Shown here: positions 1 through 64,000 of the stretch, in pieces
Layout: the number at the start of each line of letters is the position of its first letter
Numbering within the stretch: position 1 is the stretch's first letter
Position numbers and translations under genes: made by a program
Source of the DNA: an uncultured virus (IMG/VR IMGVR_UViG_3300009105_000005)
Taxonomy: Duplodnaviria; Heunggongvirae; Uroviricota; Caudoviricetes
Reading direction: 5' to 3' (one strand)
Virus record (IMG/VR): IMGVR_UViG_3300009105_000005
Location: 1 to 64,000 of that record
DNA length: 64,000 nucleotides
Notes under the pieces: model-generated
What the model was told of the DNA's origin: nothing
What the model saw: only the letters and a program-made list of their open reading frames with translations
Database searches by the model: none

Positions 1-302
1 GATAAATCGCCACCGCCGGACATACCCGCTCCAGCCGAAATTAACCGTGAAGTCGGTACGCCAGCACCGCCAACCGGCCCGCCGGCAACAAAATCCCAAA
101 TGCTTACCCATCCCGAATTTTCCCTATACTTCAAAAGCCTATTGGTTGTGTCCAACCACCACATACCGTCGGCTACACCAACGGTCGGTGCAGATGTACC
201 GGCAAAACAGTTCTTTAACAAACCAAGATTATTCTCAAAATTCTGCATATCGGTCTGTGCTACATGACCTCCAGCAAAAATATCATCTACCCAATTAGGC
301 AT
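1..302 (-). CDS. Putative tail fibre protein, truncated by window start
   Basis: ATG at 302 just after the tail tip gene. Manual translation MPNWVDDIFAGG...GMWWLDTTNRLLK...SAGAGMSGGGDLS stays open to base 1 and has motifs typical of tail fibres. Confidence 0.6.
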   Translation of the reverse strand, partial: MPNWVDDIFAGGHVAQTDMQNFENNLGLLKNCFAGTSAPTVGVADGMWWLDTTNRLLKYRENSGWVSIWDFVAGGPVGGAGVPTSRLISAGAGMSGGGDL

Positions 303-312
303 AACCTATTTC

Positions 313-3300
313 CTATTGCGGGCCTTCGTAAGCTTTCATGTTTAATTCTTTTAAATATATATTCGTATCTACCGTTGGATCTGTAATTTCAACTTCGACA
401 TACACGTACCGGGCCGAAACTTCAGCGCACAGAATTTCAAAGAAATCCACCGATCCCCAAGTTCCAACTCCCGGCGTACTGCTTGATTCACTGTAATACA
501 ACGTTGCTTTGACCTGGCCGGCTTCTTCCGGTTCAAAAATCTGATTCCAGGTTTTAACCGATGCTAAAAGGTCGTCCCAAGTTGCACCGTCTTCCGAAGA
601 AAATGCTCTTTCTGTTCCGGCGAATGTTTCCGCCACATAGGTTGCCGTTATAACAACCTCATTGGCCGTTTCAGAATCTACCGTGTTTTCTCCATCATAA
701 TTTGTTGTGCCGGACAGCATTATTCCATCGGTTGCAGAAAAATTATGATCTGTGATTGGAATGCCGACCTTACCGCCTCCCTTGTCAACGGCTGCGGCAT
801 TATCGATTGTTTCATCTACGTCTACCGGAGCTACGCCGTCCCAGGTCGTGTCGGTTGACACAAAGGCGGTCCTGAAATCACCCCAAATTCTGACTTTTTT
901 GATGGCATTTAGATCATGCACCGGACTTGTGAACGTTCCGGTTAAAACGCTTGCTGTGTGAGAACATTTTAAAGCATCTCCGCTGTCATAGGTCGTATGT
1001 TCCGTGTTGCTATGAGTGCCTGTATTGAAGTCCCAAGCCCAACTTCCATAGGTTGCAAGCTCGCTGAATCCAGGCGGAATAAATACCGTTACAGTTGCGC
1101 TGACCGGAGTGGCCGAGTAATTACCAGAGTTATCTTTGGGCGACATCCAGAATGTATGCGTTCCGGGTCTGACACCGTTTAACCGAAGTGAACAGTTTTT
1201 ATTCAGGCTGATAAAGATAGCTCCGTCCCAAGCGTCTCCGAGTCTTACTTCGTAGCCTTCGATATCGGGGTCGGTCACCGGATCGGCATAGATTGAAACG
1301 CTATCGCCGTTAGCCACAGCGGTCATGGATGACAGATTGCTTGGCGGGGCCAGTTTTCCTATGATTGTTTTGCTGACCGTTTGAGCAGCATCAAAATCTT
1401 CTTTAACACCGTGAGAAGAAACTGAACGTATTTTGCAATAATGGACTGTGCCTTCTTCCACCGGATCAAACGTATAATCTTTGGTGGCCTTAGTAACGAA
1501 TCGCCACAAACTGAATGGCCAGTAACCGATCAGATCGGTTTGCAGATCTTCAAGTTCGTATAAAGCTTCAACATTAGCTTGCGTGAGCGCCCTATTATAA
1601 ATCCGACATTCATCGAGCTTGCCGGCATACGGTGAAGAACCGTCGTCCTGCGCTCCCCAGGACACATTGCCTGCGTTCGAAGCATCTGCATCGATAGAAC
1701 TGATATCCGGTTCCGTAGCACTGATCGTTTTGTCTATATAGGCATAAATTTTATCGTCTGTTCTGTTTACAACTACGACAACATGATGCCAGCTACTATC
1801 AAATGGTGTCAGATCGGTGAATGTGCCAACAACTGAATTCACTCCATCGGCCAGTGCAACTTCAAGCTCATTGCTTGTGCCGTTCGACCGGATTAAAATA
1901 TGATCGTTGACACCGACATACTTGGAAAACATACAGCCATCACTCTGTATCGATGTGCTGTCCATCCAAAAACTGATCGAAAAATCACCATTGCCAAGAT
2001 CGGCCAGATCGGTTGTGCCGCCATCGCCACAGTCCACCCGTTGAGTCGTGCCGTTAAATTCAAGACATTTGCCCCAGACACCCCAGACACCGTCCTCAAT
2101 AGTCGGGGATCCTTCGATCGTTCCATGGTTCGCATTGCTCGTTTCATCGTTGGCGATGGTATTCATGTCGATAATCATTTGCCAGATCTCGGCATGTGAC
2201 CAAAAGAAATAATCGCCGTAGGTTGGTGGGTCGAATTTCACTTTCCAGCGTGTAAAACTTCTTTCACGATAGGCATAGACTTCTTCGGAATGGGTAATAT
2301 TCTGGACAGAGGGAACTGTTCCGGCAGGCCCATCGAATGTAATGCTGTCTGATTCGCCGTCTTCCCAATTGCTTGTTGACGAAACTGCAAAATAATATGT
2401 CTTTCCAGGTTCAAGATTATAAACATCATAATCATTCTTGCCTGTAATCGTATCGATAGCTCGCCATATATCTTCGGTTGATTCTTTTTGATATATAGTA
2501 TGAACCCCAAAGCCCCGCCATGACAGATTAACGAATGTGGTCGGAAGATCGCCTTCCACTGCCCAAATCTCCTGAACCCTCAAATCCGTTACGAATGGCA
2601 GATCATAATCAGTTTCATAGTCTTCGATTGTTGCAGTATCACTGTAAACATTGGCGTCATATTCAAGAGCCATGATTTTTCTGTTTTGATCTTGGGTGCG
2701 AGTGATACCAATGATCCTAAATTCTTTGACAACCGAATTTGTTACTCCGAACGAATAAATATCGTCAGCTTGTGGTGTTTGGCTCCATACTCCGCTAAGA
2801 GTTAAATCCTTGATTGTAATTTCGGTGTTATCAAGCGTCCAGTATGTCGTCCAGCTTCCACCGACGCCGGGCTCAGAAGAAGCCGCAGATGTATGATCTG
2901 ACTTGGAAGTATAGCTATTCCCGCCGTTCTTGACGCTCTCACCTTCTTTATATGCCGTAGCTGTGACCCAATCAGGTGCAGTAAAAGAAATGCTCGCAAA
3001 TTCAAGATCGTCGTCGTCATAGTGACGCACAACGACCTGGTATGACGTGCCTGATTCAAGCGTAACAAATCTGTCAAGATTAACAGTTGTAGATGTTGCT
3101 CCTGTTATTCTGCCTGAATACCCCCATTGTGGAACATCGTGTGAAAAATAAATAACATCACCGACATTGGAAGCTAAAGCATCGACCCCGACTTCAAATG
3201 AAATTGTCCTGGTAAGATATTCATTACAATTAAGTAAAAATTTAGCATGTTTAAGTGCGAGCGTTTTGGATGTGCAGGCATATAAAACAATGGATATTTT

Positions 3301-5082
3301 ATTTTCAGTTATATCAGCATCCGTATCAAAAGAACTTGACCGAAGCTCAAAGGTCTGCCGAGTATAATTTTTAGCAGCATCGAAATAGGTAATTTCTATA
3401 CAGTTTGCCCTGTCTTTAGTGTCTAAGAATGTTTCTTTATAAGAATTGGTAACGATATTACCCATTCCGAACATCTGGACAGGATCGTCGGCCTTGTCGA
3501 TAACAACACCGAACTTTGTACCTTTTTGAACAACAGTGCCGCGTCCCATCGTGCTGAGAATATTCACAGCCTGAGAGAACGACATAGCCGTGTCAAAATA
3601 CATATTGACGGTATAATTATTGGTTGTGCAAAAATCAGCCCAATCACTAAACTCTGAGTAATTCATTCTGGAATACGGAATGGCTGCGCCGTATTCTGCA
3701 TTAACGTGCATATCATAACAGGCCCAGGCTGGATTGTTAGATGGCTTGGTTGTCCAGCCAGTTCCAGGAACGTAAACATCTACATTGTTACGGGTAACAA
3801 GGCACGAAATCCTTGGCATTGAACCAGACAGTTGATCTGTGGCCAAGGCTTCCACTCCAAGAAGTGAGGCGCCAGGATATGCAAAATCGTCATAAATAAC
3901 TGATTGGACGTAATCAAGATATATAGTATTTGAATATCGATTGGTCGATGGCGGATCAGCCGTAAGGCAAGCTTGAATTTCATATTCATCGGCAGTTAAA
4001 TTATCTACACGATATTCTTTCCGGATAGCTTTTTGAGTCTTGTCGGTGATCGTGTCTGTTGCAATATTTGTCCATGCACCGCCGCTTGTTGGGCGATACT
4101 GGATTTGAACACTGACCGATGCGTTAGATAACGATCCGTTGTCTGCAAAATAACACAGACCGTTGGGCAGGGTGATCCCAACAACAAGCCCTTGCGTAGC
4201 ATTGCCCGTGGCAGTGTCCTGTTTCCAACTGCCGTATGCCAATGGCTGCCATACAGAGCTTTCAGTGTAAGTATCGTTGAAATTTGCAATCGGGGTCTGG
4301 CTGAGTGAACCTTTTTTAGACGTATCTATATTTATATCTGTGTATTGACTTGAAGCATTTTCGTTGATCTCTATGTCACCGATTGAATCCACAGCGTGAT
4401 CGGCAACGCCGAACAGCATATTCAAATATTGCTTATTATCGGAACTTGAAATGTATCTGCCGATCAAATAAGGAAAAACCCTCATAGTGCCGTACAGTAC
4501 AGGCCATGTTTTACCTTCTAAAGCAGTATTGCCCTGTGTAGACCATCCGTAAGTTGCGGATTCGTCAGCCGGATTTCCACCTACAGAAGTATCGGCGCTT
4601 GACCTCGGCAGCATGGCGTTTACGATCATAGCCCCGCCCATAGCTACGCCTACTGTCAACAAAGATCCAGCAACTTGACTTCCTAAGATTGCTCCTGCCG
4701 AATAGTCGCCAGCAGCTCCTGCCATAAATGTTCCACCGCCGTACATATTCGCTAAACCAGCAGCAATATATGGTGCAACAACCATAACTGCGATCATTGC
4801 CACTACAGCGAGGATGCTTGTAGTATCACCATCGCCTTGAGGGACTAAGCAGAAAACAAGATTATCATCGATATGAGGAGCAAAAGTGTGAATATCTCTG
4901 ACCGGGCCGCCGTTGACAGAACTCACCACATTGACATCTTCGGGCATGGTTGGATAGATGTCCCGCATGTATTCAAATACAGCCTTGCCGTCTTCCCAAT
5001 CAATACGCCTGACGATCCGGTTGTTCAGTGGATCCAGATGGTTCGTAATGGCGGTTATTAATATTTGACTTCTATCCAACAT
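313..5082 (-). CDS. Tail tip / host-specificity protein (lambda gpJ-like) with inserted CBM-like and LamG domains
   Basis: 1589 aa. Motifs PVLYG, YPGASLLG, SNNPAW, N-x-IEITYFD. LamG-like GKLDECRIYNRALT. Position after K/L/M-like genes. Confidence 0.9.
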   Translation of the reverse strand: MLDRSQILITAITNHLDPLNNRIVRRIDWEDGKAVFEYMRDIYPTMPEDVNVVSSVNGGPVRDIHTFAPHIDDNLVFCLVPQGDGDTTSILAVVAMIAVMVVAPYIAAGLANMYGGGTFMAGAAGDYSAGAILGSQVAGSLLTVGVAMGGAMIVNAMLPRSSADTSVGGNPADESATYGWSTQGNTALEGKTWPVLYGTMRVFPYLIGRYISSSDNKQYLNMLFGVADHAVDSIGDIEINENASSQYTDINIDTSKKGSLSQTPIANFNDTYTESSVWQPLAYGSWKQDTATGNATQGLVVGITLPNGLCYFADNGSLSNASVSVQIQYRPTSGGAWTNIATDTITDKTQKAIRKEYRVDNLTADEYEIQACLTADPPSTNRYSNTIYLDYVQSVIYDDFAYPGASLLGVEALATDQLSGSMPRISCLVTRNNVDVYVPGTGWTTKPSNNPAWACYDMHVNAEYGAAIPYSRMNYSEFSDWADFCTTNNYTVNMYFDTAMSFSQAVNILSTMGRGTVVQKGTKFGVVIDKADDPVQMFGMGNIVTNSYKETFLDTKDRANCIEITYFDAAKNYTRQTFELRSSSFDTDADITENKISIVLYACTSKTLALKHAKFLLNCNEYLTRTISFEVGVDALASNVGDVIYFSHDVPQWGYSGRITGATSTTVNLDRFVTLESGTSYQVVVRHYDDDDLEFASISFTAPDWVTATAYKEGESVKNGGNSYTSKSDHTSAASSEPGVGGSWTTYWTLDNTEITIKDLTLSGVWSQTPQADDIYSFGVTNSVVKEFRIIGITRTQDQNRKIMALEYDANVYSDTATIEDYETDYDLPFVTDLRVQEIWAVEGDLPTTFVNLSWRGFGVHTIYQKESTEDIWRAIDTITGKNDYDVYNLEPGKTYYFAVSSTSNWEDGESDSITFDGPAGTVPSVQNITHSEEVYAYRERSFTRWKVKFDPPTYGDYFFWSHAEIWQMIIDMNTIANDETSNANHGTIEGSPTIEDGVWGVWGKCLEFNGTTQRVDCGDGGTTDLADLGNGDFSISFWMDSTSIQSDGCMFSKYVGVNDHILIRSNGTSNELEVALADGVNSVVGTFTDLTPFDSSWHHVVVVVNRTDDKIYAYIDKTISATEPDISSIDADASNAGNVSWGAQDDGSSPYAGKLDECRIYNRALTQANVEALYELEDLQTDLIGYWPFSLWRFVTKATKDYTFDPVEEGTVHYCKIRSVSSHGVKEDFDAAQTVSKTIIGKLAPPSNLSSMTAVANGDSVSIYADPVTDPDIEGYEVRLGDAWDGAIFISLNKNCSLRLNGVRPGTHTFWMSPKDNSGNYSATPVSATVTVFIPPGFSELATYGSWAWDFNTGTHSNTEHTTYDSGDALKCSHTASVLTGTFTSPVHDLNAIKKVRIWGDFRTAFVSTDTTWDGVAPVDVDETIDNAAAVDKGGGKVGIPITDHNFSATDGIMLSGTTNYDGENTVDSETANEVVITATYVAETFAGTERAFSSEDGATWDDLLASVKTWNQIFEPEEAGQVKATLYYSESSSTPGVGTWGSVDFFEILCAEVSARYVYVEVEITDPTVDTNIYLKELNMKAYEGPQ

Positions 5083-5458
5083 ATTTATAAAAAACCTTCT
5101 GTCTGTTTTTTAGATACGGATGATCTAATTTTTGCCGACAGGAATTTTTACCCTTCAATGTGTGAAGAATTTCGTTATTGCCGATATATAAAGCAAAATG
5201 ACTTAATGTATCCGGTACGTGCATACTCATAAAAACCAAACATGGAATTTTGGGTTCTTCTAAATATTCCCATTGAAACCTGAAAGACATGGCAATATGT
5301 TCGGTTAATTTAAGATCGTAATTCACTTGTTCGATGGCTTCTCTGACAATGTCATAATTCGGGACTTCAATTCCGAATTTTTTAAATCCTTGCCTAACAA
5401 GCCACCAGCAATCTGTTTCGCCTTTTACAAACGGTATGCCAATTAAATCGTTAAACAT
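5072..5458 (-). CDS. NlpC/P60 tail assembly protein (gpK-like)
   Basis: LIGIPF..DCWWLV..HFALYIG..ILH motifs. Start moved to MFNDLIG. Confidence 0.85.
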   Translation of the reverse strand: MFNDLIGIPFVKGETDCWWLVRQGFKKFGIEVPNYDIVREAIEQVNYDLKLTEHIAMSFRFQWEYLEEPKIPCLVFMSMHVPDTLSHFALYIGNNEILHTLKGKNSCRQKLDHPYLKNRQKVFYKYVG

Positions 5459-6113
5459 AGATACCTTTTGTTCCAACGCCCGGGGATCCACCGAATCTTG
5501 CTTCATTACTACTTGAATCCAAGTTGATTTTTAATCTGCAAGCTGCCAGCGTTCGTTCGCAGGAAGTGTCTGCACCGTCATACCCGCAGCGCCCGCCTTT
5601 AAAATCGTAGTATCTGCAAAAATTCCTAAGCACCCTGCCCCTTGGAAATCGCAAATTGTACGGACTTGAAGCCCCAAGCACAAAGCTTGCCCACATATTG
5701 TCAGCATGCGATCCGACAATGCGATAATTAAGCTCAATTTCAGGATTACTATTATTTGCGCCTGCTCCCAATGTGGCCGAAGTGACGTTTTTGGCATGAA
5801 CAACCATGATATCCACTTCGGATTCAACCAGGCCGTCGTAGGCTTCCATATATACCTGTATTGCCCTGGTAGCGTTTCCTATTCGAACGACCACCTGTGG
5901 AACTTCGCCTTTTTTTGAATCTCCAATTTCATCCAATTCAAACGGGAAAGCTGTCCAGATATCTCCGGCAGTTACAGGCCATGTTATATCCTCAACATTC
6001 TTGCAAATCCTGATAATCGTAGAATCAGGAAAAGTGACCTTTAAAAGAACTATCCATGAATATTCAGAAGCTAATTTGTTTTTTTCTATAAAGGCTGTTG
6101 CTGATAAAGACAT
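5451..6113 (-). CDS. Minor tail protein L-like (DUF1833-type) with C-terminal 4-Cys motif
   Basis: WTAFPF and C-terminal CRYYDFKGGRCGYDG..CERTLAAC..RFGGSPG. Confidence 0.85.
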   Translation of the reverse strand: MSLSATAFIEKNKLASEYSWIVLLKVTFPDSTIIRICKNVEDITWPVTAGDIWTAFPFELDEIGDSKKGEVPQVVVRIGNATRAIQVYMEAYDGLVESEVDIMVVHAKNVTSATLGAGANNSNPEIELNYRIVGSHADNMWASFVLGASSPYNLRFPRGRVLRNFCRYYDFKGGRCGYDGADTSCERTLAACRLKINLDSSSNEARFGGSPGVGTKGIYV

Positions 6114-6469
6114 TACGCTTCTTCCAGTAAGATCGGCCCAAGCTCCCAAGCATCTTCGCCGTCAAGCTGGCCGGCATAAGAAGCTTTAGGAAGACGGTTT
6201 TCCACAAATCGTACCGTATAAACCGTACTTGTCGTGGGATGCGTCCAATTGAATGTTGTGCCGATATTGTCTTCAAAAAAAGTAATAAGCGACTGCAATT
6301 CTGTTTCTGTAATTCCATCCCATCCAGTACTGAATTCCATCCTTGATCGGGTAGCATTAGCGCGTGACTGCACATATCCTGCATCAAAATTCGTTTTCAC
6401 CTGTGGTTTAAACGGATTCTGAGAAAAATATTTGGGGGATGGTTTTCTGGATAAGGGAAAGTTAGCCAT
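6113..6469 (-). CDS. Distal/minor tail protein (gpM-like)
   Basis: FDAGYVQSR..TFNWTHP..VRF pattern. Lies downstream of the tape measure gene. Confidence 0.8.
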   Translation of the reverse strand: MANFPLSRKPSPKYFSQNPFKPQVKTNFDAGYVQSRANATRSRMEFSTGWDGITETELQSLITFFEDNIGTTFNWTHPTTSTVYTVRFVENRLPKASYAGQLDGEDAWELGPILLEEA

Positions 6470-6507
6470 AATATATTACTATCAGTAAGATTAAGGTTAA
6501 AAAAAAA

Positions 6508-8877
6508 TTATCCGCCGAGACTGTCTCTTAGGCCATAGGCATTTCGGGTGAAAGCATCCAGCCAAACATTTACAACCCATTCCTGGCCGTTGAATTGCGG
6601 AGCTTCTTGACGAACCTTAGTTTGTTGCTCCGTGTTATTATGAACATTGACCGTTACAGGTGGCGCAGGGCCAATTTTATTGTTAGAAATAATATTTCCG
6701 CCGGAACCACCCATTTGTAGAATCTCCGGCCCTTTTTCACCGACGACATAAGCAGAGTATGGATCCACAGTCCCGCCACTGGCTTTGCCTGTTGATGGTG
6801 GTCCCATCCAAGTATTAAATGCACCGGCCAACGGACCAATAATGCTCTGGCGAATAGCAAGTCTCGCCAGATCAGCAAGCATGCCATCGACAAGATTTCT
6901 GAAATTTAGCTTTCCTGTAGTAACAAAATTTACAAGGGAATCTTCCATATTTTGAAACCCGTTGGTTATAACATTCTCAACATTTTGAGCGGCATTGGTC
7001 GCTTCATCGGCATAGCCTTGAAACGCCCTTTTAGCACCGTCAGTCCAAATACGAGATTCTTTAAGAACCTTTTCGGCTGTGCGGTTATTTTTTTTCGTGA
7101 TGCGTTCAAGATCACGATCCTGGTCGGCCACGGTGTATTGGGGCTTATCAAGGCCGAGCCTACGCCTTTCATGATCAGTTGGATTGAAAAAGCCGTCAAC
7201 AGCATAACCGCTTCCGTACATGGCAGCAGTTATATGATGATCTTTAGACATCGATGCTTTTCCAGCTTTAAGAATTTCTTTTGCTCTTTTTTCACGAAAC
7301 TTCCGCATATTTTCAGCAGTTTCGTGCGCTCCAACATCCCAACCCTTCGTGCCTTTCACATCGGCACCTGATGCTTTAAGCCTGCGTTTTTCATGGTCAG
7401 AGCCAGCATCTTTAGGATAGTTATAGTATTTCAGCCAGATTTCAGCCCGGGTTACTGTGTCCCATTTGAGAAGCTGTTCCAGTTTTTTCTGATCGTCTTT
7501 AAAAAACTTTTCGAATTTTTTATACAGCCTGCTATGGATTTCAGTTTCACGTTCACGATCTGTCATGCCGTAGAACTGAACTTTATCTTTGTAGATTTTT
7601 TTCCATTTATCTCCCAATGTTTTTGATTCTTTACCTTTGGCATCCCAATAACGAATATCAGCGCCAGGCTTGCCAGTATCCCAATGATCGGAACCAACAC
7701 CATGAAGCTGCATTTGCCTTTGATAATTCAAAACTCCAAGATCATCGATCAGATCTTTAAGAGTTTTGGGATTAGGACCGTAATGTTCTATATGTCGGCT
7801 TGGCTTACCGGATTTAAGATCAGAAATACCTTCCAGCAACATCTTTTCTTTATCTCTGAACTTTTCTTCCCGAATATTGTTAAAATAATTAGCCCAAGCA
7901 CGGACTTCCGGAGTTATTGCTTTGCCGATTACCGTGGCAATTTCTGTAAAAACGCCTTTAAGTTCATTGGCCGCTCCACTTAGAGTTCCGTCATAAAGGG
8001 TTTCGAGTTTATTAACTTCTGCGGACACCAGTTGCGTAGCTTGAATTGCGGTGTATCCTTCTTGGATATATGCTTGCATTTTTTCGATTGCTTTTTCAAT
8101 CGACATGTGCCCGCCGAATCCGGCGAATTTAGATGTATCTGTTATAAATCTTATTTCAGTTGAAGTTGCGCTGATCTCAGACTTTAATCCGGCCATTGCT
8201 TCTTCGGCTCTCATTGTAACCCTGGCAGTATCCCGAATCCATTGATGAAGCTTTTGGAAAACAAACATGGAAGCGGCTATACCACTCATAATGATAAAGA
8301 AATCACCGAGCCGAGTATTCAGGATGCTTACACGTCTGGCAGTTTTTTCCGTAGTTTTGCCAGTCTTTTCCATTTGTTTGTCATAGTCTCGCTGCCTCTT
8401 AATAGATTCTTCTAAATTTCTTTCAGGTGTTTTGTAATGGTCGTAAAAATCGCCCGGATGGGCGTCTAATGCGGCTCTTGATTTTGCAGCAGCACCACTT
8501 TTTTCCCGCCTGGCTTGAATTTCTTTAAGGTGAGCCCATTCCTTTTCAACATCAACCGCACCTTTAACAGCTTTCGACCTTTTTTTAATCGCCTGAGTAG
8601 ATCTGTCCGTAGCTCTGGCTTCTTCAAACAGCTTTTTAGTATAGTCACGTAAAGACTTGCCGGAAATCATGTCCAACATTTTCTTTTCTTCTTGTTTGGC
8701 CTTTACATACTTCTTGCTGAAACGTGAAGATTGAGCCTGTACTTTATCGGCAGAAGCTCCAAGTTTTTCGAATCTGTCCAAAGATTTATCTAACTGACGA
8801 TCAAGGCTATCAAAATCCTTTTTTGTCTTTCCTTTGGCTCCGATCCTCAGTTCTATGTTTGGATCTTTTGTTGACAT
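6508..8877 (-). CDS. Tail tape measure protein
   Basis: Helical composition. Lambda-type C-terminus (FVTTGKLNFRNLV..DLAR; ASGG..YVVGEKGPE). Confidence 0.9.
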   Translation of the reverse strand: MSTKDPNIELRIGAKGKTKKDFDSLDRQLDKSLDRFEKLGASADKVQAQSSRFSKKYVKAKQEEKKMLDMISGKSLRDYTKKLFEEARATDRSTQAIKKRSKAVKGAVDVEKEWAHLKEIQARREKSGAAAKSRAALDAHPGDFYDHYKTPERNLEESIKRQRDYDKQMEKTGKTTEKTARRVSILNTRLGDFFIIMSGIAASMFVFQKLHQWIRDTARVTMRAEEAMAGLKSEISATSTEIRFITDTSKFAGFGGHMSIEKAIEKMQAYIQEGYTAIQATQLVSAEVNKLETLYDGTLSGAANELKGVFTEIATVIGKAITPEVRAWANYFNNIREEKFRDKEKMLLEGISDLKSGKPSRHIEHYGPNPKTLKDLIDDLGVLNYQRQMQLHGVGSDHWDTGKPGADIRYWDAKGKESKTLGDKWKKIYKDKVQFYGMTDRERETEIHSRLYKKFEKFFKDDQKKLEQLLKWDTVTRAEIWLKYYNYPKDAGSDHEKRRLKASGADVKGTKGWDVGAHETAENMRKFREKRAKEILKAGKASMSKDHHITAAMYGSGYAVDGFFNPTDHERRRLGLDKPQYTVADQDRDLERITKKNNRTAEKVLKESRIWTDGAKRAFQGYADEATNAAQNVENVITNGFQNMEDSLVNFVTTGKLNFRNLVDGMLADLARLAIRQSIIGPLAGAFNTWMGPPSTGKASGGTVDPYSAYVVGEKGPEILQMGGSGGNIISNNKIGPAPPVTVNVHNNTEQQTKVRQEAPQFNGQEWVVNVWLDAFTRNAYGLRDSLGG

Positions 8878-9202
8878 TGTTGCCCTCAGATGTGATTTTT
8901 AGATACTCCATGTCGAGTATCTGGATGCGTCTTAGAAAAACCTGACGTTCTTCGGGATTGTCAATCTTGCGGATTTTCATATAGGCGTAGATTTCGGTAA
9001 GCGGAATCGGCCCAATTGAAAACCCCATACTGCGACTTGAATTCAACTCAAAGAACGCATTAAAATCGTAACTGAGATCTTCATAAAGAAGCGGACGTTC
9101 AAGGTAAACCTTGACTGTATGACCGGCTTTGTGAAGCCGTTCATACCATTTAAGATGTTTGCCGTGTTTCAGCGTCCATCTTAGGACGCTTGCAAGTTTC
9201 CC
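8810..9202 (-). CDS. Tail assembly chaperone -1 frameshift extension (gpGT-like)
   Basis: G GGA AAC at 9202-9196. The -1 frame is open from there (KLASVLRWTLKH...) into the 8810-9046 ORF (SRSMGFSIGPIPLTEI). Confidence 0.8.
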   Translation of the reverse strand, partial: GKLASVLRWTLKHGKHLKWYERLHKAGHTVKVYLERPLLYEDLSYDFNAFFELNSSRSMGFSIGPIPLTEIYAYMKIRKIDNPEERQVFLRRIQILDMEYLKITSEGNNVNKRSKHRTEDRSQRKDKKGF

Positions 9203-9642
9203 GAGGTATCCTCAAGCGCTTCGTCTTCATCCAGATCGTCTTCATCCAAATCTTCATCGGGATCGTCAGACCGATAATTATCAGGATCATCGGATTCTTG
9301 CAGAACCCTGAGATACATCTTTTTGTACTTCAAAAGAGCTGCAACCTTATTGTCCACAGTTGGGTCAACTGGATTGCCGTCATCGTCGAGAACGCCTTCC
9401 CAGGTTTTCAGAACGCCGATCGCAATAATTCTGGCGTTGATGCGCTGCCGATGCTTTCTGTTTCGGCGGGAAACTTCAAGCTCTTTGGCAAACTGGCGCT
9501 GAGCCTTTTCATGGCCCGGATTGCCAGCTTCGGCTATAAACAAGGTTACAGGTTCATTCTTGACATTATAACCAACAACGATGGGAACACCGTTGTTGGC
9601 CTTGTCAGTGTCACTTACAAAAAGATCGTTAAACGTTTTCAT
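9181..9642 (-). CDS. Tail assembly chaperone (gpG-like)
   Basis: Lies between tail tube and tape measure genes. Ends with slippery heptamer GGGAAAC. Confidence 0.85.
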   Translation of the reverse strand: MKTFNDLFVSDTDKANNGVPIVVGYNVKNEPVTLFIAEAGNPGHEKAQRQFAKELEVSRRNRKHRQRINARIIAIGVLKTWEGVLDDDGNPVDPTVDNKVAALLKYKKMYLRVLQESDDPDNYRSDDPDEDLDEDDLDEDEALEDTSGNLQAS

Positions 9643-9656
9643 GCTGATTCCTTTCT

Positions 9657-10856
9657 TTAAGCAGCGATTTTGTCGATCTGCATCATGCAGTCATACGTGG
9701 TGTCACGCAGGGCCGACCATCCAACGTTCTCGACAACTTCCGTGTCAGATCCAGAGACCTTTCCGCCATCATCTTCATCAAACTTAATGCGCGGAAATGT
9801 AAAAATATAGGCGTTGCCGTCTCCATCTTCGACATTGAAAGACATGCTTGATTCCGTTCCGGCAAGGTACTTGGCGTAGATCGCACCGTCATTAAACAGC
9901 ACGTTAAATGAGCCGTTTACTCTGAACTTACCGACACCGATATCAGCGTTACCCAGGATGCCAACGCCCTTGTTGCCACGGATGTTATTACTGACATTCA
10001 GGGAAATTTCCTGAATAATCAAATCAGAAGAAACCGCTGAACCGGCTTCACGGATTGAACCGACATTGACAGCGGCGTTCATCACGGTATTGGCTGGAGC
10101 AGCTACGTTTGCTCCTGTACCGAATGATGATCCGGCAAAATCCGATGCAGCGATTGTTCCACCTACAAAGTCCATCCGTCCACTGACAAATTCTTCGGCT
10201 TGAACGATCAGAGAAAGAGCGTTACAGACCTGGCCACGGAATGCGAAAAATTTGGTCATGTCGGCCAATTGACGTTGGAACGTAAAGCTGGACATTGTTG
10301 TACCGTTCCGGAGCATTGAGCCCTTGATTGTGGCAGCATCAATTTCGTCCAAAACTTCATCGCCTGTGATGCTTTCCACGGTGAGTTCCTGCCCATCGAC
10401 CGCTGTTACCAGATGATAACCATCATCGCCGGCTGAACCGTAAAGTTCGACCCATTGACCGGCTACGATTCCGTGTGTCACAGATGAGCCGAAGGTAATG
10501 GTATTGCCTGCGGAAGCAAGGGTGAAATCCAGATTTGAGCCGGTGGCTCCGGATGTGATCGTAGTGGTTGATCCTGTACCGACGCCCACAAAGGCGCCGA
10601 ACAGCGCACCTTCCAGAAGTTCATCGGGCGGTGCTTCATAGGATAGTTCAAAATCAAATCCGCCGGCTGCTTCTCCGCCGACCCTGACAGCATCGGGAAC
10701 CTGTCGGTCTGATCGAATTTCATTGGACTCACGGGTTGCAACTCCGTGGCCGAAATCCTCTCCGGTAAAACGTAGATCGGTAAGAGCCGAGGAAGGGGTT
10801 TCTCCCCATGTACTTTCCTTTAAGTAGCTGAGTTGCCCTCTATTTGAGTCAGACAT
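9657..10856 (-). CDS. Major tail tube protein
   Basis: ESTWGETP, SNEIRSDRQ and YIFTFPRIK motifs of phage tail tube families. Confidence 0.85.
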   Translation of the reverse strand: MSDSNRGQLSYLKESTWGETPSSALTDLRFTGEDFGHGVATRESNEIRSDRQVPDAVRVGGEAAGGFDFELSYEAPPDELLEGALFGAFVGVGTGSTTTITSGATGSNLDFTLASAGNTITFGSSVTHGIVAGQWVELYGSAGDDGYHLVTAVDGQELTVESITGDEVLDEIDAATIKGSMLRNGTTMSSFTFQRQLADMTKFFAFRGQVCNALSLIVQAEEFVSGRMDFVGGTIAASDFAGSSFGTGANVAAPANTVMNAAVNVGSIREAGSAVSSDLIIQEISLNVSNNIRGNKGVGILGNADIGVGKFRVNGSFNVLFNDGAIYAKYLAGTESSMSFNVEDGDGNAYIFTFPRIKFDEDDGGKVSGSDTEVVENVGWSALRDTTYDCMMQIDKIAA

Positions 10857-10868
10857 AATAAGCCTCCA

Positions 10869-11264
10869 CTAAAAAGATTCGTCCCTTGTAAAAGGGGTTG
10901 ATACGTTATATACAAACCGCCCATCGACCTCGCCAATGCGCGTTATACTCGATGTGTAGCAGATAATTCCTGAGAAAGTTACGCCCTGAAAAACAGCCTG
11001 TGCTGTGTCGGCCAGAGTCTTTAAAGCCCGTGTTCCTTTAGTCAGCGGCCCCCGAATGTTAATTGAAATGATCCCGGGATATCGGTAACGCTGTGACGAT
11101 CCGATATCGAGCCGAACGCCCTGGCCGTGATGAATTTCAAGTTCCGTAAAGGTCACATCCGGATCAGGGGTATAATCTGTGTTTTCCCATTTAATGGGCG
11201 TTGTGGCTCCCCATTCGGTTTCAAATCGTTGCTCTATGGCCTTTGCTTCATCTTCGAAAGACAT
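10869..11264 (-). CDS. Tail terminator protein (DUF4128-like)
   Basis: Size, position and the WEN..R..GIISINI..G pattern. Confidence 0.7.
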   Translation of the reverse strand: MSFEDEAKAIEQRFETEWGATTPIKWENTDYTPDPDVTFTELEIHHGQGVRLDIGSSQRYRYPGIISINIRGPLTKGTRALKTLADTAQAVFQGVTFSGIICYTSSITRIGEVDGRFVYNVSTPFTRDESF

Positions 11265-11270
11265 AATTGC

Positions 11271-11711
11271 CTATCCAAATTTTAAAGTTGGAACAAACCC
11301 TCTAATCTGCGTTCCCATAAAAAGTTCAATGAACGTTAAGCCGTAAACTTGATAAGCCGGGGTATGCTTCCATCCAACGTATTCAACATTGATATTATGA
11401 GGAATACAGTTCGATATGATGATAGTGTCAAAAGGTCCGACTTGTTTTAATTTAATCAGTTCACCAAGGGCTTCTTTCTTAACGCCTTCTTTATTGACGG
11501 CCGGAAACAAGCGCATTGCCACGGAGCTGTCTTTGGCTTTAACGCCGATTCGATGGCTTAAAACATATGAGCCGGTATGGATAGGAGAGCGTGCTACGAT
11601 GCGTTTAAATGCTTTGGTGGCAACATCGATACGGAATTCTCTGGACGCTTCTTTGATACCCTGTTTGGCTTGGCCGAATGCTTTTTTTATTTGGCTTGTA
11701 TCATTTTTCAC
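11271..11711 (-). CDS. HK97 gp10-like neck/tail completion protein
   Basis: IVARSPIHTG..IIISN motif and position. Confidence 0.65.
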   Translation of the reverse strand: MKNDTSQIKKAFGQAKQGIKEASREFRIDVATKAFKRIVARSPIHTGSYVLSHRIGVKAKDSSVAMRLFPAVNKEGVKKEALGELIKLKQVGPFDTIIISNCIPHNINVEYVGWKHTPAYQVYGLTFIELFMGTQIRGFVPTLKFG

Positions 11712-12073
11712 GACTGTCTCAATTGAAACGTCCAGATTGCTTTAGCCGGATCGGTTTTAATATTCTTAATGTCAAGATCAACGCTGTTATGCTCGATCTT
11801 GCATTTAAGATTTGGAGTGACAGACATATTTTCCACAGGGATTTGGGCTTTCATATCCGTGGGAAGCACTGTGACACCATCAACTTCATTGACACTCCAA
11901 TCCAGAAAAAGCATTTCTACCGTATATTCGTTAATGCTGTCAGAAGGCGTTCCTGATTCAGTATCGTAACCAGAATCGTCTTCGATATATTTAAATGTTA
12001 CCGTTTCAAGCAAATCGCTTGCTGCTTTAAAAGCGGCAACTGCTGCATTTTTAAACGCATCTTGCAATCCCAT
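11708..12073 (-). CDS. Head closure protein
   Basis: YDTESG..DPAKAIWTFQLR. Lies after the adaptor gene. Confidence 0.65.
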   Translation of the reverse strand: MGLQDAFKNAAVAAFKAASDLLETVTFKYIEDDSGYDTESGTPSDSINEYTVEMLFLDWSVNEVDGVTVLPTDMKAQIPVENMSVTPNLKCKIEHNSVDLDIKNIKTDPAKAIWTFQLRQS

Positions 12074-12639
12074 TAAAAGATCCTACCGTCAGCAATATTC
12101 ATTGTTAAAATGTCGTCCGAAGCGTAATTTGCTCCCCTTGTTCGTTGAAGCCTGCGGGCCGGACCTCTTTTCTTGACGCCATATTCTCTGACCATCTGAT
12201 AAACAAAATCCGGCATGACAGATTTGCGATCATATTTATCGGCTGTTAAATCAAGATTGCCGAGCTTCATGCGCCTCATGCCTTTCATGCCATCTTCAAC
12301 AGTGCGGTCAGAAGAAAGCAGCCACATGGCGAATTCAGCCGTTGCTTCTTTTAAAAAATCCGGAATTGAGCTTTCATCAACCAGATATCCTTCGGGATCG
12401 GTAACACCAATTCGGGGATATCCAAGGGCTTGAGTTGAAGCGGCCTTTAAGCCGTTCCAATCGATACCCTGGTCAAACAACCGTGTGGCCATAGCCAAAG
12501 CTATGTTCTTATTGGGATCGGTTTCACCAGCCCAAACAGTGGCGTTCAGACGACTTTCAAAATATGTGTTTGCCTCTGCGAGCGTGCTGTACGTGTTAGC
12601 GTCAACAGCGCCCGCAGTAGCGATTAATGTTAAAGCCAT
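12073..12639 (-). CDS. Head-tail adaptor (DnaT-like family)
   Basis: ANTYSTLAEANTYF..QALGYPR..IPDFLKEATAEFA motifs. Confidence 0.75.
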   Translation of the reverse strand: MALTLIATAGAVDANTYSTLAEANTYFESRLNATVWAGETDPNKNIALAMATRLFDQGIDWNGLKAASTQALGYPRIGVTDPEGYLVDESSIPDFLKEATAEFAMWLLSSDRTVEDGMKGMRRMKLGNLDLTADKYDRKSVMPDFVYQMVREYGVKKRGPARRLQRTRGANYASDDILTMNIADGRIF

Positions 12640-13506
12640 TTATATAAGCACCTTCGCCCAAATAGCTCCAGACGTATAAGCTGTTACGTTAGCCCGAATA
12701 TGGGTGTATGCAATTGCTACTTCATCCAGAGCGGCGGCTGTTTTACTGAGTAACGTATCCCACCTGGCAGTTCCGGCGGCAACTTCGGCATCGGTGGCAA
12801 GTGTGGCTTCGATCAAAACCGTTCCGACAAAGGCCAGAGTGCAGGCAATGTCCCAAAGATCATCGAGCGCATGTCCAGTGGCGGAACCGAATGTTACGAT
12901 AACGCCCAATTCAAGGGTTTGAGCAGCGGCCGTGATTGAAACGCCTGTTATCGGAAATGTTGACCCGCCATCACTCGACCATTTAAACGTATCCACGGTG
13001 CATGTAAACGTCCAGGTATCACCAGCAGTATGATTATCGGTGCCTACAGATGTAACCGTAACACCATTGTCAAGAGCTTGGGCCGAACCGGTGATTGCAA
13101 CTCCGGTGGCTTCCCATGTTAGCCCGCCGTCCTTTGACCATTGAAATGTATCCGGTGTGCCTTCAGCGTCAATTTCAACAACATAAACCAAATCCTCGGG
13201 ACCGGTATATGTTCCGCCGGATGTTATATCATCCGGTCCGCTTCCAGCGTGCACCGCAGCAGCAATATCTGCAATCGCATCGATTTTAACCTGGTAATCG
13301 GTTGCCACAACGCCGGTGAACGTCCCGCCGGATGTGCAATCATCAAGTCCGGGAGCCGTTGCTGATACAGCTGGAACCGTTGTACCGAAAATATGGGCAG
13401 GAATCTGGCTTATGTACGTTTCAGGGGCGCGTAATATGTTTACGATGTTAAGGGCTTCGCTTGCGCCGGTTGCTTTAACCCCATCGAGCAAGGTTAGAAT
13501 TTCCAT
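12640..13506 (-). CDS. Virion structural/decoration protein with nested beta-rich repeats
   Basis: Thr/Gly/Ala-rich. Two copies of DDxTSGGTxTG..ID / TFxWSxDGG..GVxIT..QxL. Confidence 0.55.
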   Translation of the reverse strand: MEILTLLDGVKATGASEALNIVNILRAPETYISQIPAHIFGTTVPAVSATAPGLDDCTSGGTFTGVVATDYQVKIDAIADIAAAVHAGSGPDDITSGGTYTGPEDLVYVVEIDAEGTPDTFQWSKDGGLTWEATGVAITGSAQALDNGVTVTSVGTDNHTAGDTWTFTCTVDTFKWSSDGGSTFPITGVSITAAAQTLELGVIVTFGSATGHALDDLWDIACTLAFVGTVLIEATLATDAEVAAGTARWDTLLSKTAAALDEVAIAYTHIRANVTAYTSGAIWAKVLI

Positions 13507-13516
13507 GCTTTACCTC

Positions 13517-13813
13517 TTACTTTGTTTTGGGGTCGTCCTTATTATCTTTATCGTCCTTTTTGGATCCAGGTTTTCCGGCAGCGGCCTGAACCTGTTCCAT
13601 CATAGCCGTGGCGTCTTTCATCATTTCCTCGGCCTTTTTCAGAACTTCCTCAGCCTGAGCTTGTGCGCTCACCGGTTCCGGAGCTTTGGCCTTGGTGTGT
13701 TTCTTAGGGTCAAAGTCCTCTAAATTGATAATAACAACCTCGGGCGCATCCTTATTCTTTTTTTTCTTCGGATTAACGATTGTAATCGTTTCCAGAGATC
13801 TCATTTCGCTCAT
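13517..13813 (-). CDS. Hypothetical protein downstream of capsid
   Basis: ORF with RBS (GGAAGGA). Confidence 0.55.
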   Translation of the reverse strand: MSEMRSLETITIVNPKKKKNKDAPEVVIINLEDFDPKKHTKAKAPEPVSAQAQAEEVLKKAEEMMKDATAMMEQVQAAAGKPGSKKDDKDNKDDPKTK

Positions 13814-13842
13814 TTTATATCCTTCCTTTATGGTTAAAATGG

Positions 13843-13884
13843 AAAAAGGGGCGGGGGCTGTAGAGCCACCGCCCCTTTTATTTT
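13843..13884. terminator. Intrinsic terminator after major capsid gene (possibly bidirectional)
   Basis: AAAAAGGGGCGG...CCGCCCCTTTTATTTT hairpin with A/T tracts on both sides. Confidence 0.7.
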
Positions 13885-13898
13885 AATGGATAAACGGT

Positions 13899-15089
13899 TT
13901 ATGCGTAGTTACGTCTGGCGACTACACACAGGTTGGGATCGAGGGTCTTAACGCCCCATAGGGCATCAAGGGTTACGACCACTTTGGCGTTTGTGTCGTC
14001 GTAGGCCAGCCGTGATCGGATAGACAGACCCGTTCGAGGATCTTGAACAACGGCCATTTTCGCGCCTGCACCGTCGCCGATTTCCGGCAATGGAGCCATA
14101 GCCAGAGCGAAAGCGTTCCGATGGAACATCAGGTTGGCGAAGTAGCGATCGGCGTAGTTAGCCGAACCGATGGTTTCAAACGTCACAACCGCGCCAGAGC
14201 TGTAGGCCTGAACTGCTTGCGGATAGATCGAAACGGCAGCGTTGGCACCACTCGACAGGGTGGCGTCGGCAGTAACAACGTACCGCTGTGTGTTGCCGGC
14301 AATCACGAAACTGTCACCGGCTTTCAAAGTTTCTACCAGAGACAGATCGGCCAGATTCATTGTGGTGGCGCGAATTGCCATGTTAGCGCCCAGGGAACCA
14401 GCCACGTCGGTTTCGGCCGAAACAACCGTACCGGAAGTATGATCGGTCAGGGTTTGTTGAACGAAATGTTCAACACCGAACCGAGTACCGAGAGAACCCC
14501 TCCGGCGGGTAGCCTTGGAGTCTTGCTCGCCGGCTACGTTAGCAGCGTGGAACAGGGTCATGTTCAACAGGGCCGCCTCAAGGGTGGAATCCAGACCGAA
14601 ATGAACCATGTCCTGATCAATCAGCGTACCGGCTGTATCCCGAAGAACCTTACGGGCATTGACGATATCGGCGGTTGTGAGAGAACTTGCCAGGTTGTAA
14701 GACCATGGACAGTCCACGTAAAGATCGGTAACATCGGATTCGATGCTGTGGGCGATAGCGTACACGGCAGGGGAAATATGATCGGTGATGATCTTTTCCG
14801 TGGTGTGGGCCAACTCTTTGTCGGTAAGGCCGAATTTAACTTCTTCCCATGTGCCGACGGTAATGTCGATCTTTGTTGGATTGACGTCGTTTACGGTTCC
14901 ATCACCGCCAGACTGGGTTGTGAAAGTACCAGGCTTGGAGATCTGGATGGTGTCGCCCTTGTTTGCGCTTTTGCGTTCTTCATCGTAGCCACGATGGATA
15001 CGTCCTGCCATGCCCAGGCAGTCTTCAAGGACGATCAGTGCTTCTTGGGCATAAAAAATTGGATTATAAGGATCAATGTAATTGGACAT
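13899..15089 (-). CDS. Major capsid protein (P22 coat-like, HK97 fold)
   Basis: KGDTIQISKP, NLMFHRNAFALAM, LDALWGVKTL motifs. Confidence 0.9.
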   Translation of the reverse strand: MSNYIDPYNPIFYAQEALIVLEDCLGMAGRIHRGYDEERKSANKGDTIQISKPGTFTTQSGGDGTVNDVNPTKIDITVGTWEEVKFGLTDKELAHTTEKIITDHISPAVYAIAHSIESDVTDLYVDCPWSYNLASSLTTADIVNARKVLRDTAGTLIDQDMVHFGLDSTLEAALLNMTLFHAANVAGEQDSKATRRRGSLGTRFGVEHFVQQTLTDHTSGTVVSAETDVAGSLGANMAIRATTMNLADLSLVETLKAGDSFVIAGNTQRYVVTADATLSSGANAAVSIYPQAVQAYSSGAVVTFETIGSANYADRYFANLMFHRNAFALAMAPLPEIGDGAGAKMAVVQDPRTGLSIRSRLAYDDTNAKVVVTLDALWGVKTLDPNLCVVARRNYA

Positions 15090-15102
15090 TTATTTTACCT
15101 CG

Positions 15103-15939
15103 CTAAACGATGTTCAGAGAAGCACCCGTTTTTTCCGCCCTGTCCCTGGCAGCCTTATAAGTGCCTGGGTCTTTGGCTTCTGCTTTAGAAAGGGTGATAA
15201 TTGAGCCTTCTCCGATGTTGTCGTTGCCGTGCGCCCCTGGACCTCCCGGGGTCGAACGGAGAATTCTGTTTTTGTCGGGGTAAGCTTCAACAATCGCTGA
15301 AATGGCAGTTTCAAAACCAGCCGGTTCGCCAAGTTTCTGCGGATCTTTGGAAAGGATTTTTGCACCGTTAAGATAACCGACGATTTTTACATCCCTTCCG
15401 GAGCCTTCAACCTTGAAGTATTTTCCGAAAAAGTCAGCGCCCATGTCCGGTGGCAGAATGGTTTTAGGCTTCTCGCCGTTAAACCAGGGACTCTTGGCGA
15501 ATTCAGACGTAAGCGAAAGATGCCGAATGGTGTTTTCCTGATCGGCAATCGTTGTATCTCTTTCACCAACAATCTTTTCATGTTCCGTAACAAGCTGAGT
15601 TTTCTCGGTTTCGTAAATTTCACCGAGTTGCTTTTTCAATTCTTCGACCTTTTCAGCCTTGACTAATTCTTCATCCTCAAGATTTTGAATCGTCTTGAGA
15701 GCTTCCAGAGCCTTGGCAGGATCGGTAATACTTTTAAAAGCTTTCAGCTTTTCCAGAGCTTCTTCCTTTGCCAGCCGGTGTTCTTTGGCTTCGTTGTTAA
15801 GAGCAGCGATCTTCGACAGTGCATCCGGTGCATCAAAAACCATTTCTTCGGCTTCACCACCTTCGATCTCTTTGATGTAGACAGGTTTTCCATCCTGAAC
15901 TACGACATTGCCATTTTCATCGAGTTTTAATTTCCACAT
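15103..15939 (-). CDS. Capsid scaffolding protein (DUF6651-like)
   Basis: KLKLDENGNVVVQDGKPVY..EAKEHR..FGKYFKVE..GEPAGFETAI. Immediately upstream of the capsid gene. Confidence 0.8.
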   Translation of the reverse strand: MWKLKLDENGNVVVQDGKPVYIKEIEGGEAEEMVFDAPDALSKIAALNNEAKEHRLAKEEALEKLKAFKSITDPAKALEALKTIQNLEDEELVKAEKVEELKKQLGEIYETEKTQLVTEHEKIVGERDTTIADQENTIRHLSLTSEFAKSPWFNGEKPKTILPPDMGADFFGKYFKVEGSGRDVKIVGYLNGAKILSKDPQKLGEPAGFETAISAIVEAYPDKNRILRSTPGGPGAHGNDNIGEGSIITLSKAEAKDPGTYKAARDRAEKTGASLNIV

Positions 15940-16155
15940 GCTTACACTCCTTTCGGCTTCTCGCCGTATTACCTTTGGGTTGGCTTCATGCCAAAAACTT
16001 GGGTGAGCTTCACGCTCGGCTTTAGCTTGGGGAGAAACAAAAAAAGGGCAGCACGATGTGTACGGACACCGTACTGCCCTTGGATTTTTTGTTTCATTGA
16101 ATTCGTATTTTTAAGGTGGCCAGACCCCAAAATACAGAACCCCTTTATAAATTTC

Positions 16156-16191
16156 TTGACAATTCTTACTGATAGTGAGATTAAATGTCAA
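16156..16191. promoter_or_regulatory. Face-to-face TTGACA boxes flanking an operator-like motif in the head/terminase divergent region
   Basis: TTGACA on + (16156-61), TTGACA on - (16186-91), and TCTTACTGATAGTGA between them (16164-78). The -10 boxes are weak. Confidence 0.5.
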
Positions 16192-16240
16192 GACAAAAAT
16201 GTAACTTTCCAATAATTTTCTTACAAAAGTGTAGGTTTCT

Positions 16241-16804
16241 ATGTTCCGAAGACCTGTTCATCCTTCCAAAATGCACGAAATTATAGAGCGCCGTGTGAAG
16301 GTAAGTGAGCTATTTAAAAAGAGATATAAACATTATGAAATAGCCCAAATGCTCGGCGTTGATCGTTCCACAATTACCAAAGACATAAAAGCGATCCAAA
16401 AAGAATGGAAAGCCGAAGCTCTCGATAATTTACATATAGTAAGATTACGGGAGCTTGCCGATTTGGATGACATGGAACGAATTTGCATCGAAAGATTGGA
16501 AAAATTAGCAAAAAATCCACATCAGGGATCACGCTGGATGGAAGAACGCCGGAAGATCAAAGAACGCCGATCAAAACTGCTCGGCCTGGATGCAGAGCAA
16601 AAAATGAGCGTTAAGCGTGAGCTGACCATTATCACCAAGGAAAAACGCGACCAAGTTGTTTTAGCTGCTCTTGGTAACCGGCTTCCGGAAGGCATTGAGT
16701 ACAATCCTAAAATTGGTTTTACCGGAGATGCAATCGATGTGGAATTTGAGGAAATAAAATCTTCTAATGGAAATAGCGACACAACCCACACAGCAGCAGC
16801 TTAA
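16241..16804 (+). CDS. terS: Terminase small subunit (HTH)
   Basis: HTH YEIAQMLGVDRSTITKD and RRSKLLGLDA motif. Overlaps the terL start. Confidence 0.75.
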   Translation: MFRRPVHPSKMHEIIERRVKVSELFKKRYKHYEIAQMLGVDRSTITKDIKAIQKEWKAEALDNLHIVRLRELADLDDMERICIERLEKLAKNPHQGSRWMEERRKIKERRSKLLGLDAEQKMSVKRELTIITKEKRDQVVLAALGNRLPEGIEYNPKIGFTGDAIDVEFEEIKSSNGNSDTTHTAAA

Positions 16805-19319
16805 CAGGTTGCGATCGCTACCTGTTGAAGATTTGGCGTTTTCCAATCTGCTTGCTTATGCCGCATTGATGTATAACGACTATCAAGTTGCTCCGCATAT
16901 TGAGTATGTAGCACAGCATTTAATGGCCGTTGAGCGGGGGGACATAACAAGATTAATGATCTTTATGCCGCCCCGCCACGGCAAACAACTTGCTGATAAT
17001 ACTGATATTTTAACAACACTTGGGTGGAAAAAGCATGGTGACTTAAAAATTGGAGATTTTGTTTTTGGAATTAATGGCCGCCCTGTGCGCATAAATTGGA
17101 TTGCTCCGAAAACCCTTGCTACGCTTGAGATTGAATTTACTAATGGAACCAAAATTAAATGTCATAAAAATCATGAATGGACTGTATGGGATAGGACGAA
17201 AAACGCATTTGCTACTTATGAAACAAAATATTTTATTTCGACTACAAAGTTCGGTGAACAGCGCAAATTAGAAAGTGCTGGGCGTTTTATATATCAACTT
17301 TCGCTAATTGATCCTATTGAATTCCCTGATGCAAAACTTCCCATACATCCGTATGTCTTGGGCGCATGGCTTGGTGATGGTAATTCGGATAGAGCACGAA
17401 TATGTGCAGCTCCTAAAGATTCTGCCGTTTTGGATCATATAGAAAAGTGTGGATACCTTAAAACCACTTGTACGATTCATAAAACTACTGGCGTGTTGTA
17501 CCAAAATTATTCCAGAGAACTTAAACTTGCATTAAAGAAGAATAAACTTCTAAACAATAAACATATTCCAGATATTTACCAAAGAGCATCTGTTAAACAA
17601 AGACTTCAGCTACTTGCAGGCTTAATTGATACTGATGGAAGTGTTGATAAGGATTCACGTGTGCGCATTGTTACTGGAGATTCAGTTTTAGCACGCAATA
17701 TCATCGAGCTTGTGCAATCGTTTGGTTGGCATGTTTGCAATTCTAAAATTGCGCCAACAACCTCAAGTTCTGGAATCATTGGAAAAAAAAAGATAAGCTA
17801 TATTGGATTTCAGCCAACATTGAATATCCCGGTCTGTCTTAAACGTAAAAAAATTATCAGGTATGCACTGCGCAGAAGAACATCGATTAAATCTATTACA
17901 CCATGCATACCTGAACCTGGACACTCAATTAGCGTAGAGAGCGAAGATGGCCTATATCTTGTTGGTCGCAAATTAGTTCCAACACACAACACAATGCTGA
18001 CGAGTGAATTTTTTCCTGCATGGTTTTTGGGAAGAAATCCTCAGAAACAAATAATTGCTGCTACTTATTCTTTTGAGCGTGCCGGTGATGTTGGCCGGAA
18101 AGTCAGGAACCAAGCTATTGACCAGACTTATTCTGAAATTTTTCCTGACTGTGAAATATCAAGCGATTCCAAAAGCGCCAACAAACTCGGAACTCTGCAA
18201 GGCGGTAATTATTTTAGCGTTGGTGTCGGCGGAGCAACTGTCGGACGTGGAGCGCATCTGTTTTTAATAGACGATCCTATTAAAAGCAGGGCTGATGCTG
18301 AAAGCGAAGTTGTACAGCGTAAGCTTAGGGAATGGTATCAATCGGTTGCATATACGAGATTAATGCCGGGGAAAAGCGGTATTATTCTTATTATGACCCG
18401 ATGGAGTTACTACGATCTAGCCGGCTATCTGCTTGAAGAACAAAAGCACGAAGGTTGGGTAACTATCGATTTGCCAGCGATCGCAGAAGGCCCGGATGAA
18501 ATCGGCAGGGAAAGAGATCAGGCATTATGGCCGGATGCTTACGATGTTCCGGTGTTGCGAAATATTAAAAAAGCAGTTGGTACAAGAGAATGGAATTCCC
18601 AATATCAGCAAAGACCGCTTCCCGAAGAAGGTGGGATGGTCAAGCTTGATTGGTTTAAAAGATACAGCTTTAGAGAACACAGAGACCTTGAAGTTAATTC
18701 AAGGCAAACCATGACAGAAAAGGAACGGGTTAAACTTCTTGCTGAAAAAACAGCAAACCGAATGCTTGGCGAAAAACAATTCGGATCACGGAAGTTCGTT
18801 AAAATCGTTGCGTCATGGGATACGGCGTTTAAAGAATCTCAGCTTGCAGACCCTTCAGCCTGTACTATATGGGGCGTTACTAATGACAATCTTTATTATC
18901 TGCTTTGGGTTGTTAATAAGCGACTTGAATTTCCGGAGCTTGTCAAAGAAGCCATCAGAGTCCATGAACGCAACAAAAAACATTTTAATTTTACCACAGG
19001 GCAGTGTCCTGTCCTGGTTGAAGATAGGGCCAGCGGTCAGAGTTTAATTCAGGAATTAAAACGATACACCAATATTCCTGTTATTGCGATCAAGGCCGAT
19101 GCCAATAAACAAGTTCGGCTTAGTGAAGTAACCGCAATCATCGAGGCCGGCCGTGTGTATTTACCGGAACAATCAGCGTGGCTTGTTGATTACGAAACAC
19201 AGCTTTGCCAATTCCCGTTCTCCAAGCATGACGATATGGTGGATGCGACTTCCCAATTTCTCAGGTGGGTCGGGAAACCTAAATTCGTGAAAAGTAAGAA
19301 AAAACAGTATTGGAAATAG
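16767..19319 (+). CDS. terL: Terminase large subunit containing an intein
   Basis: MPPRHGK|T Walker A split by the intein. LIDDPIK Walker B, SWDTAFK and HDDMVDA nuclease motifs. Confidence 0.95.
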   Translation: MEIATQPTQQQLNRLRSLPVEDLAFSNLLAYAALMYNDYQVAPHIEYVAQHLMAVERGDITRLMIFMPPRHGKQLADNTDILTTLGWKKHGDLKIGDFVFGINGRPVRINWIAPKTLATLEIEFTNGTKIKCHKNHEWTVWDRTKNAFATYETKYFISTTKFGEQRKLESAGRFIYQLSLIDPIEFPDAKLPIHPYVLGAWLGDGNSDRARICAAPKDSAVLDHIEKCGYLKTTCTIHKTTGVLYQNYSRELKLALKKNKLLNNKHIPDIYQRASVKQRLQLLAGLIDTDGSVDKDSRVRIVTGDSVLARNIIELVQSFGWHVCNSKIAPTTSSSGIIGKKKISYIGFQPTLNIPVCLKRKKIIRYALRRRTSIKSITPCIPEPGHSISVESEDGLYLVGRKLVPTHNTMLTSEFFPAWFLGRNPQKQIIAATYSFERAGDVGRKVRNQAIDQTYSEIFPDCEISSDSKSANKLGTLQGGNYFSVGVGGATVGRGAHLFLIDDPIKSRADAESEVVQRKLREWYQSVAYTRLMPGKSGIILIMTRWSYYDLAGYLLEEQKHEGWVTIDLPAIAEGPDEIGRERDQALWPDAYDVPVLRNIKKAVGTREWNSQYQQRPLPEEGGMVKLDWFKRYSFREHRDLEVNSRQTMTEKERVKLLAEKTANRMLGEKQFGSRKFVKIVASWDTAFKESQLADPSACTIWGVTNDNLYYLLWVVNKRLEFPELVKEAIRVHERNKKHFNFTTGQCPVLVEDRASGQSLIQELKRYTNIPVIAIKADANKQVRLSEVTAIIEAGRVYLPEQSAWLVDYETQLCQFPFSKHDDMVDATSQFLRWVGKPKFVKSKKKQYWK
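16986..17990 (+). mobile_element. Intein (335 aa) with LAGLIDADG homing endonuclease; Gln1, class-3-like
   Basis: Starts QLADNTDILTTLGW, has block B HKNHEW, LGAWLGDG and LAGLIDTDG, and ends LVPTHN/T. Confidence 0.9.
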
Positions 19320-19329
19320 AGAGGGTAAA

Positions 19330-20784
19330 ATGAAAAGAAAAGATCTGATCAAAAAGCACAAAGAATATGACAAGCATATCAATGATTGGAATTTTTATCA
19401 TCTGGCTTATGAAGGTGGAGTGCCTTTTGTTAGAAAGGCTATTGGCAACCGGAATTTAAGGGAGTCAATGGCAAATTGGAGAATGCGAATAGAGGAAGGT
19501 ATTTGCTTTAATTATACGGAAGCGATCGTTGATCTTTTTAATTTTTACCTGACTGAAAAAGCAGCTATCCGTACGATTGAAAAACTGAAAAAAGATCGAC
19601 AATGGGAAATGTTTCTTGAGGATTGCGATCTTATCGGTACTGATTTTGACGTTTTTATGAACGAAGCTCAAAAACTTGCTTCCGTGTTCGGTGCGGTTGG
19701 GATTTTAACGAACAAGCCTCAAACGAATACCCAGACCCGTGAACAGGAAATTCAGCAGAAGATTTATCCATACGTTGCTATTTTTACTCCGCCTAATATT
19801 ATAGACTGGAAATTCGGAAAGCATCCTGATTCCGGCAGACCTATACTTACTTATCTTAAGCTTCGAAATGGGGATCTATATTATTTGTGGTGGCCGAACA
19901 AATGGGAAACTTGGGAAGATGTAAGCATGCGGAGAACGCCCAAGTTGATTGAAAATGGTGATAATCCACTTGGTGAAATACCGTTTACTTGGATGCAGAA
20001 TGTCAAGAAAATAAATACTCCGTATCTTGGAAAATCGGATATTGTTAATATCAGCAAAATTACAGCGAGCATCATTCGTGATATTAGCATGGGGGATGAA
20101 ATTATCAAATTTGCGGGTTTTCCAATTATGCGAAAACCAATGGAAGAAGAAGGTAGAGAATCAAAAGACGAATCAGGGCCGGAGGCAGTTGTTGAGTTCG
20201 ATCCGAGTTATGGAGATTACGGTAAAGCGGATTGGATGAAGACAGAGGTTTTGGAACCGATTGAGGCTATCTTGAAGTGGACTGATCGGAAGGCTGATGA
20301 AATTTACAGAATAGCGCATTTGTCCGGTGTTCATGGACAACGAAAAAGCAACAATAAAAATGTGGGATCCGGATTGGCTTTAAGGTATGAGTATGGTCAA
20401 CTAAGAAGTGTGTTGACCAAAAAATCGGACAGCATGACCGAAGCAGAGCGCAATATTGTCCGGTTCTTTTTTGTGTGGCAACAAACGGAATACGAGGACA
20501 AGGATATCGATATTAGACGATCAAAAGAATTTTCGATTGACGATCTGAGTATTGCCCTTGAAAATATGATTACCTCAATGAAGGCTGTTGTCAGTAAAAA
20601 ATACCGAATTCTTATTCAGCAAAACATTGCCAAAAGGACTTTACCGGATATGTCGGAAAAGGACAAAGCTGAAGTTGATAAGGAAATTACAGGCAATAAA
20701 GGCAGTATTGAAGACCTTGATAAAACCAATATCGAAGGCGTTAAAAGTGCTGCCAAAGCCAATGACAAGCCTGCGGTTAAATAA
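19330..20784 (+). CDS. Portal protein
   Basis: 484 aa directly after terL. YEGG..FNYT, NPLGEIPF and SGLALRYE motifs. Confidence 0.85.
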   Translation: MKRKDLIKKHKEYDKHINDWNFYHLAYEGGVPFVRKAIGNRNLRESMANWRMRIEEGICFNYTEAIVDLFNFYLTEKAAIRTIEKLKKDRQWEMFLEDCDLIGTDFDVFMNEAQKLASVFGAVGILTNKPQTNTQTREQEIQQKIYPYVAIFTPPNIIDWKFGKHPDSGRPILTYLKLRNGDLYYLWWPNKWETWEDVSMRRTPKLIENGDNPLGEIPFTWMQNVKKINTPYLGKSDIVNISKITASIIRDISMGDEIIKFAGFPIMRKPMEEEGRESKDESGPEAVVEFDPSYGDYGKADWMKTEVLEPIEAILKWTDRKADEIYRIAHLSGVHGQRKSNNKNVGSGLALRYEYGQLRSVLTKKSDSMTEAERNIVRFFFVWQQTEYEDKDIDIRRSKEFSIDDLSIALENMITSMKAVVSKKYRILIQQNIAKRTLPDMSEKDKAEVDKEITGNKGSIEDLDKTNIEGVKSAAKANDKPAVK

Positions 20785-20820
20785 ATTATGGACATTAAAT
20801 AATAGCTTGCCCACCTTGAA

Positions 20821-20849
20821 TTGAAAACATCACAATAATCTGGTATAAA
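20821..20849 (+). promoter_or_regulatory. Sigma70-like promoter
   Basis: TTGAAA-N17-TATAAA. Confidence 0.45.
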
Positions 20850-21055
20850 AAATTGTTTGCTGGTCCAATGTGACCGGAATCAAATTATAATAACGCGTTC
20901 ACGATTTTGGTTCGTAATCTTTAAATTCGTGCAATTCACCATTTAGGCAAGGGATCGTCAGTTTTACAAGCCAATAAAAACTGAAGATAATCTCAATTAA
21001 TCACAAGCTCAATGATATTTGCTTTTCTGCCATGATATCTAAATTCATACAATAC

Positions 21056-21180
21056 ATAGGTCACGAAGCAAAATTGTCGAGGAAGCAACCAGATATCAGA
21101 CGAAAGCTATAATAGCTCTGCTCGATCATCGAACGGTCGGAGAAGCTGCCGAAGCTGTCGGTATGGACTAAAGTATTCTG
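21056..21180 (+). pseudogene. Degraded HTH gene remnant
   Basis: GHEAKLSRKQ, then a frame change to KAIIALLDHRTVGEAAEAVGMD*. Resembles the N-terminus of a small mobile-element HTH family. Confidence 0.45.
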
Positions 21181-21275
21181 AAGACTGAAGAGGAAGGATT
21201 GTTGAAAGTTATATTGGCTTAATCTAAATTATTTGATGTGTGAATCTGAATTATTAAAATTCTAAGGGGGATTTT

Positions 21276-21554
21276 ATGGCTACAAAACAAAAACGAACTT
21301 CAACTGAAATAGCATATGAAATATTGAAACGAAAAAAGCGCCCAATGAGGACAAGTGAAATAATTAACATTGCAATTAACGATTTTGGTCTTGTTATGAA
21401 AGGTAAAACTCCTGATGCAACATTGAATTCTAATTTTATTAACGAAAGAAAAAGAAGAGAGAAATCAAATAGAGAACAGAGGTTTGTGCGAGTGTCACCA
21501 GGAAAGTGGGGATTATTGGAATATATAGGAAGACATTATAATATTGAATATTAG
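21276..21554 (+). CDS. HARE-HTH (winged helix) domain protein
   Basis: IAYEILK..PM..EII..GKTPDATL..RFVRVSPGKWGL signature. Confidence 0.8.
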   Translation: MATKQKRTSTEIAYEILKRKKRPMRTSEIINIAINDFGLVMKGKTPDATLNSNFINERKRREKSNREQRFVRVSPGKWGLLEYIGRHYNIEY

Positions 21555-21667
21555 ATAGAAGTGAAACTTGATCTCTTTAAATTGCAATAAATATCCCAAC
21601 TATAATAAAAGTTGAGATAGTCTCAACAAATCACTGGTTGTCGCAAACACGGGATAAGTTAAGGTAT

Positions 21668-24600
21668 TCAAAGATGTAGACTAAGGAGTTTTTTTCTAAT
21701 TTCCTTTAGCTCTTTTTCCTTTTTAACAACCTCTTTATAGAAAGTGTTTAAGTCTTTTGGAATTTGTATTCCGAACGAATCGACCTTATCAAAATCTAAA
21801 TTGTTGATATTTTGCCCTCTTAGACTCCATATGTATTTTCGAAATCTTAATGACATAAGCCTGTAAAACACAGCTTTAGCAATTTTCAAATCTCTGAATC
21901 GATAAATACCTAAAAATCCACCTATCACATACTCGGGATAATCAACATCTACCCATGCCACCTTGCCTAAATGTGTTAGGCTTCCGCTCGCATTAGAAAT
22001 TATAATGTCATTTTTTTTGGGCTTTAGTTCACTGGGCACCGGATAGCCCTCTTTCAGGTAAATCATTTTATCCTCTAAAACAATGGAGGCTGATTTAAGG
22101 TCTAAATTACTGGCGGTAAGGACCCGATTTTTTGTCTCATATGGAACCTCAGCTTCAGTTTTGTTGTAAATTAACCCACTATCATAAAAAAGCTTGTCCG
22201 AAGATAAAAGCTTTTTCAAGGAAAGCTTTTTCTGTTTGTAATTATCAATAAAGTCTCCGAACGGGCTATTACTTTCAATTTTTATTCTGTTTGAAGTGAA
22301 ATGTTTAGAAGGATTATCAATGATTAGACTATTACTAAATTTGATAAGAGACGCTATGTTTTTATATTGAAGATGTTTTTCAACCTCTTCATTAATGTCA
22401 TGTGTATTTCCAACAAATGCCTCTCGTATATAGAATGCGACTTTCGTTTCTTCGTGTTTTCTATTTGATGAAAACATTTTGGTGGCGATAGAGCCGTCGT
22501 CGTTGTATAGAATTTCTAATCCCTCCTGTCCACGAGATTTAGAAAACCTATAGCCCAAATAATCCTCCTGCTCCTTTTTTTCGCCAGAATAAGAAATTAC
22601 AATAGATGACTCTTTGTTTAAAATATAAATCAAAAAAAGATAAAATTCGGCTGGCAGTCCGTTGCCAATAATTTTTTTATAAACATTATCCTTTTTTAAA
22701 GATTTTAATAAAGATGCAAGAGGCTTTAAAATTGATAGTACATCATCAACTTTAAATGATGATTCTTGGCAGAATTCATTTAATAATGCGTTTTTTGGGC
22801 CAGCTTGAATTGATTTTAAAAGCTTACCGGTAGCATTTATAACATCAGATTTTTTACGTTTTTTAGCAAACATACCAACTGTTGTTGTATTCGTTGGCTT
22901 GAAAGTTTTGTCGCGTAGTTCAACGATTCCCTTTATTTCGAAAAATATTAAGAGGAGGCGACGAGCCTGTATATATACGCGGTTTTCATTGTTTAATATG
23001 CTTAAAGGCAGAATAATGCCAAGAAAGCCACCTTCTTTAAGTAATTGAAATGATCTTTCAACAAAAAAGCATTCAATTTCGCTGCTTTTTGGAGAAACTA
23101 ATGGGAAGAAATTAAAATCAGATTTGCCATTACGGAGGTCTTTTTTAAATCCGCTTACTGAAAAAGGTGGATTAGAAACTAAAATATCAAAAACGTCATT
23201 AGTTTGTTTTTTCTTCTTTGTTGATAAAAGCCCCATGAACTTTTTTGATTTGCGAAATGAATCAAGTGCATCAGAGTTCAGTACAATTGCGTCTCCATCG
23301 CCGTTTAGAAATAAGGCAATTTTTGTCGTTTTTGCCAGTCTATAGTCTTTTTCGATGCCATAAATATAATCTTTAGCCCAGTAGAAATCATTTTTTATTG
23401 CCAAAAAATGTTTTTGTGTACGACCAACAAGTCTCTTGTAATCAAGATTTTGTATGAAATATTCGATTTCATCAATAGATTCTGTAAGAAAGTGGCCGGC
23501 GCCACAAGCGTGATCAATTAATGCTGGCAAGATATCAGGCTTTTTATCAGAAATATTATTTTCAATTAAATGTTCAACCGGAATAGACCTTATAAAAAAC
23601 CGGGACAAGGGGGTCGGCGTGAAGAACTGGCCGGCCTCTTGCTTAATTCCCGTGTTTAATAGGTCCTCAAAAAAGTCCCCTAAAAATTGGTGTTTTTTTG
23701 TATATTTAATCTGGTATTTTTGTAATAGTTCCACAATCTCTTTTACGATTGCAAAATTTTCTTCATAAGATTCCTTGTTGTAAATATCGATAAATGCGAA
23801 CTCTGAATAAGGCGAAAAATATTGATCATCAATTGATACACCGAGATAATCTTTAATTCCTTTTGAATATAAATCCGACAGCCGGTCAATCAGAGACTGT
23901 AAAGTATCGTTCGGCTTCCATTGAAAATCAACAACATCATCAAGATTATGGGTATCCTCATCATAAATTTTACAAGCGAAAAGGTTAAATATTTTATTAA
24001 ATGCATTAGACTTATCAGAAACAGCATGCCTTCTTAGAATTTCTGCGAAGCTGTTAAACAATCCCCTGCCGGTATCTTGGTCCAGCTCTTTTAAGTCACT
24101 TATTTTCAGGTGTTTCTGTTTGAGGCTATATGGCGAGGCAGCACTTTCAAAAATACTGCCAGAAACAAAAGATTTATTCCAGGATCTATGTAGTTCCTCT
24201 GAGTTTGAGCCTTTTAATGGTTTTGCATCTATAGTTACGGCAAGAAATTCAATTGGAGGACCAATTTTAGATGCATAAAGTATGAGGAAATTAGTGGACT
24301 TCTCTTGTATAAAATAGCTAAAGAGCTGGCCACCATCCTCAAGAATTTTGTTTCTTTCCTTTTCAAACTCTTCATCCCATGTTTTACATTCAATCATAGA
24401 AAACACTTGCTTTTTTCTGTCTCTTACGAGGATATCTAAACGGCCACTCGTGCCGTGACCTGATTTCCATGTCTTTTCTAATTCAATCGATTCAGGAAGG
24501 TAGCCTTTTTTCAACAAACGGATAATACATTCCAAGATCACTAAATTTTCTGATTTAGAGAGATTATTAGTTGTTTTTCTCCAAACCGTTATTTTGTCGC

Positions 24601-24730
24601 CATAGTCAATCTTTGACTTTTTAGGAGATGATTCGTTATAAAGAATTCTTAACTCATATTTATTGATTTTCTGAGATAGGGTTCCATTCTTTTTTTGCTT
24701 GAAGCCAAGAGTTTTAAGTAAATCCTTCAT
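21668..24730 (-). CDS. Fused restriction-modification enzyme (type IIG-like: PD-(D/E)xK nuclease, N6-adenine MTase, TRD)
   Basis: DILV..IECK, GQFFTP, DHACGAGHFL, NPPF, and a C-terminal HsdS-like region (NDIII..GKVA). Strongly AT-rich. Confidence 0.85.
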   Translation of the reverse strand: MKDLLKTLGFKQKKNGTLSQKINKYELRILYNESSPKKSKIDYGDKITVWRKTTNNLSKSENLVILECIIRLLKKGYLPESIELEKTWKSGHGTSGRLDILVRDRKKQVFSMIECKTWDEEFEKERNKILEDGGQLFSYFIQEKSTNFLILYASKIGPPIEFLAVTIDAKPLKGSNSEELHRSWNKSFVSGSIFESAASPYSLKQKHLKISDLKELDQDTGRGLFNSFAEILRRHAVSDKSNAFNKIFNLFACKIYDEDTHNLDDVVDFQWKPNDTLQSLIDRLSDLYSKGIKDYLGVSIDDQYFSPYSEFAFIDIYNKESYEENFAIVKEIVELLQKYQIKYTKKHQFLGDFFEDLLNTGIKQEAGQFFTPTPLSRFFIRSIPVEHLIENNISDKKPDILPALIDHACGAGHFLTESIDEIEYFIQNLDYKRLVGRTQKHFLAIKNDFYWAKDYIYGIEKDYRLAKTTKIALFLNGDGDAIVLNSDALDSFRKSKKFMGLLSTKKKKQTNDVFDILVSNPPFSVSGFKKDLRNGKSDFNFFPLVSPKSSEIECFFVERSFQLLKEGGFLGIILPLSILNNENRVYIQARRLLLIFFEIKGIVELRDKTFKPTNTTTVGMFAKKRKKSDVINATGKLLKSIQAGPKNALLNEFCQESSFKVDDVLSILKPLASLLKSLKKDNVYKKIIGNGLPAEFYLFLIYILNKESSIVISYSGEKKEQEDYLGYRFSKSRGQEGLEILYNDDGSIATKMFSSNRKHEETKVAFYIREAFVGNTHDINEEVEKHLQYKNIASLIKFSNSLIIDNPSKHFTSNRIKIESNSPFGDFIDNYKQKKLSLKKLLSSDKLFYDSGLIYNKTEAEVPYETKNRVLTASNLDLKSASIVLEDKMIYLKEGYPVPSELKPKKNDIIISNASGSLTHLGKVAWVDVDYPEYVIGGFLGIYRFRDLKIAKAVFYRLMSLRFRKYIWSLRGQNINNLDFDKVDSFGIQIPKDLNTFYKEVVKKEKELKEIRKKLLSLHL

Positions 24731-25218
24731 AATATTTTACCCCTTAAAAAGCTATCTCGATCCAACAAAAGAATTCATGCATCAGGTCAGGTTAAGTACG
24801 AAGTTCGAATAATTAAAAATCATATATATCATCAAATGTATAACGTCAAATCTTAATTCTATTGAGTTGTTAGCGGTTAATCCACTATATCTGGTGGTTA
24901 AGCCAAATTAGGTTGGATTGCTGGTTTCTGATGATATCACAGCTTTCATTTAGTTCTAAAAACTGTGCTTTCTCCAACTTATCACGGCGCGCATGGATAA
25001 AATTCAAATCTTCAATTTAGCCTGATTGAAGGTTACTGCCTTGAACCGCAAACTTCGGCGACCTCAATATTGGAATCGATGGGGATGCCGAATCTTCAAT
25101 TTATAAAATCCGCCAAATTTAATCGTATGCGATTTGTGATACGGTCAAAAAGCGGAAAAGTAGCTGGTGTTGATACGTAATGGATAGCTAATAGTGTCGG
25201 ATTTGGTTTGAACTAAAA

Positions 25219-25458
25219 TTACAAAATATCCTTATTGTTGAAATATAAAAGTTGACATGATTTTCTGCTAAGACCGAACCAATGGTCTTCTTTTGTTTTA
25301 GCTACGGCAAAGCAGGGAATATCACATGGATTGCCGTTGATTCTGGCATATAGTCCGCAATCTGGATTTTCCTTAATGGTGACTATCTTTTCAACTACCG
25401 GATTTTGCTCCATGATCCGTATAAAAAGATCGAGCATTTCTTGTTCTTTGAACGTCAT
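25219..25458 (-). CDS. Hypothetical protein
   Basis: Coupled ORF in minus-strand operon. Confidence 0.5.
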   Translation of the reverse strand: MTFKEQEMLDLFIRIMEQNPVVEKIVTIKENPDCGLYARINGNPCDIPCFAVAKTKEDHWFGLSRKSCQLLYFNNKDIL

Positions 25459-25775
25459 CCACCTACCTTTTTGGTCATTCTAAACGCTACATTTTCGGCC
25501 AGTATTTTACGGCCATCGTCCGATTTAGGGTCAACACCAAGCATGCCCATATATATTTGGGGCTTGGTAATCATGTGTAGCCATTGGTATAATTTGGGCT
25601 TGTGTTTATGTAATAATCTGGCGTATCTAACCGTGTAGAAATGTTTCAAGTAATTTTTGCAAGGCCCGTGAAAAGTTCCAGAAACGATGAATTCCGATTT
25701 AGGAGTCCATTGACCTGTGCCGTCCGTTGTTCCGGCATGTTCATGTGCGCCTTTTAAGAATCGTCTGATGTGCAT
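25455..25775 (-). CDS. Hypothetical protein
   Basis: Coupled ORF. Confidence 0.5.
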   Translation of the reverse strand: MHIRRFLKGAHEHAGTTDGTGQWTPKSEFIVSGTFHGPCKNYLKHFYTVRYARLLHKHKPKLYQWLHMITKPQIYMGMLGVDPKSDDGRKILAENVAFRMTKKVGG

Positions 25776-25996
25776 TATTTTACCAATTCAAGTTTAAAAT
25801 CTGTATAAATACACTCCCATATTGATTCGTTTGTATAGCCGGACAGAACAAAAGATGCTACGTTATCCCTATCATCGACCAATGCTATAAATTGCTCCCC
25901 GATATGAAAAGGGCCGTGTTGCTTTACAACCATAGCCCTTTCATCGGCATGGTCAAGAAGCTGAGTATAGCCATATTCTAAATTCTTAATAAACAT
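25775..25996 (-). CDS. Hypothetical protein
   Basis: Coupled ORF. Confidence 0.5.
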   Translation of the reverse strand: MFIKNLEYGYTQLLDHADERAMVVKQHGPFHIGEQFIALVDDRDNVASFVLSGYTNESIWECIYTDFKLELVK

Positions 25997-25997
25997 T

Positions 25998-27317
25998 TTA
26001 TCCTACCTCAATTTGAACGATTTCGCCAAAAGGCGGAGTTTCTGCCCAATCACTGTCGCCGACTTTTGCCCATAGAACCGGAAAATCCGGATGCTGTTTT
26101 GGAAATCGGCTGCATTCAAGATCAGTAAAGACAATCAAGAATTTGGGACTTTCTCCGGTTTGTTTTTCAATTTCGTAGATATTTTCAAAAATTGGCACAA
26201 AATCAGTACCACCACCCGCCTGAGTTTCTAAAACCACGGGGACATCCTCATGGGTGTAAACTTTAGTATCTTTGTGTTTAACATCAGTATCAAAAAACCG
26301 AACAGTCAGTTCAATTTGCGGAAATTCTTCAAGAACATTTGAAATTTCAGCACCAAATTGTGCCAGTTCCTTATCATAAACACTACCGGAAGCATCAACA
26401 TCACATTCAGCTTTGAGTAAATCCAGCCCGGCAGCCAAACTTGGGAGTATTAAACCTTGCGGAAAATACCGGCGGTTTGGTCTCATCCAAGTATAATCAC
26501 CATAAGTCGTTTTTTCGACAAATTCCCGAAGCACATCCCGCCAGTCTTGTGACGGCTCAAGTAGAGATTCAATAATACGCTCTATGCCGCCCGGGAGATC
26601 GCCCATTTGTTTTGCGGTTTGGGCAGCTTGCATAGCTGCAATCTTCCAATCCTGTTCAGAATTAGCTTTTTCCGAATTTGAAGCCTGAGCAGAGTTGGTT
26701 TGTGACGGGAGATCTCTGACTTCGCCGTTTGGAAATTCTTCTTGGCCTTGATCGTCCTGGTCGTTTTGATCTTGGTCGTCCTGATTTTGGTCACCCTGGT
26801 CATCATTATCATCACCATCACCAGAGCCGCTTCCGTTTCCGCCCGAACAACCGTCCATACAATCATCACCGTCCGGATCCGGCTGTTGGTCTTCGTTATC
26901 TCCTTCCGGATCATCGGGTAGCTTGGCATAGACATTTTCAACGTGATCTTTAACATAGCTAAGATCTATATTGTCTTCATTTGGTAGAACAAATTTGGCT
27001 TTTTTGATGATGGCTTCGGCTATAAGATTGCAAGCCTTTTTCCATTTATTTTCATCTCGATTTCCCCTGCGAACGTGATGGCCGAGAATCAAGTGAATGA
27101 CAGACTTAGCCATTAAAGCTTTAACATTTTGCAATGAAAGGTCTTTAATAGCCTGCGGATTATAACCGAATGAAACTCCATTTGTGTAAACAGATTCACA
27201 GGTTGGGTCTTCATGGACTTTCATCTTTAAACAAAGACTTCCGAAAAACGGTTGATCCAATACAAGGCCAGTACGGGCTTTAAGTGCTTTTTGCTGAATT
27301 TCGTCTATATATTTCAT
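25998..27317 (-). CDS. DUF2201-type metallopeptidase-like / VWA protein
   Basis: PFFGSL, H-x4-H, acidic linker, WMRPNRR, DASGS MIDAS, GGGTDF and VFTD. Confidence 0.85.
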   Translation of the reverse strand: MKYIDEIQQKALKARTGLVLDQPFFGSLCLKMKVHEDPTCESVYTNGVSFGYNPQAIKDLSLQNVKALMAKSVIHLILGHHVRRGNRDENKWKKACNLIAEAIIKKAKFVLPNEDNIDLSYVKDHVENVYAKLPDDPEGDNEDQQPDPDGDDCMDGCSGGNGSGSGDGDDNDDQGDQNQDDQDQNDQDDQGQEEFPNGEVRDLPSQTNSAQASNSEKANSEQDWKIAAMQAAQTAKQMGDLPGGIERIIESLLEPSQDWRDVLREFVEKTTYGDYTWMRPNRRYFPQGLILPSLAAGLDLLKAECDVDASGSVYDKELAQFGAEISNVLEEFPQIELTVRFFDTDVKHKDTKVYTHEDVPVVLETQAGGGTDFVPIFENIYEIEKQTGESPKFLIVFTDLECSRFPKQHPDFPVLWAKVGDSDWAETPPFGEIVQIEVG

Positions 27318-27319
27318 TG

Positions 27320-27706
27320 TTAGCTCTGCTTTACTGCAATTATGTGATATTGAGGCTGTACGTTATCTTTTAACCAAGTTTCTCCGGCCATATTGAGTAT
27401 CTTTTTGTATGTTTCCTGATCTGGTGGCGTGTCTACTTTTTGTGGCGGTATAGTAATAACGGTATCAAGCGCACAGAGGGCTGTTTGAGATGCCGGATCC
27501 ATAAATGTGTAGGATATCTTTACGGTTATTTCGTTTGTTAAATATTTGCCTTTTAATTTCGGGTCTTCCTTTTTTACAGTTAAGATAATTATTGCAACAA
27601 CAACCAAGGATCCAATAGCAATTACTGTAGCTGCGGTGAATTCAAACTGTGCAAGAATTGCAGCGGCTATCATTAAAACAATAGCCGCTATTTCTCTTTT
27701 TTTCAT
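27320..27706 (-). CDS. Membrane protein, two N-terminal TM helices
   Basis: Hydrophobic N-terminal segments. Confidence 0.55.
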   Translation of the reverse strand: MKKREIAAIVLMIAAAILAQFEFTAATVIAIGSLVVVAIIILTVKKEDPKLKGKYLTNEITVKISYTFMDPASQTALCALDTVITIPPQKVDTPPDQETYKKILNMAGETWLKDNVQPQYHIIAVKQS

Positions 27707-28635
27707 GCGGCCTCTTTTTGATTTTGTTCAACGGGTCCGGTGTAAAAACTCATTTTCTGGCCAATGTCGTCCAGAAGTTCCTGGCCTTTCTGGACAGTAA
27801 CTTCCCTCACGGCTTCACTCTCACGAATATCCTCAACGGAAATTTTGCCAAGTTTATCCATAATTTCCTTATGAAGCTCTGAAAGGCCGTAATTATTATT
27901 GATATTGAGTTTTGGCAAGAGAGCGGCAAGATCGGTAATGTTCGTAAGTGCCGTGTATGAAAAACTCTTATAGATCGTTTCGCCGGTTTTCTTATCTTTC
28001 TTGGTAGCTGTAAGCCTGCCAATCATATCTTCGATAACATTTTGAAGCCGATTGTAAAGATCTGTCGTTATGTTAAGCTGATTTTCGTTTTCTTGCCTTC
28101 TGACATCATCCTTAATCCGGTCGATTATGGATTCAGACAGTTTAATCCTAAAATCATCAGCGGATTCAATAGGTGTAATAGATACCCTAAAATCAAATTT
28201 GTCTTCAAGTTCCCTGAGCGAAGGATATTCACTTTGATTATACATTGATCCCAGGGTGCTCTTTTCATCGATAACAATAGCCGGATATTTCTGTTTAAAC
28301 TCGGCAACCGCAAGATCAAAATCTTGATGAAGCCTTCGCATTTCAGCGGTATATTCATCAACCATGCTGGCCGGAAGTACCCGTTCGCCATCTTGTCCCC
28401 ATGGAAGCGTGACTTCCCTGTGGAATTTCCTGGCTTCGGTTTCAATGTCCCTGATAGGTTTGAGATGCTTTTTGGATACCATGTTTTTGCGGTAAGTACC
28501 GGCATCTTGCTTGGCGCCTTGTTGTAAATGCGTGGCTTTTGTAGCTTCTTTATCTTCCTTTTTTGCAGGCCAGCAACTAACATTGAGTTTGACCTTAATG
28601 GCAACTTCTTGAATTGCTGATATACGATCGTCCAT
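27703..28635 (-). CDS. Conserved phage coiled-coil protein (DUF3150-like)
   Basis: TLPWGQDGERVLP, YNQSEYPS and LLPKLNI motifs. Lies between the AAA and VWA genes. Confidence 0.6.
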   Translation of the reverse strand: MDDRISAIQEVAIKVKLNVSCWPAKKEDKEATKATHLQQGAKQDAGTYRKNMVSKKHLKPIRDIETEARKFHREVTLPWGQDGERVLPASMVDEYTAEMRRLHQDFDLAVAEFKQKYPAIVIDEKSTLGSMYNQSEYPSLRELEDKFDFRVSITPIESADDFRIKLSESIIDRIKDDVRRQENENQLNITTDLYNRLQNVIEDMIGRLTATKKDKKTGETIYKSFSYTALTNITDLAALLPKLNINNNYGLSELHKEIMDKLGKISVEDIRESEAVREVTVQKGQELLDDIGQKMSFYTGPVEQNQKEAA

Positions 28636-28653
28636 TTACTTGCTCCTTATTTT

Positions 28654-29724
28654 TTAGGTTAATACATCTTCGTGATCAACAACCCACTCGATATAAGCGC
28701 GGGTTTCTTTTAATGTTTCATCATTGACCAGAGCATCCCGCATCATCATTACTGAAAAATCATCGGGGAACCGATTGGCTAATGTGACAAATCTTTCCAT
28801 ATTGTTATGTGAAGCTTTTTTGGAAACAGCAGCGCCTAGTGCATAGAGAACAGAAGGCTTGTCGTCAAAGCTCGGAATGTCCACAAGGTGCGGGTTCATC
28901 AAACACCAATCGGGATCGGGCAGATCCCTGAATACATCGAGGAATGCAATAAATTCCGTTGCAAAACCCTCTCCGGCGGCTCCGGCATAAGTTACAAATT
29001 CAATCTCTTTAGGAATTCCTGTTTTGTAAAGCGTGCCGACATTTTCAACTGTCCGTGGACACGGTGAATTGGTCAGGTCTGCGGTAGGCTCAAACTGAAA
29101 AAGCATATCATTTTTCCACCGAATAAAATGGATAAGCTCTGTGGGTATTCCAGCTTGTAAAGCCCATTCAATCCAATCGGGAGCGTGAACTATAAGTTCA
29201 ACGATCGTTGCAAACCTTGACTTGACCGGTTCCAATATACCTGCGACTCCGGCTTTGTCTTTCTTGCGATTAGTGGCAGCCATAAATGTAACGTGCTTCG
29301 AAATATCATGGCCATTAATCTTTCTGGCCAAAAGCAACTGCATGGCTGCTGCCTGAACCGCCGGAGCTGCCTGTCCTAAATCATCCAGAAAATAAATCGT
29401 TGGTTCTGTGACATCGATAGCAGCCTTTAGATTGCCAAAAGGCAAAAAAGTGGCATATTCTTTGCCGTTTTCGTCCGTAAGAACATACGGCATGCCTTTA
29501 TAATCAACCGGATCGTCAACTACCGGATGGCTCAAAATGACATGGGCATTGTTCCTTCTAGCAGCCTCATAGACCAATTCAGTCTTACCAATGCCCGGAG
29601 CGCCTTTAATCAAAATCGACATGCAATGCTTGACACCTATCGTTAAAAGCTGAATCATCTGTTTCGGGGTTAATCCAGTTTGAATACTTTTGCCAATATC
29701 TTCATTGTCCATTACATCGTTCAT
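28654..29724 (-). CDS. MoxR-like AAA+ ATPase
   Basis: GAPGIGKT Walker A, FLDDLGQA Walker B, AATNR and SRF. Confidence 0.9.
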   Translation of the reverse strand: MNDVMDNEDIGKSIQTGLTPKQMIQLLTIGVKHCMSILIKGAPGIGKTELVYEAARRNNAHVILSHPVVDDPVDYKGMPYVLTDENGKEYATFLPFGNLKAAIDVTEPTIYFLDDLGQAAPAVQAAAMQLLLARKINGHDISKHVTFMAATNRKKDKAGVAGILEPVKSRFATIVELIVHAPDWIEWALQAGIPTELIHFIRWKNDMLFQFEPTADLTNSPCPRTVENVGTLYKTGIPKEIEFVTYAGAAGEGFATEFIAFLDVFRDLPDPDWCLMNPHLVDIPSFDDKPSVLYALGAAVSKKASHNNMERFVTLANRFPDDFSVMMMRDALVNDETLKETRAYIEWVVDHEDVLT

Positions 29725-29777
29725 TTAAACCTCACTTGAATTGATTTTTGATTCATAACAAAAAAGATTGTTTTTAA

Positions 29778-30227
29778 TTATAGCCATTGCCTGCCATTCC
29801 AAATTTCAAACGGCAAATGACAAAACTTAATCGATACTTCGGTGTAACAAATTCCCCATTCATCAGTATTGGCACCCCATTTCTCTGCGTACCTTTCCAG
29901 TTCAAATGCCAATTTTTTCGTAATTCCGCTATGCTTCTTGTGATCATCCCATGATACGAGTGATACCTTTTGAGTGTCGAGTTCAATTCTGACCGGCAGA
30001 ATTTGATGATAGGACTTGCTGTGCTTATAAAGGGAATCGCGTGAAAATAATTCGGAAATTCCTTTTTTTGTTAACAGGCTTTTTCTAACTGTTTGTTCCC
30101 AATCCGAATTAGAAGAAAACCATACAGCAGGTAATTCAGACTTGTTGTACGGATTGGCAAATTTGATCTTCCCATCAGTAATTATGCTTGTAATTTTTTC
30201 CCATAAAGTATAATGCCAATAATTCAT
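29778..30227 (-). CDS. Hypothetical protein
   Basis: WHYT..I..G..VWFS..WE pattern (ART-like fold possible). Confidence 0.5.
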   Translation of the reverse strand: MNYWHYTLWEKITSIITDGKIKFANPYNKSELPAVWFSSNSDWEQTVRKSLLTKKGISELFSRDSLYKHSKSYHQILPVRIELDTQKVSLVSWDDHKKHSGITKKLAFELERYAEKWGANTDEWGICYTEVSIKFCHLPFEIWNGRQWL

Positions 30228-30229
30228 TT

Positions 30230-30487
30230 TTAATCCTCAAATAAACCTTCATAAACACGAACTGCGGTACAAAAAATGTGGCCTTCTGTCCGGCTTGCGA
30301 ATTTTACTAAATGCAATCTTGAATTTGGCATTTTAAGGCATTTGTTTTGCAGTTTCAGCCATTCTTCCTTATTGATAAAATCATCTGCCGGGCTTAAACT
30401 GGAATTACCGATACTGTCCTTAAAACTATTGCGTTCGGTGTCGAGAATATGTTGCGTTAATTCTCTAACTTCATCTAATACTGACAT
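30230..30487 (-). CDS. Hypothetical protein
   Basis: RBS AAGGTGA upstream. Confidence 0.5.
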   Translation of the reverse strand: MSVLDEVRELTQHILDTERNSFKDSIGNSSLSPADDFINKEEWLKLQNKCLKMPNSRLHLVKFASRTEGHIFCTAVRVYEGLFED

Positions 30488-30578
30488 AGTTCACCTTACT
30501 TTCAGTAAGACCATTGGCATAAAACAACGCCGTTACCATTAAAGTAACGACGTTGCTTGTTAAATAACGACGATATTT

Positions 30579-32267
30579 TTAAGAATCTTTTAAGATTTCT
30601 TCGGGAACAATGCCGGCCAGATCAGTTCCGGATTTAATAAGCAAATCGATCAACTCGCCCTTTTTGCAAACTTCAAAGCTGCCGTTACCAAGAGTTTGCC
30701 CCAGGTAGTCCTTAATTTCCGGACGTTCTGCAATCTTGAACTTATCATCGTTGAGCAGAGTGATGATTTCAGCTTTTTGTTTCTTTTTAAGGAAATCTTC
30801 GGTTATCATCCATTCTGCTTGAAGATCAACACCGACAAGATCAGCAATTTTGAAACGGCCGCTTGCTGAAAATCCTGAACTCATAATGGTTTCAACTGCC
30901 GTGGTTTGCAGAAGTTGTTTAACCGAACTAATGTCCAGGCCATTGACAAAATCAACGATGTCCTTGTCGCCCATACGGAACCATTTGCTTCCGCCAAGCT
31001 TGAAATCTTCATTGAGCTTTTCATGTAGTTCCGGCCTGGCGCTGATGATGGCAATTAAAGACAGCCGATAGGACTTTTCATTGTTCGACTTGATGGCCTG
31101 AATCTTTTTTGGAATAGATGTTTCAAAATGAATTTCCCGAAACTCAACGCCATGCTTTTGAGAACGTTGCTGTGTACGTTCCTTTTTAGCCTGCATATCC
31201 AGAGTAGCTTGGGCCTGTGGGTCTTTCGGAGCCTGTTTTTCTTTAGCGTTGAAACAACTTTCTTCACCGAAGCAAGCTTTTTGCGCCCATACGCTTCCGT
31301 CCAGCCGGATAACGGACTTAAAATAATCGCAAGAAGCGCATTTTTCCTTTAAACTGCCGTCACCAAATCCGAATTCCCTGTAAGCATCCCTGTCAACCTG
31401 TTCGTTGAACTCAAACCCTGTAGTTTTATGGTCCTTATAATAACCAGTTTTTTTCCAGTGCTTTGTTAGATGTTCTCCTTGCTTTTCAGCAAAGCAGTCC
31501 GGCTTCAAACAGCTCATATTTTCGATATCATCTTTGGCGAATAAAGACTTCTGAATGTCCGAATTATGAGGACATTGCGTACAGCCAGCTTCTTTGGTTT
31601 TGAATTTAGCATTTTTGAGCTGAGGTGAAAAATTATTGATCGAACGGCGAAGTTGATCTACGCTGGTTTTGCGTCCATAACTTTCATGGTCATCAACCAT
31701 TTCATTAAACAGCTTCAAAGCAACACTCGGTTCAATACGAATAAATTGTTCCAGATGACCATAACTAAGAAAACCTTTGTTCCATGCCTGGAGGACTTTC
31801 TTTGGAAGTTCCAGTACCTTAATCCGTTTTTGAACATACGGTGCCGGCTTCCCACAGCGGTCGGCAATAACGTTGATGTCGGCGTCTTCAACGTTGTCAA
31901 TATACCTTTTGAACCCTTCGGCTTCTTCCAAAGGCGTCAGATCGTCCCGTTGAATATTTTCAGTCAGCATGAACTCAATGGCTTGATCGTCCGTCATTTC
32001 ACGAACCAATGCGGGAATTTGAAGCTCTTTCACTCCGCCGTTGCCCTTAGCGGCTTTCTTAGCAGCCTTGATACGCCGTTCACCGGCAATCAATTCGTAA
32101 TCCTTGCCATTTGGCCTTAAAAGAACCGGTTGCAAAATGCCCTGTGTTTTGATCGATTCAACAAGTTCATCAAAGTCCGGCCCCTTGAATCGCCCTCTAC
32201 CCCTGACATTAAAACCCTTAACGATGTTAATGTCGGCAAATAATACGTGCTTTAATTCTTCCGTCAT
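30579..32267 (-). CDS. ParB/Spo0J family protein with Cys-rich C-terminal extension
   Basis: SIKTQGILQPVLLR, LIAGERR and ENIQRDDLTPLEEA. Start moved to MTEELK (RBS AAGGAG). Confidence 0.9.
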   Translation of the reverse strand: MTEELKHVLFADINIVKGFNVRGRGRFKGPDFDELVESIKTQGILQPVLLRPNGKDYELIAGERRIKAAKKAAKGNGGVKELQIPALVREMTDDQAIEFMLTENIQRDDLTPLEEAEGFKRYIDNVEDADINVIADRCGKPAPYVQKRIKVLELPKKVLQAWNKGFLSYGHLEQFIRIEPSVALKLFNEMVDDHESYGRKTSVDQLRRSINNFSPQLKNAKFKTKEAGCTQCPHNSDIQKSLFAKDDIENMSCLKPDCFAEKQGEHLTKHWKKTGYYKDHKTTGFEFNEQVDRDAYREFGFGDGSLKEKCASCDYFKSVIRLDGSVWAQKACFGEESCFNAKEKQAPKDPQAQATLDMQAKKERTQQRSQKHGVEFREIHFETSIPKKIQAIKSNNEKSYRLSLIAIISARPELHEKLNEDFKLGGSKWFRMGDKDIVDFVNGLDISSVKQLLQTTAVETIMSSGFSASGRFKIADLVGVDLQAEWMITEDFLKKKQKAEIITLLNDDKFKIAERPEIKDYLGQTLGNGSFEVCKKGELIDLLIKSGTDLAGIVPEEILKDS

Positions 32268-32326
32268 GTGGTAAATCTCCTTTTTAAAATTATAGTTACA
32301 CGGCAAATTTCTTGCCGTGAAAACAA

Positions 32327-32794
32327 TTAAAATTTAATCTTATAAACCGCTATAGGTTTATATTGCAGCCAATCCGGTGGCCTGCCGGCAAGGATTGCTG
32401 GTTCTCTGTTAATAATCATCGGGCCTATATGGTCAGAAGTGTTAAGCCCTTTTTCTATAACTCCCGGCAAGGCAACATCAACGATATCATTGTTAAGAAG
32501 TTGTACCCATGCATGGAACTCAAAAGGCGGATTAAACTCAAAACCATACTCACCATAATTATTTGGACTGAGAACATACATCGAGCCTATAACGACAAAT
32601 CCACTACCAATGACGTCCAAAACAATCTTTACCTTTGTTTCGCAGTTCCAATGACGGGTTAAACCCACCATTTGAAAATTGATACTTGCGAGCTGCTGTT
32701 CAGATAGGGCATTGCCAATAACCGGCCATTGTTCCGATCCATCGAGAACCGGCTGAGGTTCGTCAAACTTGGTATTAATCGCTGTCGTTATCAT
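32327..32794 (-). CDS. Hypothetical protein
   Basis: Overlapping ORF in operon. Confidence 0.5.
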   Translation of the reverse strand: MITTAINTKFDEPQPVLDGSEQWPVIGNALSEQQLASINFQMVGLTRHWNCETKVKIVLDVIGSGFVVIGSMYVLSPNNYGEYGFEFNPPFEFHAWVQLLNNDIVDVALPGVIEKGLNTSDHIGPMIINREPAILAGRPPDWLQYKPIAVYKIKF

Positions 32795-33695
32795 CTCTAA
32801 TCAACCTTGGCATTATGGGTTTGCGCTCAATGGTTCTGGTTTTCTCAGTAGGGCTGACTTTTTCAGCATTTGTTGAAAAACCCATTTTTAGTGAATTGCC
32901 TTGAACAATACCGGACGGCGGACCATCGAAAAAATTAACCGGCTTGACTAGCCACGGAACATAAAAATAGCCGTTAAGCTTGCAGGCTTTAACGCAGATC
33001 GGATCGATATCAACACCATATAAATTCAAGCTGTAATTACTGGCGTACATAAGAAATCGACCCGAACCTACACAGGGATCGCAGACCGACATAGTGTGTT
33101 GATCTTTATCTTCGGGAGCATCTGTAAAACTCATTTGAGTCATAAAATCGACTATATGATGTGGCGTAGGGAAAAAAGCATTCGGGTTTGTCCAGTAAGT
33201 CTTGCCTGCCTTAGCTTCCGAAATAATCTCGCCTAAATAATCGTGGGGCTTTTGGATAAACGGGCCCAGGTTGAACGTCCGATACCAAAGCTCATTGACC
33301 TTTTCGGAAATTCGCGGCTTTTCATTCCCTTCTCCGAACCCCCATAGCAGCCAATCGAAAAACTCCGAATGACCGACTGAGTGCATCAGACAATGATGAT
33401 GTTCCAAACAATTACGTAGATTTTTCATTGGTTCAGGATCAGCATGACCAAGAAACTTGATCTGAGGAATCGGTTCATCAAATAGTTCGCCGTTCAGTAT
33501 GGTTCTAAACCAATAATTCCAGCGCTTACTGCCGACCAATTCGTCAATTTGAAGCATATACGGCCAGAACCAGCCCTTATAAGCTTTCTGCTCAAATGTA
33601 TAATCATCCCATGTTGACTCACCGGCATGAATGCTTTTCAGCATTTCGGTTGCTTCAACATCGTCTGTATAATTGAAATTAAGAGCAGCTTCCAT
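32775..33695 (-). CDS. N6-MTase-like SAM-binding protein
   Basis: FFPTP, DPCVGSGR and GVDID motifs. No obvious NPPY/F. Confidence 0.7.
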   Translation of the reverse strand: MEAALNFNYTDDVEATEMLKSIHAGESTWDDYTFEQKAYKGWFWPYMLQIDELVGSKRWNYWFRTILNGELFDEPIPQIKFLGHADPEPMKNLRNCLEHHHCLMHSVGHSEFFDWLLWGFGEGNEKPRISEKVNELWYRTFNLGPFIQKPHDYLGEIISEAKAGKTYWTNPNAFFPTPHHIVDFMTQMSFTDAPEDKDQHTMSVCDPCVGSGRFLMYASNYSLNLYGVDIDPICVKACKLNGYFYVPWLVKPVNFFDGPPSGIVQGNSLKMGFSTNAEKVSPTEKTRTIERKPIMPRLIRDDNDSD

Positions 33696-34535
33696 TTAAA
33701 GTCGTACCTCTGGTCTATTATTTTTAGAATTAATCGTAACACCATAGCCGGCCGTTTCTGAATATGGTGCTGAGTCAACTATCATTTCATTTGGATCATC
33801 CGGATCGGGAATTAATGGCAGGTTATTTCTGATTTTTCCTTGAATGTTGATATACCAATCCCTAACATTAACGGGGATAAGTAAGTTTTTAATGGTTTCG
33901 CAGAGTGCTTGCATAACTTGATAACTTGTCCAGCTTGGTGATAATGAACGCCAATTCCAAATATCAGGATGCGGAAAACTTGGTTCTATGCGCTGGTATT
34001 CTTTTCTTAATTTATCGCACTGCTTTCTTTTATATTCCCAAAAAGCAATGCTATCTTTCTGTGTTGGCGTTCTATTGAAACAATTTTTACGAATCCAAAC
34101 CCTTGCAGCGCGATCTATCTCTTTTTTACTGCAATTAACGTAAAAACCGTCAAAGGCTATAATTCTGTACTTAATTGCCACCCATTTTTTAAATTTTTTA
34201 GTCCAATAAACTAACGGCTTGAAACTTTCAAATTTGCATTTTGCGTGAACATCATGCCGAAGCATATATCCAAAAGAAGTGGCAGTAGATACACTTGGCT
34301 TTATGCTTAAAACAACTCCGTCCATGGAAGTTGTTAAATAGTAAATAGTTAATTCCTTATAATCATCCCATCCATAACATGGGTATCCAAAACGCCTGAA
34401 AAGATAAGCAAACACATTGCCGTAGTTTAATTCACCCAAAATACGATATGCTTCTGCACCGGGATTAAATAATCCCGCGCTTGCACCTTTGTACTTTGCT
34501 TCAAATTTAGCTTGTTTACATAAAAAACGTGCCAT
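33696..34535 (-). CDS. Hypothetical protein
   Basis: 279-aa coupled ORF. Confidence 0.55.
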   Translation of the reverse strand: MARFLCKQAKFEAKYKGASAGLFNPGAEAYRILGELNYGNVFAYLFRRFGYPCYGWDDYKELTIYYLTTSMDGVVLSIKPSVSTATSFGYMLRHDVHAKCKFESFKPLVYWTKKFKKWVAIKYRIIAFDGFYVNCSKKEIDRAARVWIRKNCFNRTPTQKDSIAFWEYKRKQCDKLRKEYQRIEPSFPHPDIWNWRSLSPSWTSYQVMQALCETIKNLLIPVNVRDWYINIQGKIRNNLPLIPDPDDPNEMIVDSAPYSETAGYGVTINSKNNRPEVRL

Positions 34536-34536
34536 T

Positions 34537-34809
34537 TTATAAGTCCATTACCCAAAACTTACCGAGAATCCAGCCGAATTTAGTTCTTTCCAAAGGATAA
34601 ACCTCGGCTTTAATTTTCTGAGCATACTCCCATGTATTGTTATTGCCATGATGCTGTTCCCAACAGGCAACGATCGCTTCTTTGGGAGAGCATGAATATT
34701 CTGCAACGGCTTTACCGGTGTGTCTGTCATAAACCGTGACAAGGCTTTGAATCATTGAGCGTGCTGCTTTGCCCTTTAAGACTGTTTCTTCGATCATTAA
34801 AGCATCCAT
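34537..34809 (-). CDS. Hypothetical protein
   Basis: Coupled ORF. Confidence 0.5.
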   Translation of the reverse strand: MDALMIEETVLKGKAARSMIQSLVTVYDRHTGKAVAEYSCSPKEAIVACWEQHHGNNNTWEYAQKIKAEVYPLERTKFGWILGKFWVMDL

Positions 34810-34985
34810 TTGTTTAGTAAAACCTCTTTAGTAATAATAGCCATCATATCAACAAACCAGGAATCAACATGGCCGTCCCTATAAACAGCTTTGTTACCGT
34901 TGGAATTATTGACATCAACACCTAATTTTTTAGCCAGTTCTTTTAACTTAGCCATATCAGCATCCAACAAATTAATTTGAACCAT
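34797..34985 (-). CDS. Hypothetical protein
   Basis: RBS AAGGA upstream. Confidence 0.45.
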   Translation of the reverse strand: MVQINLLDADMAKLKELAKKLGVDVNNSNGNKAVYRDGHVDSWFVDMMAIITKEVLLNKWML

Positions 34986-35190
34986 TATCTGCGATTCCTT
35001 TACTTTGATTTTCTGGCCATTTTACGACGCATACGTCGCCTGGCTATTTGATTGCGAGCCATGTTGCCATGAGTGCTTTTCTTAAACTGGCTTTTCTTTA
35101 CTGAAAAACTAGGAAGTAAGCTTTTTGGCATCATGGGCCGATCATCTTGCGGAATTGGAATTGGTTTGTCCATTTTTAACCCTTTTAAAT

Positions 35191-35263
35191 TGGGAGCGGG
35201 AAGGGGAATTGAACCCCTGCGACCTGGGATATGAGCCCAAGCGGATCACCTGATCTTCCCGCG
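35191..35263 (-). tRNA. tRNA-Met(CAT), initiator-like
   Basis: Cloverleaf CGCGGGA...TTGGG CTCATAT CCCAG...GGTTCAATTCC...CCA. Unpaired C1 and three G-C pairs in the anticodon stem. Confidence 0.85.
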
Positions 35264-35324
35264 TCAAATTAAACTGGCCAGATAGAACGCTACACAGGCC
35301 AAAACAATTGTTAAAAGAACAAAA

Positions 35325-35951
35325 TCACGCACATTTTTTAAAAAGGCTAACATCAAAGTATTTATTCCTGTTGGTAAACTCATCCACATGAGGGATCAGT
35401 TCATGCACTCCCTCGATATAAAAAATATTCCGATATTTCTTGATGTTCGGAATGGGATTGTAATTCTTCCGGACTAACGGAATAACAAAGTTTAAATCAG
35501 CAAGCTCCAAGGCCGTCCGTCTGCGATCTTCAACAAAATAGTAATAACCGGATAAATGTTGCGACTTATGGCATCTGGGATGCTTTAAGACGACAGCAAA
35601 GGGCGTTTTCTTGGCAACCCTTTTGACTATCTGATAAGTCAGGCTGGCTGAATCCGGCGGCCTGGCCGTGACGATCAGCGGCGGTTCGTTGGTCTTTTCA
35701 TATAATTTGGCCAGAAGTTCCGTTGCGCCCGGGTAAATAGGTGTAGTTTTAACTTCCGTGTAAACCATCCGGTATATCTCCCATAACTTCTTGGAAGATA
35801 TGCCGGTTGCTTTGACTAAATTGAATTGGTCGTATTCAGGGTCGTTATCCTGTAAATCAAAATCATAAAGTTCTAATAGAAGCCTTTTGATCGGTGTAAC
35901 AATATCTATCAGAACTCCATCAAGGTCGAAGGCAATTGAACTTTCTGGCAT
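35325..35951 (-). CDS. HAD-family 5'(3')-nucleotidase-like protein
   Basis: FDLDGVL, IVTAR and FVEDR motifs. Confidence 0.8.
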   Translation of the reverse strand: MPESSIAFDLDGVLIDIVTPIKRLLLELYDFDLQDNDPEYDQFNLVKATGISSKKLWEIYRMVYTEVKTTPIYPGATELLAKLYEKTNEPPLIVTARPPDSASLTYQIVKRVAKKTPFAVVLKHPRCHKSQHLSGYYYFVEDRRRTALELADLNFVIPLVRKNYNPIPNIKKYRNIFYIEGVHELIPHVDEFTNRNKYFDVSLFKKCA

Positions 35952-35952
35952 A

Positions 35953-36762
35953 TTACATCTCCGTTAGTTTGCGGCGTATTGCGCTGGTAATTTTTGCAAG
36001 TTCAGGTATAACGTCCATTTCTTCTAAAATGACCAGAATTGGTACTCCGATAATGTCCTGAATTTTTCCATAAGTAGAATCATGTTCCATGCAAGGCTTA
36101 TGAGTAGCCGCATAAGTGCATCGAGTGCAGTTCTTTGAAACCACTTTGGTTTCATGGCTAATTTGGGTTGAAAAAGCGAGACAGAACGGACAAGACCATA
36201 TGTCGTTTCGAGAACTTTCAAACAAATGGGCTATTTTCCACAATTGGACACGATTAAAATCAAAAATGGCGTCTATGTCCGCATCGGTGAAATACTGCGG
36301 AAATCCATCTTTGGTGTTAAGGCCTACATAACGCTCAACAGCTTCGCATTTGACGTTCATAAAAGTACAAAGCAAAACCTTAATATCTTGCTCAGCCTGA
36401 GCTATTTGATCGAACCTGGCCTGCTTTTTAGCCTGATATTTTGCCAGAACTTCCGGATCCGCGAACATGGACAAAACATCAGTAGCACTTTCGGCTTTCA
36501 AGGTCTTCCAGATAGTGTTTCTTCCACACTCCGGACAACGATACCAACCGCCAGTCCCGGCCTCATTGGTATCGTAAAACTCTAATTTTTCGTTCGGGCA
36601 ACTGCATACAGGGCAGTCAAATCCTGTTTCAACGGCTTCAATAACCATATTTTCCACTCCTTCCATCATCCGTCTGTCACGCTCTTGATCGTAAACTCTG
36701 TCGATAAGATCGCCAATATGCTCACCCATTGTCGAATTTTCCGTCATATTTAGGCATATCAT
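35953..36762 (-). CDS. Cys-rich (zinc-binding) hypothetical protein; start uncertain
   Basis: CPVC..CPEC and CPFC..CTRC motifs. Confidence 0.55.
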   Translation of the reverse strand: MICLNMTENSTMGEHIGDLIDRVYDQERDRRMMEGVENMVIEAVETGFDCPVCSCPNEKLEFYDTNEAGTGGWYRCPECGRNTIWKTLKAESATDVLSMFADPEVLAKYQAKKQARFDQIAQAEQDIKVLLCTFMNVKCEAVERYVGLNTKDGFPQYFTDADIDAIFDFNRVQLWKIAHLFESSRNDIWSCPFCLAFSTQISHETKVVSKNCTRCTYAATHKPCMEHDSTYGKIQDIIGVPILVILEEMDVIPELAKITSAIRRKLTEM

Positions 36763-36897
36763 CGGAATTTAATACGGGGACTTTAAATAGTTCCCTCTTG
36801 ACCGACTGCGGGGCGGCATCAATAACCTGCCCTACTGTAATCCGACCTTCGGCCAAAGCCTTATCCACTTTGTTTAAAACTTCCGTTATTTCAGCCA

Positions 36898-37353
36898 TTA
36901 TTTCGTTAGCTCCTTTATGTTTTTTAAAGCCCAATCCCGCATAGCACAGGCTTCGGTTCCGCAACTGTTATGACCGCCGCCTTCACTCCAAGCATCATAA
37001 AGCTCTTTCGGAACAGGTATGGCAGCATTATAAACTTCATCGATGTCCGTGGTGTGCGGCAATCCATCACTGCCGTAAGAACCGCTGAGCGTTATGCTAT
37101 GGCCTTTAATCCTGGCAGTTCCCATCATGAAATGACCAAATTGGTGCAAAGCAACCTTGCGCACTATTGCGCGAAAATTGTCAGGGCCAAGAGGTTTATC
37201 TTTGTGTTGGATCAGAATCAAAAACCTGGCGGGCATAGTTCTTTGCTCTGTGCTTTTATAATATATTCGTGTTTTTTCGATATACATAATTTTGTATCTC
37301 TGTATGCAAATTGTTGTACGGCTTGGTACAAAAACGTCGGCACATACGGGCAA
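36898..37353 (-). CDS. Conserved phage hypothetical protein; start likely later (MPARF)
   Basis: QFGHFMMG..SGSYGSDGLP..GGGHNS..E..MRDWA pattern. Confidence 0.55.
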   Translation of the reverse strand: MPVCADVFVPSRTTICIQRYKIMYIEKTRIYYKSTEQRTMPARFLILIQHKDKPLGPDNFRAIVRKVALHQFGHFMMGTARIKGHSITLSGSYGSDGLPHTTDIDEVYNAAIPVPKELYDAWSEGGGHNSCGTEACAMRDWALKNIKELTK

Positions 37354-37432
37354 TTGCCGATGTTTTTGATTTTTAACTCAAGACCTTCAGAACCAATTTG
37401 GAAATACAAATCAACCAGATCTAAAATCGATA

Positions 37433-37765
37433 TTAAGCTGCTATTGGCATTTGCTTGGCCCAATGGACAAGCTTATCCCTGTGAGATTCAAGCTCATGGG
37501 GACATGGTCCGAAACACTTATTGCAATTAGATTGTTTTAGGCCGAGATATCCATCTTTAAGTAAAAACCCCATAAAGTACCGATCTTTTTCGGCATAAGA
37601 AATGAGTTGAGAATCTACTACAATTGCCTTATTGGCACGTAATATGCCATCTTGGAAATTGTATTTGAGATGGTCAAACATAAACTCTGCGAGCACCATA
37701 CAATTTACCACTTTGGCAATTTTAGCTAATGTTAGCTTTTTTCCCGTTGCTTCATAATGTAACAT
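37433..37765 (-). CDS. Hypothetical protein
   Basis: RBS AGGAG upstream. Confidence 0.55.
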   Translation of the reverse strand: MLHYEATGKKLTLAKIAKVVNCMVLAEFMFDHLKYNFQDGILRANKAIVVDSQLISYAEKDRYFMGFLLKDGYLGLKQSNCNKCFGPCPHELESHRDKLVHWAKQMPIAA

Positions 37766-37911
37766 TTATTTTTCTCCTGTTTGTTTGTTTAATGGGGCAG
37801 GGTCGAAGGTCGGTGTTTTAGCCCAACCGACAGGCCAGTTCCGGAGCCGTAAGTGCTATTTCACACCCTACGCCGGTTCTCCCGTGATACGACGATCCAC
37901 ATTCCCCAAAC

Positions 37912-37990
37912 TGGCAGTCCAGACGGGATTTGAACCCGCGATCTTCGGCGTGACAGGCCGACGTGATAGACCAGACTTCACTACTGGACT
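37912..37990 (-). tRNA. tRNA-Asp(GTC)
   Basis: AGTCCAG/CTGGACT acceptor, TCGGC CTGTCAC GCCGA anticodon arm, GGTTCAAATCC, encoded CCA. Confidence 0.95.
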
Positions 37991-38154
37991 ATAAAACTGT
38001 TTTCTTTGGTCTAAAACTCCGTCTCTCCGGAGTGTCACCCTTTTGTTCTCGCCACACTTCCTTGATAGGATCATTGAACGAATTTTTCGAACTCCCCGTA
38101 CCTCATGGTCTGGACACAATCAGGTCAAAGCACTTAGGCCAAAGAAAACAAAAG

Positions 38155-38228
38155 TGACGCGTACGGGATTTGAACCCGTGAATACCGGCGTGAAAGACCG
38201 GTGTGTTCGACCGCTTCACCAACGCGCC
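38155..38228 (-). tRNA. tRNA-Glu(TTC)
   Basis: GGCGCGT/ACGCGTC acceptor, CCGGT CTTTCAC GCCGG anticodon arm, GGTTCAAATCC. No encoded CCA. Confidence 0.93.
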
Positions 38229-38268
38229 ATATAAACTATAATTTAAAAAGAACAACTAAAATTACTTT

Positions 38269-38701
38269 AAAATCGCTGAACAAGATTGGTTTTCTTCTTC
38301 TTTCTGACCCACTACTGCTCGTTGGATTTCTTGTAAGGATTGATTCGCTAACAAATGACTGGATTACTCTCACCTCCTGGCACGCTATTTGACAATGGAT
38401 TTCTTTGTCCTCCTGACTCGCTATATTGTGCTGGTTTGCTTACACCAAATGACTCGCTAAATTATGTTGGGTTAATTTTTCCATAGACTCGCTGTGGTAA
38501 ATTGGGTTTCTCCCCCTTTCTGGCACACTTCAAACTTATTGGATTTCTAACCCTTTCTGATCCACTACTTTAATCTGGTTTTCTTGCCAGGGACGGTACG
38601 CTAAAGATGTCAGGGTTTCTGTATATCGATGACTCGCTACAAGATGTTGGATTTCTTAATGCCAATGACTCGCTATGACACTTAGGGTTACTAACGGACT
38701 T
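38269..38701 (-). repeat. TIGR-like guide RNA array, 12 units of ~36 nt
   Basis: Alternating 9-nt repeats (sense AGCGAGTCA and AGAAAYCCA) separated by unique 8-10-nt spacers. Second-type repeats start at 38287, 38323, 38360, 38396, 38432, 38468, 38503, 38540, 38576, 38612, 38648 and 38684. Confidence 0.9.
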
Positions 38702-39569
38702 AAGCAGCCTTCTTATGCTCCATGCCAAGCTTGGCCTCACTGTATTCAACTGAAACAGGTAAACCCTCAATCGCACGCCACGCAATATGCAGATCCACAA
38801 GAAAACGCTTCACCGCATACCGCAAAGCCATACGATGACGATGCATTTTGGTCTTTTCTTGATGGTCCGGATGATTCTCAAGACGATTCTTGTAATCATA
38901 ATAAGTCTTGGCATAATTAGACCGATCCGGCCCCAATCTCAAAAATGAAGTCCCAAGAACACCAAGCAACTTCGTCTTTAAAAACGGATTGAACGTTATG
39001 CTGTTTCGAAGCTTGGCCTCCCCGTCAGCAGCTTTATATTCAACCTCAATAAGATGCTCCTTGCGCTTACTCCGACCCTTGCCGTCCTCAGCAACGTCCA
39101 AACCCGCATACTTCCACAGTGAGGACGGATACTCCGCCTTTTCGATGTCAATCTCCGAAATAATCACACCGGCCATAGCGGGGCCCACGCCCTTAACCGA
39201 CTCCAAATACTTCGTCCAAAGCGGAAATTCAGCCAATATACCCTCTAATTGCTTAAAATGACGCTTCTCCGATTCCTCAAGTCCAATGTACTGAGAAATC
39301 AAAGCAAATTCCGTGTATGACGAAATAACACCCTCGGCCTTAAATTTCTTCCGGTTCGGCAAACTCAAAACACCGTCAGTAATCTTCCGAAAAGCAGCCC
39401 GAATGTCTTCCATGATCCGCTTACCTTCCTTGTCAAGCTCATCTTCCTTCTGACTCGGATCCAAACCCAACTTGGCCCTAAAGTTGGCAACCAACCGATT
39501 GCCAGTCTGAATTCTTAATTTCTGAACGGTATAACAACCCCGAACCATAGTCTTTAAATACTGTTTCAT
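38700..39569 (-). CDS. tasA: TasA-like RNA-binding protein (IS110 C-terminal / Nop-like fold, no nuclease domain)
   Basis: QKLRIQTGNRL coiled coil, VKGVGP..AGVIISEI, SSLWKYAGL, NPFLKTKL and HRMALRYAVKRFL. No RuvC or HNH. The array abuts its stop codon. Confidence 0.85.
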   Translation of the reverse strand: MKQYLKTMVRGCYTVQKLRIQTGNRLVANFRAKLGLDPSQKEDELDKEGKRIMEDIRAAFRKITDGVLSLPNRKKFKAEGVISSYTEFALISQYIGLEESEKRHFKQLEGILAEFPLWTKYLESVKGVGPAMAGVIISEIDIEKAEYPSSLWKYAGLDVAEDGKGRSKRKEHLIEVEYKAADGEAKLRNSITFNPFLKTKLLGVLGTSFLRLGPDRSNYAKTYYDYKNRLENHPDHQEKTKMHRHRMALRYAVKRFLVDLHIAWRAIEGLPVSVEYSEAKLGMEHKKAA

Positions 39570-39613
39570 GAATAATTCTCCTTACTTTCAGTAAGATGGT
39601 TAATAAAATTTTT

Positions 39614-39859
39614 TCAACAATTAAAATATTGGCGAAAATTATTGGTATTTTCACGATAAGCCTGCATTATGGCAAGCCTGACCGCTTTTTCAAATTCTTC
39701 CTGACTATTAAATACGATCGGTGTATTTTGGACTTGGGACTTGGGACTTTTTTCAAGATGGATAGCAACTGCTGCCAGACTGTTAGCAATCAGAGGTAGG
39801 GATGATTCTAAAATAGAGCGGAATCTTTGACCTGGATGGGTACTCCAAAAATCTTTCAA
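39614..39859 (-). CDS. Small hypothetical protein upstream of tasA
   Basis: TTG start with RBS AAGGAG. Confidence 0.55.
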   Translation of the reverse strand: MKDFWSTHPGQRFRSILESSLPLIANSLAAVAIHLEKSPKSQVQNTPIVFNSQEEFEKAVRLAIMQAYRENTNNFRQYFNC

Positions 39860-40025
39860 TTAGATATCTCCTTTTTGTAATTCTTACTATTAGTAACAAA
39901 TAATTATAAAAAAGCAAGTGTTATTTTCATATTCATAACAATTTTATAATATTTTTTAAAATTCCCTTGACATCTTAATAACTTTTATGATCGGTTTTTA
40001 TAAAAATATTCTTTGGAGGAATTTT

Positions 40026-40454
40026 ATGCGGAAAATTACTACTATAATAATTATGTTGATGTTAATTTTAGCTGGATGCGGCAGCAGCACATTAAAACAA
40101 AGCTCCGCTAATCCCAATATTAGTAAATTCAAAGTGGCCGGAGACTACCAGAACGTTTATCGTGACCTGCTGGAAAAAACCGTAAATTGCTTTGCTCGAT
40201 CAGCAATTCCAATGCTGCGCCCGGGTAGCTACGTAGACGGAAACCTCTATCCAGACATTAAAGAAGGACATATTACCGTTTCCTCAGATTTTTGCGAATT
40301 ATTCGTTGTTCAAATTAGAAATGACGGAGATCAGGGGACTTTGGTTGTTAGTTATTATAAGACTGATAGGTGGTTAAAAAGAATCAGCCCTGTTATTATG
40401 GATTGGGTACAAAATAATATTGATAAATGTCCGGAATTAAAAGGTCCGATTTGA
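40026..40454 (+). CDS. Lipoprotein (moron-like; possible superinfection exclusion)
   Basis: RBS GGAGGA, signal peptide and lipobox LAGC. Lone plus-strand gene. Confidence 0.7.
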   Translation: MRKITTIIIMLMLILAGCGSSTLKQSSANPNISKFKVAGDYQNVYRDLLEKTVNCFARSAIPMLRPGSYVDGNLYPDIKEGHITVSSDFCELFVVQIRNDGDQGTLVVSYYKTDRWLKRISPVIMDWVQNNIDKCPELKGPI

Positions 40455-40609
40455 AAAATAAAAATGCGGAAATTCGTAAAATTTTAGAGACAAGTCCAAC
40501 CTGTCCTACCTCTATGTAATCAGCCTACATACCTTCCCTTCCTGCCTACCTATGCGTTGCACATAAGATTGGCCTGAGTATGAACATGATGTTCATCCTT
40601 ATCAATGCG

Positions 40610-40645
40610 AAAAAGACCGAGACTCCGTAGAGTCCCGGCCTGGTA
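40610..40645 (-). terminator. Intrinsic terminator
   Basis: GACCGAGACTC-CGTA-GAGTCCCGG hairpin with T tract on the minus strand, right after the 40647 stop. Confidence 0.55.
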
Positions 40646-40646
40646 A

Positions 40647-42239
40647 CTAAATTACTTGTTCGTTGGGCACATGCACCGTCCAGTCGTCGAACTCCTCGTA
40701 AGTGTGTTCATGGTAGAACGCATCATCGTAGCTATCAAAGAGCATTTCCGGTTCAGGCGGCGTCATGTCCGGCAGTTTTTCAAGCATCTGCTGACGTTTG
40801 TTCAATTCAGGCTTGAGCACGTACTCGACAAACCGTGGGCGGCCAAGGTTCTTTGTGTTTGAGTAGATCAAGTACCAATAGAACTTAGCCTGCTTGATGC
40901 TTTTAGTGTTACGCATCATGGTCAGAGAGCGTTTCTCAACTGCCGTAATACTATCAAGCAACGTTTGTACGTAGATCGCCTTGCATCCTTCAAGGTAGCT
41001 TTTGCGTTGCTTGGTAACGCCCCAGAATATAGAGCGTTGGTAGTAGTTCATCCAGTCACAGTTGTTATGTGCTTTGCGACGGATGGCGTTTATCTGGGCA
41101 AGGTTCGCATTCTCGATGAAGCGGCGTATCTTGGCGTAGCGTGGACAACCCCAAGCCCACCAGAGCTTGGGATATGTGCGTGTACCATCATCAAGAACAG
41201 CCGGTGTATGTTGAGGCCAGTACAGGTCGTCATTGATGACGTTGTACCTGAACGTATCCGGCGTACCAAACCCACGATCAAGGCGAAGTTGGCCGCACTC
41301 TGTTTCATAGGTGAATTTACCGAAGATTTCGTCAATTTCGTGATCAAGATAGTTTTCTCCGGCGTATTCTTCGTGGTCAACGAACAACGCGTCCCAAGCA
41401 TCAGCCAGTTCATCGAAGGTTTTGAAAGTGCCGATATCTTCGATGGAGCCTGATTCTATGATATCAGCGATCATGGCCTGCTCGTAGTCGCCTTCGCCTA
41501 TTTCCTGGTGGGGCGAACCGTTGTTCATAGGCTTATCGTTGATGCAGACTTCATCATCAACCAATGAGCCGGCCAGATTTTCGAAGTAGTCAAGGGCTTG
41601 TTCTATGCCGCCTTTGACTGTCCATACGAAGAAATCCGTCCAGATTCTACAGTCGGGATCGATGATATTCCAAAAATCTATCAGATCTTCGGCCTGGTCG
41701 AATGTAACTTCAAGGCCAGCGCCCTTGAATTTATAATGCAGCCAGTCGGGTCGGCGCCACTTGGAAACGATTGGTATATTCATGCCTTGACGTTGGACTT
41801 TGCCGGATCCGTTGTGGCCGTCTTCGAAGATCATACGATCAAGGCCGGTCATTTCGGTAACGTGAGCGCCAACGGCTGTCCAGCATTCGCCAAAATCGTA
41901 AACTGGCCGGTCAGCCAGATCATCGGCAATCTGCTGGTACTGATCGTCGGTGTGTTCTTTGACAACACCGCAGATTTTACCTTCGGGGCTGTACCTTGTA
42001 ATGATGTATTCCGTAGGCGGCAAGAAGGCCACGATATCCATAGAGCGATTATCGTGGGTGAACACGTCAACGTCACGTTCATGGGTGACGATGTTTTCGA
42101 CAAGTTCAGATTTGGGTTGGGTGAAGTGAATTTCTTTAGGAGTTGGCCAGCCGGGTAGATGAGACTTGACTGATGTGTGAATAGCAATGTGTTTATCGAT
42201 CCACGCTTGACGCCAAATTGATTTTGCAGTATTACGCAT
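40647..42239 (-). CDS. Large hypothetical protein
   Basis: Long ORF. Start moved to MRNTAK (RBS AAGGAG). Confidence 0.65.
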   Translation of the reverse strand: MRNTAKSIWRQAWIDKHIAIHTSVKSHLPGWPTPKEIHFTQPKSELVENIVTHERDVDVFTHDNRSMDIVAFLPPTEYIITRYSPEGKICGVVKEHTDDQYQQIADDLADRPVYDFGECWTAVGAHVTEMTGLDRMIFEDGHNGSGKVQRQGMNIPIVSKWRRPDWLHYKFKGAGLEVTFDQAEDLIDFWNIIDPDCRIWTDFFVWTVKGGIEQALDYFENLAGSLVDDEVCINDKPMNNGSPHQEIGEGDYEQAMIADIIESGSIEDIGTFKTFDELADAWDALFVDHEEYAGENYLDHEIDEIFGKFTYETECGQLRLDRGFGTPDTFRYNVINDDLYWPQHTPAVLDDGTRTYPKLWWAWGCPRYAKIRRFIENANLAQINAIRRKAHNNCDWMNYYQRSIFWGVTKQRKSYLEGCKAIYVQTLLDSITAVEKRSLTMMRNTKSIKQAKFYWYLIYSNTKNLGRPRFVEYVLKPELNKRQQMLEKLPDMTPPEPEMLFDSYDDAFYHEHTYEEFDDWTVHVPNEQVI

Positions 42240-42328
42240 GATATTGCTCCTTTCACCAGAGAGAGTTGCAATTTGCCCGTGGGTTTCGTTTGCGGCGTTG
42301 CCCACGGGCGTTTTAATTTAAGAACAAT

Positions 42329-42763
42329 TTAAGATTTATTTAATTCTGCCCGAATTTTCATAAGCAACTTTCCAAGCAAATTCTGGCCTTTAATATTTTG
42401 GCATTTGTTGCAGGTGCAATTGCCCCAAATATTATCATGCCAATAATTCCATTCGATTATTTCATCATTGCCGGTAGCGAGCAATTTTTTGCGCCATGTT
42501 GATGCTTGGAACTTATAACGCAAAGCATATTCCATAACGTCTTGTTTAATTTGCTCCCAATCGGAGCGAAGCTTGATTGACCTGCCTCGGCGCTTTGCTT
42601 GACCAGGTGTTCGTGCCAGGCTAACGTGATGCCGGTCGTTAAAGTCCTTGCTTTTCATAGCCTGGTAGAAATGTTCAGGCGTTACAAAGAAAAGTCCTTG
42701 GTACTTTAACGATTCTTCAAATGGCAAAAAATTACTAAACCAATTACGTCCTGATTTATTCAT
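42329..42763 (-). CDS. NADAR (YbiA-like) family protein
   Basis: FSNF, EHFYQAMK, LRSDWE, KF, LLATG, DNIWG and GQNLLGKLLM. Confidence 0.92.
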   Translation of the reverse strand: MNKSGRNWFSNFLPFEESLKYQGLFFVTPEHFYQAMKSKDFNDRHHVSLARTPGQAKRRGRSIKLRSDWEQIKQDVMEYALRYKFQASTWRKKLLATGNDEIIEWNYWHDNIWGNCTCNKCQNIKGQNLLGKLLMKIRAELNKS

Positions 42764-43098
42764 GATACGCTCCTTTCGGAATTAATCCATTCGATAGCGT
42801 TTTTAATAACATCTCCATGACAGGCTTTCGGAGCGCAGCAACATGTTAAAATCACTGTTTTTCCATTTTTAATTTCTCCAGCAAGCCTGTAGAGTTCCAA
42901 CCTAATCAGACTGTCCATTTTTTGCATTTCAGCCCATAAATAAGACCGAAACTTCTTAACAGCCTGATTTCTCGGTTCTTTATAAAACGGATTGCCGAGA
43001 ATTGCTCCTTTAGACTGCATAATTCCAGTTTCAGCCCAAGTATCAGAATCACACATAATACTTGGAATCTCGTTTCGATAATTGTGGACGATAACCAT
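42760..43098 (-). CDS. DUF4326 family protein
   Basis: LGNPF..R..AVKKF..LTCCCAPKACHGDVI. Confidence 0.85.
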   Translation of the reverse strand: MVIVHNYRNEIPSIMCDSDTWAETGIMQSKGAILGNPFYKEPRNQAVKKFRSYLWAEMQKMDSLIRLELYRLAGEIKNGKTVILTCCCAPKACHGDVIKNAIEWINSERSVS

Positions 43099-43174
43099 AA
43101 GAGCCCCCTTATAATCTTAAAGTTTTTGCCAAGCTTTTTTCAAAAAGCGGAAACTATAATCAGCCAAATAAAAT

Positions 43175-43745
43175 AAAAAAAGTTTTTGGTTCCACCAAGG
43201 GAAATCGTGAGGGTTCTGTCAAGACTCATGCAAAGTACATGACAGCTTGCTGGCGTGGGCTTTGCTGACTCGCTGTTTGGTCGGAACGTTCGTTTTTTGG
43301 TAAACTTTCAAAGTTCTATCGTCCTGAAAGTTTGCCCAAAAACTCCCGATCAAACAGGTCTTGACAGGTTCTGAGCGATTTCTCCAAGAACAACAAAAAT
43401 CTTTTTTTGGATGCTCTCCGCATCTGTCAAGGAGTCGCCGATTTATGTTAGGCTTGGCGCGTAAGAAGCTCTATAAAATAAAAATCAGATGTTTCCTTTA
43501 AATCTTTTTCGTCTGATTTTGATTTTTAGAGCTTCCGCGAATCCAAGCCTTACAGAAATGGGCGAAAAGAAGCCGCTTGCGGCGTTCCTTTTGACAACCG
43601 GAGGGCGTCAGGCGATAGGGGGGCTGGAAGGTGTAGTCCCTTGGGACCGAGCGAACAGCGAGCCTGGAAGACAACCGACCCGGAGGGGATCGCACTAATC
43701 TAACATAAAAAAAGCCCCAACTTAGAGAGAAGGGGCTTAATTTAT
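43175..43745 (+). ncRNA. Candidate large structured non-coding RNA
   Basis: Many nested long helices whose mismatches are G-U on the + strand. No credible ORF. Confidence 0.5.
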
Positions 43746-43960
43746 GCTGTTTAACCCGGACTTATATGCCGCCACGACAGCGAAAGGGGCTGGGCGGTTT
43801 TGGAACAAGGTGGCTGGCCTTGCTACTTATACATGAGGCGATACCGGTGCCACCGCAATCCCCTCACGAAGTCCTATGTGTCACACTCTCGGCAACATAT
43901 AGGCCAAATTGTTATAGTGGAAGCCAAGCTCTGCTCAATGATCCCGATTGAACCGGACTC

Positions 43961-44509
43961 TTACCGGACTTGGCGGGCGGGATTGCGCCCATTTTCCTTC
44001 CGATTGTCTATAATGAACAGATTTTTATGCCTTGTCAGAATCCCAGAGGCACTTACAACGGATTTTTCGGGTTTTGTCCATACTCGGATTCCCTTTTTTC
44101 CGTTAATAAGCAATATGGAGCCGTCTGGCATTGCCTTGAGTTCATTATATCGGAAGGTAAGGGTGATTTCCTCACCCTCAAATTGCTTTGGCGAATGAGC
44201 AAGCACCTTGGCTCTTAGAGCCCTGGTGTAATAATCGCCGGATTCGGCGTAAGATTGGTATGATATAAAGGCAATTGGCTGAATCCAGCCTAAAGTGTAG
44301 TTTACGACCTTCATGGTGCCAGTGATTCGCTTCATCATCTTGCATCCATCGTAAACTATGTCCCACCTTTGGGCGTCCTGGGCCGGCCAAGTGCCGAACA
44401 TGACGGTTTGGAAGCTTTCTTCAAGTATAAAGAGGCTGAATGTGACCAATCCCATGATAGATAAAATCAAGGCCACGTATTTCAGCCAGTTTTTAGACCG
44501 GCCGATCAA
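43961..44509 (-). CDS. Membrane-anchored hypothetical protein
   Basis: N-terminal TM segment. Coupled to the upstream ORF. Confidence 0.6.
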   Translation of the reverse strand: MIGRSKNWLKYVALILSIMGLVTFSLFILEESFQTVMFGTWPAQDAQRWDIVYDGCKMMKRITGTMKVVNYTLGWIQPIAFISYQSYAESGDYYTRALRAKVLAHSPKQFEGEEITLTFRYNELKAMPDGSILLINGKKGIRVWTKPEKSVVSASGILTRHKNLFIIDNRKENGRNPARQVR

Positions 44510-44862
44510 TATTTAAGCTCCAAATTTACGAGTTGAGCCGTCCATTGGGCATCCATCGGGTTCATGTCCGAAGGCACGAAGCCGTTAGGCGACAGAACAT
44601 GGAGCCGGTATCCCTGCGAAGTGATGGCATGGAATATTTGAGCGGCGGTTTCACAGGCTCCGTCTGTGCCGGTGGCTAAAGTTTCATCAATCAAAACCGT
44701 GACAAGCCGTGAATCGTGATTTATCCAATGGTGCTGAATATGTTTAAGCTGATCCGGTCTTAGATTCAGACTTTTCTCGAATGACAGCTTGGAGTACCAT
44801 CCGATCATGATCATAAACACCAAGACCACGGATAATAGCATGATTTCAACTTTGTTTTCCAT
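44506..44862 (-). CDS. Membrane-anchored hypothetical protein
   Basis: RBS AGGAG and N-terminal TM segment. Confidence 0.6.
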   Translation of the reverse strand: MENKVEIMLLSVVLVFMIMIGWYSKLSFEKSLNLRPDQLKHIQHHWINHDSRLVTVLIDETLATGTDGACETAAQIFHAITSQGYRLHVLSPNGFVPSDMNPMDAQWTAQLVNLELKY

Positions 44863-44955
44863 AATATGCTCCTGATTTTAGATAACAAAAAATGGACAGG
44901 CCGCTCATTATTTTTGGAGGCGGCGACCTGTCCATCGGTCGGTGATGCAGGCGAC

Positions 44956-45291
44956 TTAGAAGAAAGTACGGATATTGTACGAGACTCTGCCGTTATATTC
45001 CGTCCTGTCAGCGATCACGTTGATTTTGTCGCCGGGTTTGAGGGACTTGGCAACCTCGGCATGGTTACCAAAGGCCATCAGCGGGGTTCCGGCGGGGTAT
45101 TTGATTCCGTCAATGGAACGTTGTTCCGTGAAAATGATCCGGACGTACTCGGCACCGTTTTTGTCGATCTTGGTGACGGCGGAATCGACGGTAACGCCTT
45201 CCAGTTTGAGGTCTCCAGCGTAAGCCACGCCAACGCTCAGTACCAAAGCGAACATTGCTGCGAAAAGGGACAGTTTGAGTAAACGATTCAT
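44956..45291 (-). CDS. Exported OB-fold-like protein
   Basis: Signal peptide MNRLLKLSLF..AYA and OB-like beta pattern (KIDKNG..YVRI..AFG..LKPGDKI). Confidence 0.55.
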   Translation of the reverse strand: MNRLLKLSLFAAMFALVLSVGVAYAGDLKLEGVTVDSAVTKIDKNGAEYVRIIFTEQRSIDGIKYPAGTPLMAFGNHAEVAKSLKPGDKINVIADRTEYNGRVSYNIRTFF

Positions 45292-45379
45292 GATTAGTGT
45301 TCTCCTTTCGAGAAAGTTAAAAATTTTAGGAAATACAATTGACAATAGTTTTTGGGGGCTTCGCGCCCCCGTTTCAGGT

Positions 45380-45835
45380 TTAGAACGGAATGTCGTCTTC
45401 CACACGGACAGGTGCAGGCTGCTCGGTGCTTTGAGCGGCGGCGGCAGCTACTGCGGGCGGAGCGTCAGCATCCGAGGGGACGGGAGCGTTTTGACCGGCT
45501 CCGGCGGGTGCGGGGCCAAGAAGACGCAGGCGAGTGGCGCGAATTTCGGTGGTGTAACGGACGATATCATTATCATCCGTCCACTTACGGGTTTGCAGGG
45601 TGCCTTCAACAAGGATCTGCTTGCCCTTGGTGTAGAGTTCGCCGGCAATCTCTGCCAGCTTGCTCCATGCTACGATGCGGTGCCATTCGGTGCGCTCCCG
45701 AGCTTCGCCGGACTCCTTGTCCTTCCAGCGTTCGGAAGTAGCAACACTCAGGTTGGCAACTGCCACACCGCTCGGAGTGTACCGGAGTTCGGCATCACGT
45801 CCGAGGTTTCCAATCAAGGTAACTGAGTTCAGCAT
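45380..45835 (-). CDS. ssb: Single-stranded DNA-binding protein
   Basis: [29 protein letters not shown] and C-terminal DDIPF. Confidence 0.97.
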
Positions 45836-45972
45836 AATGTTGACTCCTTTCGTTAAGGGTTAAAATTACTTCAAAAACAACCAAAAATATTTTTACAAGC
45901 ATAGCCAGGCGAAAAAACAAAACGTTACGACCATGCTGATAATGAGTCCGGCGAACTGAACTATGAACAGGG

Positions 45973-46188
45973 CTAATGCACGCAAGCTCTGTTATTCCAT
46001 TTTCTCAGAGCTTGCGACGTAACCTCTCCGGTTGGTAGCCATCTCCCCATCCATACTTGCAGTTCCGCCGAACATTTACCGGACTTCGCAATTTCATCAA
46101 TAAACCGCAAAGCCTCGGTGTACCCTGCCACCGGCTCATGATACGTTCGACCGGTGGGAGTAGTGTATTCAACCCTGAGTTCGAGCAT
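45973..46188 (-). CDS. Hypothetical protein
   Basis: RBS AAGGGGG upstream. Confidence 0.5.
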   Translation of the reverse strand: MLELRVEYTTPTGRTYHEPVAGYTEALRFIDEIAKSGKCSAELQVWMGRWLPTGEVTSQALRKWNNRACVH

Positions 46189-46512
46189 AAAAACCCCCTT
46201 TCTGCGAAGGTTGAAACCTACGAAAGAACAACAAAAAATTGTTTTTAATATATTAAATCGGAAAGGATCCGTTTAGGGTGGGGGGTGGGTGTCCTTGAAG
46301 TGCTGCGACTTTAGATGCGAATTTGTCTTTGCATCTAAAACGGGGACGCGGGTTGGCCCCTTTACCCTATATTCCCCTTTAGAAAAGGCAGCGTATGAGA
46401 AATTTGAAATGAGGTCTAAAAACGGGGAACAGGGAACAGGCATGCCTGTCCGGTGGACGAAGTGCGAAAAATTTTTGAGCAGCGCCCCCGACCCTGTTCC
46501 CCCCAGGGTAGA

Positions 46513-46956
46513 TTAAGCAGCTTCGGGCAGAGGTCCGCCTTCGGTGTAATTTGGATATGGCACCGGCCGGTCGTCCAAAGATGCAGGCAAACGGCCTAAT
46601 TTGAGCATTTCTTCGGTATGGATGAACCCGAACATATTCCAGATGATCGCAGCAGCGTGATCTTCGGTCATTTCACCAAGTAGCAAGGCAGCTTTGAGGT
46701 CATTGATGTGCCTCTCGGCACTCTCCAGATAGCGCATAATATTTTGACCCTTTTCCCAATTACGGACAGCATACTTTATAGCCCCGCCTTCATAATGCAC
46801 GGCCAGCCGCTTCATGGCAAAAGGCGTAATTAAATCATACCGACCCTTGCCAACCTGAGAATCTCGAACAGAGCCCGTGTCGAATTCCTGTCTGTCCCCC
46901 GAATCCTGAATATCGAGGAAATCTACTGTGTTCTTGCTATTATCTGTTCCGTTCAT
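46513..46956 (-). CDS. dATP/dGTP diphosphohydrolase domain protein (DUF5664-like)
   Basis: GKGRYDLI, GAIKY..RNWEKG, SAERH and DHAAAIIWN. Start moved to MNGTD (RBS GGAGG). Confidence 0.85.
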   Translation of the reverse strand: MNGTDNSKNTVDFLDIQDSGDRQEFDTGSVRDSQVGKGRYDLITPFAMKRLAVHYEGGAIKYAVRNWEKGQNIMRYLESAERHINDLKAALLLGEMTEDHAAAIIWNMFGFIHTEEMLKLGRLPASLDDRPVPYPNYTEGGPLPEAA

Positions 46957-47121
46957 AATACTTTGTACCTCCATCGCTTTTAATAATATTTTAATTGCTA
47001 AGTTTGTTCCTCCGAACATAGCACTTCGCTCCTTTTTCCTGAATCACGACTGACTATCAATTTTCTACGGGCGTTTCCGAGTGAGACGGTGTAGCCGTGA
47101 TATGTGACATTTTTGTAACTT

Positions 47122-47346
47122 TTACTTATCTATACAGTCTGTGCAAACACTTGCAATCCTGCCTTTATAAACCTTAAAATCTTCAACAAATTTCAGCTTT
47201 TCGCACATTAAACAATGCGAAAAATTCTTATTGACATAATCCAAAAGATGGTCATTATCTAATAAGACCTCTGCCTCGAAAGAAAGCTGTGTTCTTGTTT
47301 CACAAATGCTCTTTACGTTTTTGATTTCCCCTACACCTTCACACAT
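47122..47346 (-). CDS. Small Cys-containing hypothetical protein
   Basis: CLMC..CTDC. Confidence 0.45.
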   Translation of the reverse strand: MCEGVGEIKNVKSICETRTQLSFEAEVLLDNDHLLDYVNKNFSHCLMCEKLKFVEDFKVYKGRIASVCTDCIDK

Positions 47347-47375
47347 ATCCCCTACCCTTTCTCCCCTTAAATTGT

Positions 47376-47768
47376 CTATGCAGCTAAATCCATTTCATTG
47401 ATGGCTTCGTGATTTATTAACCGCCATTCATCATCCAGCGGTAAGTTAATAATGCTATCAGAATCTTTGAATGATTCGTAATTCTGGATAATCCAGACCA
47501 GTTCATTGAATGTCCAAAATCCTGCACAAAGCGCACCTGTTGGTTGCCATTTTCGCATCCAGGCTTCTTGAAGGGGTGAAAGCTTATTGTCACCAACTTT
47601 AGCTTCAAGTTCGACCTTTAGGCCGGCCATACATCCTGTTAAATCAGCTTTACCCTTTCTACCCGGACCCGCATGACGTTTTTCTATTAAAGTTAGGTCA
47701 AGTTTGTTCAGATAGGTCAAACTCTGTCTGACCAGGTTCTTTTCTTTCTGTCTCAAACCTCGGCTCAC
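47376..47768 (-). CDS. VRR-NUC-like nuclease
   Basis: GKADL..ELEAK..LSPLQ..W. Confidence 0.75.
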   Translation of the reverse strand: MSRGLRQKEKNLVRQSLTYLNKLDLTLIEKRHAGPGRKGKADLTGCMAGLKVELEAKVGDNKLSPLQEAWMRKWQPTGALCAGFWTFNELVWIIQNYESFKDSDSIINLPLDDEWRLINHEAINEMDLAA

Positions 47769-47976
47769 TATCTGCCTCCTCGCCTTCCGGCATATAATCT
47801 ATTTCGGTTATTTCCGATTGAGCCATGTCCACAGTGGGAACAATCTTTACGTCAGCCCATTCAACGGCAGCTTCGTTGCCAGCTTCATCCTCATGGATAC
47901 ACCATGATTTTGACATAGCAACGATTGGCCCCTGGCCGAATTGACTTTCAACAATGTCGCCAATTTTAATTTTCAT
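47698..47976 (-). CDS. Hypothetical protein (SH3/KOW-like)
   Basis: IKIGDIV..FGQG pattern. Confidence 0.5.
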   Translation of the reverse strand: MKIKIGDIVESQFGQGPIVAMSKSWCIHEDEAGNEAAVEWADVKIVPTVDMAQSEITEIDYMPEGEEADSEPRFETERKEPGQTEFDLSEQT

Positions 47977-48229
47977 TTAAATTTATCTCTCTTTCCGGTA
48001 TTAAAATTTCAGCCACCTTTACTCGCTGAGAAATTATTATCAAAATATAAGGTTCATCTTCATCCATTTTAAACTGTTTATAAAACCGGAAATTGGAAAT
48101 CGGAATTGCTTTATTATCTTTACGATACCAAATCAGATTTATAACAGCCGGCCTTAAATATTCATTGATCCAGACAGACATTGAAACTTTACCAGGATCT
48201 CGGAAATAGACCTGAAATGTTTTTTCCAT
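47966..48229 (-). CDS. Hypothetical protein
   Basis: Coupled ORF. Confidence 0.5.
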   Translation of the reverse strand: MEKTFQVYFRDPGKVSMSVWINEYLRPAVINLIWYRKDNKAIPISNFRFYKQFKMDEDEPYILIIISQRVKVAEILIPEREINLNEN

Positions 48230-48810
48230 TATGCCGCCTTCCTTAGTTGATCCTCAGCAAATAGCGCCAGTTCACGTGTGGCCCTAACATCGGCAATAGC
48301 ATCATGTTCTTTTTCAAGTTTAATGCCGAAATGCTTACAAATCGTTCCTAATTTGTAGTTTTTGAGCCTTAAACCTGACCGGCAGATCAATTTAGCCACA
48401 TCGGTTCTGACGTCCCACGGACAGTTAAACATATAACTTCCAGGCCCGTACCGATCTCCGGCTGCCACCCATGTCTGTCTAAGGAAATCACAGTCGAACA
48501 TCACGTTAAATCCGACCTGCACAAACTTATCGGTTTTGTCGAATTTATTGACGTACTTGCTAAGTTTTTTTTTGAGAGCTGTAATTCCAATGGAAGGATG
48601 CGGAAATTCCATCAATTCAGCTTCGGTACGCCGGTTAATTTCCAGTGCCACCGGATCGATCTTCCGTCCTGGCAGCGGCTGAAATAAAAATTCAATTTCT
48701 TCTTTAATTACTCCGTCAATTTCAATGATTGCGCCAAGCTGAACCATAGAGTTCTGCCTGCAATCAACGCCTGTCGTTTCGGTGTCAAACCAGAATAACT
48801 TATTGCTCAT
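48229..48810 (-). CDS. DEDDh 3'-5' exonuclease (DnaQ-like)
   Basis: DTETTG, FNVMFD and HDAIADV. Confidence 0.92.
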   Translation of the reverse strand: MSNKLFWFDTETTGVDCRQNSMVQLGAIIEIDGVIKEEIEFLFQPLPGRKIDPVALEINRRTEAELMEFPHPSIGITALKKKLSKYVNKFDKTDKFVQVGFNVMFDCDFLRQTWVAAGDRYGPGSYMFNCPWDVRTDVAKLICRSGLRLKNYKLGTICKHFGIKLEKEHDAIADVRATRELALFAEDQLRKAA

Positions 48811-48825
48811 GTCTATTCCTTTCGG

Positions 48826-49062
48826 TTAGATTTTAGACCAACGGTTATCTGGACAGACCTCCTTTTCTTTATATATATCAAACACCGGTTTATCTGATTT
48901 TTCACAATAAAGCTGATTGAATCCTGTTTCTTCATCAAGCTGTATCCAAACAAGCTTCACATAATTGCACTTCCCCGCCAGACATTCCGGTGTATTGCTT
49001 TCTAAATAAGTTTCAACATCCCCTTCTTCTGTATTAAAATTCAGCGCAATCCCAGAACTCAT
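48826..49062 (-). CDS. Hypothetical protein
   Basis: Coupled ORF. Confidence 0.5.
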   Translation of the reverse strand: MSSGIALNFNTEEGDVETYLESNTPECLAGKCNYVKLVWIQLDEETGFNQLYCEKSDKPVFDIYKEKEVCPDNRWSKI

Positions 49063-49274
49063 TCGATTATCCCTCTATCTTTTGCCAGCCAGTCCGGAAT
49101 AATGATCTTAATGTCACGACCTTTTATCTTCGACCATCTAATTTGGGACTTTGGCAGAGACTCTTTGTTAACCCCATCCGTTACGATCAATGCACCTTTA
49201 TTTGGGTTGCCATAATGAGTTTCTTTGATAAGCTCAAAATAATATTCATCTTCATTAACGCCAACTTGTTGCAT
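49059..49274 (-). CDS. Hypothetical protein
   Basis: LPKSQI..IPDWLA motif of a common small phage family. Confidence 0.6.
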   Translation of the reverse strand: MQQVGVNEDEYYFELIKETHYGNPNKGALIVTDGVNKESLPKSQIRWSKIKGRDIKIIIPDWLAKDRGIIE

Positions 49275-49286
49275 ATCCCTCTCCGA

Positions 49287-51827
49287 TTATAGATCTATAA
49301 AATACCATCCACCCCTTTGCCTTGTGGGAGCCAGTATAATCAATTTTTCCTTAGCCCTTGTCATGCCGACATAAAACAGTCTGTAGATTTCATCTTTCTT
49401 TTGAGCAATGTTTTTGCCATCGGTCAGTTCTTTATATCCTTGATATGAAATATCAGGAAATAGATAGATGCAATTATGTACAACTATTTTATTTGCAATA
49501 TAATAATGCCACGGCTGGACCTTTAAAGAATATACCTTTCCATTATATAAATATTCTGAATATTCAGGCGTAAACCATTTTGCTTGTTGCTTTCCAACAT
49601 CAACCGGAACTTTCATTAGCCCTGGTAAAAAATTCACTGCTATTATTTCAAAACTATAATTTTGCCCTACCACTTGATTTCTTTTTGCTGAAATATTATT
49701 TTTATAAAACGGCCAACGAATATCCCGCCCAAATTCTTTAAGTAAATCAACAGCACGATTTTCCATACCTTTAAAACTGTTAAAAATATTATCAATCTTT
49801 TCTTGAGAAAGACTTCCCCTTGTAGCACGAAATACCATTCCAGAAATTCCATATTGAGTAGTTATTTTTGCTTCTTCAACTAAAGCATCGTATATATTAT
49901 CATGAACACCTAAGATCCATGATACTTCCGCACCTTCTCTACGAGTACGACCGCCAAGCCCAAATTGATATTTATCTCTACCTTTACGATTAAAATTATA
50001 TATAAGTTTACATTGTCCCACTCTCCACCAATTTTTCTTTTTCATTAAATAAGTAATATATTTCTTTTTTGCTAAATTATTTAATCTAACTGTCAAATGG
50101 TGATTAGGTGTTACCTCAGTAATGGCATCATCTTTTTTTAAGCAAATAATTTTTCCATTATATAATTGTGATGCTTTTATAAAACTATATCCATATAGGC
50201 CATTACTTCGCCTGCGTGTACCACGAAGAATTTTACTATTTCTTAAACTGAAACTAACAAGTTTATGTTTTGTAGAATCAAGGTTTCGAATTGGGATATA
50301 CCCATTAGTAGTTAAAATAGGAGTGTGCCCTGGATGGCAATCGGCTTCTCCGCCCTTAACACTATGGATGGTTCCAATAATAATTTTAGGCCGTTCACGA
50401 ACAGCTTCTTCCCCAAATCTCTTATACACACGGATAGGATAATCGAGTGCCGGTTGTCGGGATGCTAAAAGGTTTCCGTAAAGCCAGTCGATATCGCGGT
50501 TTAATGCCGGAGTTACCGCTTCGGCAGTTAAAAGCTGCTTTAGAACGTTTCTGGCAGTATGCAATCCTTCATGGCCTTCATCAATTGCCGCTTTCAGGGC
50601 TTTTATTCCCGCTTTTCCTTGTTTACGGATTAGGCCGCTCTCTCCAACTTTCAGATATTGCGCCCAAGAAATAAACTGCGGAATATTCCAATAATTATCA
50701 TCTATTCCACATGAAGCGAAGTTGACCAGCAGATCTCTGGCCGTAACTTTAGAATTTCCTGATTGAAGTGGGTTCCAGTCGCTTCTTTCTCTGCGGTATG
50801 GATTATGAAATGGCATTCCCTGTTCTCTCAGCAGCCTTTTTATCGGATCGATCATATAGGCGCATGTTGCCAGAAACATGATTGTTTTGCCTTCAAGAAG
50901 ATGCTGTTTAGCGTGGCCGAGAATAGCGTCCGGGTTGGTATATGTTTCATCAAGGATTTCTACGCTGCCTTCTGCTTGCCTTGGACTGTATTCTTTAGGT
51001 TCTCTTTTAGATATTTTACCTGTTAGCCTTATAGCCCTTTCAAAGACTGCCCTTGGAACTCTATATGACTGATCCAGAACCCTTTTAAATTTTTCATCTA
51101 TCGGCGGATTTAAAAAAGCATCCGGTGTTGCTCCGGCAAAACCATAAATAGTCTGATCATCATCTCCGACCAGAACGATCCATTGAGCCTGATTGCCCCA
51201 ACTTCTGACCAGCTCTAATTGTAGCCTTGTAAAATCCTGTGCTTCATCGACAAAGATTACATCCGGATTACCCGGGGCATAAGGAAGATCGGTTAGTGCA
51301 GTTTCGATCAGGTCGGTAAAATCCATAAAATCGCACTGCTTTTTAAAATCGTCCCATGCTTTGCTAAACGCCCTTAAAGCATATGGCCAATATCGGCGAT
51401 CGATCATTTTAGCCCTAAAGATATTCAGCATATTGAGAAGTTTATTCCCGCTATGTCTGCTTTCAATTCCATCAAGGTCACCACCGGCCATGGTGCTTTC
51501 GTCAAGACCGCCGATTCCTTTTTCATCGATGGCATACCTTGGATGCTCGGTGTTAAATTGCTTAAGATTCTTTTCAGCGATCTGTGGATTTCCAAGCTGG
51601 CGATAACAAAGGGCATGTAGTGTTCCAACGTGCTGTGGGTTCACAGGGATGGTTCGGCCAGTAGCAATACTTTTCTTGGATGCTATTTCCTGTGCGCCGG
51701 CTCGCGTAAAAGATGTGACGACCACTTTATCTGTGCCGAACTTTCTCACAGCATTAGGGATCTCCTCTGTAGCCAATCTGGTGCTTTTTCCCGTTCCCGG
51801 CGGCCCGAATATTCGAAGTTCCTTCAT
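49287..51827 (-). CDS. UvrD/Rep-like SF1 helicase containing an intein
   Basis: GPPGTGKS, VDEAQD, GDDDQTIY, QSYR, TIHSVKGGE and LFYVGMTRA. Confidence 0.95.
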   Translation of the reverse strand: MKELRIFGPPGTGKSTRLATEEIPNAVRKFGTDKVVVTSFTRAGAQEIASKKSIATGRTIPVNPQHVGTLHALCYRQLGNPQIAEKNLKQFNTEHPRYAIDEKGIGGLDESTMAGGDLDGIESRHSGNKLLNMLNIFRAKMIDRRYWPYALRAFSKAWDDFKKQCDFMDFTDLIETALTDLPYAPGNPDVIFVDEAQDFTRLQLELVRSWGNQAQWIVLVGDDDQTIYGFAGATPDAFLNPPIDEKFKRVLDQSYRVPRAVFERAIRLTGKISKREPKEYSPRQAEGSVEILDETYTNPDAILGHAKQHLLEGKTIMFLATCAYMIDPIKRLLREQGMPFHNPYRRERSDWNPLQSGNSKVTARDLLVNFASCGIDDNYWNIPQFISWAQYLKVGESGLIRKQGKAGIKALKAAIDEGHEGLHTARNVLKQLLTAEAVTPALNRDIDWLYGNLLASRQPALDYPIRVYKRFGEEAVRERPKIIIGTIHSVKGGEADCHPGHTPILTTNGYIPIRNLDSTKHKLVSFSLRNSKILRGTRRRSNGLYGYSFIKASQLYNGKIICLKKDDAITEVTPNHHLTVRLNNLAKKKYITYLMKKKNWWRVGQCKLIYNFNRKGRDKYQFGLGGRTRREGAEVSWILGVHDNIYDALVEEAKITTQYGISGMVFRATRGSLSQEKIDNIFNSFKGMENRAVDLLKEFGRDIRWPFYKNNISAKRNQVVGQNYSFEIIAVNFLPGLMKVPVDVGKQQAKWFTPEYSEYLYNGKVYSLKVQPWHYYIANKIVVHNCIYLFPDISYQGYKELTDGKNIAQKKDEIYRLFYVGMTRAKEKLIILAPTRQRGGWYFIDL
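49473..50339 (-). mobile_element. Intein (289 aa) in helicase motif V
   Basis: GGEAD|CHPGHTPILT, block B TPNH, VYSLKV..YIANKIVVHN|C. AT-rich relative to the exteins. Confidence 0.9.
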
Positions 51828-51865
51828 TTTTTATTTTGGCCCTTTATATATAAGACAGCTTTCTT

Positions 51866-52050
51866 CGACTACCAAAACGCCTCGTACCTCTCCTGACATG
51901 TGGATTGTAGTCGGTTTGTAGTCGGAATGTATTCGATTTGTAGTCATAGTTAAGTATGTACAATTAAAGATTATTTTATTGATGTAGTCAGATAGTCAGA
52001 TTGAAACAAAAAAAGTAAAAAAGGTTTTCTATATATATAAGGACTACAAA
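51866..52050. repeat. Iteron-like TGTAGTC repeats in AT-rich intergenic region (candidate replication origin)
   Basis: TGTAGTC at ~51906, 51917, 51939 and 51983, TAGTC at ~51993, and inverted GACTAC at ~51868 and ~52042. Lies between primase and helicase genes. Confidence 0.5.
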
Positions 52051-52134
52051 ACTTATTCTTTCTAAGTCCAAAGTCCCAAGTTCCAACCACCGTGACCATC
52101 GCAGCCGGCGTTAAGTTCCAAGTTCGTTATTTTA

Positions 52135-52206
52135 TATTTCGCTATCTTTCTGTGGGTTTCTTTTTTCACTTGGCTCGCTACCTCTCTTGGGGTTAATCAT
52201 GCCTAT
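52135..52206 (-). repeat. Two-unit TIGR-like mini-array overlapping the primase stop codon
   Basis: On +: tatttcgct-N9-tgggtttct-N9-tggctcgct-N9-ggggttaat. Confidence 0.65.
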
Positions 52207-54112
52207 CGGCGTTTCTTTTATCATCCAGATGTACCACGTCGGCTCCTTCGGATTCTGCCTGCGGTGCGGTGTTTAGTGTTCTTGATGGATCGATTATTGC
52301 TATGGGGACTTTCCAGCATTTAACTGAGGTTACTTTTTTATCGGTCTTTTTCCTGTAGCTGATACTTTTCTTTGATAACCCAAGGTCAAATTCCAATATT
52401 CGGAACAGGATTTCTCTTGGGTCTCGGTTGTTGCATGTTTGTCGGGTATAGGCATCGAACTGTATGGGGAACATGTACCAATTGCCTTTATGGATGAACG
52501 GTTGGTTGTCGGGCGCGCCTTCTTCGACTGGGTATTTTGGTCGGCTCTTGAGATACTTTTTTAGCCAGATTTTAACGATGCCGATTGCAGTACGCATTTC
52601 ATCGACAGGCACATCTTCAACTATTGACATGATAAGGTCTGCGAGTTTGTCATCCCATTCCTTTTTTGAGCATACGATTCTTTTTTTAATTAAGTTACCG
52701 ACTTGTTCTCTGAACTGGCGGAATTCCATTAGTTTATTTGAACTTCGGAATTCCGTTTTTTTATTATTGACAATCAGCCGGAACACTGGCGGATCTTCCG
52801 GGAAGCACAGAATTCTGATATCTTGAAAGCCAAGGCGTTTACAGACAGCTTTGCGGTTTTGGTCAATGTTTTGATAATCGGAGCCGGTAAGGTCGGCGGC
52901 GACATCTACGGCTTTTTGGGCTTCTTCGGTTTCGATCTTTGAGCGGGCATTGATGATCGTCCGGATGTACTTTTGTATATTGCTCAGGTGTAAGTCATGG
53001 CCGTGCTTACGCCTGAACGCAATCATGAGATCCATGATCTCTTGATCTGTCCAGTTGCATTGGGCTGCCATTAAAGCCAGTGTGAAATCGTAGCCCGAAG
53101 GTGATGTGTCGTTGAGTTCATCATCTCGGTCATTATTCCAGGTGTTTATAAATTCGGGTGCAAATATTTGGTTGATAGCGGCGAACTTTTCGAAGGACGG
53201 TTCAGCATTTTCGTTAAGTTCCAAGGTCTTTGATTTTTCTTTGATTTCCTGGGTTATATTTACGACCTTATTGGCGCTTGTATTTTTTGGTTTACTTTCC
53301 GAACAAGACTCGCTATCCGTAATAGGGTTGCTCGCTCCCCGTGGCTCGCTTTTCCCAAGTGGGTTGCTGGCGCTTGATGGCTCGCTGACGACTTCAGGGT
53401 TACTCTGGGTTATTGGCTCGCTATTTGAGATTAGGTTACTTGAGATGCTTGGCTCAATTTCAAGCAGGATTTCATCGAAATCATCCGGGTTGTATCTGAC
53501 TTTTTCGTTATACTGCAACACTGTGGCCATGACAGGGTCGCAGTTTTCTTTTTGATTGACTGTACCGATCGGACGCATTAGGCGGTCTAAATTAGAAGTG
53601 TTGTCGATTTCCCATCCTTTTTCATTGGCACGTTCTTTGATGGTGGCCTGTAGCCGGCGGGAAAGTCCCAAGGTTTCTGCCCATTCATCTTGGTCGTCAA
53701 ACATCAAGGGTTCTTTGAACAACCACCACGCCTGGAGTCCATGTCCGGAGTGCATGATTATGGTTGGGTCCCACCCATAACTTTCGATCAGTGAGCGTGC
53801 TTCTTCGATGGTTGCAGGCAGGTTTTTCTTTTTATGGGCGTGTTTATGCTGGACGTCTATATCGATGAAGAAGCCCGGGATGCCGTGAACTTGATCGACG
53901 GTCATTCTTTTATATTTGCCACGGTTTTGCCATGACATACCGGCGCAGATGTAGATATTTTGCTTACCTGCAATATAAGCGGCGGCTTCCAGGTGGCTTT
54001 GGAACCATTTGGACCGGCCTTGTTTTGGGTCGAGATCTTTTTCCCATGTTAAGATCCAGGTCCGATCATCTTTGAGGCCGAACAGTTGGTCTATAAATTG
54101 CTTAGTGTCCAT
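52193..54112 (-). CDS. Putative DNA primase / replication protein (RepB-like AEP N-terminal domain)
   Basis: FFIDIDV, SGHGLQAWW and RLMRPIGTVN. Helical domain D-x-SGYDF..W. Adjacent to the helicase. Confidence 0.75.
   Translation of the reverse strand: MDTKQFIDQLFGLKDDRTWILTWEKDLDPKQGRSKWFQSHLEAAAYIAGKQNIYICAGMSWQNRGKYKRMTVDQVHGIPGFFIDIDVQHKHAHKKKNLPATIEEARSLIESYGWDPTIIMHSGHGLQAWWLFKEPLMFDDQDEWAETLGLSRRLQATIKERANEKGWEIDNTSNLDRLMRPIGTVNQKENCDPVMATVLQYNEKVRYNPDDFDEILLEIEPSISSNLISNSEPITQSNPEVVSEPSSASNPLGKSEPRGASNPITDSESCSESKPKNTSANKVVNITQEIKEKSKTLELNENAEPSFEKFAAINQIFAPEFINTWNNDRDDELNDTSPSGYDFTLALMAAQCNWTDQEIMDLMIAFRRKHGHDLHLSNIQKYIRTIINARSKIETEEAQKAVDVAADLTGSDYQNIDQNRKAVCKRLGFQDIRILCFPEDPPVFRLIVNNKKTEFRSSNKLMEFRQFREQVGNLIKKRIVCSKKEWDDKLADLIMSIVEDVPVDEMRTAIGIVKIWLKKYLKSRPKYPVEEGAPDNQPFIHKGNWYMFPIQFDAYTRQTCNNRDPREILFRILEFDLGLSKKSISYRKKTDKKVTSVKCWKVPIAIIDPSRTLNTAPQAESEGADVVHLDDKRNADRHD
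53270..53458 (-). repeat. Five-unit TIGR-like array in frame inside the primase CDS
   Basis: Sense AGCGAGCCA and AGYAACCCW alternate with exact 9-nt spacers. Encodes SEP-xxx-SNP-xxx. Confidence 0.85.
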
Positions 54113-54118
54113 AAATGA

Positions 54119-54607
54119 CTATAATTTCTCCTGTTCGGTATAGATTGCTTTTCTTAGCACTCTTTCATAATCGATCAGATAGTAGTATTTGTCGGTGAAG
54201 ACTTTTTTGACTTTATACCGGGCTGTTTTATGGGAAATACCAATGATAATACCTTCTCCAAACTGTTGAATAACGACATAGTCTCCAAATTTAAAATCCG
54301 GCCTAATATTACACCAGTTTACCCATTTCATTACCCATTCCGTATAGACAGTGTTGTGGTCGTAATAAATTTCTTCGAGTATTTCTATGAGTTCTGTATT
54401 AATGCCATACCAACAGCATTTGTCGTCCAGAAATTTTGCAAGTTTGTATCCGTTACTTGCACCTTCGAATTTAATTGCTTTAAGAAGGTCACTCCGGATT
54501 TGCTTTTCATCGTATTCTGATCCTTGATGCCAGTTAATGACGTTTTTAATTGTCCGATCTATGGTTCCATTGATGATGCCAGGATCGTATTTCCATGGCC
54601 GTTTCAT
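54119..54607 (-). CDS. Hypothetical protein
   Basis: NGYKLAKFLD..WV..NIRP..GD..G.I pattern. Start moved to MKRPW. Confidence 0.55.
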   Translation of the reverse strand: MKRPWKYDPGIINGTIDRTIKNVINWHQGSEYDEKQIRSDLLKAIKFEGASNGYKLAKFLDDKCCWYGINTELIEILEEIYYDHNTVYTEWVMKWVNWCNIRPDFKFGDYVVIQQFGEGIIIGISHKTARYKVKKVFTDKYYYLIDYERVLRKAIYTEQEKL

Positions 54608-54896
54608 GGTGTTCCCCTTTGCCCTGTTTTTCCCCATTTTTTGGCATGGTTCCAACATAAAAACAGGGCGGCTTTTTGAGTTGAAACTCACATGGCTTAT
54701 CGCTACATATGGTTCAACTGATTGCCGCCCTATTTTTTTTGGGGGATTAAGTTGGAGTGTCTGATTGCTCCCCAGGGCTAATGCTTTACGGCTACATTTG
54801 CGCTTGAGACATTATTGCCGTCGTCCGGGCTTATTCGGTCTTATTGGACAGGAAGCGAGTTTTGCAGCGCCCGACAGACACTAAGTTTATAGCAAG

Positions 54897-55688
54897 TTAG
54901 GCTGCTGCCTTTTGTTCGGCGGCCGGAGCATCGTATCCGGCCTCGGTGTGCGCCATTTCCTTGGCTGTCTTTTTCAGGAACGGAGTGATGTTTGCGACAT
55001 ACTCGTTAATGGCCGGAATTTGCTCGGCCGGAATTGAATCCTTCAACGGAGTGAAGATAACCTTGCTGTACTCCACGCTTCCGGTGCGGGATTTATCCTT
55101 TTCCAGAGTCAGCCGTGTAACCACGTGATGCGGTTCCATACCGGCCGAAGTTAGCCCAATCAGGTATTGAAGGGCGTTCTTCAATGAGGCCGGAGCAGCG
55201 TTTAGGGTCATGGGCAGGATGTTCCCTTCCCGCAGGAAGAAGAACGTGCGTTTTTTGCTGCACGCCTGACCATCGCCTTTGCCGCCCTTAGCGGTTCCGA
55301 ATTTGGCCATGGGGCAATCTTTGCACTTACCGGATGCGCTCGGGCATTCGGGGTTGCCGATGCCGTTGACTGCATCTTCGGAGAAACAATCCGGTGGAGT
55401 TGGATCGCCTTCGCCGTAGGGAACTTCCCAATAGGTACGATTGACGGCATTATAGATGATAAGAACATTCAATTCTTTTATTTCATCGATGCCGCCGAAT
55501 TTCGGAACTTCCCATGTGGTTCCGCCGGAGCCGGGGATTTTTACCCGTTCCAGATCCAGAGCGGAAAGCTGTTCTCCGCCGAGGTTGTTTTCGATAACCT
55601 CTTTGATGTCAATGTCCTGACGCATAATGGCATAATTTTGAATGCCGACTACAGCCACTTCCTTGCCTTTTGTATTTTTTTTACTCAT
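54897..55688 (-). CDS. Conserved phage replication-module protein (possible ssDNA-binding/annealing)
   Basis: PPDCFSED..CKDCP..FG..GQAC motif. Replication-region context. Confidence 0.55.
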   Translation of the reverse strand: MSKKNTKGKEVAVVGIQNYAIMRQDIDIKEVIENNLGGEQLSALDLERVKIPGSGGTTWEVPKFGGIDEIKELNVLIIYNAVNRTYWEVPYGEGDPTPPDCFSEDAVNGIGNPECPSASGKCKDCPMAKFGTAKGGKGDGQACSKKRTFFFLREGNILPMTLNAAPASLKNALQYLIGLTSAGMEPHHVVTRLTLEKDKSRTGSVEYSKVIFTPLKDSIPAEQIPAINEYVANITPFLKKTAKEMAHTEAGYDAPAAEQKAAA

Positions 55689-55781
55689 AAAGCTTCAATA
55701 CTCCTTGTTTAAGTGGTCTAAAGTTTAAAAGTTCAAAGTTTGTTTTTCCACCCCCTCTCTTATTTGATTCCGGTTTAGTGG

Positions 55782-56123
55782 TTATGCTGCCTTGGTCTGA
55801 GCGTCGGCAGGTTTGTCCACTGTTACGGTTTCTCCTACAGACGGGACTACCTTAATTTTCCTTTTGGAGACAATCACATCTGTTTGAGGTTTGTTAGAAA
55901 ACAAAGAAGACAAAATTTTATTATACCACTTTGCTTTTCGTTTCTTTTGGTTGAAGTAGGCGCGGGCGAGGCACACGATGCAGATCGATTCTTTATCAGG
56001 TTCGCTGATATCGATCCGGTGATCGGTGCATTTCAGTCCGCATTCGGCGCAGATTTTAAATCTTTTTTGGGGCGCATTACGGCCCCTGCCGACTTTAATT
56101 GCTTGAAAGATAATTTTACCCAT
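55782..56123 (-). CDS. Hypothetical protein with CxxC motifs
   Basis: CAEC..CIVC and RBS AAGGA. Confidence 0.5.
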   Translation of the reverse strand: MGKIIFQAIKVGRGRNAPQKRFKICAECGLKCTDHRIDISEPDKESICIVCLARAYFNQKKRKAKWYNKILSSLFSNKPQTDVIVSKRKIKVVPSVGETVTVDKPADAQTKAA

Positions 56124-56145
56124 TGGTTTTCCTTTCTATAGGTAT

Positions 56146-56538
56146 TTATGATGTTTTTGACCGGAGCGTAATAACGCTGTTGATACTGATACGGCCTTCG
56201 AATGCTTCGGGGAGCTTTTCGCCGTTTCTGGTCATTTCGGCAAGCAGGGCATTGAGTGAAGTAGTGTTATACCCTTCGTCAATATAGCTTTGGAAGCCTG
56301 CCTCTTTGAGTGCTTCGATGGCGTCCCTTTTGGATTTAACTTGAGACACGATACGGACATGCGGGTGGATTGTTCGGCCCAGGATAGTTATTTTGTCGAT
56401 CTTTTCGTCTGCGAGATTTTCCACCAGCGCCGGGCCGATATCGTTTTTGCGTTTTTTGAGCTTATTGACCTTGGCGTCAAGGTCAGCTATTTCATTTTCA
56501 AGTTGAGCAAATTCCCGTAATCCTTCCATGTCTAACAT
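56146..56538 (-). CDS. Conserved phage coiled-coil protein
   Basis: N-terminal coiled coil. RBS AAGGAG before MLDMEG. Confidence 0.6.
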   Translation of the reverse strand: MLDMEGLREFAQLENEIADLDAKVNKLKKRKNDIGPALVENLADEKIDKITILGRTIHPHVRIVSQVKSKRDAIEALKEAGFQSYIDEGYNTTSLNALLAEMTRNGEKLPEAFEGRISINSVITLRSKTS

Positions 56539-56784
56539 GGGATTCTCCTTTAGTAAGATTTTCAAAGAATGCTGACACATTTATCACACTATCAGTAAGA
56601 ATACAATTAAAAAATTTTATTTTTTAGGAACTTTTTTAGGTGATAATAGCAGATTGTTATGCCCTTGCCCCATAATTTGCACATCAGCCAGATACACCAA
56701 GATATGATGGCTATTGCGGCCAATTCATCATTAGGGCTACATATAATTTCATGGGCTGAGATGATCTTGGCTGGTCCTTTATAG

Positions 56785-57051
56785 TTAAGAAGATATTCCA
56801 ACATTGAAATTTCGGAATAAGATTTCTTTACGTTTGCAGTCCGGGCAATATAGATGCCAACAGTCGCCGCAGTCCAGATCTTCGGCATTTGGAGCCATGC
56901 AGTCGAATTCGCCCCAATAATCTTTCACCCCATATCCGCAGTCAGAGCATATACGGAAGCCACAATTTGGGCATGGTCTTATGTTGCCCCATGAAACGTT
57001 CTGCAGGTCGTACAACCACTCCCAGAACATCTCTTTCTTAAACGGCATCAT
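56785..57051 (-). CDS. Cys-rich small protein
   Basis: Several CxxC pairs. Confidence 0.45.
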   Translation of the reverse strand: MMPFKKEMFWEWLYDLQNVSWGNIRPCPNCGFRICSDCGYGVKDYWGEFDCMAPNAEDLDCGDCWHLYCPDCKRKEILFRNFNVGISS

Positions 57052-57281
57052 GCTTGCTCCAGGTTGTCTGCTATTGAACACATTTTCTTAGTGATGCTGT
57101 CGATTTCTCTTTGCACCATCATTAACTTGACCTTTAGATCACATTTAGGCTTCGAGGGGCATTCGGTGCATTTTCCATTTATATACAAATGCCAATTGTT
57201 ACATTCTGATAAAGGTATCATTGGATTATTATTCCCTCTGTGGCAAAGACGGTGGCCGTACAGATCGTCTTTAGATTTCAT
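57048..57281 (-). CDS. Hypothetical protein
   Basis: Coupled ORF. Confidence 0.45.
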   Translation of the reverse strand: MKSKDDLYGHRLCHRGNNNPMIPLSECNNWHLYINGKCTECPSKPKCDLKVKLMMVQREIDSITKKMCSIADNLEQA

Positions 57282-57311
57282 TTGGACGGTTTTTATCGGG
57301 ATTTACTCATA

Positions 57312-57506
57312 TTATAAAACCAAATCTGAAGCATTAACATTGAGAGTAAAACTTTTACCTGATAGTGGTCCGTCTATAAATTCGATATCCACTCTGGTTT
57401 CACTGCTAAATTGTTCAGCGTGCCAGTCTGGTCCGGCATTTAGCACTTTGACATGAAACAACTGATCATTTAATAAGCTTATTAATTTTTGTCTTTTTGT
57501 ACTCAT
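57312..57506 (-). CDS. Hypothetical protein
   Basis: ORF in operon. Confidence 0.45.
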   Translation of the reverse strand: MSTKRQKLISLLNDQLFHVKVLNAGPDWHAEQFSSETRVDIEFIDGPLSGKSFTLNVNASDLVL

Positions 57507-57511
57507 TTAAA

Positions 57512-57874
57512 TTAGCGTCCTTTCCGTATTTTATTTATACGTTTAGGTAGATGTCCGCTTTTGGAAAATCTTGCTGTTCTAATTAGGCCCCAAATTCCAA
57601 ATTCAACTTGCGGTGTTTTGAATTTTTGGATCTGGTTGTAATAATCGGAGCGTGCTTTTTCCTGGGCTATATCCAAAGCAATTTCGAATTCAAAATCGGG
57701 TAGCGTTTCAAACAGCACCTCGTCGATGGGTGGCAGATCATAGATTTCATCGATGACTTTGATACAGCCTGTAACTTCGTAATATTGGCCATTGATTATG
57801 ACGATGGTTATTTCTTCAGAAATTGTTGAAGAAGTATCAAAAGGGTCTGGTCTACTGGTAGCTGTTGCAATCAT
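57512..57874 (-). CDS. Hypothetical protein
   Basis: Coupled ORF. Confidence 0.5.
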   Translation of the reverse strand: MIATATSRPDPFDTSSTISEEITIVIINGQYYEVTGCIKVIDEIYDLPPIDEVLFETLPDFEFEIALDIAQEKARSDYYNQIQKFKTPQVEFGIWGLIRTARFSKSGHLPKRINKIRKGR

Positions 57875-58194
57875 GTATTTATAAGCCCTCTGGCTGGTGT
57901 AGTGAGTTTGCCTTTTGGTTGGGGTTCCTGGATTTTAAATTCATCACAATCAACCCACTGTTTGAGCCTGTCAAAACAGTTTTCTGCTGACCAATAGACC
58001 ACGTTAGGTGCTTCGAGTTCGGGGGCGTATTTTTGGATAGCATTTTCGTACCATCTTTGAGTGAATGTTGAATAAATAACGAACAGACAATTTGGTTTTT
58101 CCTGGATTTGCTCGATCAGGCTGCCAAAAAGCGATATGATACTATCTTCGCACCCCGGGCCGACACCGCCGAAATCCATTATATAGATATCCAC
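57871..58194 (-). CDS. Hypothetical protein (start uncertain)
   Basis: ORF in operon. Confidence 0.45.
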   Translation of the reverse strand: MDIYIMDFGGVGPGCEDSIISLFGSLIEQIQEKPNCLFVIYSTFTQRWYENAIQKYAPELEAPNVVYWSAENCFDRLKQWVDCDEFKIQEPQPKGKLTTPARGLINT

Positions 58195-58837
58195 CTTGTC
58201 GTTTTTTAATTGGTGCGGCCAGACTTCGGTTTTAAAAATAAAGTCATTCCTGCCGAACGTTCTGATTAATTCTGTCTGGATTTCTTTATATTCATCTTTG
58301 TATGGTCTACATTAATACTAACTTGGTCAAAATCATCTTCAAAAGCAGCACTATGGCTTTTAATATTGGCGGATCCCCAAATAGCCACGTTTACTTCATC
58401 ATGGCCGCACTTCGGGCATTTGATTTTGTCTGTCATGATTTCTCCAGTTTTGTTCCACAAAATGGGCAATATTCTATATCAGTAAGCACATAGCATCCAC
58501 CGCCGCAGCACCCATTAATATTCCAACCTTTGCAATATTCGAACCCACCAGCGTCCTCTTTGGTTTGCTTTTCGAATTTATCACAGCAATATGTCATACT
58601 TTAATCCTTAAAGATGGAAATGTCGGATTCACACCCTGGTTACTCACCCGTCACCACGTCCGGAGAATCGCTATCAGCGCCCGTTTTCCCCAACTACTGC
58701 TGATAGGGGTTGTGCTTTTTTCATACTCCGCCGACATTATATTTTTTAACTATGAAGTGGAAACGGGGACACCACGATGATCCCTGCAAGTCCGAGTCCG
58801 CCTATTTTAAAACCTTCTTTAACTTCGTTTTTCATAG

Positions 58838-59068
58838 TTAAGATTTCCTTTTCTTGTTTAATTGCTTGATAAAATGATTAATATCTGTAAGACAGCCAGT
58901 ATTAAGCACAATGTTAGGTTCAGTGAAAAAGCAATATTGCCGCCAGGGGCCGTACTATTTAACAACACCCAATAAAGCATGGCTTTTATTGTTGCGACAG
59001 TGCCAAACAGATGTTTTAGGTTTGTCTTCGACCCAAATAAAATAGATATATTTATATTCTTTTTACAT
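58838..59068 (-). pseudogene. Inactivated small phage gene
   Basis: M*KEYKY..KPKTSVW..LLGVVK*YGPWRQYCF..CLTDINHFI. TAA at codon 2 and TAG (58955-57) where Trp would be expected. Confidence 0.55.
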
Positions 59069-59085
59069 AATTAAACTTTACAATT

Positions 59086-59170
59086 TGGTGGGCAGGGTAG
59101 GAGTTGAACCTACACAGGTTGCCCGGCGGATTTACAGTCCGTTGTCTTCACCACATAGTCGAGCCTGCCC
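59086..59170 (-). tRNA. tRNA-Tyr(GTA)
   Basis: GGGCAGG/CCTGCCC acceptor, CGGA CTGTAAA TCCG anticodon arm, long variable arm, GGTTCAACTCC, CCA. Confidence 0.9.
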
Positions 59171-59173
59171 TTG

Positions 59174-59467
59174 CTATATTAACTGTTTTAGAGCCATGAG
59201 TAAGATTATAATACTGGCTGCTGTATCTGTAATTGCCGTGATTTTTGTATCTTTCAATGCTCTCATTATGACGTAGGCGATCAGGACTAATCCGTAAGCC
59301 TGAAAGCCTGGAATGAACAGCATGGCAATGGTAAAGATCCAGTAAATAAATCCACAGATCCAAAAGACCGGTCTGGTGGACGGAACTTTAAAGACATAAA
59401 ATCCAAACTGATCGAACTCATAGACCAGTGATAGGGCTGCCATTATTATACAAACGTCTCTAAGCAT
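59174..59467 (-). CDS. Small multi-pass membrane protein
   Basis: Three to four hydrophobic segments. Confidence 0.55.
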   Translation of the reverse strand: MLRDVCIIMAALSLVYEFDQFGFYVFKVPSTRPVFWICGFIYWIFTIAMLFIPGFQAYGLVLIAYVIMRALKDTKITAITDTAASIIILLMALKQLI

Positions 59468-59474
59468 GGTGCAG

Positions 59475-60356
59475 TTATCCTGATTTAGCGCCAGTGAAAT
59501 TCCATCCTTCGGACAAGCCGTTAAGCGTTAAATTATCAGGGCTACCGGTGAATTTTTTACCGAACAATTTCTTTTGTTCCTGAAATGTCAGCTTGGGGTT
59601 CGATTCGATATGCTTTGTAAACGGACAGTCCGTATTGAGCAGTACATCAACCGCATGGGAACAAGTAACGTCACGGTGAGGTTCACGGCCATTCATGCCG
59701 AGTACAGCGTAGCTTTCAGCTATTTGTTTGCCGGTATCGGCGCAGGGTTCGTCCAGTTCCGAACAGATAGCTACTCCACGGGAAGTTTTAAGAATGATGT
59801 GTCCGTTTTTTTGCACCTTTTTAAATAAGGTGCATGTCCAGATAACTTCTTCACCGAACAGATCGCCATCGACAGCGATAAAAGGCTGGAAGGTTTTGCG
59901 TTGTTCGATTACGGGCTCTTGGTTCATTTTTGCTTTACTCCTTTCTTCTTTGTTTGGATTGTATAAATCTACACGCCATCCCAACGGAAAGCGGTGTTCG
60001 TTGCCGAGTTCTTTGCAGCGGCTAAAAGTTTTGTCGCATTGAATTTGAGCGCCGCTGTATTGACAGATGTGGCCTTTAAATAAATAATGGCATCGTTTTT
60101 TATATATATCTGGTGTGGTTTTGAACTCACCGTATACATAGCTTTTTTGATTTCCCAATTTTCGGCACCGTATATAAGTTTTGTCACACCAAGATCCAGG
60201 GCCGGTATAACCGCAGGCATGGCCTTTGAATTTAAGAGGGCATCGTGATTGATCCATATTAATTTCCATTCTTTTTAAAATTTTACGTTGATAAGGAAGT
60301 AGGTAAAATTCCTGAGTGTCAGGGTTGTAGTGGTTGAAAAAATCTATGGCATCCAT
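59475..60356 (-). CDS. Hypothetical protein with two gpL-like 4-Cys motifs
   Basis: C..FKG..C.Y.G....CDKT..RC..LGN occurs twice. Confidence 0.6.
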   Translation of the reverse strand: MDAIDFFNHYNPDTQEFYLLPYQRKILKRMEINMDQSRCPLKFKGHACGYTGPGSWCDKTYIRCRKLGNQKSYVYGEFKTTPDIYKKRCHYLFKGHICQYSGAQIQCDKTFSRCKELGNEHRFPLGWRVDLYNPNKEERSKAKMNQEPVIEQRKTFQPFIAVDGDLFGEEVIWTCTLFKKVQKNGHIILKTSRGVAICSELDEPCADTGKQIAESYAVLGMNGREPHRDVTCSHAVDVLLNTDCPFTKHIESNPKLTFQEQKKLFGKKFTGSPDNLTLNGLSEGWNFTGAKSG

Positions 60357-61483
60357 TATTCATAATCCCTGATCGCTATGCCGACATTAAAGATCGGCAC
60401 TTTATCTTCACTGAGTTCCTGATACCGGATAGTCAGTTTTTCACCCAACAGTGAAATCATGTTACGCAAATACTTTGCGCGTAAGTCATGTCCGCCTCTT
60501 GGAACCGATGTGAACTCGTTGCCGAATTCGTCTTTCACGCGGAAAATAACGCATTCTGTTTCGGTGATAGAGCCATCGTCCTCCATCTTTTCAACGACTT
60601 CGACTTCATAGCCGATAATTGTGACCTCTTTATCGAAGAACTTTTTGAATTTCTGGAGCATGTGGCTGCGGGTATTAAAGAGATACATGCCGCCCTTCAT
60701 CCTGACCATTGCGCCCTCAAAACCATCTGCAAAAGATCTGTCGTGGAAAGCCATAAAATCATCATGGTTTTTGACGGTTTCATGTTTGACAATTTTGATG
60801 TGCGAGCTTTCCTGGGTTTCGTTTTCATTGATCCACAACCGTTCCTCGCTGGGAAGTGTCGGATCGGAAACATCAAACGACCAGAATTGAAGATCTTTGG
60901 TGTAAGGCCGGGGTTTGTTCATGGCCCTTCTTATTTTTTGCAATGTCCAGCCATGGACATAAAGCTCACCGTCACGCTTGCCGCCGATCGGCAGAAAGTC
61001 CAAAAAATGAGGCGTAAGATGCCCGACGCTTTGAAAAAAGTTACCTTCATTGGATTTATACAAAATGGTATTTATATCTTTTCGCAGTACGTCGCACCGG
61101 ACACCATTGAGCTTTATTTGAGCATCGGCCGGCCAGGACATACGATGTCCGGCATCTTTGTAGTCTTCGGCCTTCATGGGAAGCTGAACGTCGCTGATAC
61201 CGCTTGGGTCTTCGGTATAGCCTTTCTTTTTCTTTTTCGTCCACTTGGCTTTGGCTTCGAGGCATGCCTGTTCAAAGGGAGTTGTTGCGTTGGATTTGCC
61301 GATATTCTTACCGACCTTGATTGTTTTGGGATGCGTTTTAAGCTTACCGCCGACCAATCCGGTTTTGGTAAGGATCTGCCCATGACCGTTTACTGACGTA
61401 ACTCCAATATGATACACTTTGATTTTGCCGGTTTTAGGCGATTTCATATACAAAGGTTCTTGATGTACTCCTGCATTTTCCAT
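60356..61483 (-). CDS. ATP-dependent DNA ligase with N-terminal WGR-like domain
   Basis: KLNGVR, DGELY, FDV, EGAMVR and LQKFK. Confidence 0.92.
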   Translation of the reverse strand: MENAGVHQEPLYMKSPKTGKIKVYHIGVTSVNGHGQILTKTGLVGGKLKTHPKTIKVGKNIGKSNATTPFEQACLEAKAKWTKKKKKGYTEDPSGISDVQLPMKAEDYKDAGHRMSWPADAQIKLNGVRCDVLRKDINTILYKSNEGNFFQSVGHLTPHFLDFLPIGGKRDGELYVHGWTLQKIRRAMNKPRPYTKDLQFWSFDVSDPTLPSEERLWINENETQESSHIKIVKHETVKNHDDFMAFHDRSFADGFEGAMVRMKGGMYLFNTRSHMLQKFKKFFDKEVTIIGYEVEVVEKMEDDGSITETECVIFRVKDEFGNEFTSVPRGGHDLRAKYLRNMISLLGEKLTIRYQELSEDKVPIFNVGIAIRDYE

Positions 61484-61506
61484 AGATTTTCTCCTTGATT
61501 TAAAGT

Positions 61507-61962
61507 TTATACATGCCCGCCTTCGACAAGATCGTAATAGCCGTAAAAGGATATATCGCCATCAGAGTAAGAACCGTCCGGTTGTCGTTGGAGTTTAAAA
61601 CCGTCTGTGGTGATGACTTCATCCGGACTTCGTTCTGGAAGCTGAGCGATCTGTAGGGCGAGTTCAGCACGTTCGGCCAATTTGCTCTTTTTTCCATTCA
61701 GGCGGAACCATTGCGAATAAAGTCCATTGACTTCATCTTTTATTCCAAAGCAGTGATTTCCCGGCCATTCAAGCAAACAGCAGGATTTACCGCACAGAAA
61801 GCATGCGGCATGGGCTGTTTTAAGATCGTCCATCGGGTACTTACCGCCGTTATGTCTCCATTTAGGCCAGTCTGTTTTATCTTTGTCCGGATTTTCAGAA
61901 CACCAGAGCCAAAGCTCCCTGTGCAGGGAGATACGTTCTTCGTCTGACAGTTTAATTGTCAT
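61507..61962 (-). CDS. Cys/Trp-rich hypothetical protein (paralog 1)
   Basis: LSDEERISLHRELWLW..NP.K.K.DWP..CFLC..CLLEWP. Confidence 0.6.
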   Translation of the reverse strand: MTIKLSDEERISLHRELWLWCSENPDKDKTDWPKWRHNGGKYPMDDLKTAHAACFLCGKSCCLLEWPGNHCFGIKDEVNGLYSQWFRLNGKKSKLAERAELALQIAQLPERSPDEVITTDGFKLQRQPDGSYSDGDISFYGYYDLVEGGHV

Positions 61963-62302
61963 TGATATTCTCCTTTACCGGCAATTCGGCGATTTGACGG
62001 GCGCAGTTTATCCTGGTTTCGTCAGTTTCAGCATCGATCCATTGACTGAAAAGACCGCCATCAATGCATTTCTTAGTGCCATAATTATTTTCCGGCCATT
62101 CTAAAAGGCATAGATGGCACATGGGCATGCCGTCCATATGGATACACATAAAACAGTAATAAGGATGGAGATCTTCATATTCTCCGCCATTGAGTTTCCA
62201 GCCAGGCCAGTCTTCTTTTTCTTTCCAGGGATTATCAGCAAGCCAGTTCCACAATTGGCGGTGGGCTTTGATACGTTCCTGATCGGTTAGTTTTTCTGCC
62301 AT
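61952..62302 (-). CDS. Cys/Trp-rich hypothetical protein (paralog 2)
   Basis: LTDQERIKAHRQLWNW..NP.K.K.DWP..CFMC..CLLEWP. Confidence 0.6.
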   Translation of the reverse strand: MAEKLTDQERIKAHRQLWNWLADNPWKEKEDWPGWKLNGGEYEDLHPYYCFMCIHMDGMPMCHLCLLEWPENNYGTKKCIDGGLFSQWIDAETDETRINCARQIAELPVKENINDN

Positions 62303-63060
62303 TGCTTCAACATCCTTTCTAATTCTTCGTCCATTACCTTGCCGCGAATATTGATGGCATCGGCAAATTCTTGAAGATGAACAATACCGGATCGGTATTT
62401 GGTATCGGGTGGGAAATATTTTTCAACTTGAAGAATACTTTTATAAACGGACAATGTAAGACTATATTTATTGTAGTCTGAGCTTTGAAGGTGGGTGATC
62501 GGTTCAAGGCCGCGTTCCCACGGATTTTCCATGGTAAGGTTTTGATTTTGCTTCCAGTCCAGTACAATGATCCGTTTAGGTTCGGCCTTATCTCGTAAAA
62601 CAAGATCTATGAATCCGCACAGGCCGAGCGTGGCGGAGAATACGAACATTTCAACACCGAGAATCTCATAGTGCATCTTAAGGTGAGTAATAGAATTGTC
62701 CGTACATTTAAAGAGCCGTTCACACCGGTCGGAAATCGGTGATGGTTCGACTATTTGTTCTTCGGGAAATTCTTCGGAGAACTTGTAGCGAGCGTATTCG
62801 TGGACGTTGGTTCCTTCATTTCGGCTCCAATTGGCCTTGGCTTTCCATTGTTGCCGGATTTGCTCTGCGGTCATGTCTTTGTATTTCGGCTTGCCGACAC
62901 AATTTTGGGAAACGGCTTCGGTATCGAACTTCGGAAAGAAGCTGTTAACGAACTTGCCAACGCCTGCCAGAACTTGCCCTGTGGATTCGATAATGTATTT
63001 ATACTTGTCTTTATCAAAAATACAGACATCACCGTTTGGGTTTATTTTTTCCTTTTGCAT
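62287..63060 (-). CDS. PD-(D/E)xK exonuclease
   Basis: GTNVH, E..CGFIDLV..LDWK and Y..LSVY. Confidence 0.8.
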   Translation of the reverse strand: MQKEKINPNGDVCIFDKDKYKYIIESTGQVLAGVGKFVNSFFPKFDTEAVSQNCVGKPKYKDMTAEQIRQQWKAKANWSRNEGTNVHEYARYKFSEEFPEEQIVEPSPISDRCERLFKCTDNSITHLKMHYEILGVEMFVFSATLGLCGFIDLVLRDKAEPKRIIVLDWKQNQNLTMENPWERGLEPITHLQSSDYNKYSLTLSVYKSILQVEKYFPPDTKYRSGIVHLQEFADAINIRGKVMDEELERMLKQWQKN

Positions 63061-63151
63061 CGATTCGGGTTCCTTTCTTTGGCGGCTATCATTTTTCTCA
63101 TTCGCTGCTGGTCTGCCATTTTCCTTTCTGTTGGGGTCTGGATGTATTTTG

Positions 63152-63565
63152 TCATGCTGCGTACCTCTTTGTTCTATGGTTTATGTCAAGTATTGGGGTT
63201 GTTCTTAGCGGTTGGGTGAATTCAATAAGTTTTTTTCTTCTGGAGGGATGCCTGAGCCGATCCAAGGCGCCACGTTCATTGTCGATTATTTGCCGTACTC
63301 TTTCACGGCTGATCCCGCCCATGATATCGGCAATTTGTTGTAAAGTTTGCGGTCCTTTGTCGGCAACATCGAGCAAGCATGTTTCTCGCAATTTAGCGAT
63401 TCTTTTAATAATGGCATAGATGGGAGTTTGGGAGAGCCACTGTTCATTATGGAACAGCCATATAAGATGGTACTTACAGCCGATGAACGGACAGGGCCGT
63501 TCTTTATGATCTCCATGGAGACAGTCGTAGCGTATTACGGGTCTTAGCTTTTCAGGTTGTGCCAT
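63152..63565 (-). CDS. Sigma70 region-4-like HTH transcription factor
   Basis: RPCPFIGCKYHL..ETCLLDVA..TLQQIADIMGGISRERVRQI..ALDRLR. Confidence 0.8.
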   Translation of the reverse strand: MAQPEKLRPVIRYDCLHGDHKERPCPFIGCKYHLIWLFHNEQWLSQTPIYAIIKRIAKLRETCLLDVADKGPQTLQQIADIMGGISRERVRQIIDNERGALDRLRHPSRRKKLIEFTQPLRTTPILDINHRTKRYAA

Positions 63566-63740
63566 ATTTAGCCTTTAGTGTAATTTGTCTATGATGCTTG
63601 CTGCGGTTGCCAGTAGAATATAAAGACCGGCCAGGCCCATGCCGATTTTAAGCCCCAAGTCCAAAGCGGGTATCAGCCAGTCCAGATAGCTTTTGTCGAA
63701 GAATTCCAAATTTTCTTCAGTTTCAAATTCAAATTCCATT

Positions 63741-63935
63741 TTATTCAACCTCTTTTATGTCATCTAAAGTGATGCCTAATTCGCTGGCGATCCATTCAAG
63801 GTCGTCGCCGAGAACAACAACTTCTCCGCTCATTATGAAATTTTCGATATTGTCTGCATCGAGTTCTATGCTTGTTATTTTCAGGGCGTACCATTGGTCG
63901 GTCATTTTGACGAGTCTGTATATTTCCATTACCAA
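63741..63935 (-). CDS. Hypothetical protein
   Basis: ORF in operon. Confidence 0.45.
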   Translation of the reverse strand: MVMEIYRLVKMTDQWYALKITSIELDADNIENFIMSGEVVVLGDDLEWIASELGITLDDIKEVE

Positions 63936-64000
63936 TCCATTGTTCCTTCGACCATGCAGGCCATTCCGAACACAGCGCCTACGGCGATATCCATCAACTC

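Follow-up and report, generated by a model that had tools for sequence, protein, structure and literature searches.

In TIGR-Tas systems the two spacers of a guide pair with opposite strands, on adjacent halves of an 18-bp site, and a cut at spacer position five produces 3′ overhangs of 8 nt (Faure 2025, PMC12045711). The repeats described there start with UG (box D) and end with CCA (box C), and divergent motifs covary between both repeats. The same source suggests TasA as a possible block to transcription or replication, and in the September 2026 preprint of Xu et al. (10.64898/2026.09.09.750476) MbTasA and dead TasR proteins conferred RNA-guided, reversible repression of transcription in E. 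coli. The natural targets of TIGR spacers are named as an open problem in both sources and, according to Xu et al., cannot yet be determined. A full-text literature search found no mention of the Shine-Dalgarno (SD) sequence or of translation initiation in TIGR-Tas papers. The repressor idea for TasA is already in print, whereas natural guides aimed at gene starts, a proposal that comes from the one array described here, are not; the proposal remains a lead.

The array lies in a window of 64,000 nt, comprising positions 1 to 64,000 of IMG/VR record IMGVR_UViG_3300009105_000005, from an uncultured virus of the Caudoviricetes. Judged by its sequence and by the modelled fold of its protein, the locus is a genuine phage TIGR-TasA system and an ordinary member of the known family. 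It resembles the dual-repeat TIGR-TasA of Flavonifractor plautii (FpTasA; PMC12045711) in having a solo Nop-type Tas on a phage carrier and, as described for FpTasA-type loci, a downstream array on the same strand, built from 36-nt units (edge, 9-nt spacer A, loop, 9-nt spacer B) with truncated 5′ and 3′ edges. Unlike the dual-repeat loci in that description, it has additional units within a primase gene and just after it, and roughly half of the guides in its main array are start-like.

With MbTasA and the dead TasR proteins of the preprint (10.64898/2026.09.09.750476) the system would share nuclease-free, RNA-guided DNA binding, with repression shown there and proposed here. Those dead TasR proteins are described as stem-loop-binding, whereas the present system is dual-repeat, and the preprint's proteins were tested with designed guides, whereas here it is natural guides that suggest a class of target, from sequence alone. 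A DNA roadblock without cleavage, carried on a mobile element, has further parallels in dCas9 CRISPRi and in natural non-cutting CRISPR (type IV and type V-M, both cited in Faure 2025). The present system differs from these in its unrelated protein, its 18-bp bipartite site read on both strands and its lack of a PAM, and from CRISPR systems in that no spacer-acquisition machinery is known for TIGR.

The phage and its TasA protein

The 74,264-base record is a fragment, corresponding in reverse orientation to bases 1-74264 of a viral contig of 91,194 bases with an estimated completeness of 93%; the 16.9 kb of this contig that precede window position 1 were retrieved for analysis. Phage genes in the window encode tail, tape-measure, tube, terminase, capsid, ParB, helicase, ligase and methylase functions. 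The phage is present in marine and seawater metagenome runs, no close relative of it was found in the INPHARED phage collection, and a protein atlas searched for a clue to the host returned viral clusters only.

The sequence-only reading had called the protein encoded beside the array a nuclease-less Tas, and Pfam, alignment to TasR and TasH in the PDB, AlphaFold and Foldseek all agree with that description. The sole Pfam match is a weak one to PF02371 (IS110-type C-terminal; E 5e-6), and no nuclease family (RuvC, HNH) was found by Pfam at E ≤ 0.01; among PHROGs the protein matches 4285, ‘transposase’ (E 8e-34). Sequence matches in the PDB are to TIGR-TasR (9mty, E 2e-8) and TasH (E 1.3e-6), residue 15 aligning to residue 124 of the TasR chain. 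The alignment thus starts ~110 residues into TasR, from which it follows that TasA lacks the nuclease domain. In the AlphaFold model (pLDDT 82.6) the N-terminus consists of long helices, and the ten best Foldseek matches in the PDB are all TasH or TasR complexes with tigRNA (probability 1.00), with IS621 recombinases next. The protein accordingly shares its RNA-binding fold with IS621, the weak PF02371 match being a further likeness; unlike IS621, it has no RuvC or recombinase domain, its locus has no transposon ends, and its guides form an array, not one bridge RNA. Across 25 homologues H245 is invariant and Y251 nearly so; a C-terminal Y/H loop, with a dyad in TasH, is described as processing pre-tigRNA in dual-repeat systems (preprint 10.64898/2026.09.09.750476). 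By sequence comparison and predicted structure, the product is TasA.

The TIGR array and its relatives

The spacers of the array run from 38701 down to 38278 on the minus strand, where the sequence-only reading had placed them (Table 1). Each unit consists of an edge repeat (type AGCGAGTCA), a 9-nt spacer A, a loop repeat (type AGAAATCCA) and a 9-nt spacer B, and measures 36 nt, except for u7 (35 nt); spacer B has 10 nt in u5 and u10. Edge and loop repeats both begin with AG and end with CCA or TCA, so that the box D/box C pattern is present in AG...CCA form, as it is in 786 units of related loci and unlike the UG start of the TasR arrays described in PMC12045711. Degeneracy is seen in several repeats: CCT closes the loops of u1 and u3, the edges preceding u4 and u7 end in CCG and TCT, respectively, and the loop of u7 begins with AT. 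The five units with SD-like spacers have canonical repeats. Both tasA and the array are identical, letter for letter, in two other viral contigs, and identical pieces of the array occur in contigs from two seawater studies (seawater and marine metagenome runs); these copies may represent one population.

Table 1. Positions of the features discussed, numbered along the window
Feature	Position	Strand	Description
tasA	38700-39569	-	289-aa Tas protein; Nop-type RNA-binding fold, without a nuclease domain
Dual-repeat TIGR array	38269-38710	-	12 units; degenerate 5′ edge overlaps the tasA stop codon; last edge 3′-truncated
u5	38530-38557	-	spacer A 38549-38557, loop 38540-38548, spacer B 38530-38539
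u6	38494-38520	-	spacer A 38512-38520, loop 38503-38511, spacer B 38494-38502
u7	38459-38484	-	spacer A 38477-38484 (8 nt), loop 38468-38476, spacer B 38459-38467
u9	38387-38413	-	spacer A 38405-38413, loop 38396-38404, spacer B 38387-38395
u10	38350-38377	-	spacer A 38369-38377, loop 38360-38368, spacer B 38350-38359
u12	38278-38304	-	spacer A 38296-38304, loop 38287-38295, spacer B 38278-38286
Second TIGR array	53270-53422	-	4 units; in frame inside primase-like ORF 52193-54112
Solo TIGR unit	52135-52179	-	14 nt past the primase stop codon; target score P = 0.84
tRNA-Glu	38154-38228	-	ARAGORN; directly downstream of the TIGR array, same strand
tRNA-Asp	37912-37990	-	ARAGORN; after tRNA-Glu

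A set of related loci was assembled for comparison. TasA homologues number 2479 at E ≤ 0.001, of 4007 candidates; 104 loci were fetched, in which 1137 units were parsed; 79 of the loci supplied the 853 distinct spacer pairs obtained. The 9+9 spacer layout holds in 1052 of the 1137 units, and all but one of them (1136/1137) lie on the tas strand, which settles the transcribed strand and thereby identifies spacer A. For scoring, 786 distinct 9+9 family units were used, the four loci of this phage being left out. In these units the spacers are purine-rich in A and B alike (A+G 58-61%, C 17-19%), so that a target read along one strand is expected to consist of a purine-rich half followed by a pyrimidine-rich half. 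The ninth spacer position, which adjoins the next repeat, has little C (6-10%) and much A (39-50%).

The primase-like ORF matches PHROG 2478 (DNA polymerase/primase), and frame 0 of the array embedded in it is free of stop codons and is translated as an SEP...SNP repeat linker. The primase-embedded unit that had been reported from the sequence is real, with spacer A at 53333-53341 and spacer B at 53315-53323 on the minus strand. Intragenic dual-repeat units are reported within tas genes in the preprint (10.64898/2026.09.09.750476), whereas the gene here is a primase, 13.6 kb from tasA.

Reconstruction of the targets

Targets had been reconstructed from the sequence by joining spacer A to the reverse complement of spacer B, A+rc(B), a geometry that was assumed. 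A derivation from the published cleavage pattern gives 3′ overhangs for A+rc(B) and 5′ overhangs for the opposite order; as the sole order that yields the published 3′ overhangs, A+rc(B) is supported as the target by inference from the paper’s text. Matching 791 family targets to 1.4 Mb of fetched DNA gave no informative signal on geometry.

The joined sequences of the sequence-only reading were reproduced, together with three that it had not listed (u4, u8 and u11), and its counts are correct: ATG occurs in the B half of five of the 12 units (u1, u2, u3, u7 and u10), three further B halves end in AT (u5, u6 and u12), and five A halves are SD-like and purine-rich (u5, u6, u9, u10 and u12). A full SD together with ATG is found within a single unit only in u10, whose target reads GGAGG, 9 nt, ATG (ATG at target positions 15-17; score 9.99, P = 0.0018), while that of u9 reads GGAGG, 6 nt, TTG (TTG at positions 12-14; score 8.48, P = 0.0084). 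Both u6, with a purine- and G-rich A half (score 9.97, P = 0.0019), and u12, with a purine-rich one (score 8.00, P = 0.0135), have AT at the target end. The A half of u5 opens with GAAAG and its target also ends in AT; its score of 3.92 (P = 0.26) means that u5 is not start-like individually. A unit with degenerate repeats, u7 carries ATG near the 3′ end of its target (score 8.67, P = 0.0074).

Likeness to translation starts

The resemblance of the reconstructed targets to translation-initiation regions was scored with a position weight matrix built from 117 start regions, 118 genes having been predicted in the 91-kb phage, whose starts show clear AGGAG-type SD motifs 7-10 nt upstream of ATG. 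The score is that of the best placement on either strand, in bits; the statistics were selected after the pattern had been seen. The 12 A+rc(B) targets average 5.71 bits, as compared with 2.72 bits for 20,000 random 18-mers of the phage (none of 100,000 resamples of 12 reaches 5.71) and 5.27 bits for the phage’s real start windows (-16 to +2). Shuffling the letters within targets or within halves lowers the mean to 3.93-4.00 bits (P < 0.001), other joining geometries of the 12 units give 3.80-4.32 bits, and the 786 family units average 3.06 bits, the probability that 12 such units reach 5.71 being 8e-5. The likeness proposed from the sequence is thus borne out statistically.

Five of the 12 units score above 6.42 bits, the 95th percentile for random 18-mers, and four of them above the 99th, as against 7.0% of family units above the same 95th percentile. 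These five (u6, u7, u9, u10 and u12) all lie above the 98th percentile of random 18-mers (P 0.002-0.014), each with its best placement on the A+rc(B) strand and a window that starts 11-16 nt before the modelled start codon. The remaining 7 main-array units and all five primase-associated units are not start-like, the targets of the embedded array giving P 0.37-0.82. The array tops all 47 other arrays with at least 8 units on each measure, the best of these averaging 4.83 bits. A spacer start of GAAAG or GGAGG is seen in 5 of 12 units here and in 2 of 786 family units, a start-like 3′ edge in 7 of 12 as against 12.1% of family units, and the first five positions of spacer A are purines throughout in 5 of 12 as against 7.3% of the family. 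The guide set is thus statistically credibly, and unusually, like gene starts, with the signal carried by five of its 12 units.

Pairing contributes less clearly to this signal. When the A and B halves of the 12 units are mis-paired by shuffling, the mean is 5.05 ± 0.43 bits; true pairings score only marginally higher (P = 0.067), a borderline result in the comparison with shuffled pairs that the sequence-only reading had proposed. Since shuffled pairings score nearly as high, the signal resides in each half separately. Neither are the SD-like spacers independent of one another: they fall into two look-alike groups, three with GAAAG starts, each following a variant AGTG edge, and two with GGAGG starts, and the effective sample is consequently smaller than five independent events. 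The k-mers shared among the 12 targets exceed those of letter shuffles (P ~0.014) and are no commoner than among the phage’s real starts; an 8-mer common to u10 and u12 crosses the A/B joint in a different phase in each. In the family as a whole the units show no start bias, and ATG turns up less often in rc(B) (7.6%) than in B (16.2%); judged at least by the start model of this phage, gene-start targeting is thus no general trait of the family.

Search for targets

TIGR spacers are too short for reliable target searches. The earlier statement that the window holds no full match to any target is correct. Over the 74-kb record the best self-match has 3 mismatches, at one site, the other sites listed having 4; the extra 16.9 kb adds two sites with 3 mismatches, and no site with ≤ 2 mismatches occurs anywhere in the 91 kb. 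There are 50 relaxed self-matches (at least 8/9 in one half and at least 6/9 in the other), compared with 33 and 49 for the controls, and none of the 50 falls at a predicted start. The u8 target matches an SD-ATG site at 40012-40029 (plus strand) in 14 of 18 positions, the ATG at 40026 being in frame in ORF 39987-40454, which is divergent from the tasA operon; this partial match is at chance level and is the only one on a start-like site of the phage itself.

Exact scans of IMG/VR (gap 0-2) covered six of the 12 targets (u1, u5, u6, u9, u10 and u12). For u10 there are 11 matches, all on an ATG that opens an ORF (42-466 aa) and all in unrelated genes, and for u9 nine, with the TTG opening an ORF of at least 102 aa in six; both sequences therefore occur naturally as gene starts. 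The genes are unrelated, however, no contig holds a second target, and such matches are what any start-like sequence would give. There is one match for u6, there are six for u5, and none for u1. The 61 matches of u12 reflect a common low-complexity sequence that is partly coding; in a group of 8 contigs the match is a coding one, within a 179-aa ORF. A gap-1 match of u12 in 22 short viral contigs, forming one widespread group, lies at a conserved gene junction, where a 91-aa ORF ends and a 201-aa ORF opens with its ATG, and no second target was found within 3 kb of this junction in the 22 contigs. Likewise, none was found in the flanks of the u10, u6, u9 and u12 matches (396,705 bases), in those of the six u5 matches, or in five whole u10 contigs.

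A metagenome scan of u6 gave 49 matches in unrelated contigs, seven of them gap-0; two of these seven are followed by G, with ORFs of 14 and 2 aa. The G predicted to follow targets that end in AT is not enriched in exact matches, being present in 0/6 for u5, 4/17 for gap-0 u12 and 2/7 for gap-0 u6. The u10 target has no match with ≤ 1 mismatch in 401 Gammaproteobacteria genomes, and five MAGs with TasA homologues likewise gave no match. The proposal that the system is a natural CRISPRi-like repressor of host or competitor gene starts is thus upheld in its premises, a nuclease-free Tas and start-like guides, with repression known for other TasA, and not in its targets, none of which emerged from IMG/VR (six targets), metagenomes (one) or the 401 genomes (one).

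Interpretation

The account considered most plausible, though held tentatively, is RNA-guided silencing at the 5′ ends of genes by the phage TasA. By analogy with published work on other Tas proteins, the array would be transcribed with tasA and cut into tigRNAs of ~36 nt, and a TasA dimer would bind an 18-bp site without cutting, with spacer A on one strand and spacer B on the other. To judge from the guides, the site would begin at an SD-like purine block in five units, and in three of those five would end at a start codon or on its first two letters. The system would then most likely be aimed at the 5′ ends of particular host or rival-phage genes, where the bound complex would block RNA polymerase in a CRISPRi-like manner; changes to the SD or start codon would themselves harm expression of the target gene. 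The targets of u1-u4, u8, u11 and the five units associated with the primase would be of other kinds. A stronger version, in which the 18-bp windows span exactly the stretch from SD block to start codon of chosen host or rival genes and the array is a natural multi-gene silencer, seems unlikely; were it true, it would offer a first clue to the natural targets of TIGR arrays.

Guides that bear a functional signature (SD block, spacer and start codon, in one register and orientation) give a testable idea of the role of TasA in phages, the silencing of particular genes at their 5′ ends, and a gene-start signature suggests that targets be sought by class instead of through exact matches. Should this idea prove wrong, the locus would simply join the thousands of other TasA arrays.

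A serious possibility, though one we rate as short of probable, is that the array is a working TasA guide set whose likeness to gene starts is incidental, its real targets being ordinary sites in rival mobile elements. The purine richness of both spacers throughout the family favours this, as do the borderline pairing test and the fact that the scans revealed no target at a gene start in any plausible host or competitor. The two groups of SD-like spacers, with the GAAAG group always after the variant AGTG edge, would on this view reflect duplication, some ATGs having come to lie in B halves by chance, and the excess of shared k-mers fits relatedness between units; with the groups collapsed, ~3 of 9 units are start-like, for which a hand estimate at the family rate of 7% gives P ~0.02. 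Against an incidental likeness, letter order matters beyond composition (3.9-4.0 against 5.71 bits), the array stands above all 47 others of 8 or more units, the five high scorers share orientation and register, and the differing phase of the 8-mer in u10 and u12 is not what plain duplication of a unit would give.

That the array is a decaying remnant which no longer guides, its spacer content being without present function, is improbable. Several degenerate repeats, the 35-nt u7 and the detection of only 2.1 copies by Tandem Repeats Finder are compatible with decay, whereas the intact tasA, whose model matches solved Tas complexes, the canonical repeats of the five SD-like units, and the letter-identical array in three contigs and in pieces of seawater contigs (possibly one population) speak against it.

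Regulation of the phage’s own genes at their start regions, as part of the lytic programme, is very improbable: the phage’s starts share the SD-spacer-ATG style of the guides and the u8 match lies beside the tasA operon, and yet the absence of close self-matches in the 91 kb largely refutes the idea, the relaxed matches being at control level and none of them lying at a predicted start; with the genome estimated as 93% complete, a small part of it is unseen. That spacer B is antisense to an ATG-bearing sequence in five units and spacer A sense and SD-like in five would fit an action of the tigRNAs on RNA, with spacer B pairing to an mRNA start codon or spacer A titrating ribosomes as an RBS mimic. 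Such an action is equally hard to credit, given that both features combine in one unit only, that spacer A, being of the same sense as that mRNA, could not pair with it, that Tas complexes have been solved on double-stranded DNA, and that TasR is described as inactive on RNA substrates (Faure 2025, PMC12045711).

Neighbouring genes

Where the arrays of the published description end in a rho-independent terminator (Faure 2025, PMC12045711), two tRNA genes follow the present one, and tasA, the array and the tRNAs have no terminator-like site between them. Co-transcription with the tRNAs could couple tigRNA maturation to tRNA processing. On the same strand, 6 kb downstream of the array, lies a gene for a 575-aa protein with ParB_N and HTH_ParB domains (30579-32306, minus strand); ParB homologues are described as sometimes sharing operons with TasA loci (Faure 2025, PMC12045711). 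Elsewhere in the window, the 850-aa large terminase (16767-19319, plus strand) has LAGLIDADG/Hom_end matches at residues 275-328, a stretch that separates its N- and C-terminal domains and resembles an intein or a homing-endonuclease insertion.

Follow-up and report, generated by a model that had tools for sequence, protein, structure and literature searches.

The primase-polymerase gene of a marine phage that also encodes the RNA-guided system TIGR-TasA contains, in the part coding for a disordered interdomain linker, a stretch which by its anatomy and sequence family is a dual-repeat TIGR mini-array. The array lies in frame on the sense strand, and we estimate the probability at roughly 0.55 that this DNA is dual-coding, the primase mRNA also being a pre-tigRNA processed by TasA. 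The window analysed is the whole stretch of 64,000 nucleotides at the beginning of the IMG/VR record IMGVR_UViG_3300009105_000005. The features discussed are listed in Table 1.

Table 1. Positions of the primase gene, tasA and the associated TIGR arrays in the window
Feature	Position	Strand	Basis
Primase-polymerase gene, 639 aa	52193..54112	minus	ORF, PHROG, Foldseek, AlphaFold
In-frame dual-repeat TIGR mini-array, primase linker	53270..53458	minus	36-nt register, matrix scores, codon table
Non-coding mini-array at primase stop codon	52135..52198	minus	31.2 bits, register
tasA, 289-aa Nop-domain Tas protein	38700..39569	minus	NF052498, PF02371, TasH profile match
Canonical dual-repeat TIGR array, about 11-12 units	38270..38699	minus	directly downstream of tasA

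As far as the rules are set out in the available text of Faure et al. (2025, PMC12045711), dual-repeat tigRNAs are encoded in 36-nt units with 9-nt spacers and repeats of the form xG...CCA, the middle of the loop being A-rich, the edge possessing an extra C-G pair and the terminal edges being truncated. All these sequence features were found in the linker units. Five units of 36 nt start at minus-strand positions 53458, 53422, 53386, 53350 and 53314. The step is exactly 36 nt in 5/5 cases, with repeats and spacers of 9 nt each, compared with the canonical array, where 3/10 steps are 35 or 37 nt long. The edge 9-mer AGCGAGCCA starts at plus-strand positions 53414, 53378 and 53342, and AGCGAGTCT at 53306. 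The first edge is truncated at its 5′ end (ATTGAGCCA, at 53450), just GAGCCA being left, and the last one at its 3′ end (AGCGCCAAT, 53278-53270), with just AGCG left. The loop 9-mers are located at 53432, 53396, 53360, 53324 and 53288. The units, their edge and loop coordinates and the 9-nt spacers had been pointed out in a first-pass annotation, and its positions were reproduced to the base. The edges have the form AG....CCA and the loops AG....CCA or CCT, with both boxes present; box D is AG and not the UG of TasR arrays, as is also the case in the canonical array of the phage and in the arrays of its relatives. The loop middles are A-rich (TAAC, CAAC, TAAA), and the C3-G6 pair of the edge is kept. 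Decay is seen in the loop of the first unit and in the last edge. The spacers differ from unit to unit, which speaks against a simple homogenisation of the array by duplicated units.

Within the primase ORF the array encodes the peptide SEPITQSNPEVVSEPSSASNPLGKSEPRGASNPITD, where each edge repeat is translated as Ser-Glu-Pro/Ser, each loop repeat as Ser-Asn/Lys-Pro, and each spacer contributes three free residues. Array and tasA share a strand, as the first-pass annotation had stated, and the distance of about 14 kb given there was measured as 13.7 kb; the adjacency to tas seen in TIGR arrays is not observed. The array sits inside the ORF, and simple scans revealed neither a rho-independent terminator-like site on the minus strand in 51700-54900 nor a promoter-like site on that strand within the primase gene. 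The Rfam search of the region 37500-54500 returned two tRNAs only and no family for the TIGR units.

The units were scored with a matrix trained solely on the phage's own tasA-linked canonical array, the units of which reach 24.3-32.0 bits under the same matrix. The four full linker units starting at 53422, 53386, 53350 and 53314 obtained 26.4, 24.1, 22.5 and 27.2 bits, respectively, and the degenerate first unit 13.7 bits; the highest-scoring unrelated site on both strands of the 74,264-nt genome had 12.2 bits. Under an independent-base model, a score of at least 22.5 bits is expected 2.6e-3 times per genome, a single 27.2-bit unit 7.7e-5 times, and four in-phase units of at least 22.5 bits about 1.5e-26 times per genome. 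A degenerate unit pattern matched the 91-kb record of the phage 11 times, always on one strand (four matches in the linker, one in the 3′ UTR and six in the canonical array), and its backwards-read control gave 0 matches in that record. The sixth primase-linked unit, found at the stop codon, ranks third by score among all units of the genome, and its expectation is 6.8e-7 per genome under the independent-base model. Here, a loop-like 10-mer over the TAA stop and the spacer after it precede a full edge (from 52180); spacers A and B then flank a loop, and a 3′-truncated edge closes the series.

The codon usage of the linker shows a nucleotide-level bias at the repeat positions. The repeats contain GAG for Glu (5/5), AAC for Asn (4/4) and AGY for Ser (10/10), which account genome-wide for 20%, 41% and 35% of the respective codons, while off-repeat codons of the same linker are GAA for Glu (3/3) and AAT for Asn (2/2). 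The earlier statement that Ser is always AGY is correct for the first codon of each of the ten repeats, but one repeat-internal Ser is TCT and 4/6 off-repeat Ser codons are TCN. Among 20,000 synonymous recodings, none matched the observed total score of 113.8 (recoded mean 1.6, maximum 80.8). The freedom of synonymous sites had been proposed as a check, and within the repeats these sites are not free, as both the rare synonyms and the recodings show. Reading the codons as a result of selection requires an old array, the age of which is judged from the similarity, at the protein level, of a few units in three orthologues; if the array had been inserted or converted recently, the same codon picture would result without selection.

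The gene product is an AEP/RepB′-like primase-polymerase, in which a catalytic fold (residues ~1-219) is followed by the linker (220-285) and then by helical and C-terminal domains (286-610). It is similar to phrog_2478 "DNA polymerase/primase" (E 1.1e-11), and the Foldseek search found cyanophage S-2L PrimPol (6zp9, E 1.9e-6) and RSF1010 RepB′ (3h20, E 8.2e-5). The Pfam search of the primase itself gave no match, and RepB_primase_C (PF22448) was detected in 5/16 of its homologues. The only segments with an AlphaFold pLDDT under 50 are 220-285 and 611-639, and the array-coded residues 220-285 are predicted to be disordered between two well-folded domains. No sequence likeness was found between the primase and TasA.

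The periodic repeat-coded linker is kept in only the closest 3/102 primase homologues; 99/102 lack the pattern, and in more distant homologues the linker is about 60 residues shorter. The array-bearing orthologues, including P0002 and P0003, share 49-61% identity. It had been suggested that the linker might vary in 12-aa steps, and the linker of the orthologue at 49% identity is indeed two units (24 aa) shorter than that of the orthologue at 61%. The entropy over 26 half-units of the three orthologues is 0-1.3 bits at repeat-coded positions and 2.3-3.2 bits at spacer-coded ones, and the variable repeat-coded residues (Pro/Ser, Asn/Lys, Ser/Cys/Asn) correspond to nucleotide positions that are variable in real arrays too. 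The spacer-coded residues are completely different between the orthologues, which indicates that the needs of the protein do not hold them in place. Judging by these sequences, the repeats are kept while the number of units varies.

A protein search with a four-sequence profile found no further close relatives of the primase. The metagenome scan yielded 79 loci, all belonging to distant relatives with at most 51% identity in the best segment; the viral-contig scan with P0002 gave no match, and that with P0003 gave only the present phage and distant relatives. In the flanks of up to 10 kb around distant primase homologues tasA was absent (tblastn of TasA, 90 loci), only two copies of the present phage being matched. 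Among the sequencing runs listed for the phage, 8 are DNA runs, from 2 studies, and none is an RNA run. No variants in the primase gene were listed in Logan contigs of four DNA runs over 38000-54500, which are low-depth and near-identical and hence uninformative on variation or expression.

The Tas protein of the phage matches NCBIfam NF052498 TIGR_Tas_endo (121.9 bits, cutoff 100) and PF02371 (E 5e-6). A profile comparison with solved TasH chains (E 2.2e-12) matched the Nop part alone, and no HNH or RuvC nuclease match was found in TasA. Residues Y276 and H285 are invariant across 20 sequences. Y276 aligns with SpTasH Y289, described as catalytic in the accessible part of PMC13421893, and H285 is located two residues past the H296 position in a flexible tail, making these residues candidates for the processing function. 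The canonical array is composed of the edge TAGCGAGTCA and the loop AAGAAAYCCA. The matrix also locates arrays beside tasA homologues in 75/80 IMG/VR loci. Among 750 distinct units of relatives, pre-selected by the matrix so that the count leans to the consensus, the primase 9-mers occur verbatim: AGCGAGCCA 139 times, AGCAACCCA 33 times and AGTAAACCA 17 times. The consensus of the 750 units agrees with the box D/box C pattern of the linker, and edge positions 2/7 and 3/6 covary in the family (e.g., AACGAGTCA, AGCGAGCCA, AGTGAACCA). The canonical array of the relative G008 has exactly AGCGAGCCA with AGCAACCC or AGTAACCC. In a comparison of the primase protein with the whole records of ten relatives, just residues ~198-297 were matched, and solely to stop-containing canonical arrays (4/10 records, best E 1.6e-7).

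In ten long records of relatives every unit is located beside tasA, the exception being one record whose units form two clusters separated by 5 kb. Single-unit matches inside ORFs were observed in the loci L095, L150, L152 and L169. Open frames running through the arrays of L123 and L131 were rejected as spurious, being purely translated array in GC-rich DNA. One syntenic relative encodes TasA with 66% identity and, 15.3 kb upstream on the same strand, a primase homologue with 32% identity. No TIGR units were found in or near that primase gene, where Ser-Glu-Pro is encoded as TCG GAG CCG; the arrangement is therefore not required by TasA phages generally.

Targets of the six primase-linked guides were searched for in the phage's own genome, using both spacer arrangements with gaps of 0-2 and 60 random spacer pairs for comparison. 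The best sites had 3-4 mismatches out of 18, which equals the random level. Spacers shared with the 750 units of relatives were no more frequent than random.

If the dual-coding reading is correct, the primase mRNA would act as a pre-tigRNA, and TasA dimers would recognise every edge and loop by its box-D-like AG and box-C CCA. The C-terminal Tyr/His loop of TasA would cleave in the middle of the edges, giving up to five 36-nt guides and one more from the 3′ UTR. These cuts would split the mRNA between the parts coding for the catalytic and the helical domains. Loaded with the released guides, TasA would act as an RNA-guided DNA binder and repressor, and TasA activity and primase supply would become negatively coupled. 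We infer transcription of the array as a substrate, its binding and cleavage by TasA, the guide function and the feedback. The stronger statement, that the mRNA is a working bifunctional molecule from which TasA frees guides while destroying a replication message, seems to us somewhat short of an even chance. It seems that the interpretation of the primase mRNA as a guide precursor, made in the first-pass annotation, is partly supported by the sequence evidence. Cleavage of an essential mRNA looks costly for the phage, and the absence of a target in its own genome, the distance to tasA and the lack of a terminator also speak against this interpretation.

Another explanation, which we consider distinctly less probable than dual coding but a serious one, is that a piece of array entered a length-tolerant linker by illegitimate recombination and was exapted. 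The linker would now be only a flexible Ser/Pro/Glu/Asn-rich tether, and its likeness to arrays would reflect recent capture or occasional gene conversion. The array may well have originated as a mobile unit tolerated in the linker, the present evidence relating to its later history. The predicted disorder, the shorter linkers of distant homologues, the variation in unit number usual for a tolerated tandem repeat, the syntenic TasA phage with its unit-free primase, the lack of targets in the phage genome and the decay of the first loop and the last edge are all consistent with such a relic. However, a simple tether does not account well for the placement of rare synonyms exactly at the repeats and of common ones elsewhere in the same linker, or for the failure of any recoding to equal the observed score. 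The repeat tripeptides, unlike the spacer residues, are kept in all three orthologues despite their divergence, and a high-scoring non-coding unit stands at the stop codon of the same gene.

It is unlikely that the repeats are a purely cis-regulatory site, where binding of TasA makes the primase mRNA less stable or less well translated and the fragments target no DNA. The sequence evidence for this is identical to that for a guide precursor, and the absence of targets in the phage genome would be expected; besides, spacers that must also encode acceptable linker residues have less freedom to track a target. Nevertheless, the spacers are wholly different between orthologues, the target search was confined to the phage genome, and blocking translation makes little sense at the 3′ UTR unit, which is outside the reading frame. 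As for an ordinary Ser-Glu-Pro / Ser-Asn-Pro peptide repeat resembling TIGR repeats by chance, low-complexity Ser/Pro-rich linkers are common in proteins, but the expectations calculated for the four in-phase units and even for one 27.2-bit founder, the recoding test and the 99/102 homologues without the pattern refute this explanation for practical purposes.

According to the accessible literature, TIGR-Tas was first described in 2025, and its natural targets, its roles and the origin of its arrays are open questions in the field. The dual-coding reading connects an RNA-guided repressor with phage replication in a concrete way that can be tested. If true, it would mean that such a repressor takes part in timing the replication of phage DNA and that TIGR arrays can seed and stay under selection far from tas, in essential coding DNA, which bears on the birth and spread of these arrays. 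It would also be a natural example of one sequence meeting protein and guide-RNA constraints together, with repeat positions bending to coding: the third base of the loop gives Ser here, where it usually gives Arg. Array gain and loss could be studied on the three orthologues, whose differing unit numbers make them a small natural series. Array finders are confined to the surroundings of tas, and the canonical units found here lie 13 kb away in an essential gene; units far from tas suggest that guide repertoires may be under-counted.

The N-terminal fold of the primase is like that of RSF1010 RepB′ (3h20) and cyanophage S-2L PrimPol (6zp9), with the linker joining the catalytic and helical domains, and we know of no guide-array-coded linker in primase-polymerases of this type. 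The full-text literature search found no paper treating TIGR-Tas together with a primase, and only one preprint on intragenic tigRNAs. As far as can be taken from the accessible text of this preprint (Xu et al. 2026, 10.64898/2026.09.09.750476), in-frame tigRNAs within tas genes have been sequenced, including those of Bifidobacterium longum TasA by small-RNA sequencing, and a coupling of guide maturation with translation is raised. The finder described there is confined to the surroundings of tas, and the primase array would escape it. Intragenic arrays in tas are thus already in print, and what is new here is the host, a replication gene remote from tas. In the cases of Xu et al. presented in that text, the host gene is tas and the arrays are mostly of the stem-loop type, whereas here the array is dual-repeat and lies in a replication gene far from tas. 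Compared with the TIGR-TasA arrays described in the available text of PMC12045711, the linker array differs in being remote, intragenic and translated, in its exact 36-nt steps and in having no terminator. At the same time, it is like dual-repeat arrays from that source, e.g., that of Flavonifractor plautii, in the layout of the units, the location on the same strand as tas and the presence of a Nop-domain TasA in the genome, and it shares with the intragenic tigRNAs of Xu et al. in-frame units, an unbroken reading frame and a position in disordered sequence flanked by folded elements.

Read in a 36-nt register on the minus strand, the repeats inside the primase-polymerase gene resolve into five units, each composed of a 9-nt edge repeat, a 9-nt spacer, a 9-nt loop repeat and a further 9-nt spacer. 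The first-pass annotation had claimed five in-frame 36-nt units with 9-nt spacers; these and all its edge and loop start coordinates proved exact, and the distance of 14 kb from tasA on the same strand was confirmed as 13.7 kb. All five steps of the linker array are exactly 36 nt, so the reading frame is kept; three of the ten steps of the canonical array are 35 or 37 nt. The linker array lies on the sense strand of the primase gene and is thus contained in any primase mRNA. The parent virus record comprises 74,264 nt, and IMG/VR also holds this phage as a 91-kb record with a completeness rating of 93%.

Coordinates of the features and scores under the matrix trained on the canonical array
Feature	Position	Strand	Score (bits)	Description
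tRNA-Glu and tRNA-Asp genes	37912-38228	minus		
Canonical array	38270..38699	minus	24.3-32.0 (units)	directly 3' of the tasA stop codon; about 11-12 dual-repeat units; edge TAGCGAGTCA, loop AAGAAAYCCA
tasA	38700..39569	minus		289-aa Tas protein
UvrD-like helicase	49287-51827	minus		846 aa
Primase-helicase gene gap	51900-52090	minus		repeated GACTAC(A) motifs
Complete unit	at 52180	minus	31.2	directly after the primase stop codon
Primase ORF	52193..54112	minus		639 aa; contains the linker array
Linker array, 36-nt register	53270..53458	minus	26.4, 24.1, 22.5, 27.2 (four full units); 13.7 (degenerate first unit)	5'-truncated edge, five units, 3'-truncated edge
Best unrelated site in the genome, either strand			12.2	

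The position matrix was trained on the canonical array only and scanned over both strands of the 74,264-nt genome, where a unit of at least 22.5 bits is expected 2.6e-3 times under an independent-base model. It detects this array family fairly: in 75 of 80 IMG/VR loci with a tasA homologue it found an array next to that gene. Nearly all of these arrays share the strand of tasA and contain stop codons in each of the three frames. In a set of 750 distinct units from these relatives, chosen by the same matrix and hence biased towards consensus, the primase edge AGCGAGCCA was seen 139 times, and the primase loops AGCAACCCA and AGTAAACCA occurred verbatim 33 and 17 times. Exactly the primase-type edge/loop pair makes up the canonical array of one relative (G008). 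As an independent check, the primase protein was searched against the whole records of ten relatives; no homologue of the primase domains was found, and the only matches joined primase residues of about 198-297 to canonical, stop-containing arrays (four of the ten records, best E 1.6e-7). The primase linker is translated array.

The tasA product passes the cutoff of 100 of the NCBIfam TIGR-Tas model (121.9 bits) and matches PF02371. A profile of its family hits the Nop portion of solved TasH structures (E 2.2e-12), and since a nuclease domain is absent, the protein is classed as TasA. Together with the canonical array, its anatomy fits the TIGR-Tas definition of Faure et al. 2025 (PMC12045711). 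Two residues, Y276 and H285, are the same in all 20 TasA sequences of the clade; Y276 aligns with SpTasH Tyr289, and H285 lies two residues beyond the H296 position. SpTasH, according to PMC13421893 and the preprint by Xu et al. 2026 (10.64898/2026.09.09.750476), self-processes its dual-repeat array by means of Tyr289 and His296, which lie in a flexible loop near its C-terminus. TasA (38700-38712) and two unrelated neighbouring ORFs (54897-54910, 55782-55795) have Lys-Ala-Ala or Ala-Ala-Ala at their C-termini, and most TasA homologues end in His-x-x-Ala-Ala.

The two tRNA genes, also on the minus strand, follow the canonical array at 50-300 nt, so they may share a transcript with it. In five of 11 canonical units, spacer A is rich in purines and resembles a Shine-Dalgarno sequence (38314-38567, minus strand: GAAAGGGT, GAAAGGGG, GAAAGAAG, GGAGGACA, GGAGGTGA); three of the five adjoin variant edges, suggesting that units have been duplicated inside the array. 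At a relative's locus (L169), a single 23-bit unit (5861-5896) lies within the coding sequence of the tasA homologue itself (match at 5742-6782), the same arrangement as the arrays inside tas genes described by Xu et al.

Across 44 long ORFs of the genome, GAG accounts for 20% of Glu, AAC for 41% of Asn and AGY for 35% of Ser codons. In the linker, Glu is GAG at five of five repeat positions and GAA at three of three outside them, and Asn is AAC at all four loop repeat positions and AAT at both others. Serine, annotated at first as always AGY, is so in the first codon of each repeat (10/10) but not outside the repeats, where TCN occurs four times and AGC twice. Among 20,000 synonymous versions of the linker peptide drawn with genome codon usage, the total matrix score averaged 1.6 and reached 80.8 at most; the observed linker scores 113.8, and its DNA is thus far more array-like than the peptide demands. 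The rare repeat codons and the recoding test speak for the nucleotide-level constraint proposed initially, but the codon signal is a sign of selection only if the linker array is old.

PHROGs annotates the host protein as 'DNA polymerase/primase'. Its N-terminal domain matches the AEP domain of cyanophage S-2L PrimPol (E 1.9e-6) and RepB' (E 8.2e-5), and RepB_primase_C is present in five of 16 aligned homologues. In the AlphaFold model (mean pLDDT 81.3), residues 1-219 and 286-610 are confident, and pLDDT falls below 50 only at residues 220-285 and in the C-terminal tail. The interdomain linker of the first-pass annotation is borne out by this low-confidence segment between two confident parts, where the array-coded residues 225-284 are predicted to fill a disordered tether. 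In more distant homologues the tether is about 60 residues shorter.

The unit after the primase stop is preceded by a loop-like 10-mer overlapping the TAA and followed by a 3'-truncated edge. A degenerate unit pattern matched the 91-kb record 11 times, always on one strand (four in the linker, one after the stop, six in the canonical array), and its backwards-read control gave no match there. Farther on, the motifs of the primase-helicase gene gap (TRF periods 11 and 22 at 51902-51945, among others) and the repeated GTGACTTA motifs in the same place after the primase of a MAG relative (L171, 11700-11860) look like replication-origin iterons. The UvrD-like helicase has helicase matches at residues 4-240 and 812-831; the long unmatched insert between them, bounded by Cys ... 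His-Asn-Cys, looks like a candidate intein.

A search of 5.8 billion clusters yielded 102 primase homologues. The periodic Ser-Glu-Pro/Ser ... x-Asn/Lys-Pro linker is found only in the closest three, namely this primase and two others at 61% and 49% identity, and is absent from the next (44%) and all remaining homologues; a profile search gave no additional close relatives. Linker length varies in 12-aa steps, as had been envisaged, the 49% orthologue having two units (24 aa) fewer than its 61% counterpart. Over 26 half-units, entropy is 0-1.3 bits at repeat-coded and 2.3-3.2 bits at spacer-coded positions. Repeat-coded residues alternate between Pro and Ser in the third codon of the edge, between Asn and Lys within the loop, and among Ser, Cys, Asn and Ile in the loop's first codon; the underlying nucleotide positions also vary in real arrays. 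Because Pro/Ser is harsh for a protein, while in box C it amounts to a mild exchange of U and C, we infer that this variation fits RNA-level better than protein-level constraint.

The contig of the MAG relative encodes a TasA (66% identity) and, 15.3 kb upstream on the same strand, a primase homologue (32% identity), a layout identical to that of this phage, and the canonical array there is built from the same repeats. The matrix scan found no unit of at least 12 bits within 10 kb of that primase, whose Ser-Glu-Pro codons are TCG GAG CCG. TasA phages do not, as a rule, carry units in their primase genes. Ten long records of relatives, seven of them with a completeness rating of at least 90%, have all their units beside tasA, save for one record with two clusters 5 kb apart. 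One relative, L150 (G012), has its TIGR units in two clusters separated by about 5 kb, one on each strand (12861-13081 minus, 17769-18332 plus), and one 22-bit unit falls within a 142-aa open frame.

According to PMC12045711, dual-repeat arrays are cut mid-edge into 36-nt guides, and short arrays with full edges undergo processing; the Xu preprint shows that TasA acts as an RNA-guided transcriptional repressor. It seems somewhat more probable than not (roughly 55%) that TasA would bind and cut the array-bearing primase mRNA, release up to five linker guides and one 3' UTR guide, and thereby lower the full-length message. A captured array that is by now a purely protein-coding relic would account for the variable unit number and for the MAG relative without units; this explanation is rather unlikely, fitting poorly with the codon contrast inside one linker, with the fact that three diverged orthologues have kept the repeats, and with the further, non-coding unit after the primase stop. 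The cutting model can also be narrowed to a site that TasA binds in cis and that has no role as a guide, but this is improbable. Chance likeness of the linker to TIGR units is excluded for practical purposes.

No targets of the primase-linked guides beyond chance were found in the phage genome. An irregular canonical unit (at 38494) matches positions 37274-37292, the start-codon region of ORF 36898..37353, with one mismatch of 17 and a 2-nt gap. It is the only self-match better than random, borderline after multiple testing, and marks a candidate self-regulatory TasA target.

Full-text searches found no paper linking TIGR-Tas with a primase, and the combination of tigRNA and intragenic returned only the Xu preprint. 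The preprint describes arrays within tas coding sequences, in frame and in disordered regions, most of them of the stem-loop type and one confirmed by small-RNA sequencing; its array finder operates on the surroundings of tas loci. The linker array differs from these, so far as they are described there, in being of the dual-repeat type, in lying 13.7 kb from tas and in residing in a replication gene with a second unit at its stop codon. In-frame arrays inside tas are thus already known, and what is new here is a dual-repeat, tas-distant array in a replication gene, accompanied by the stop-codon unit.
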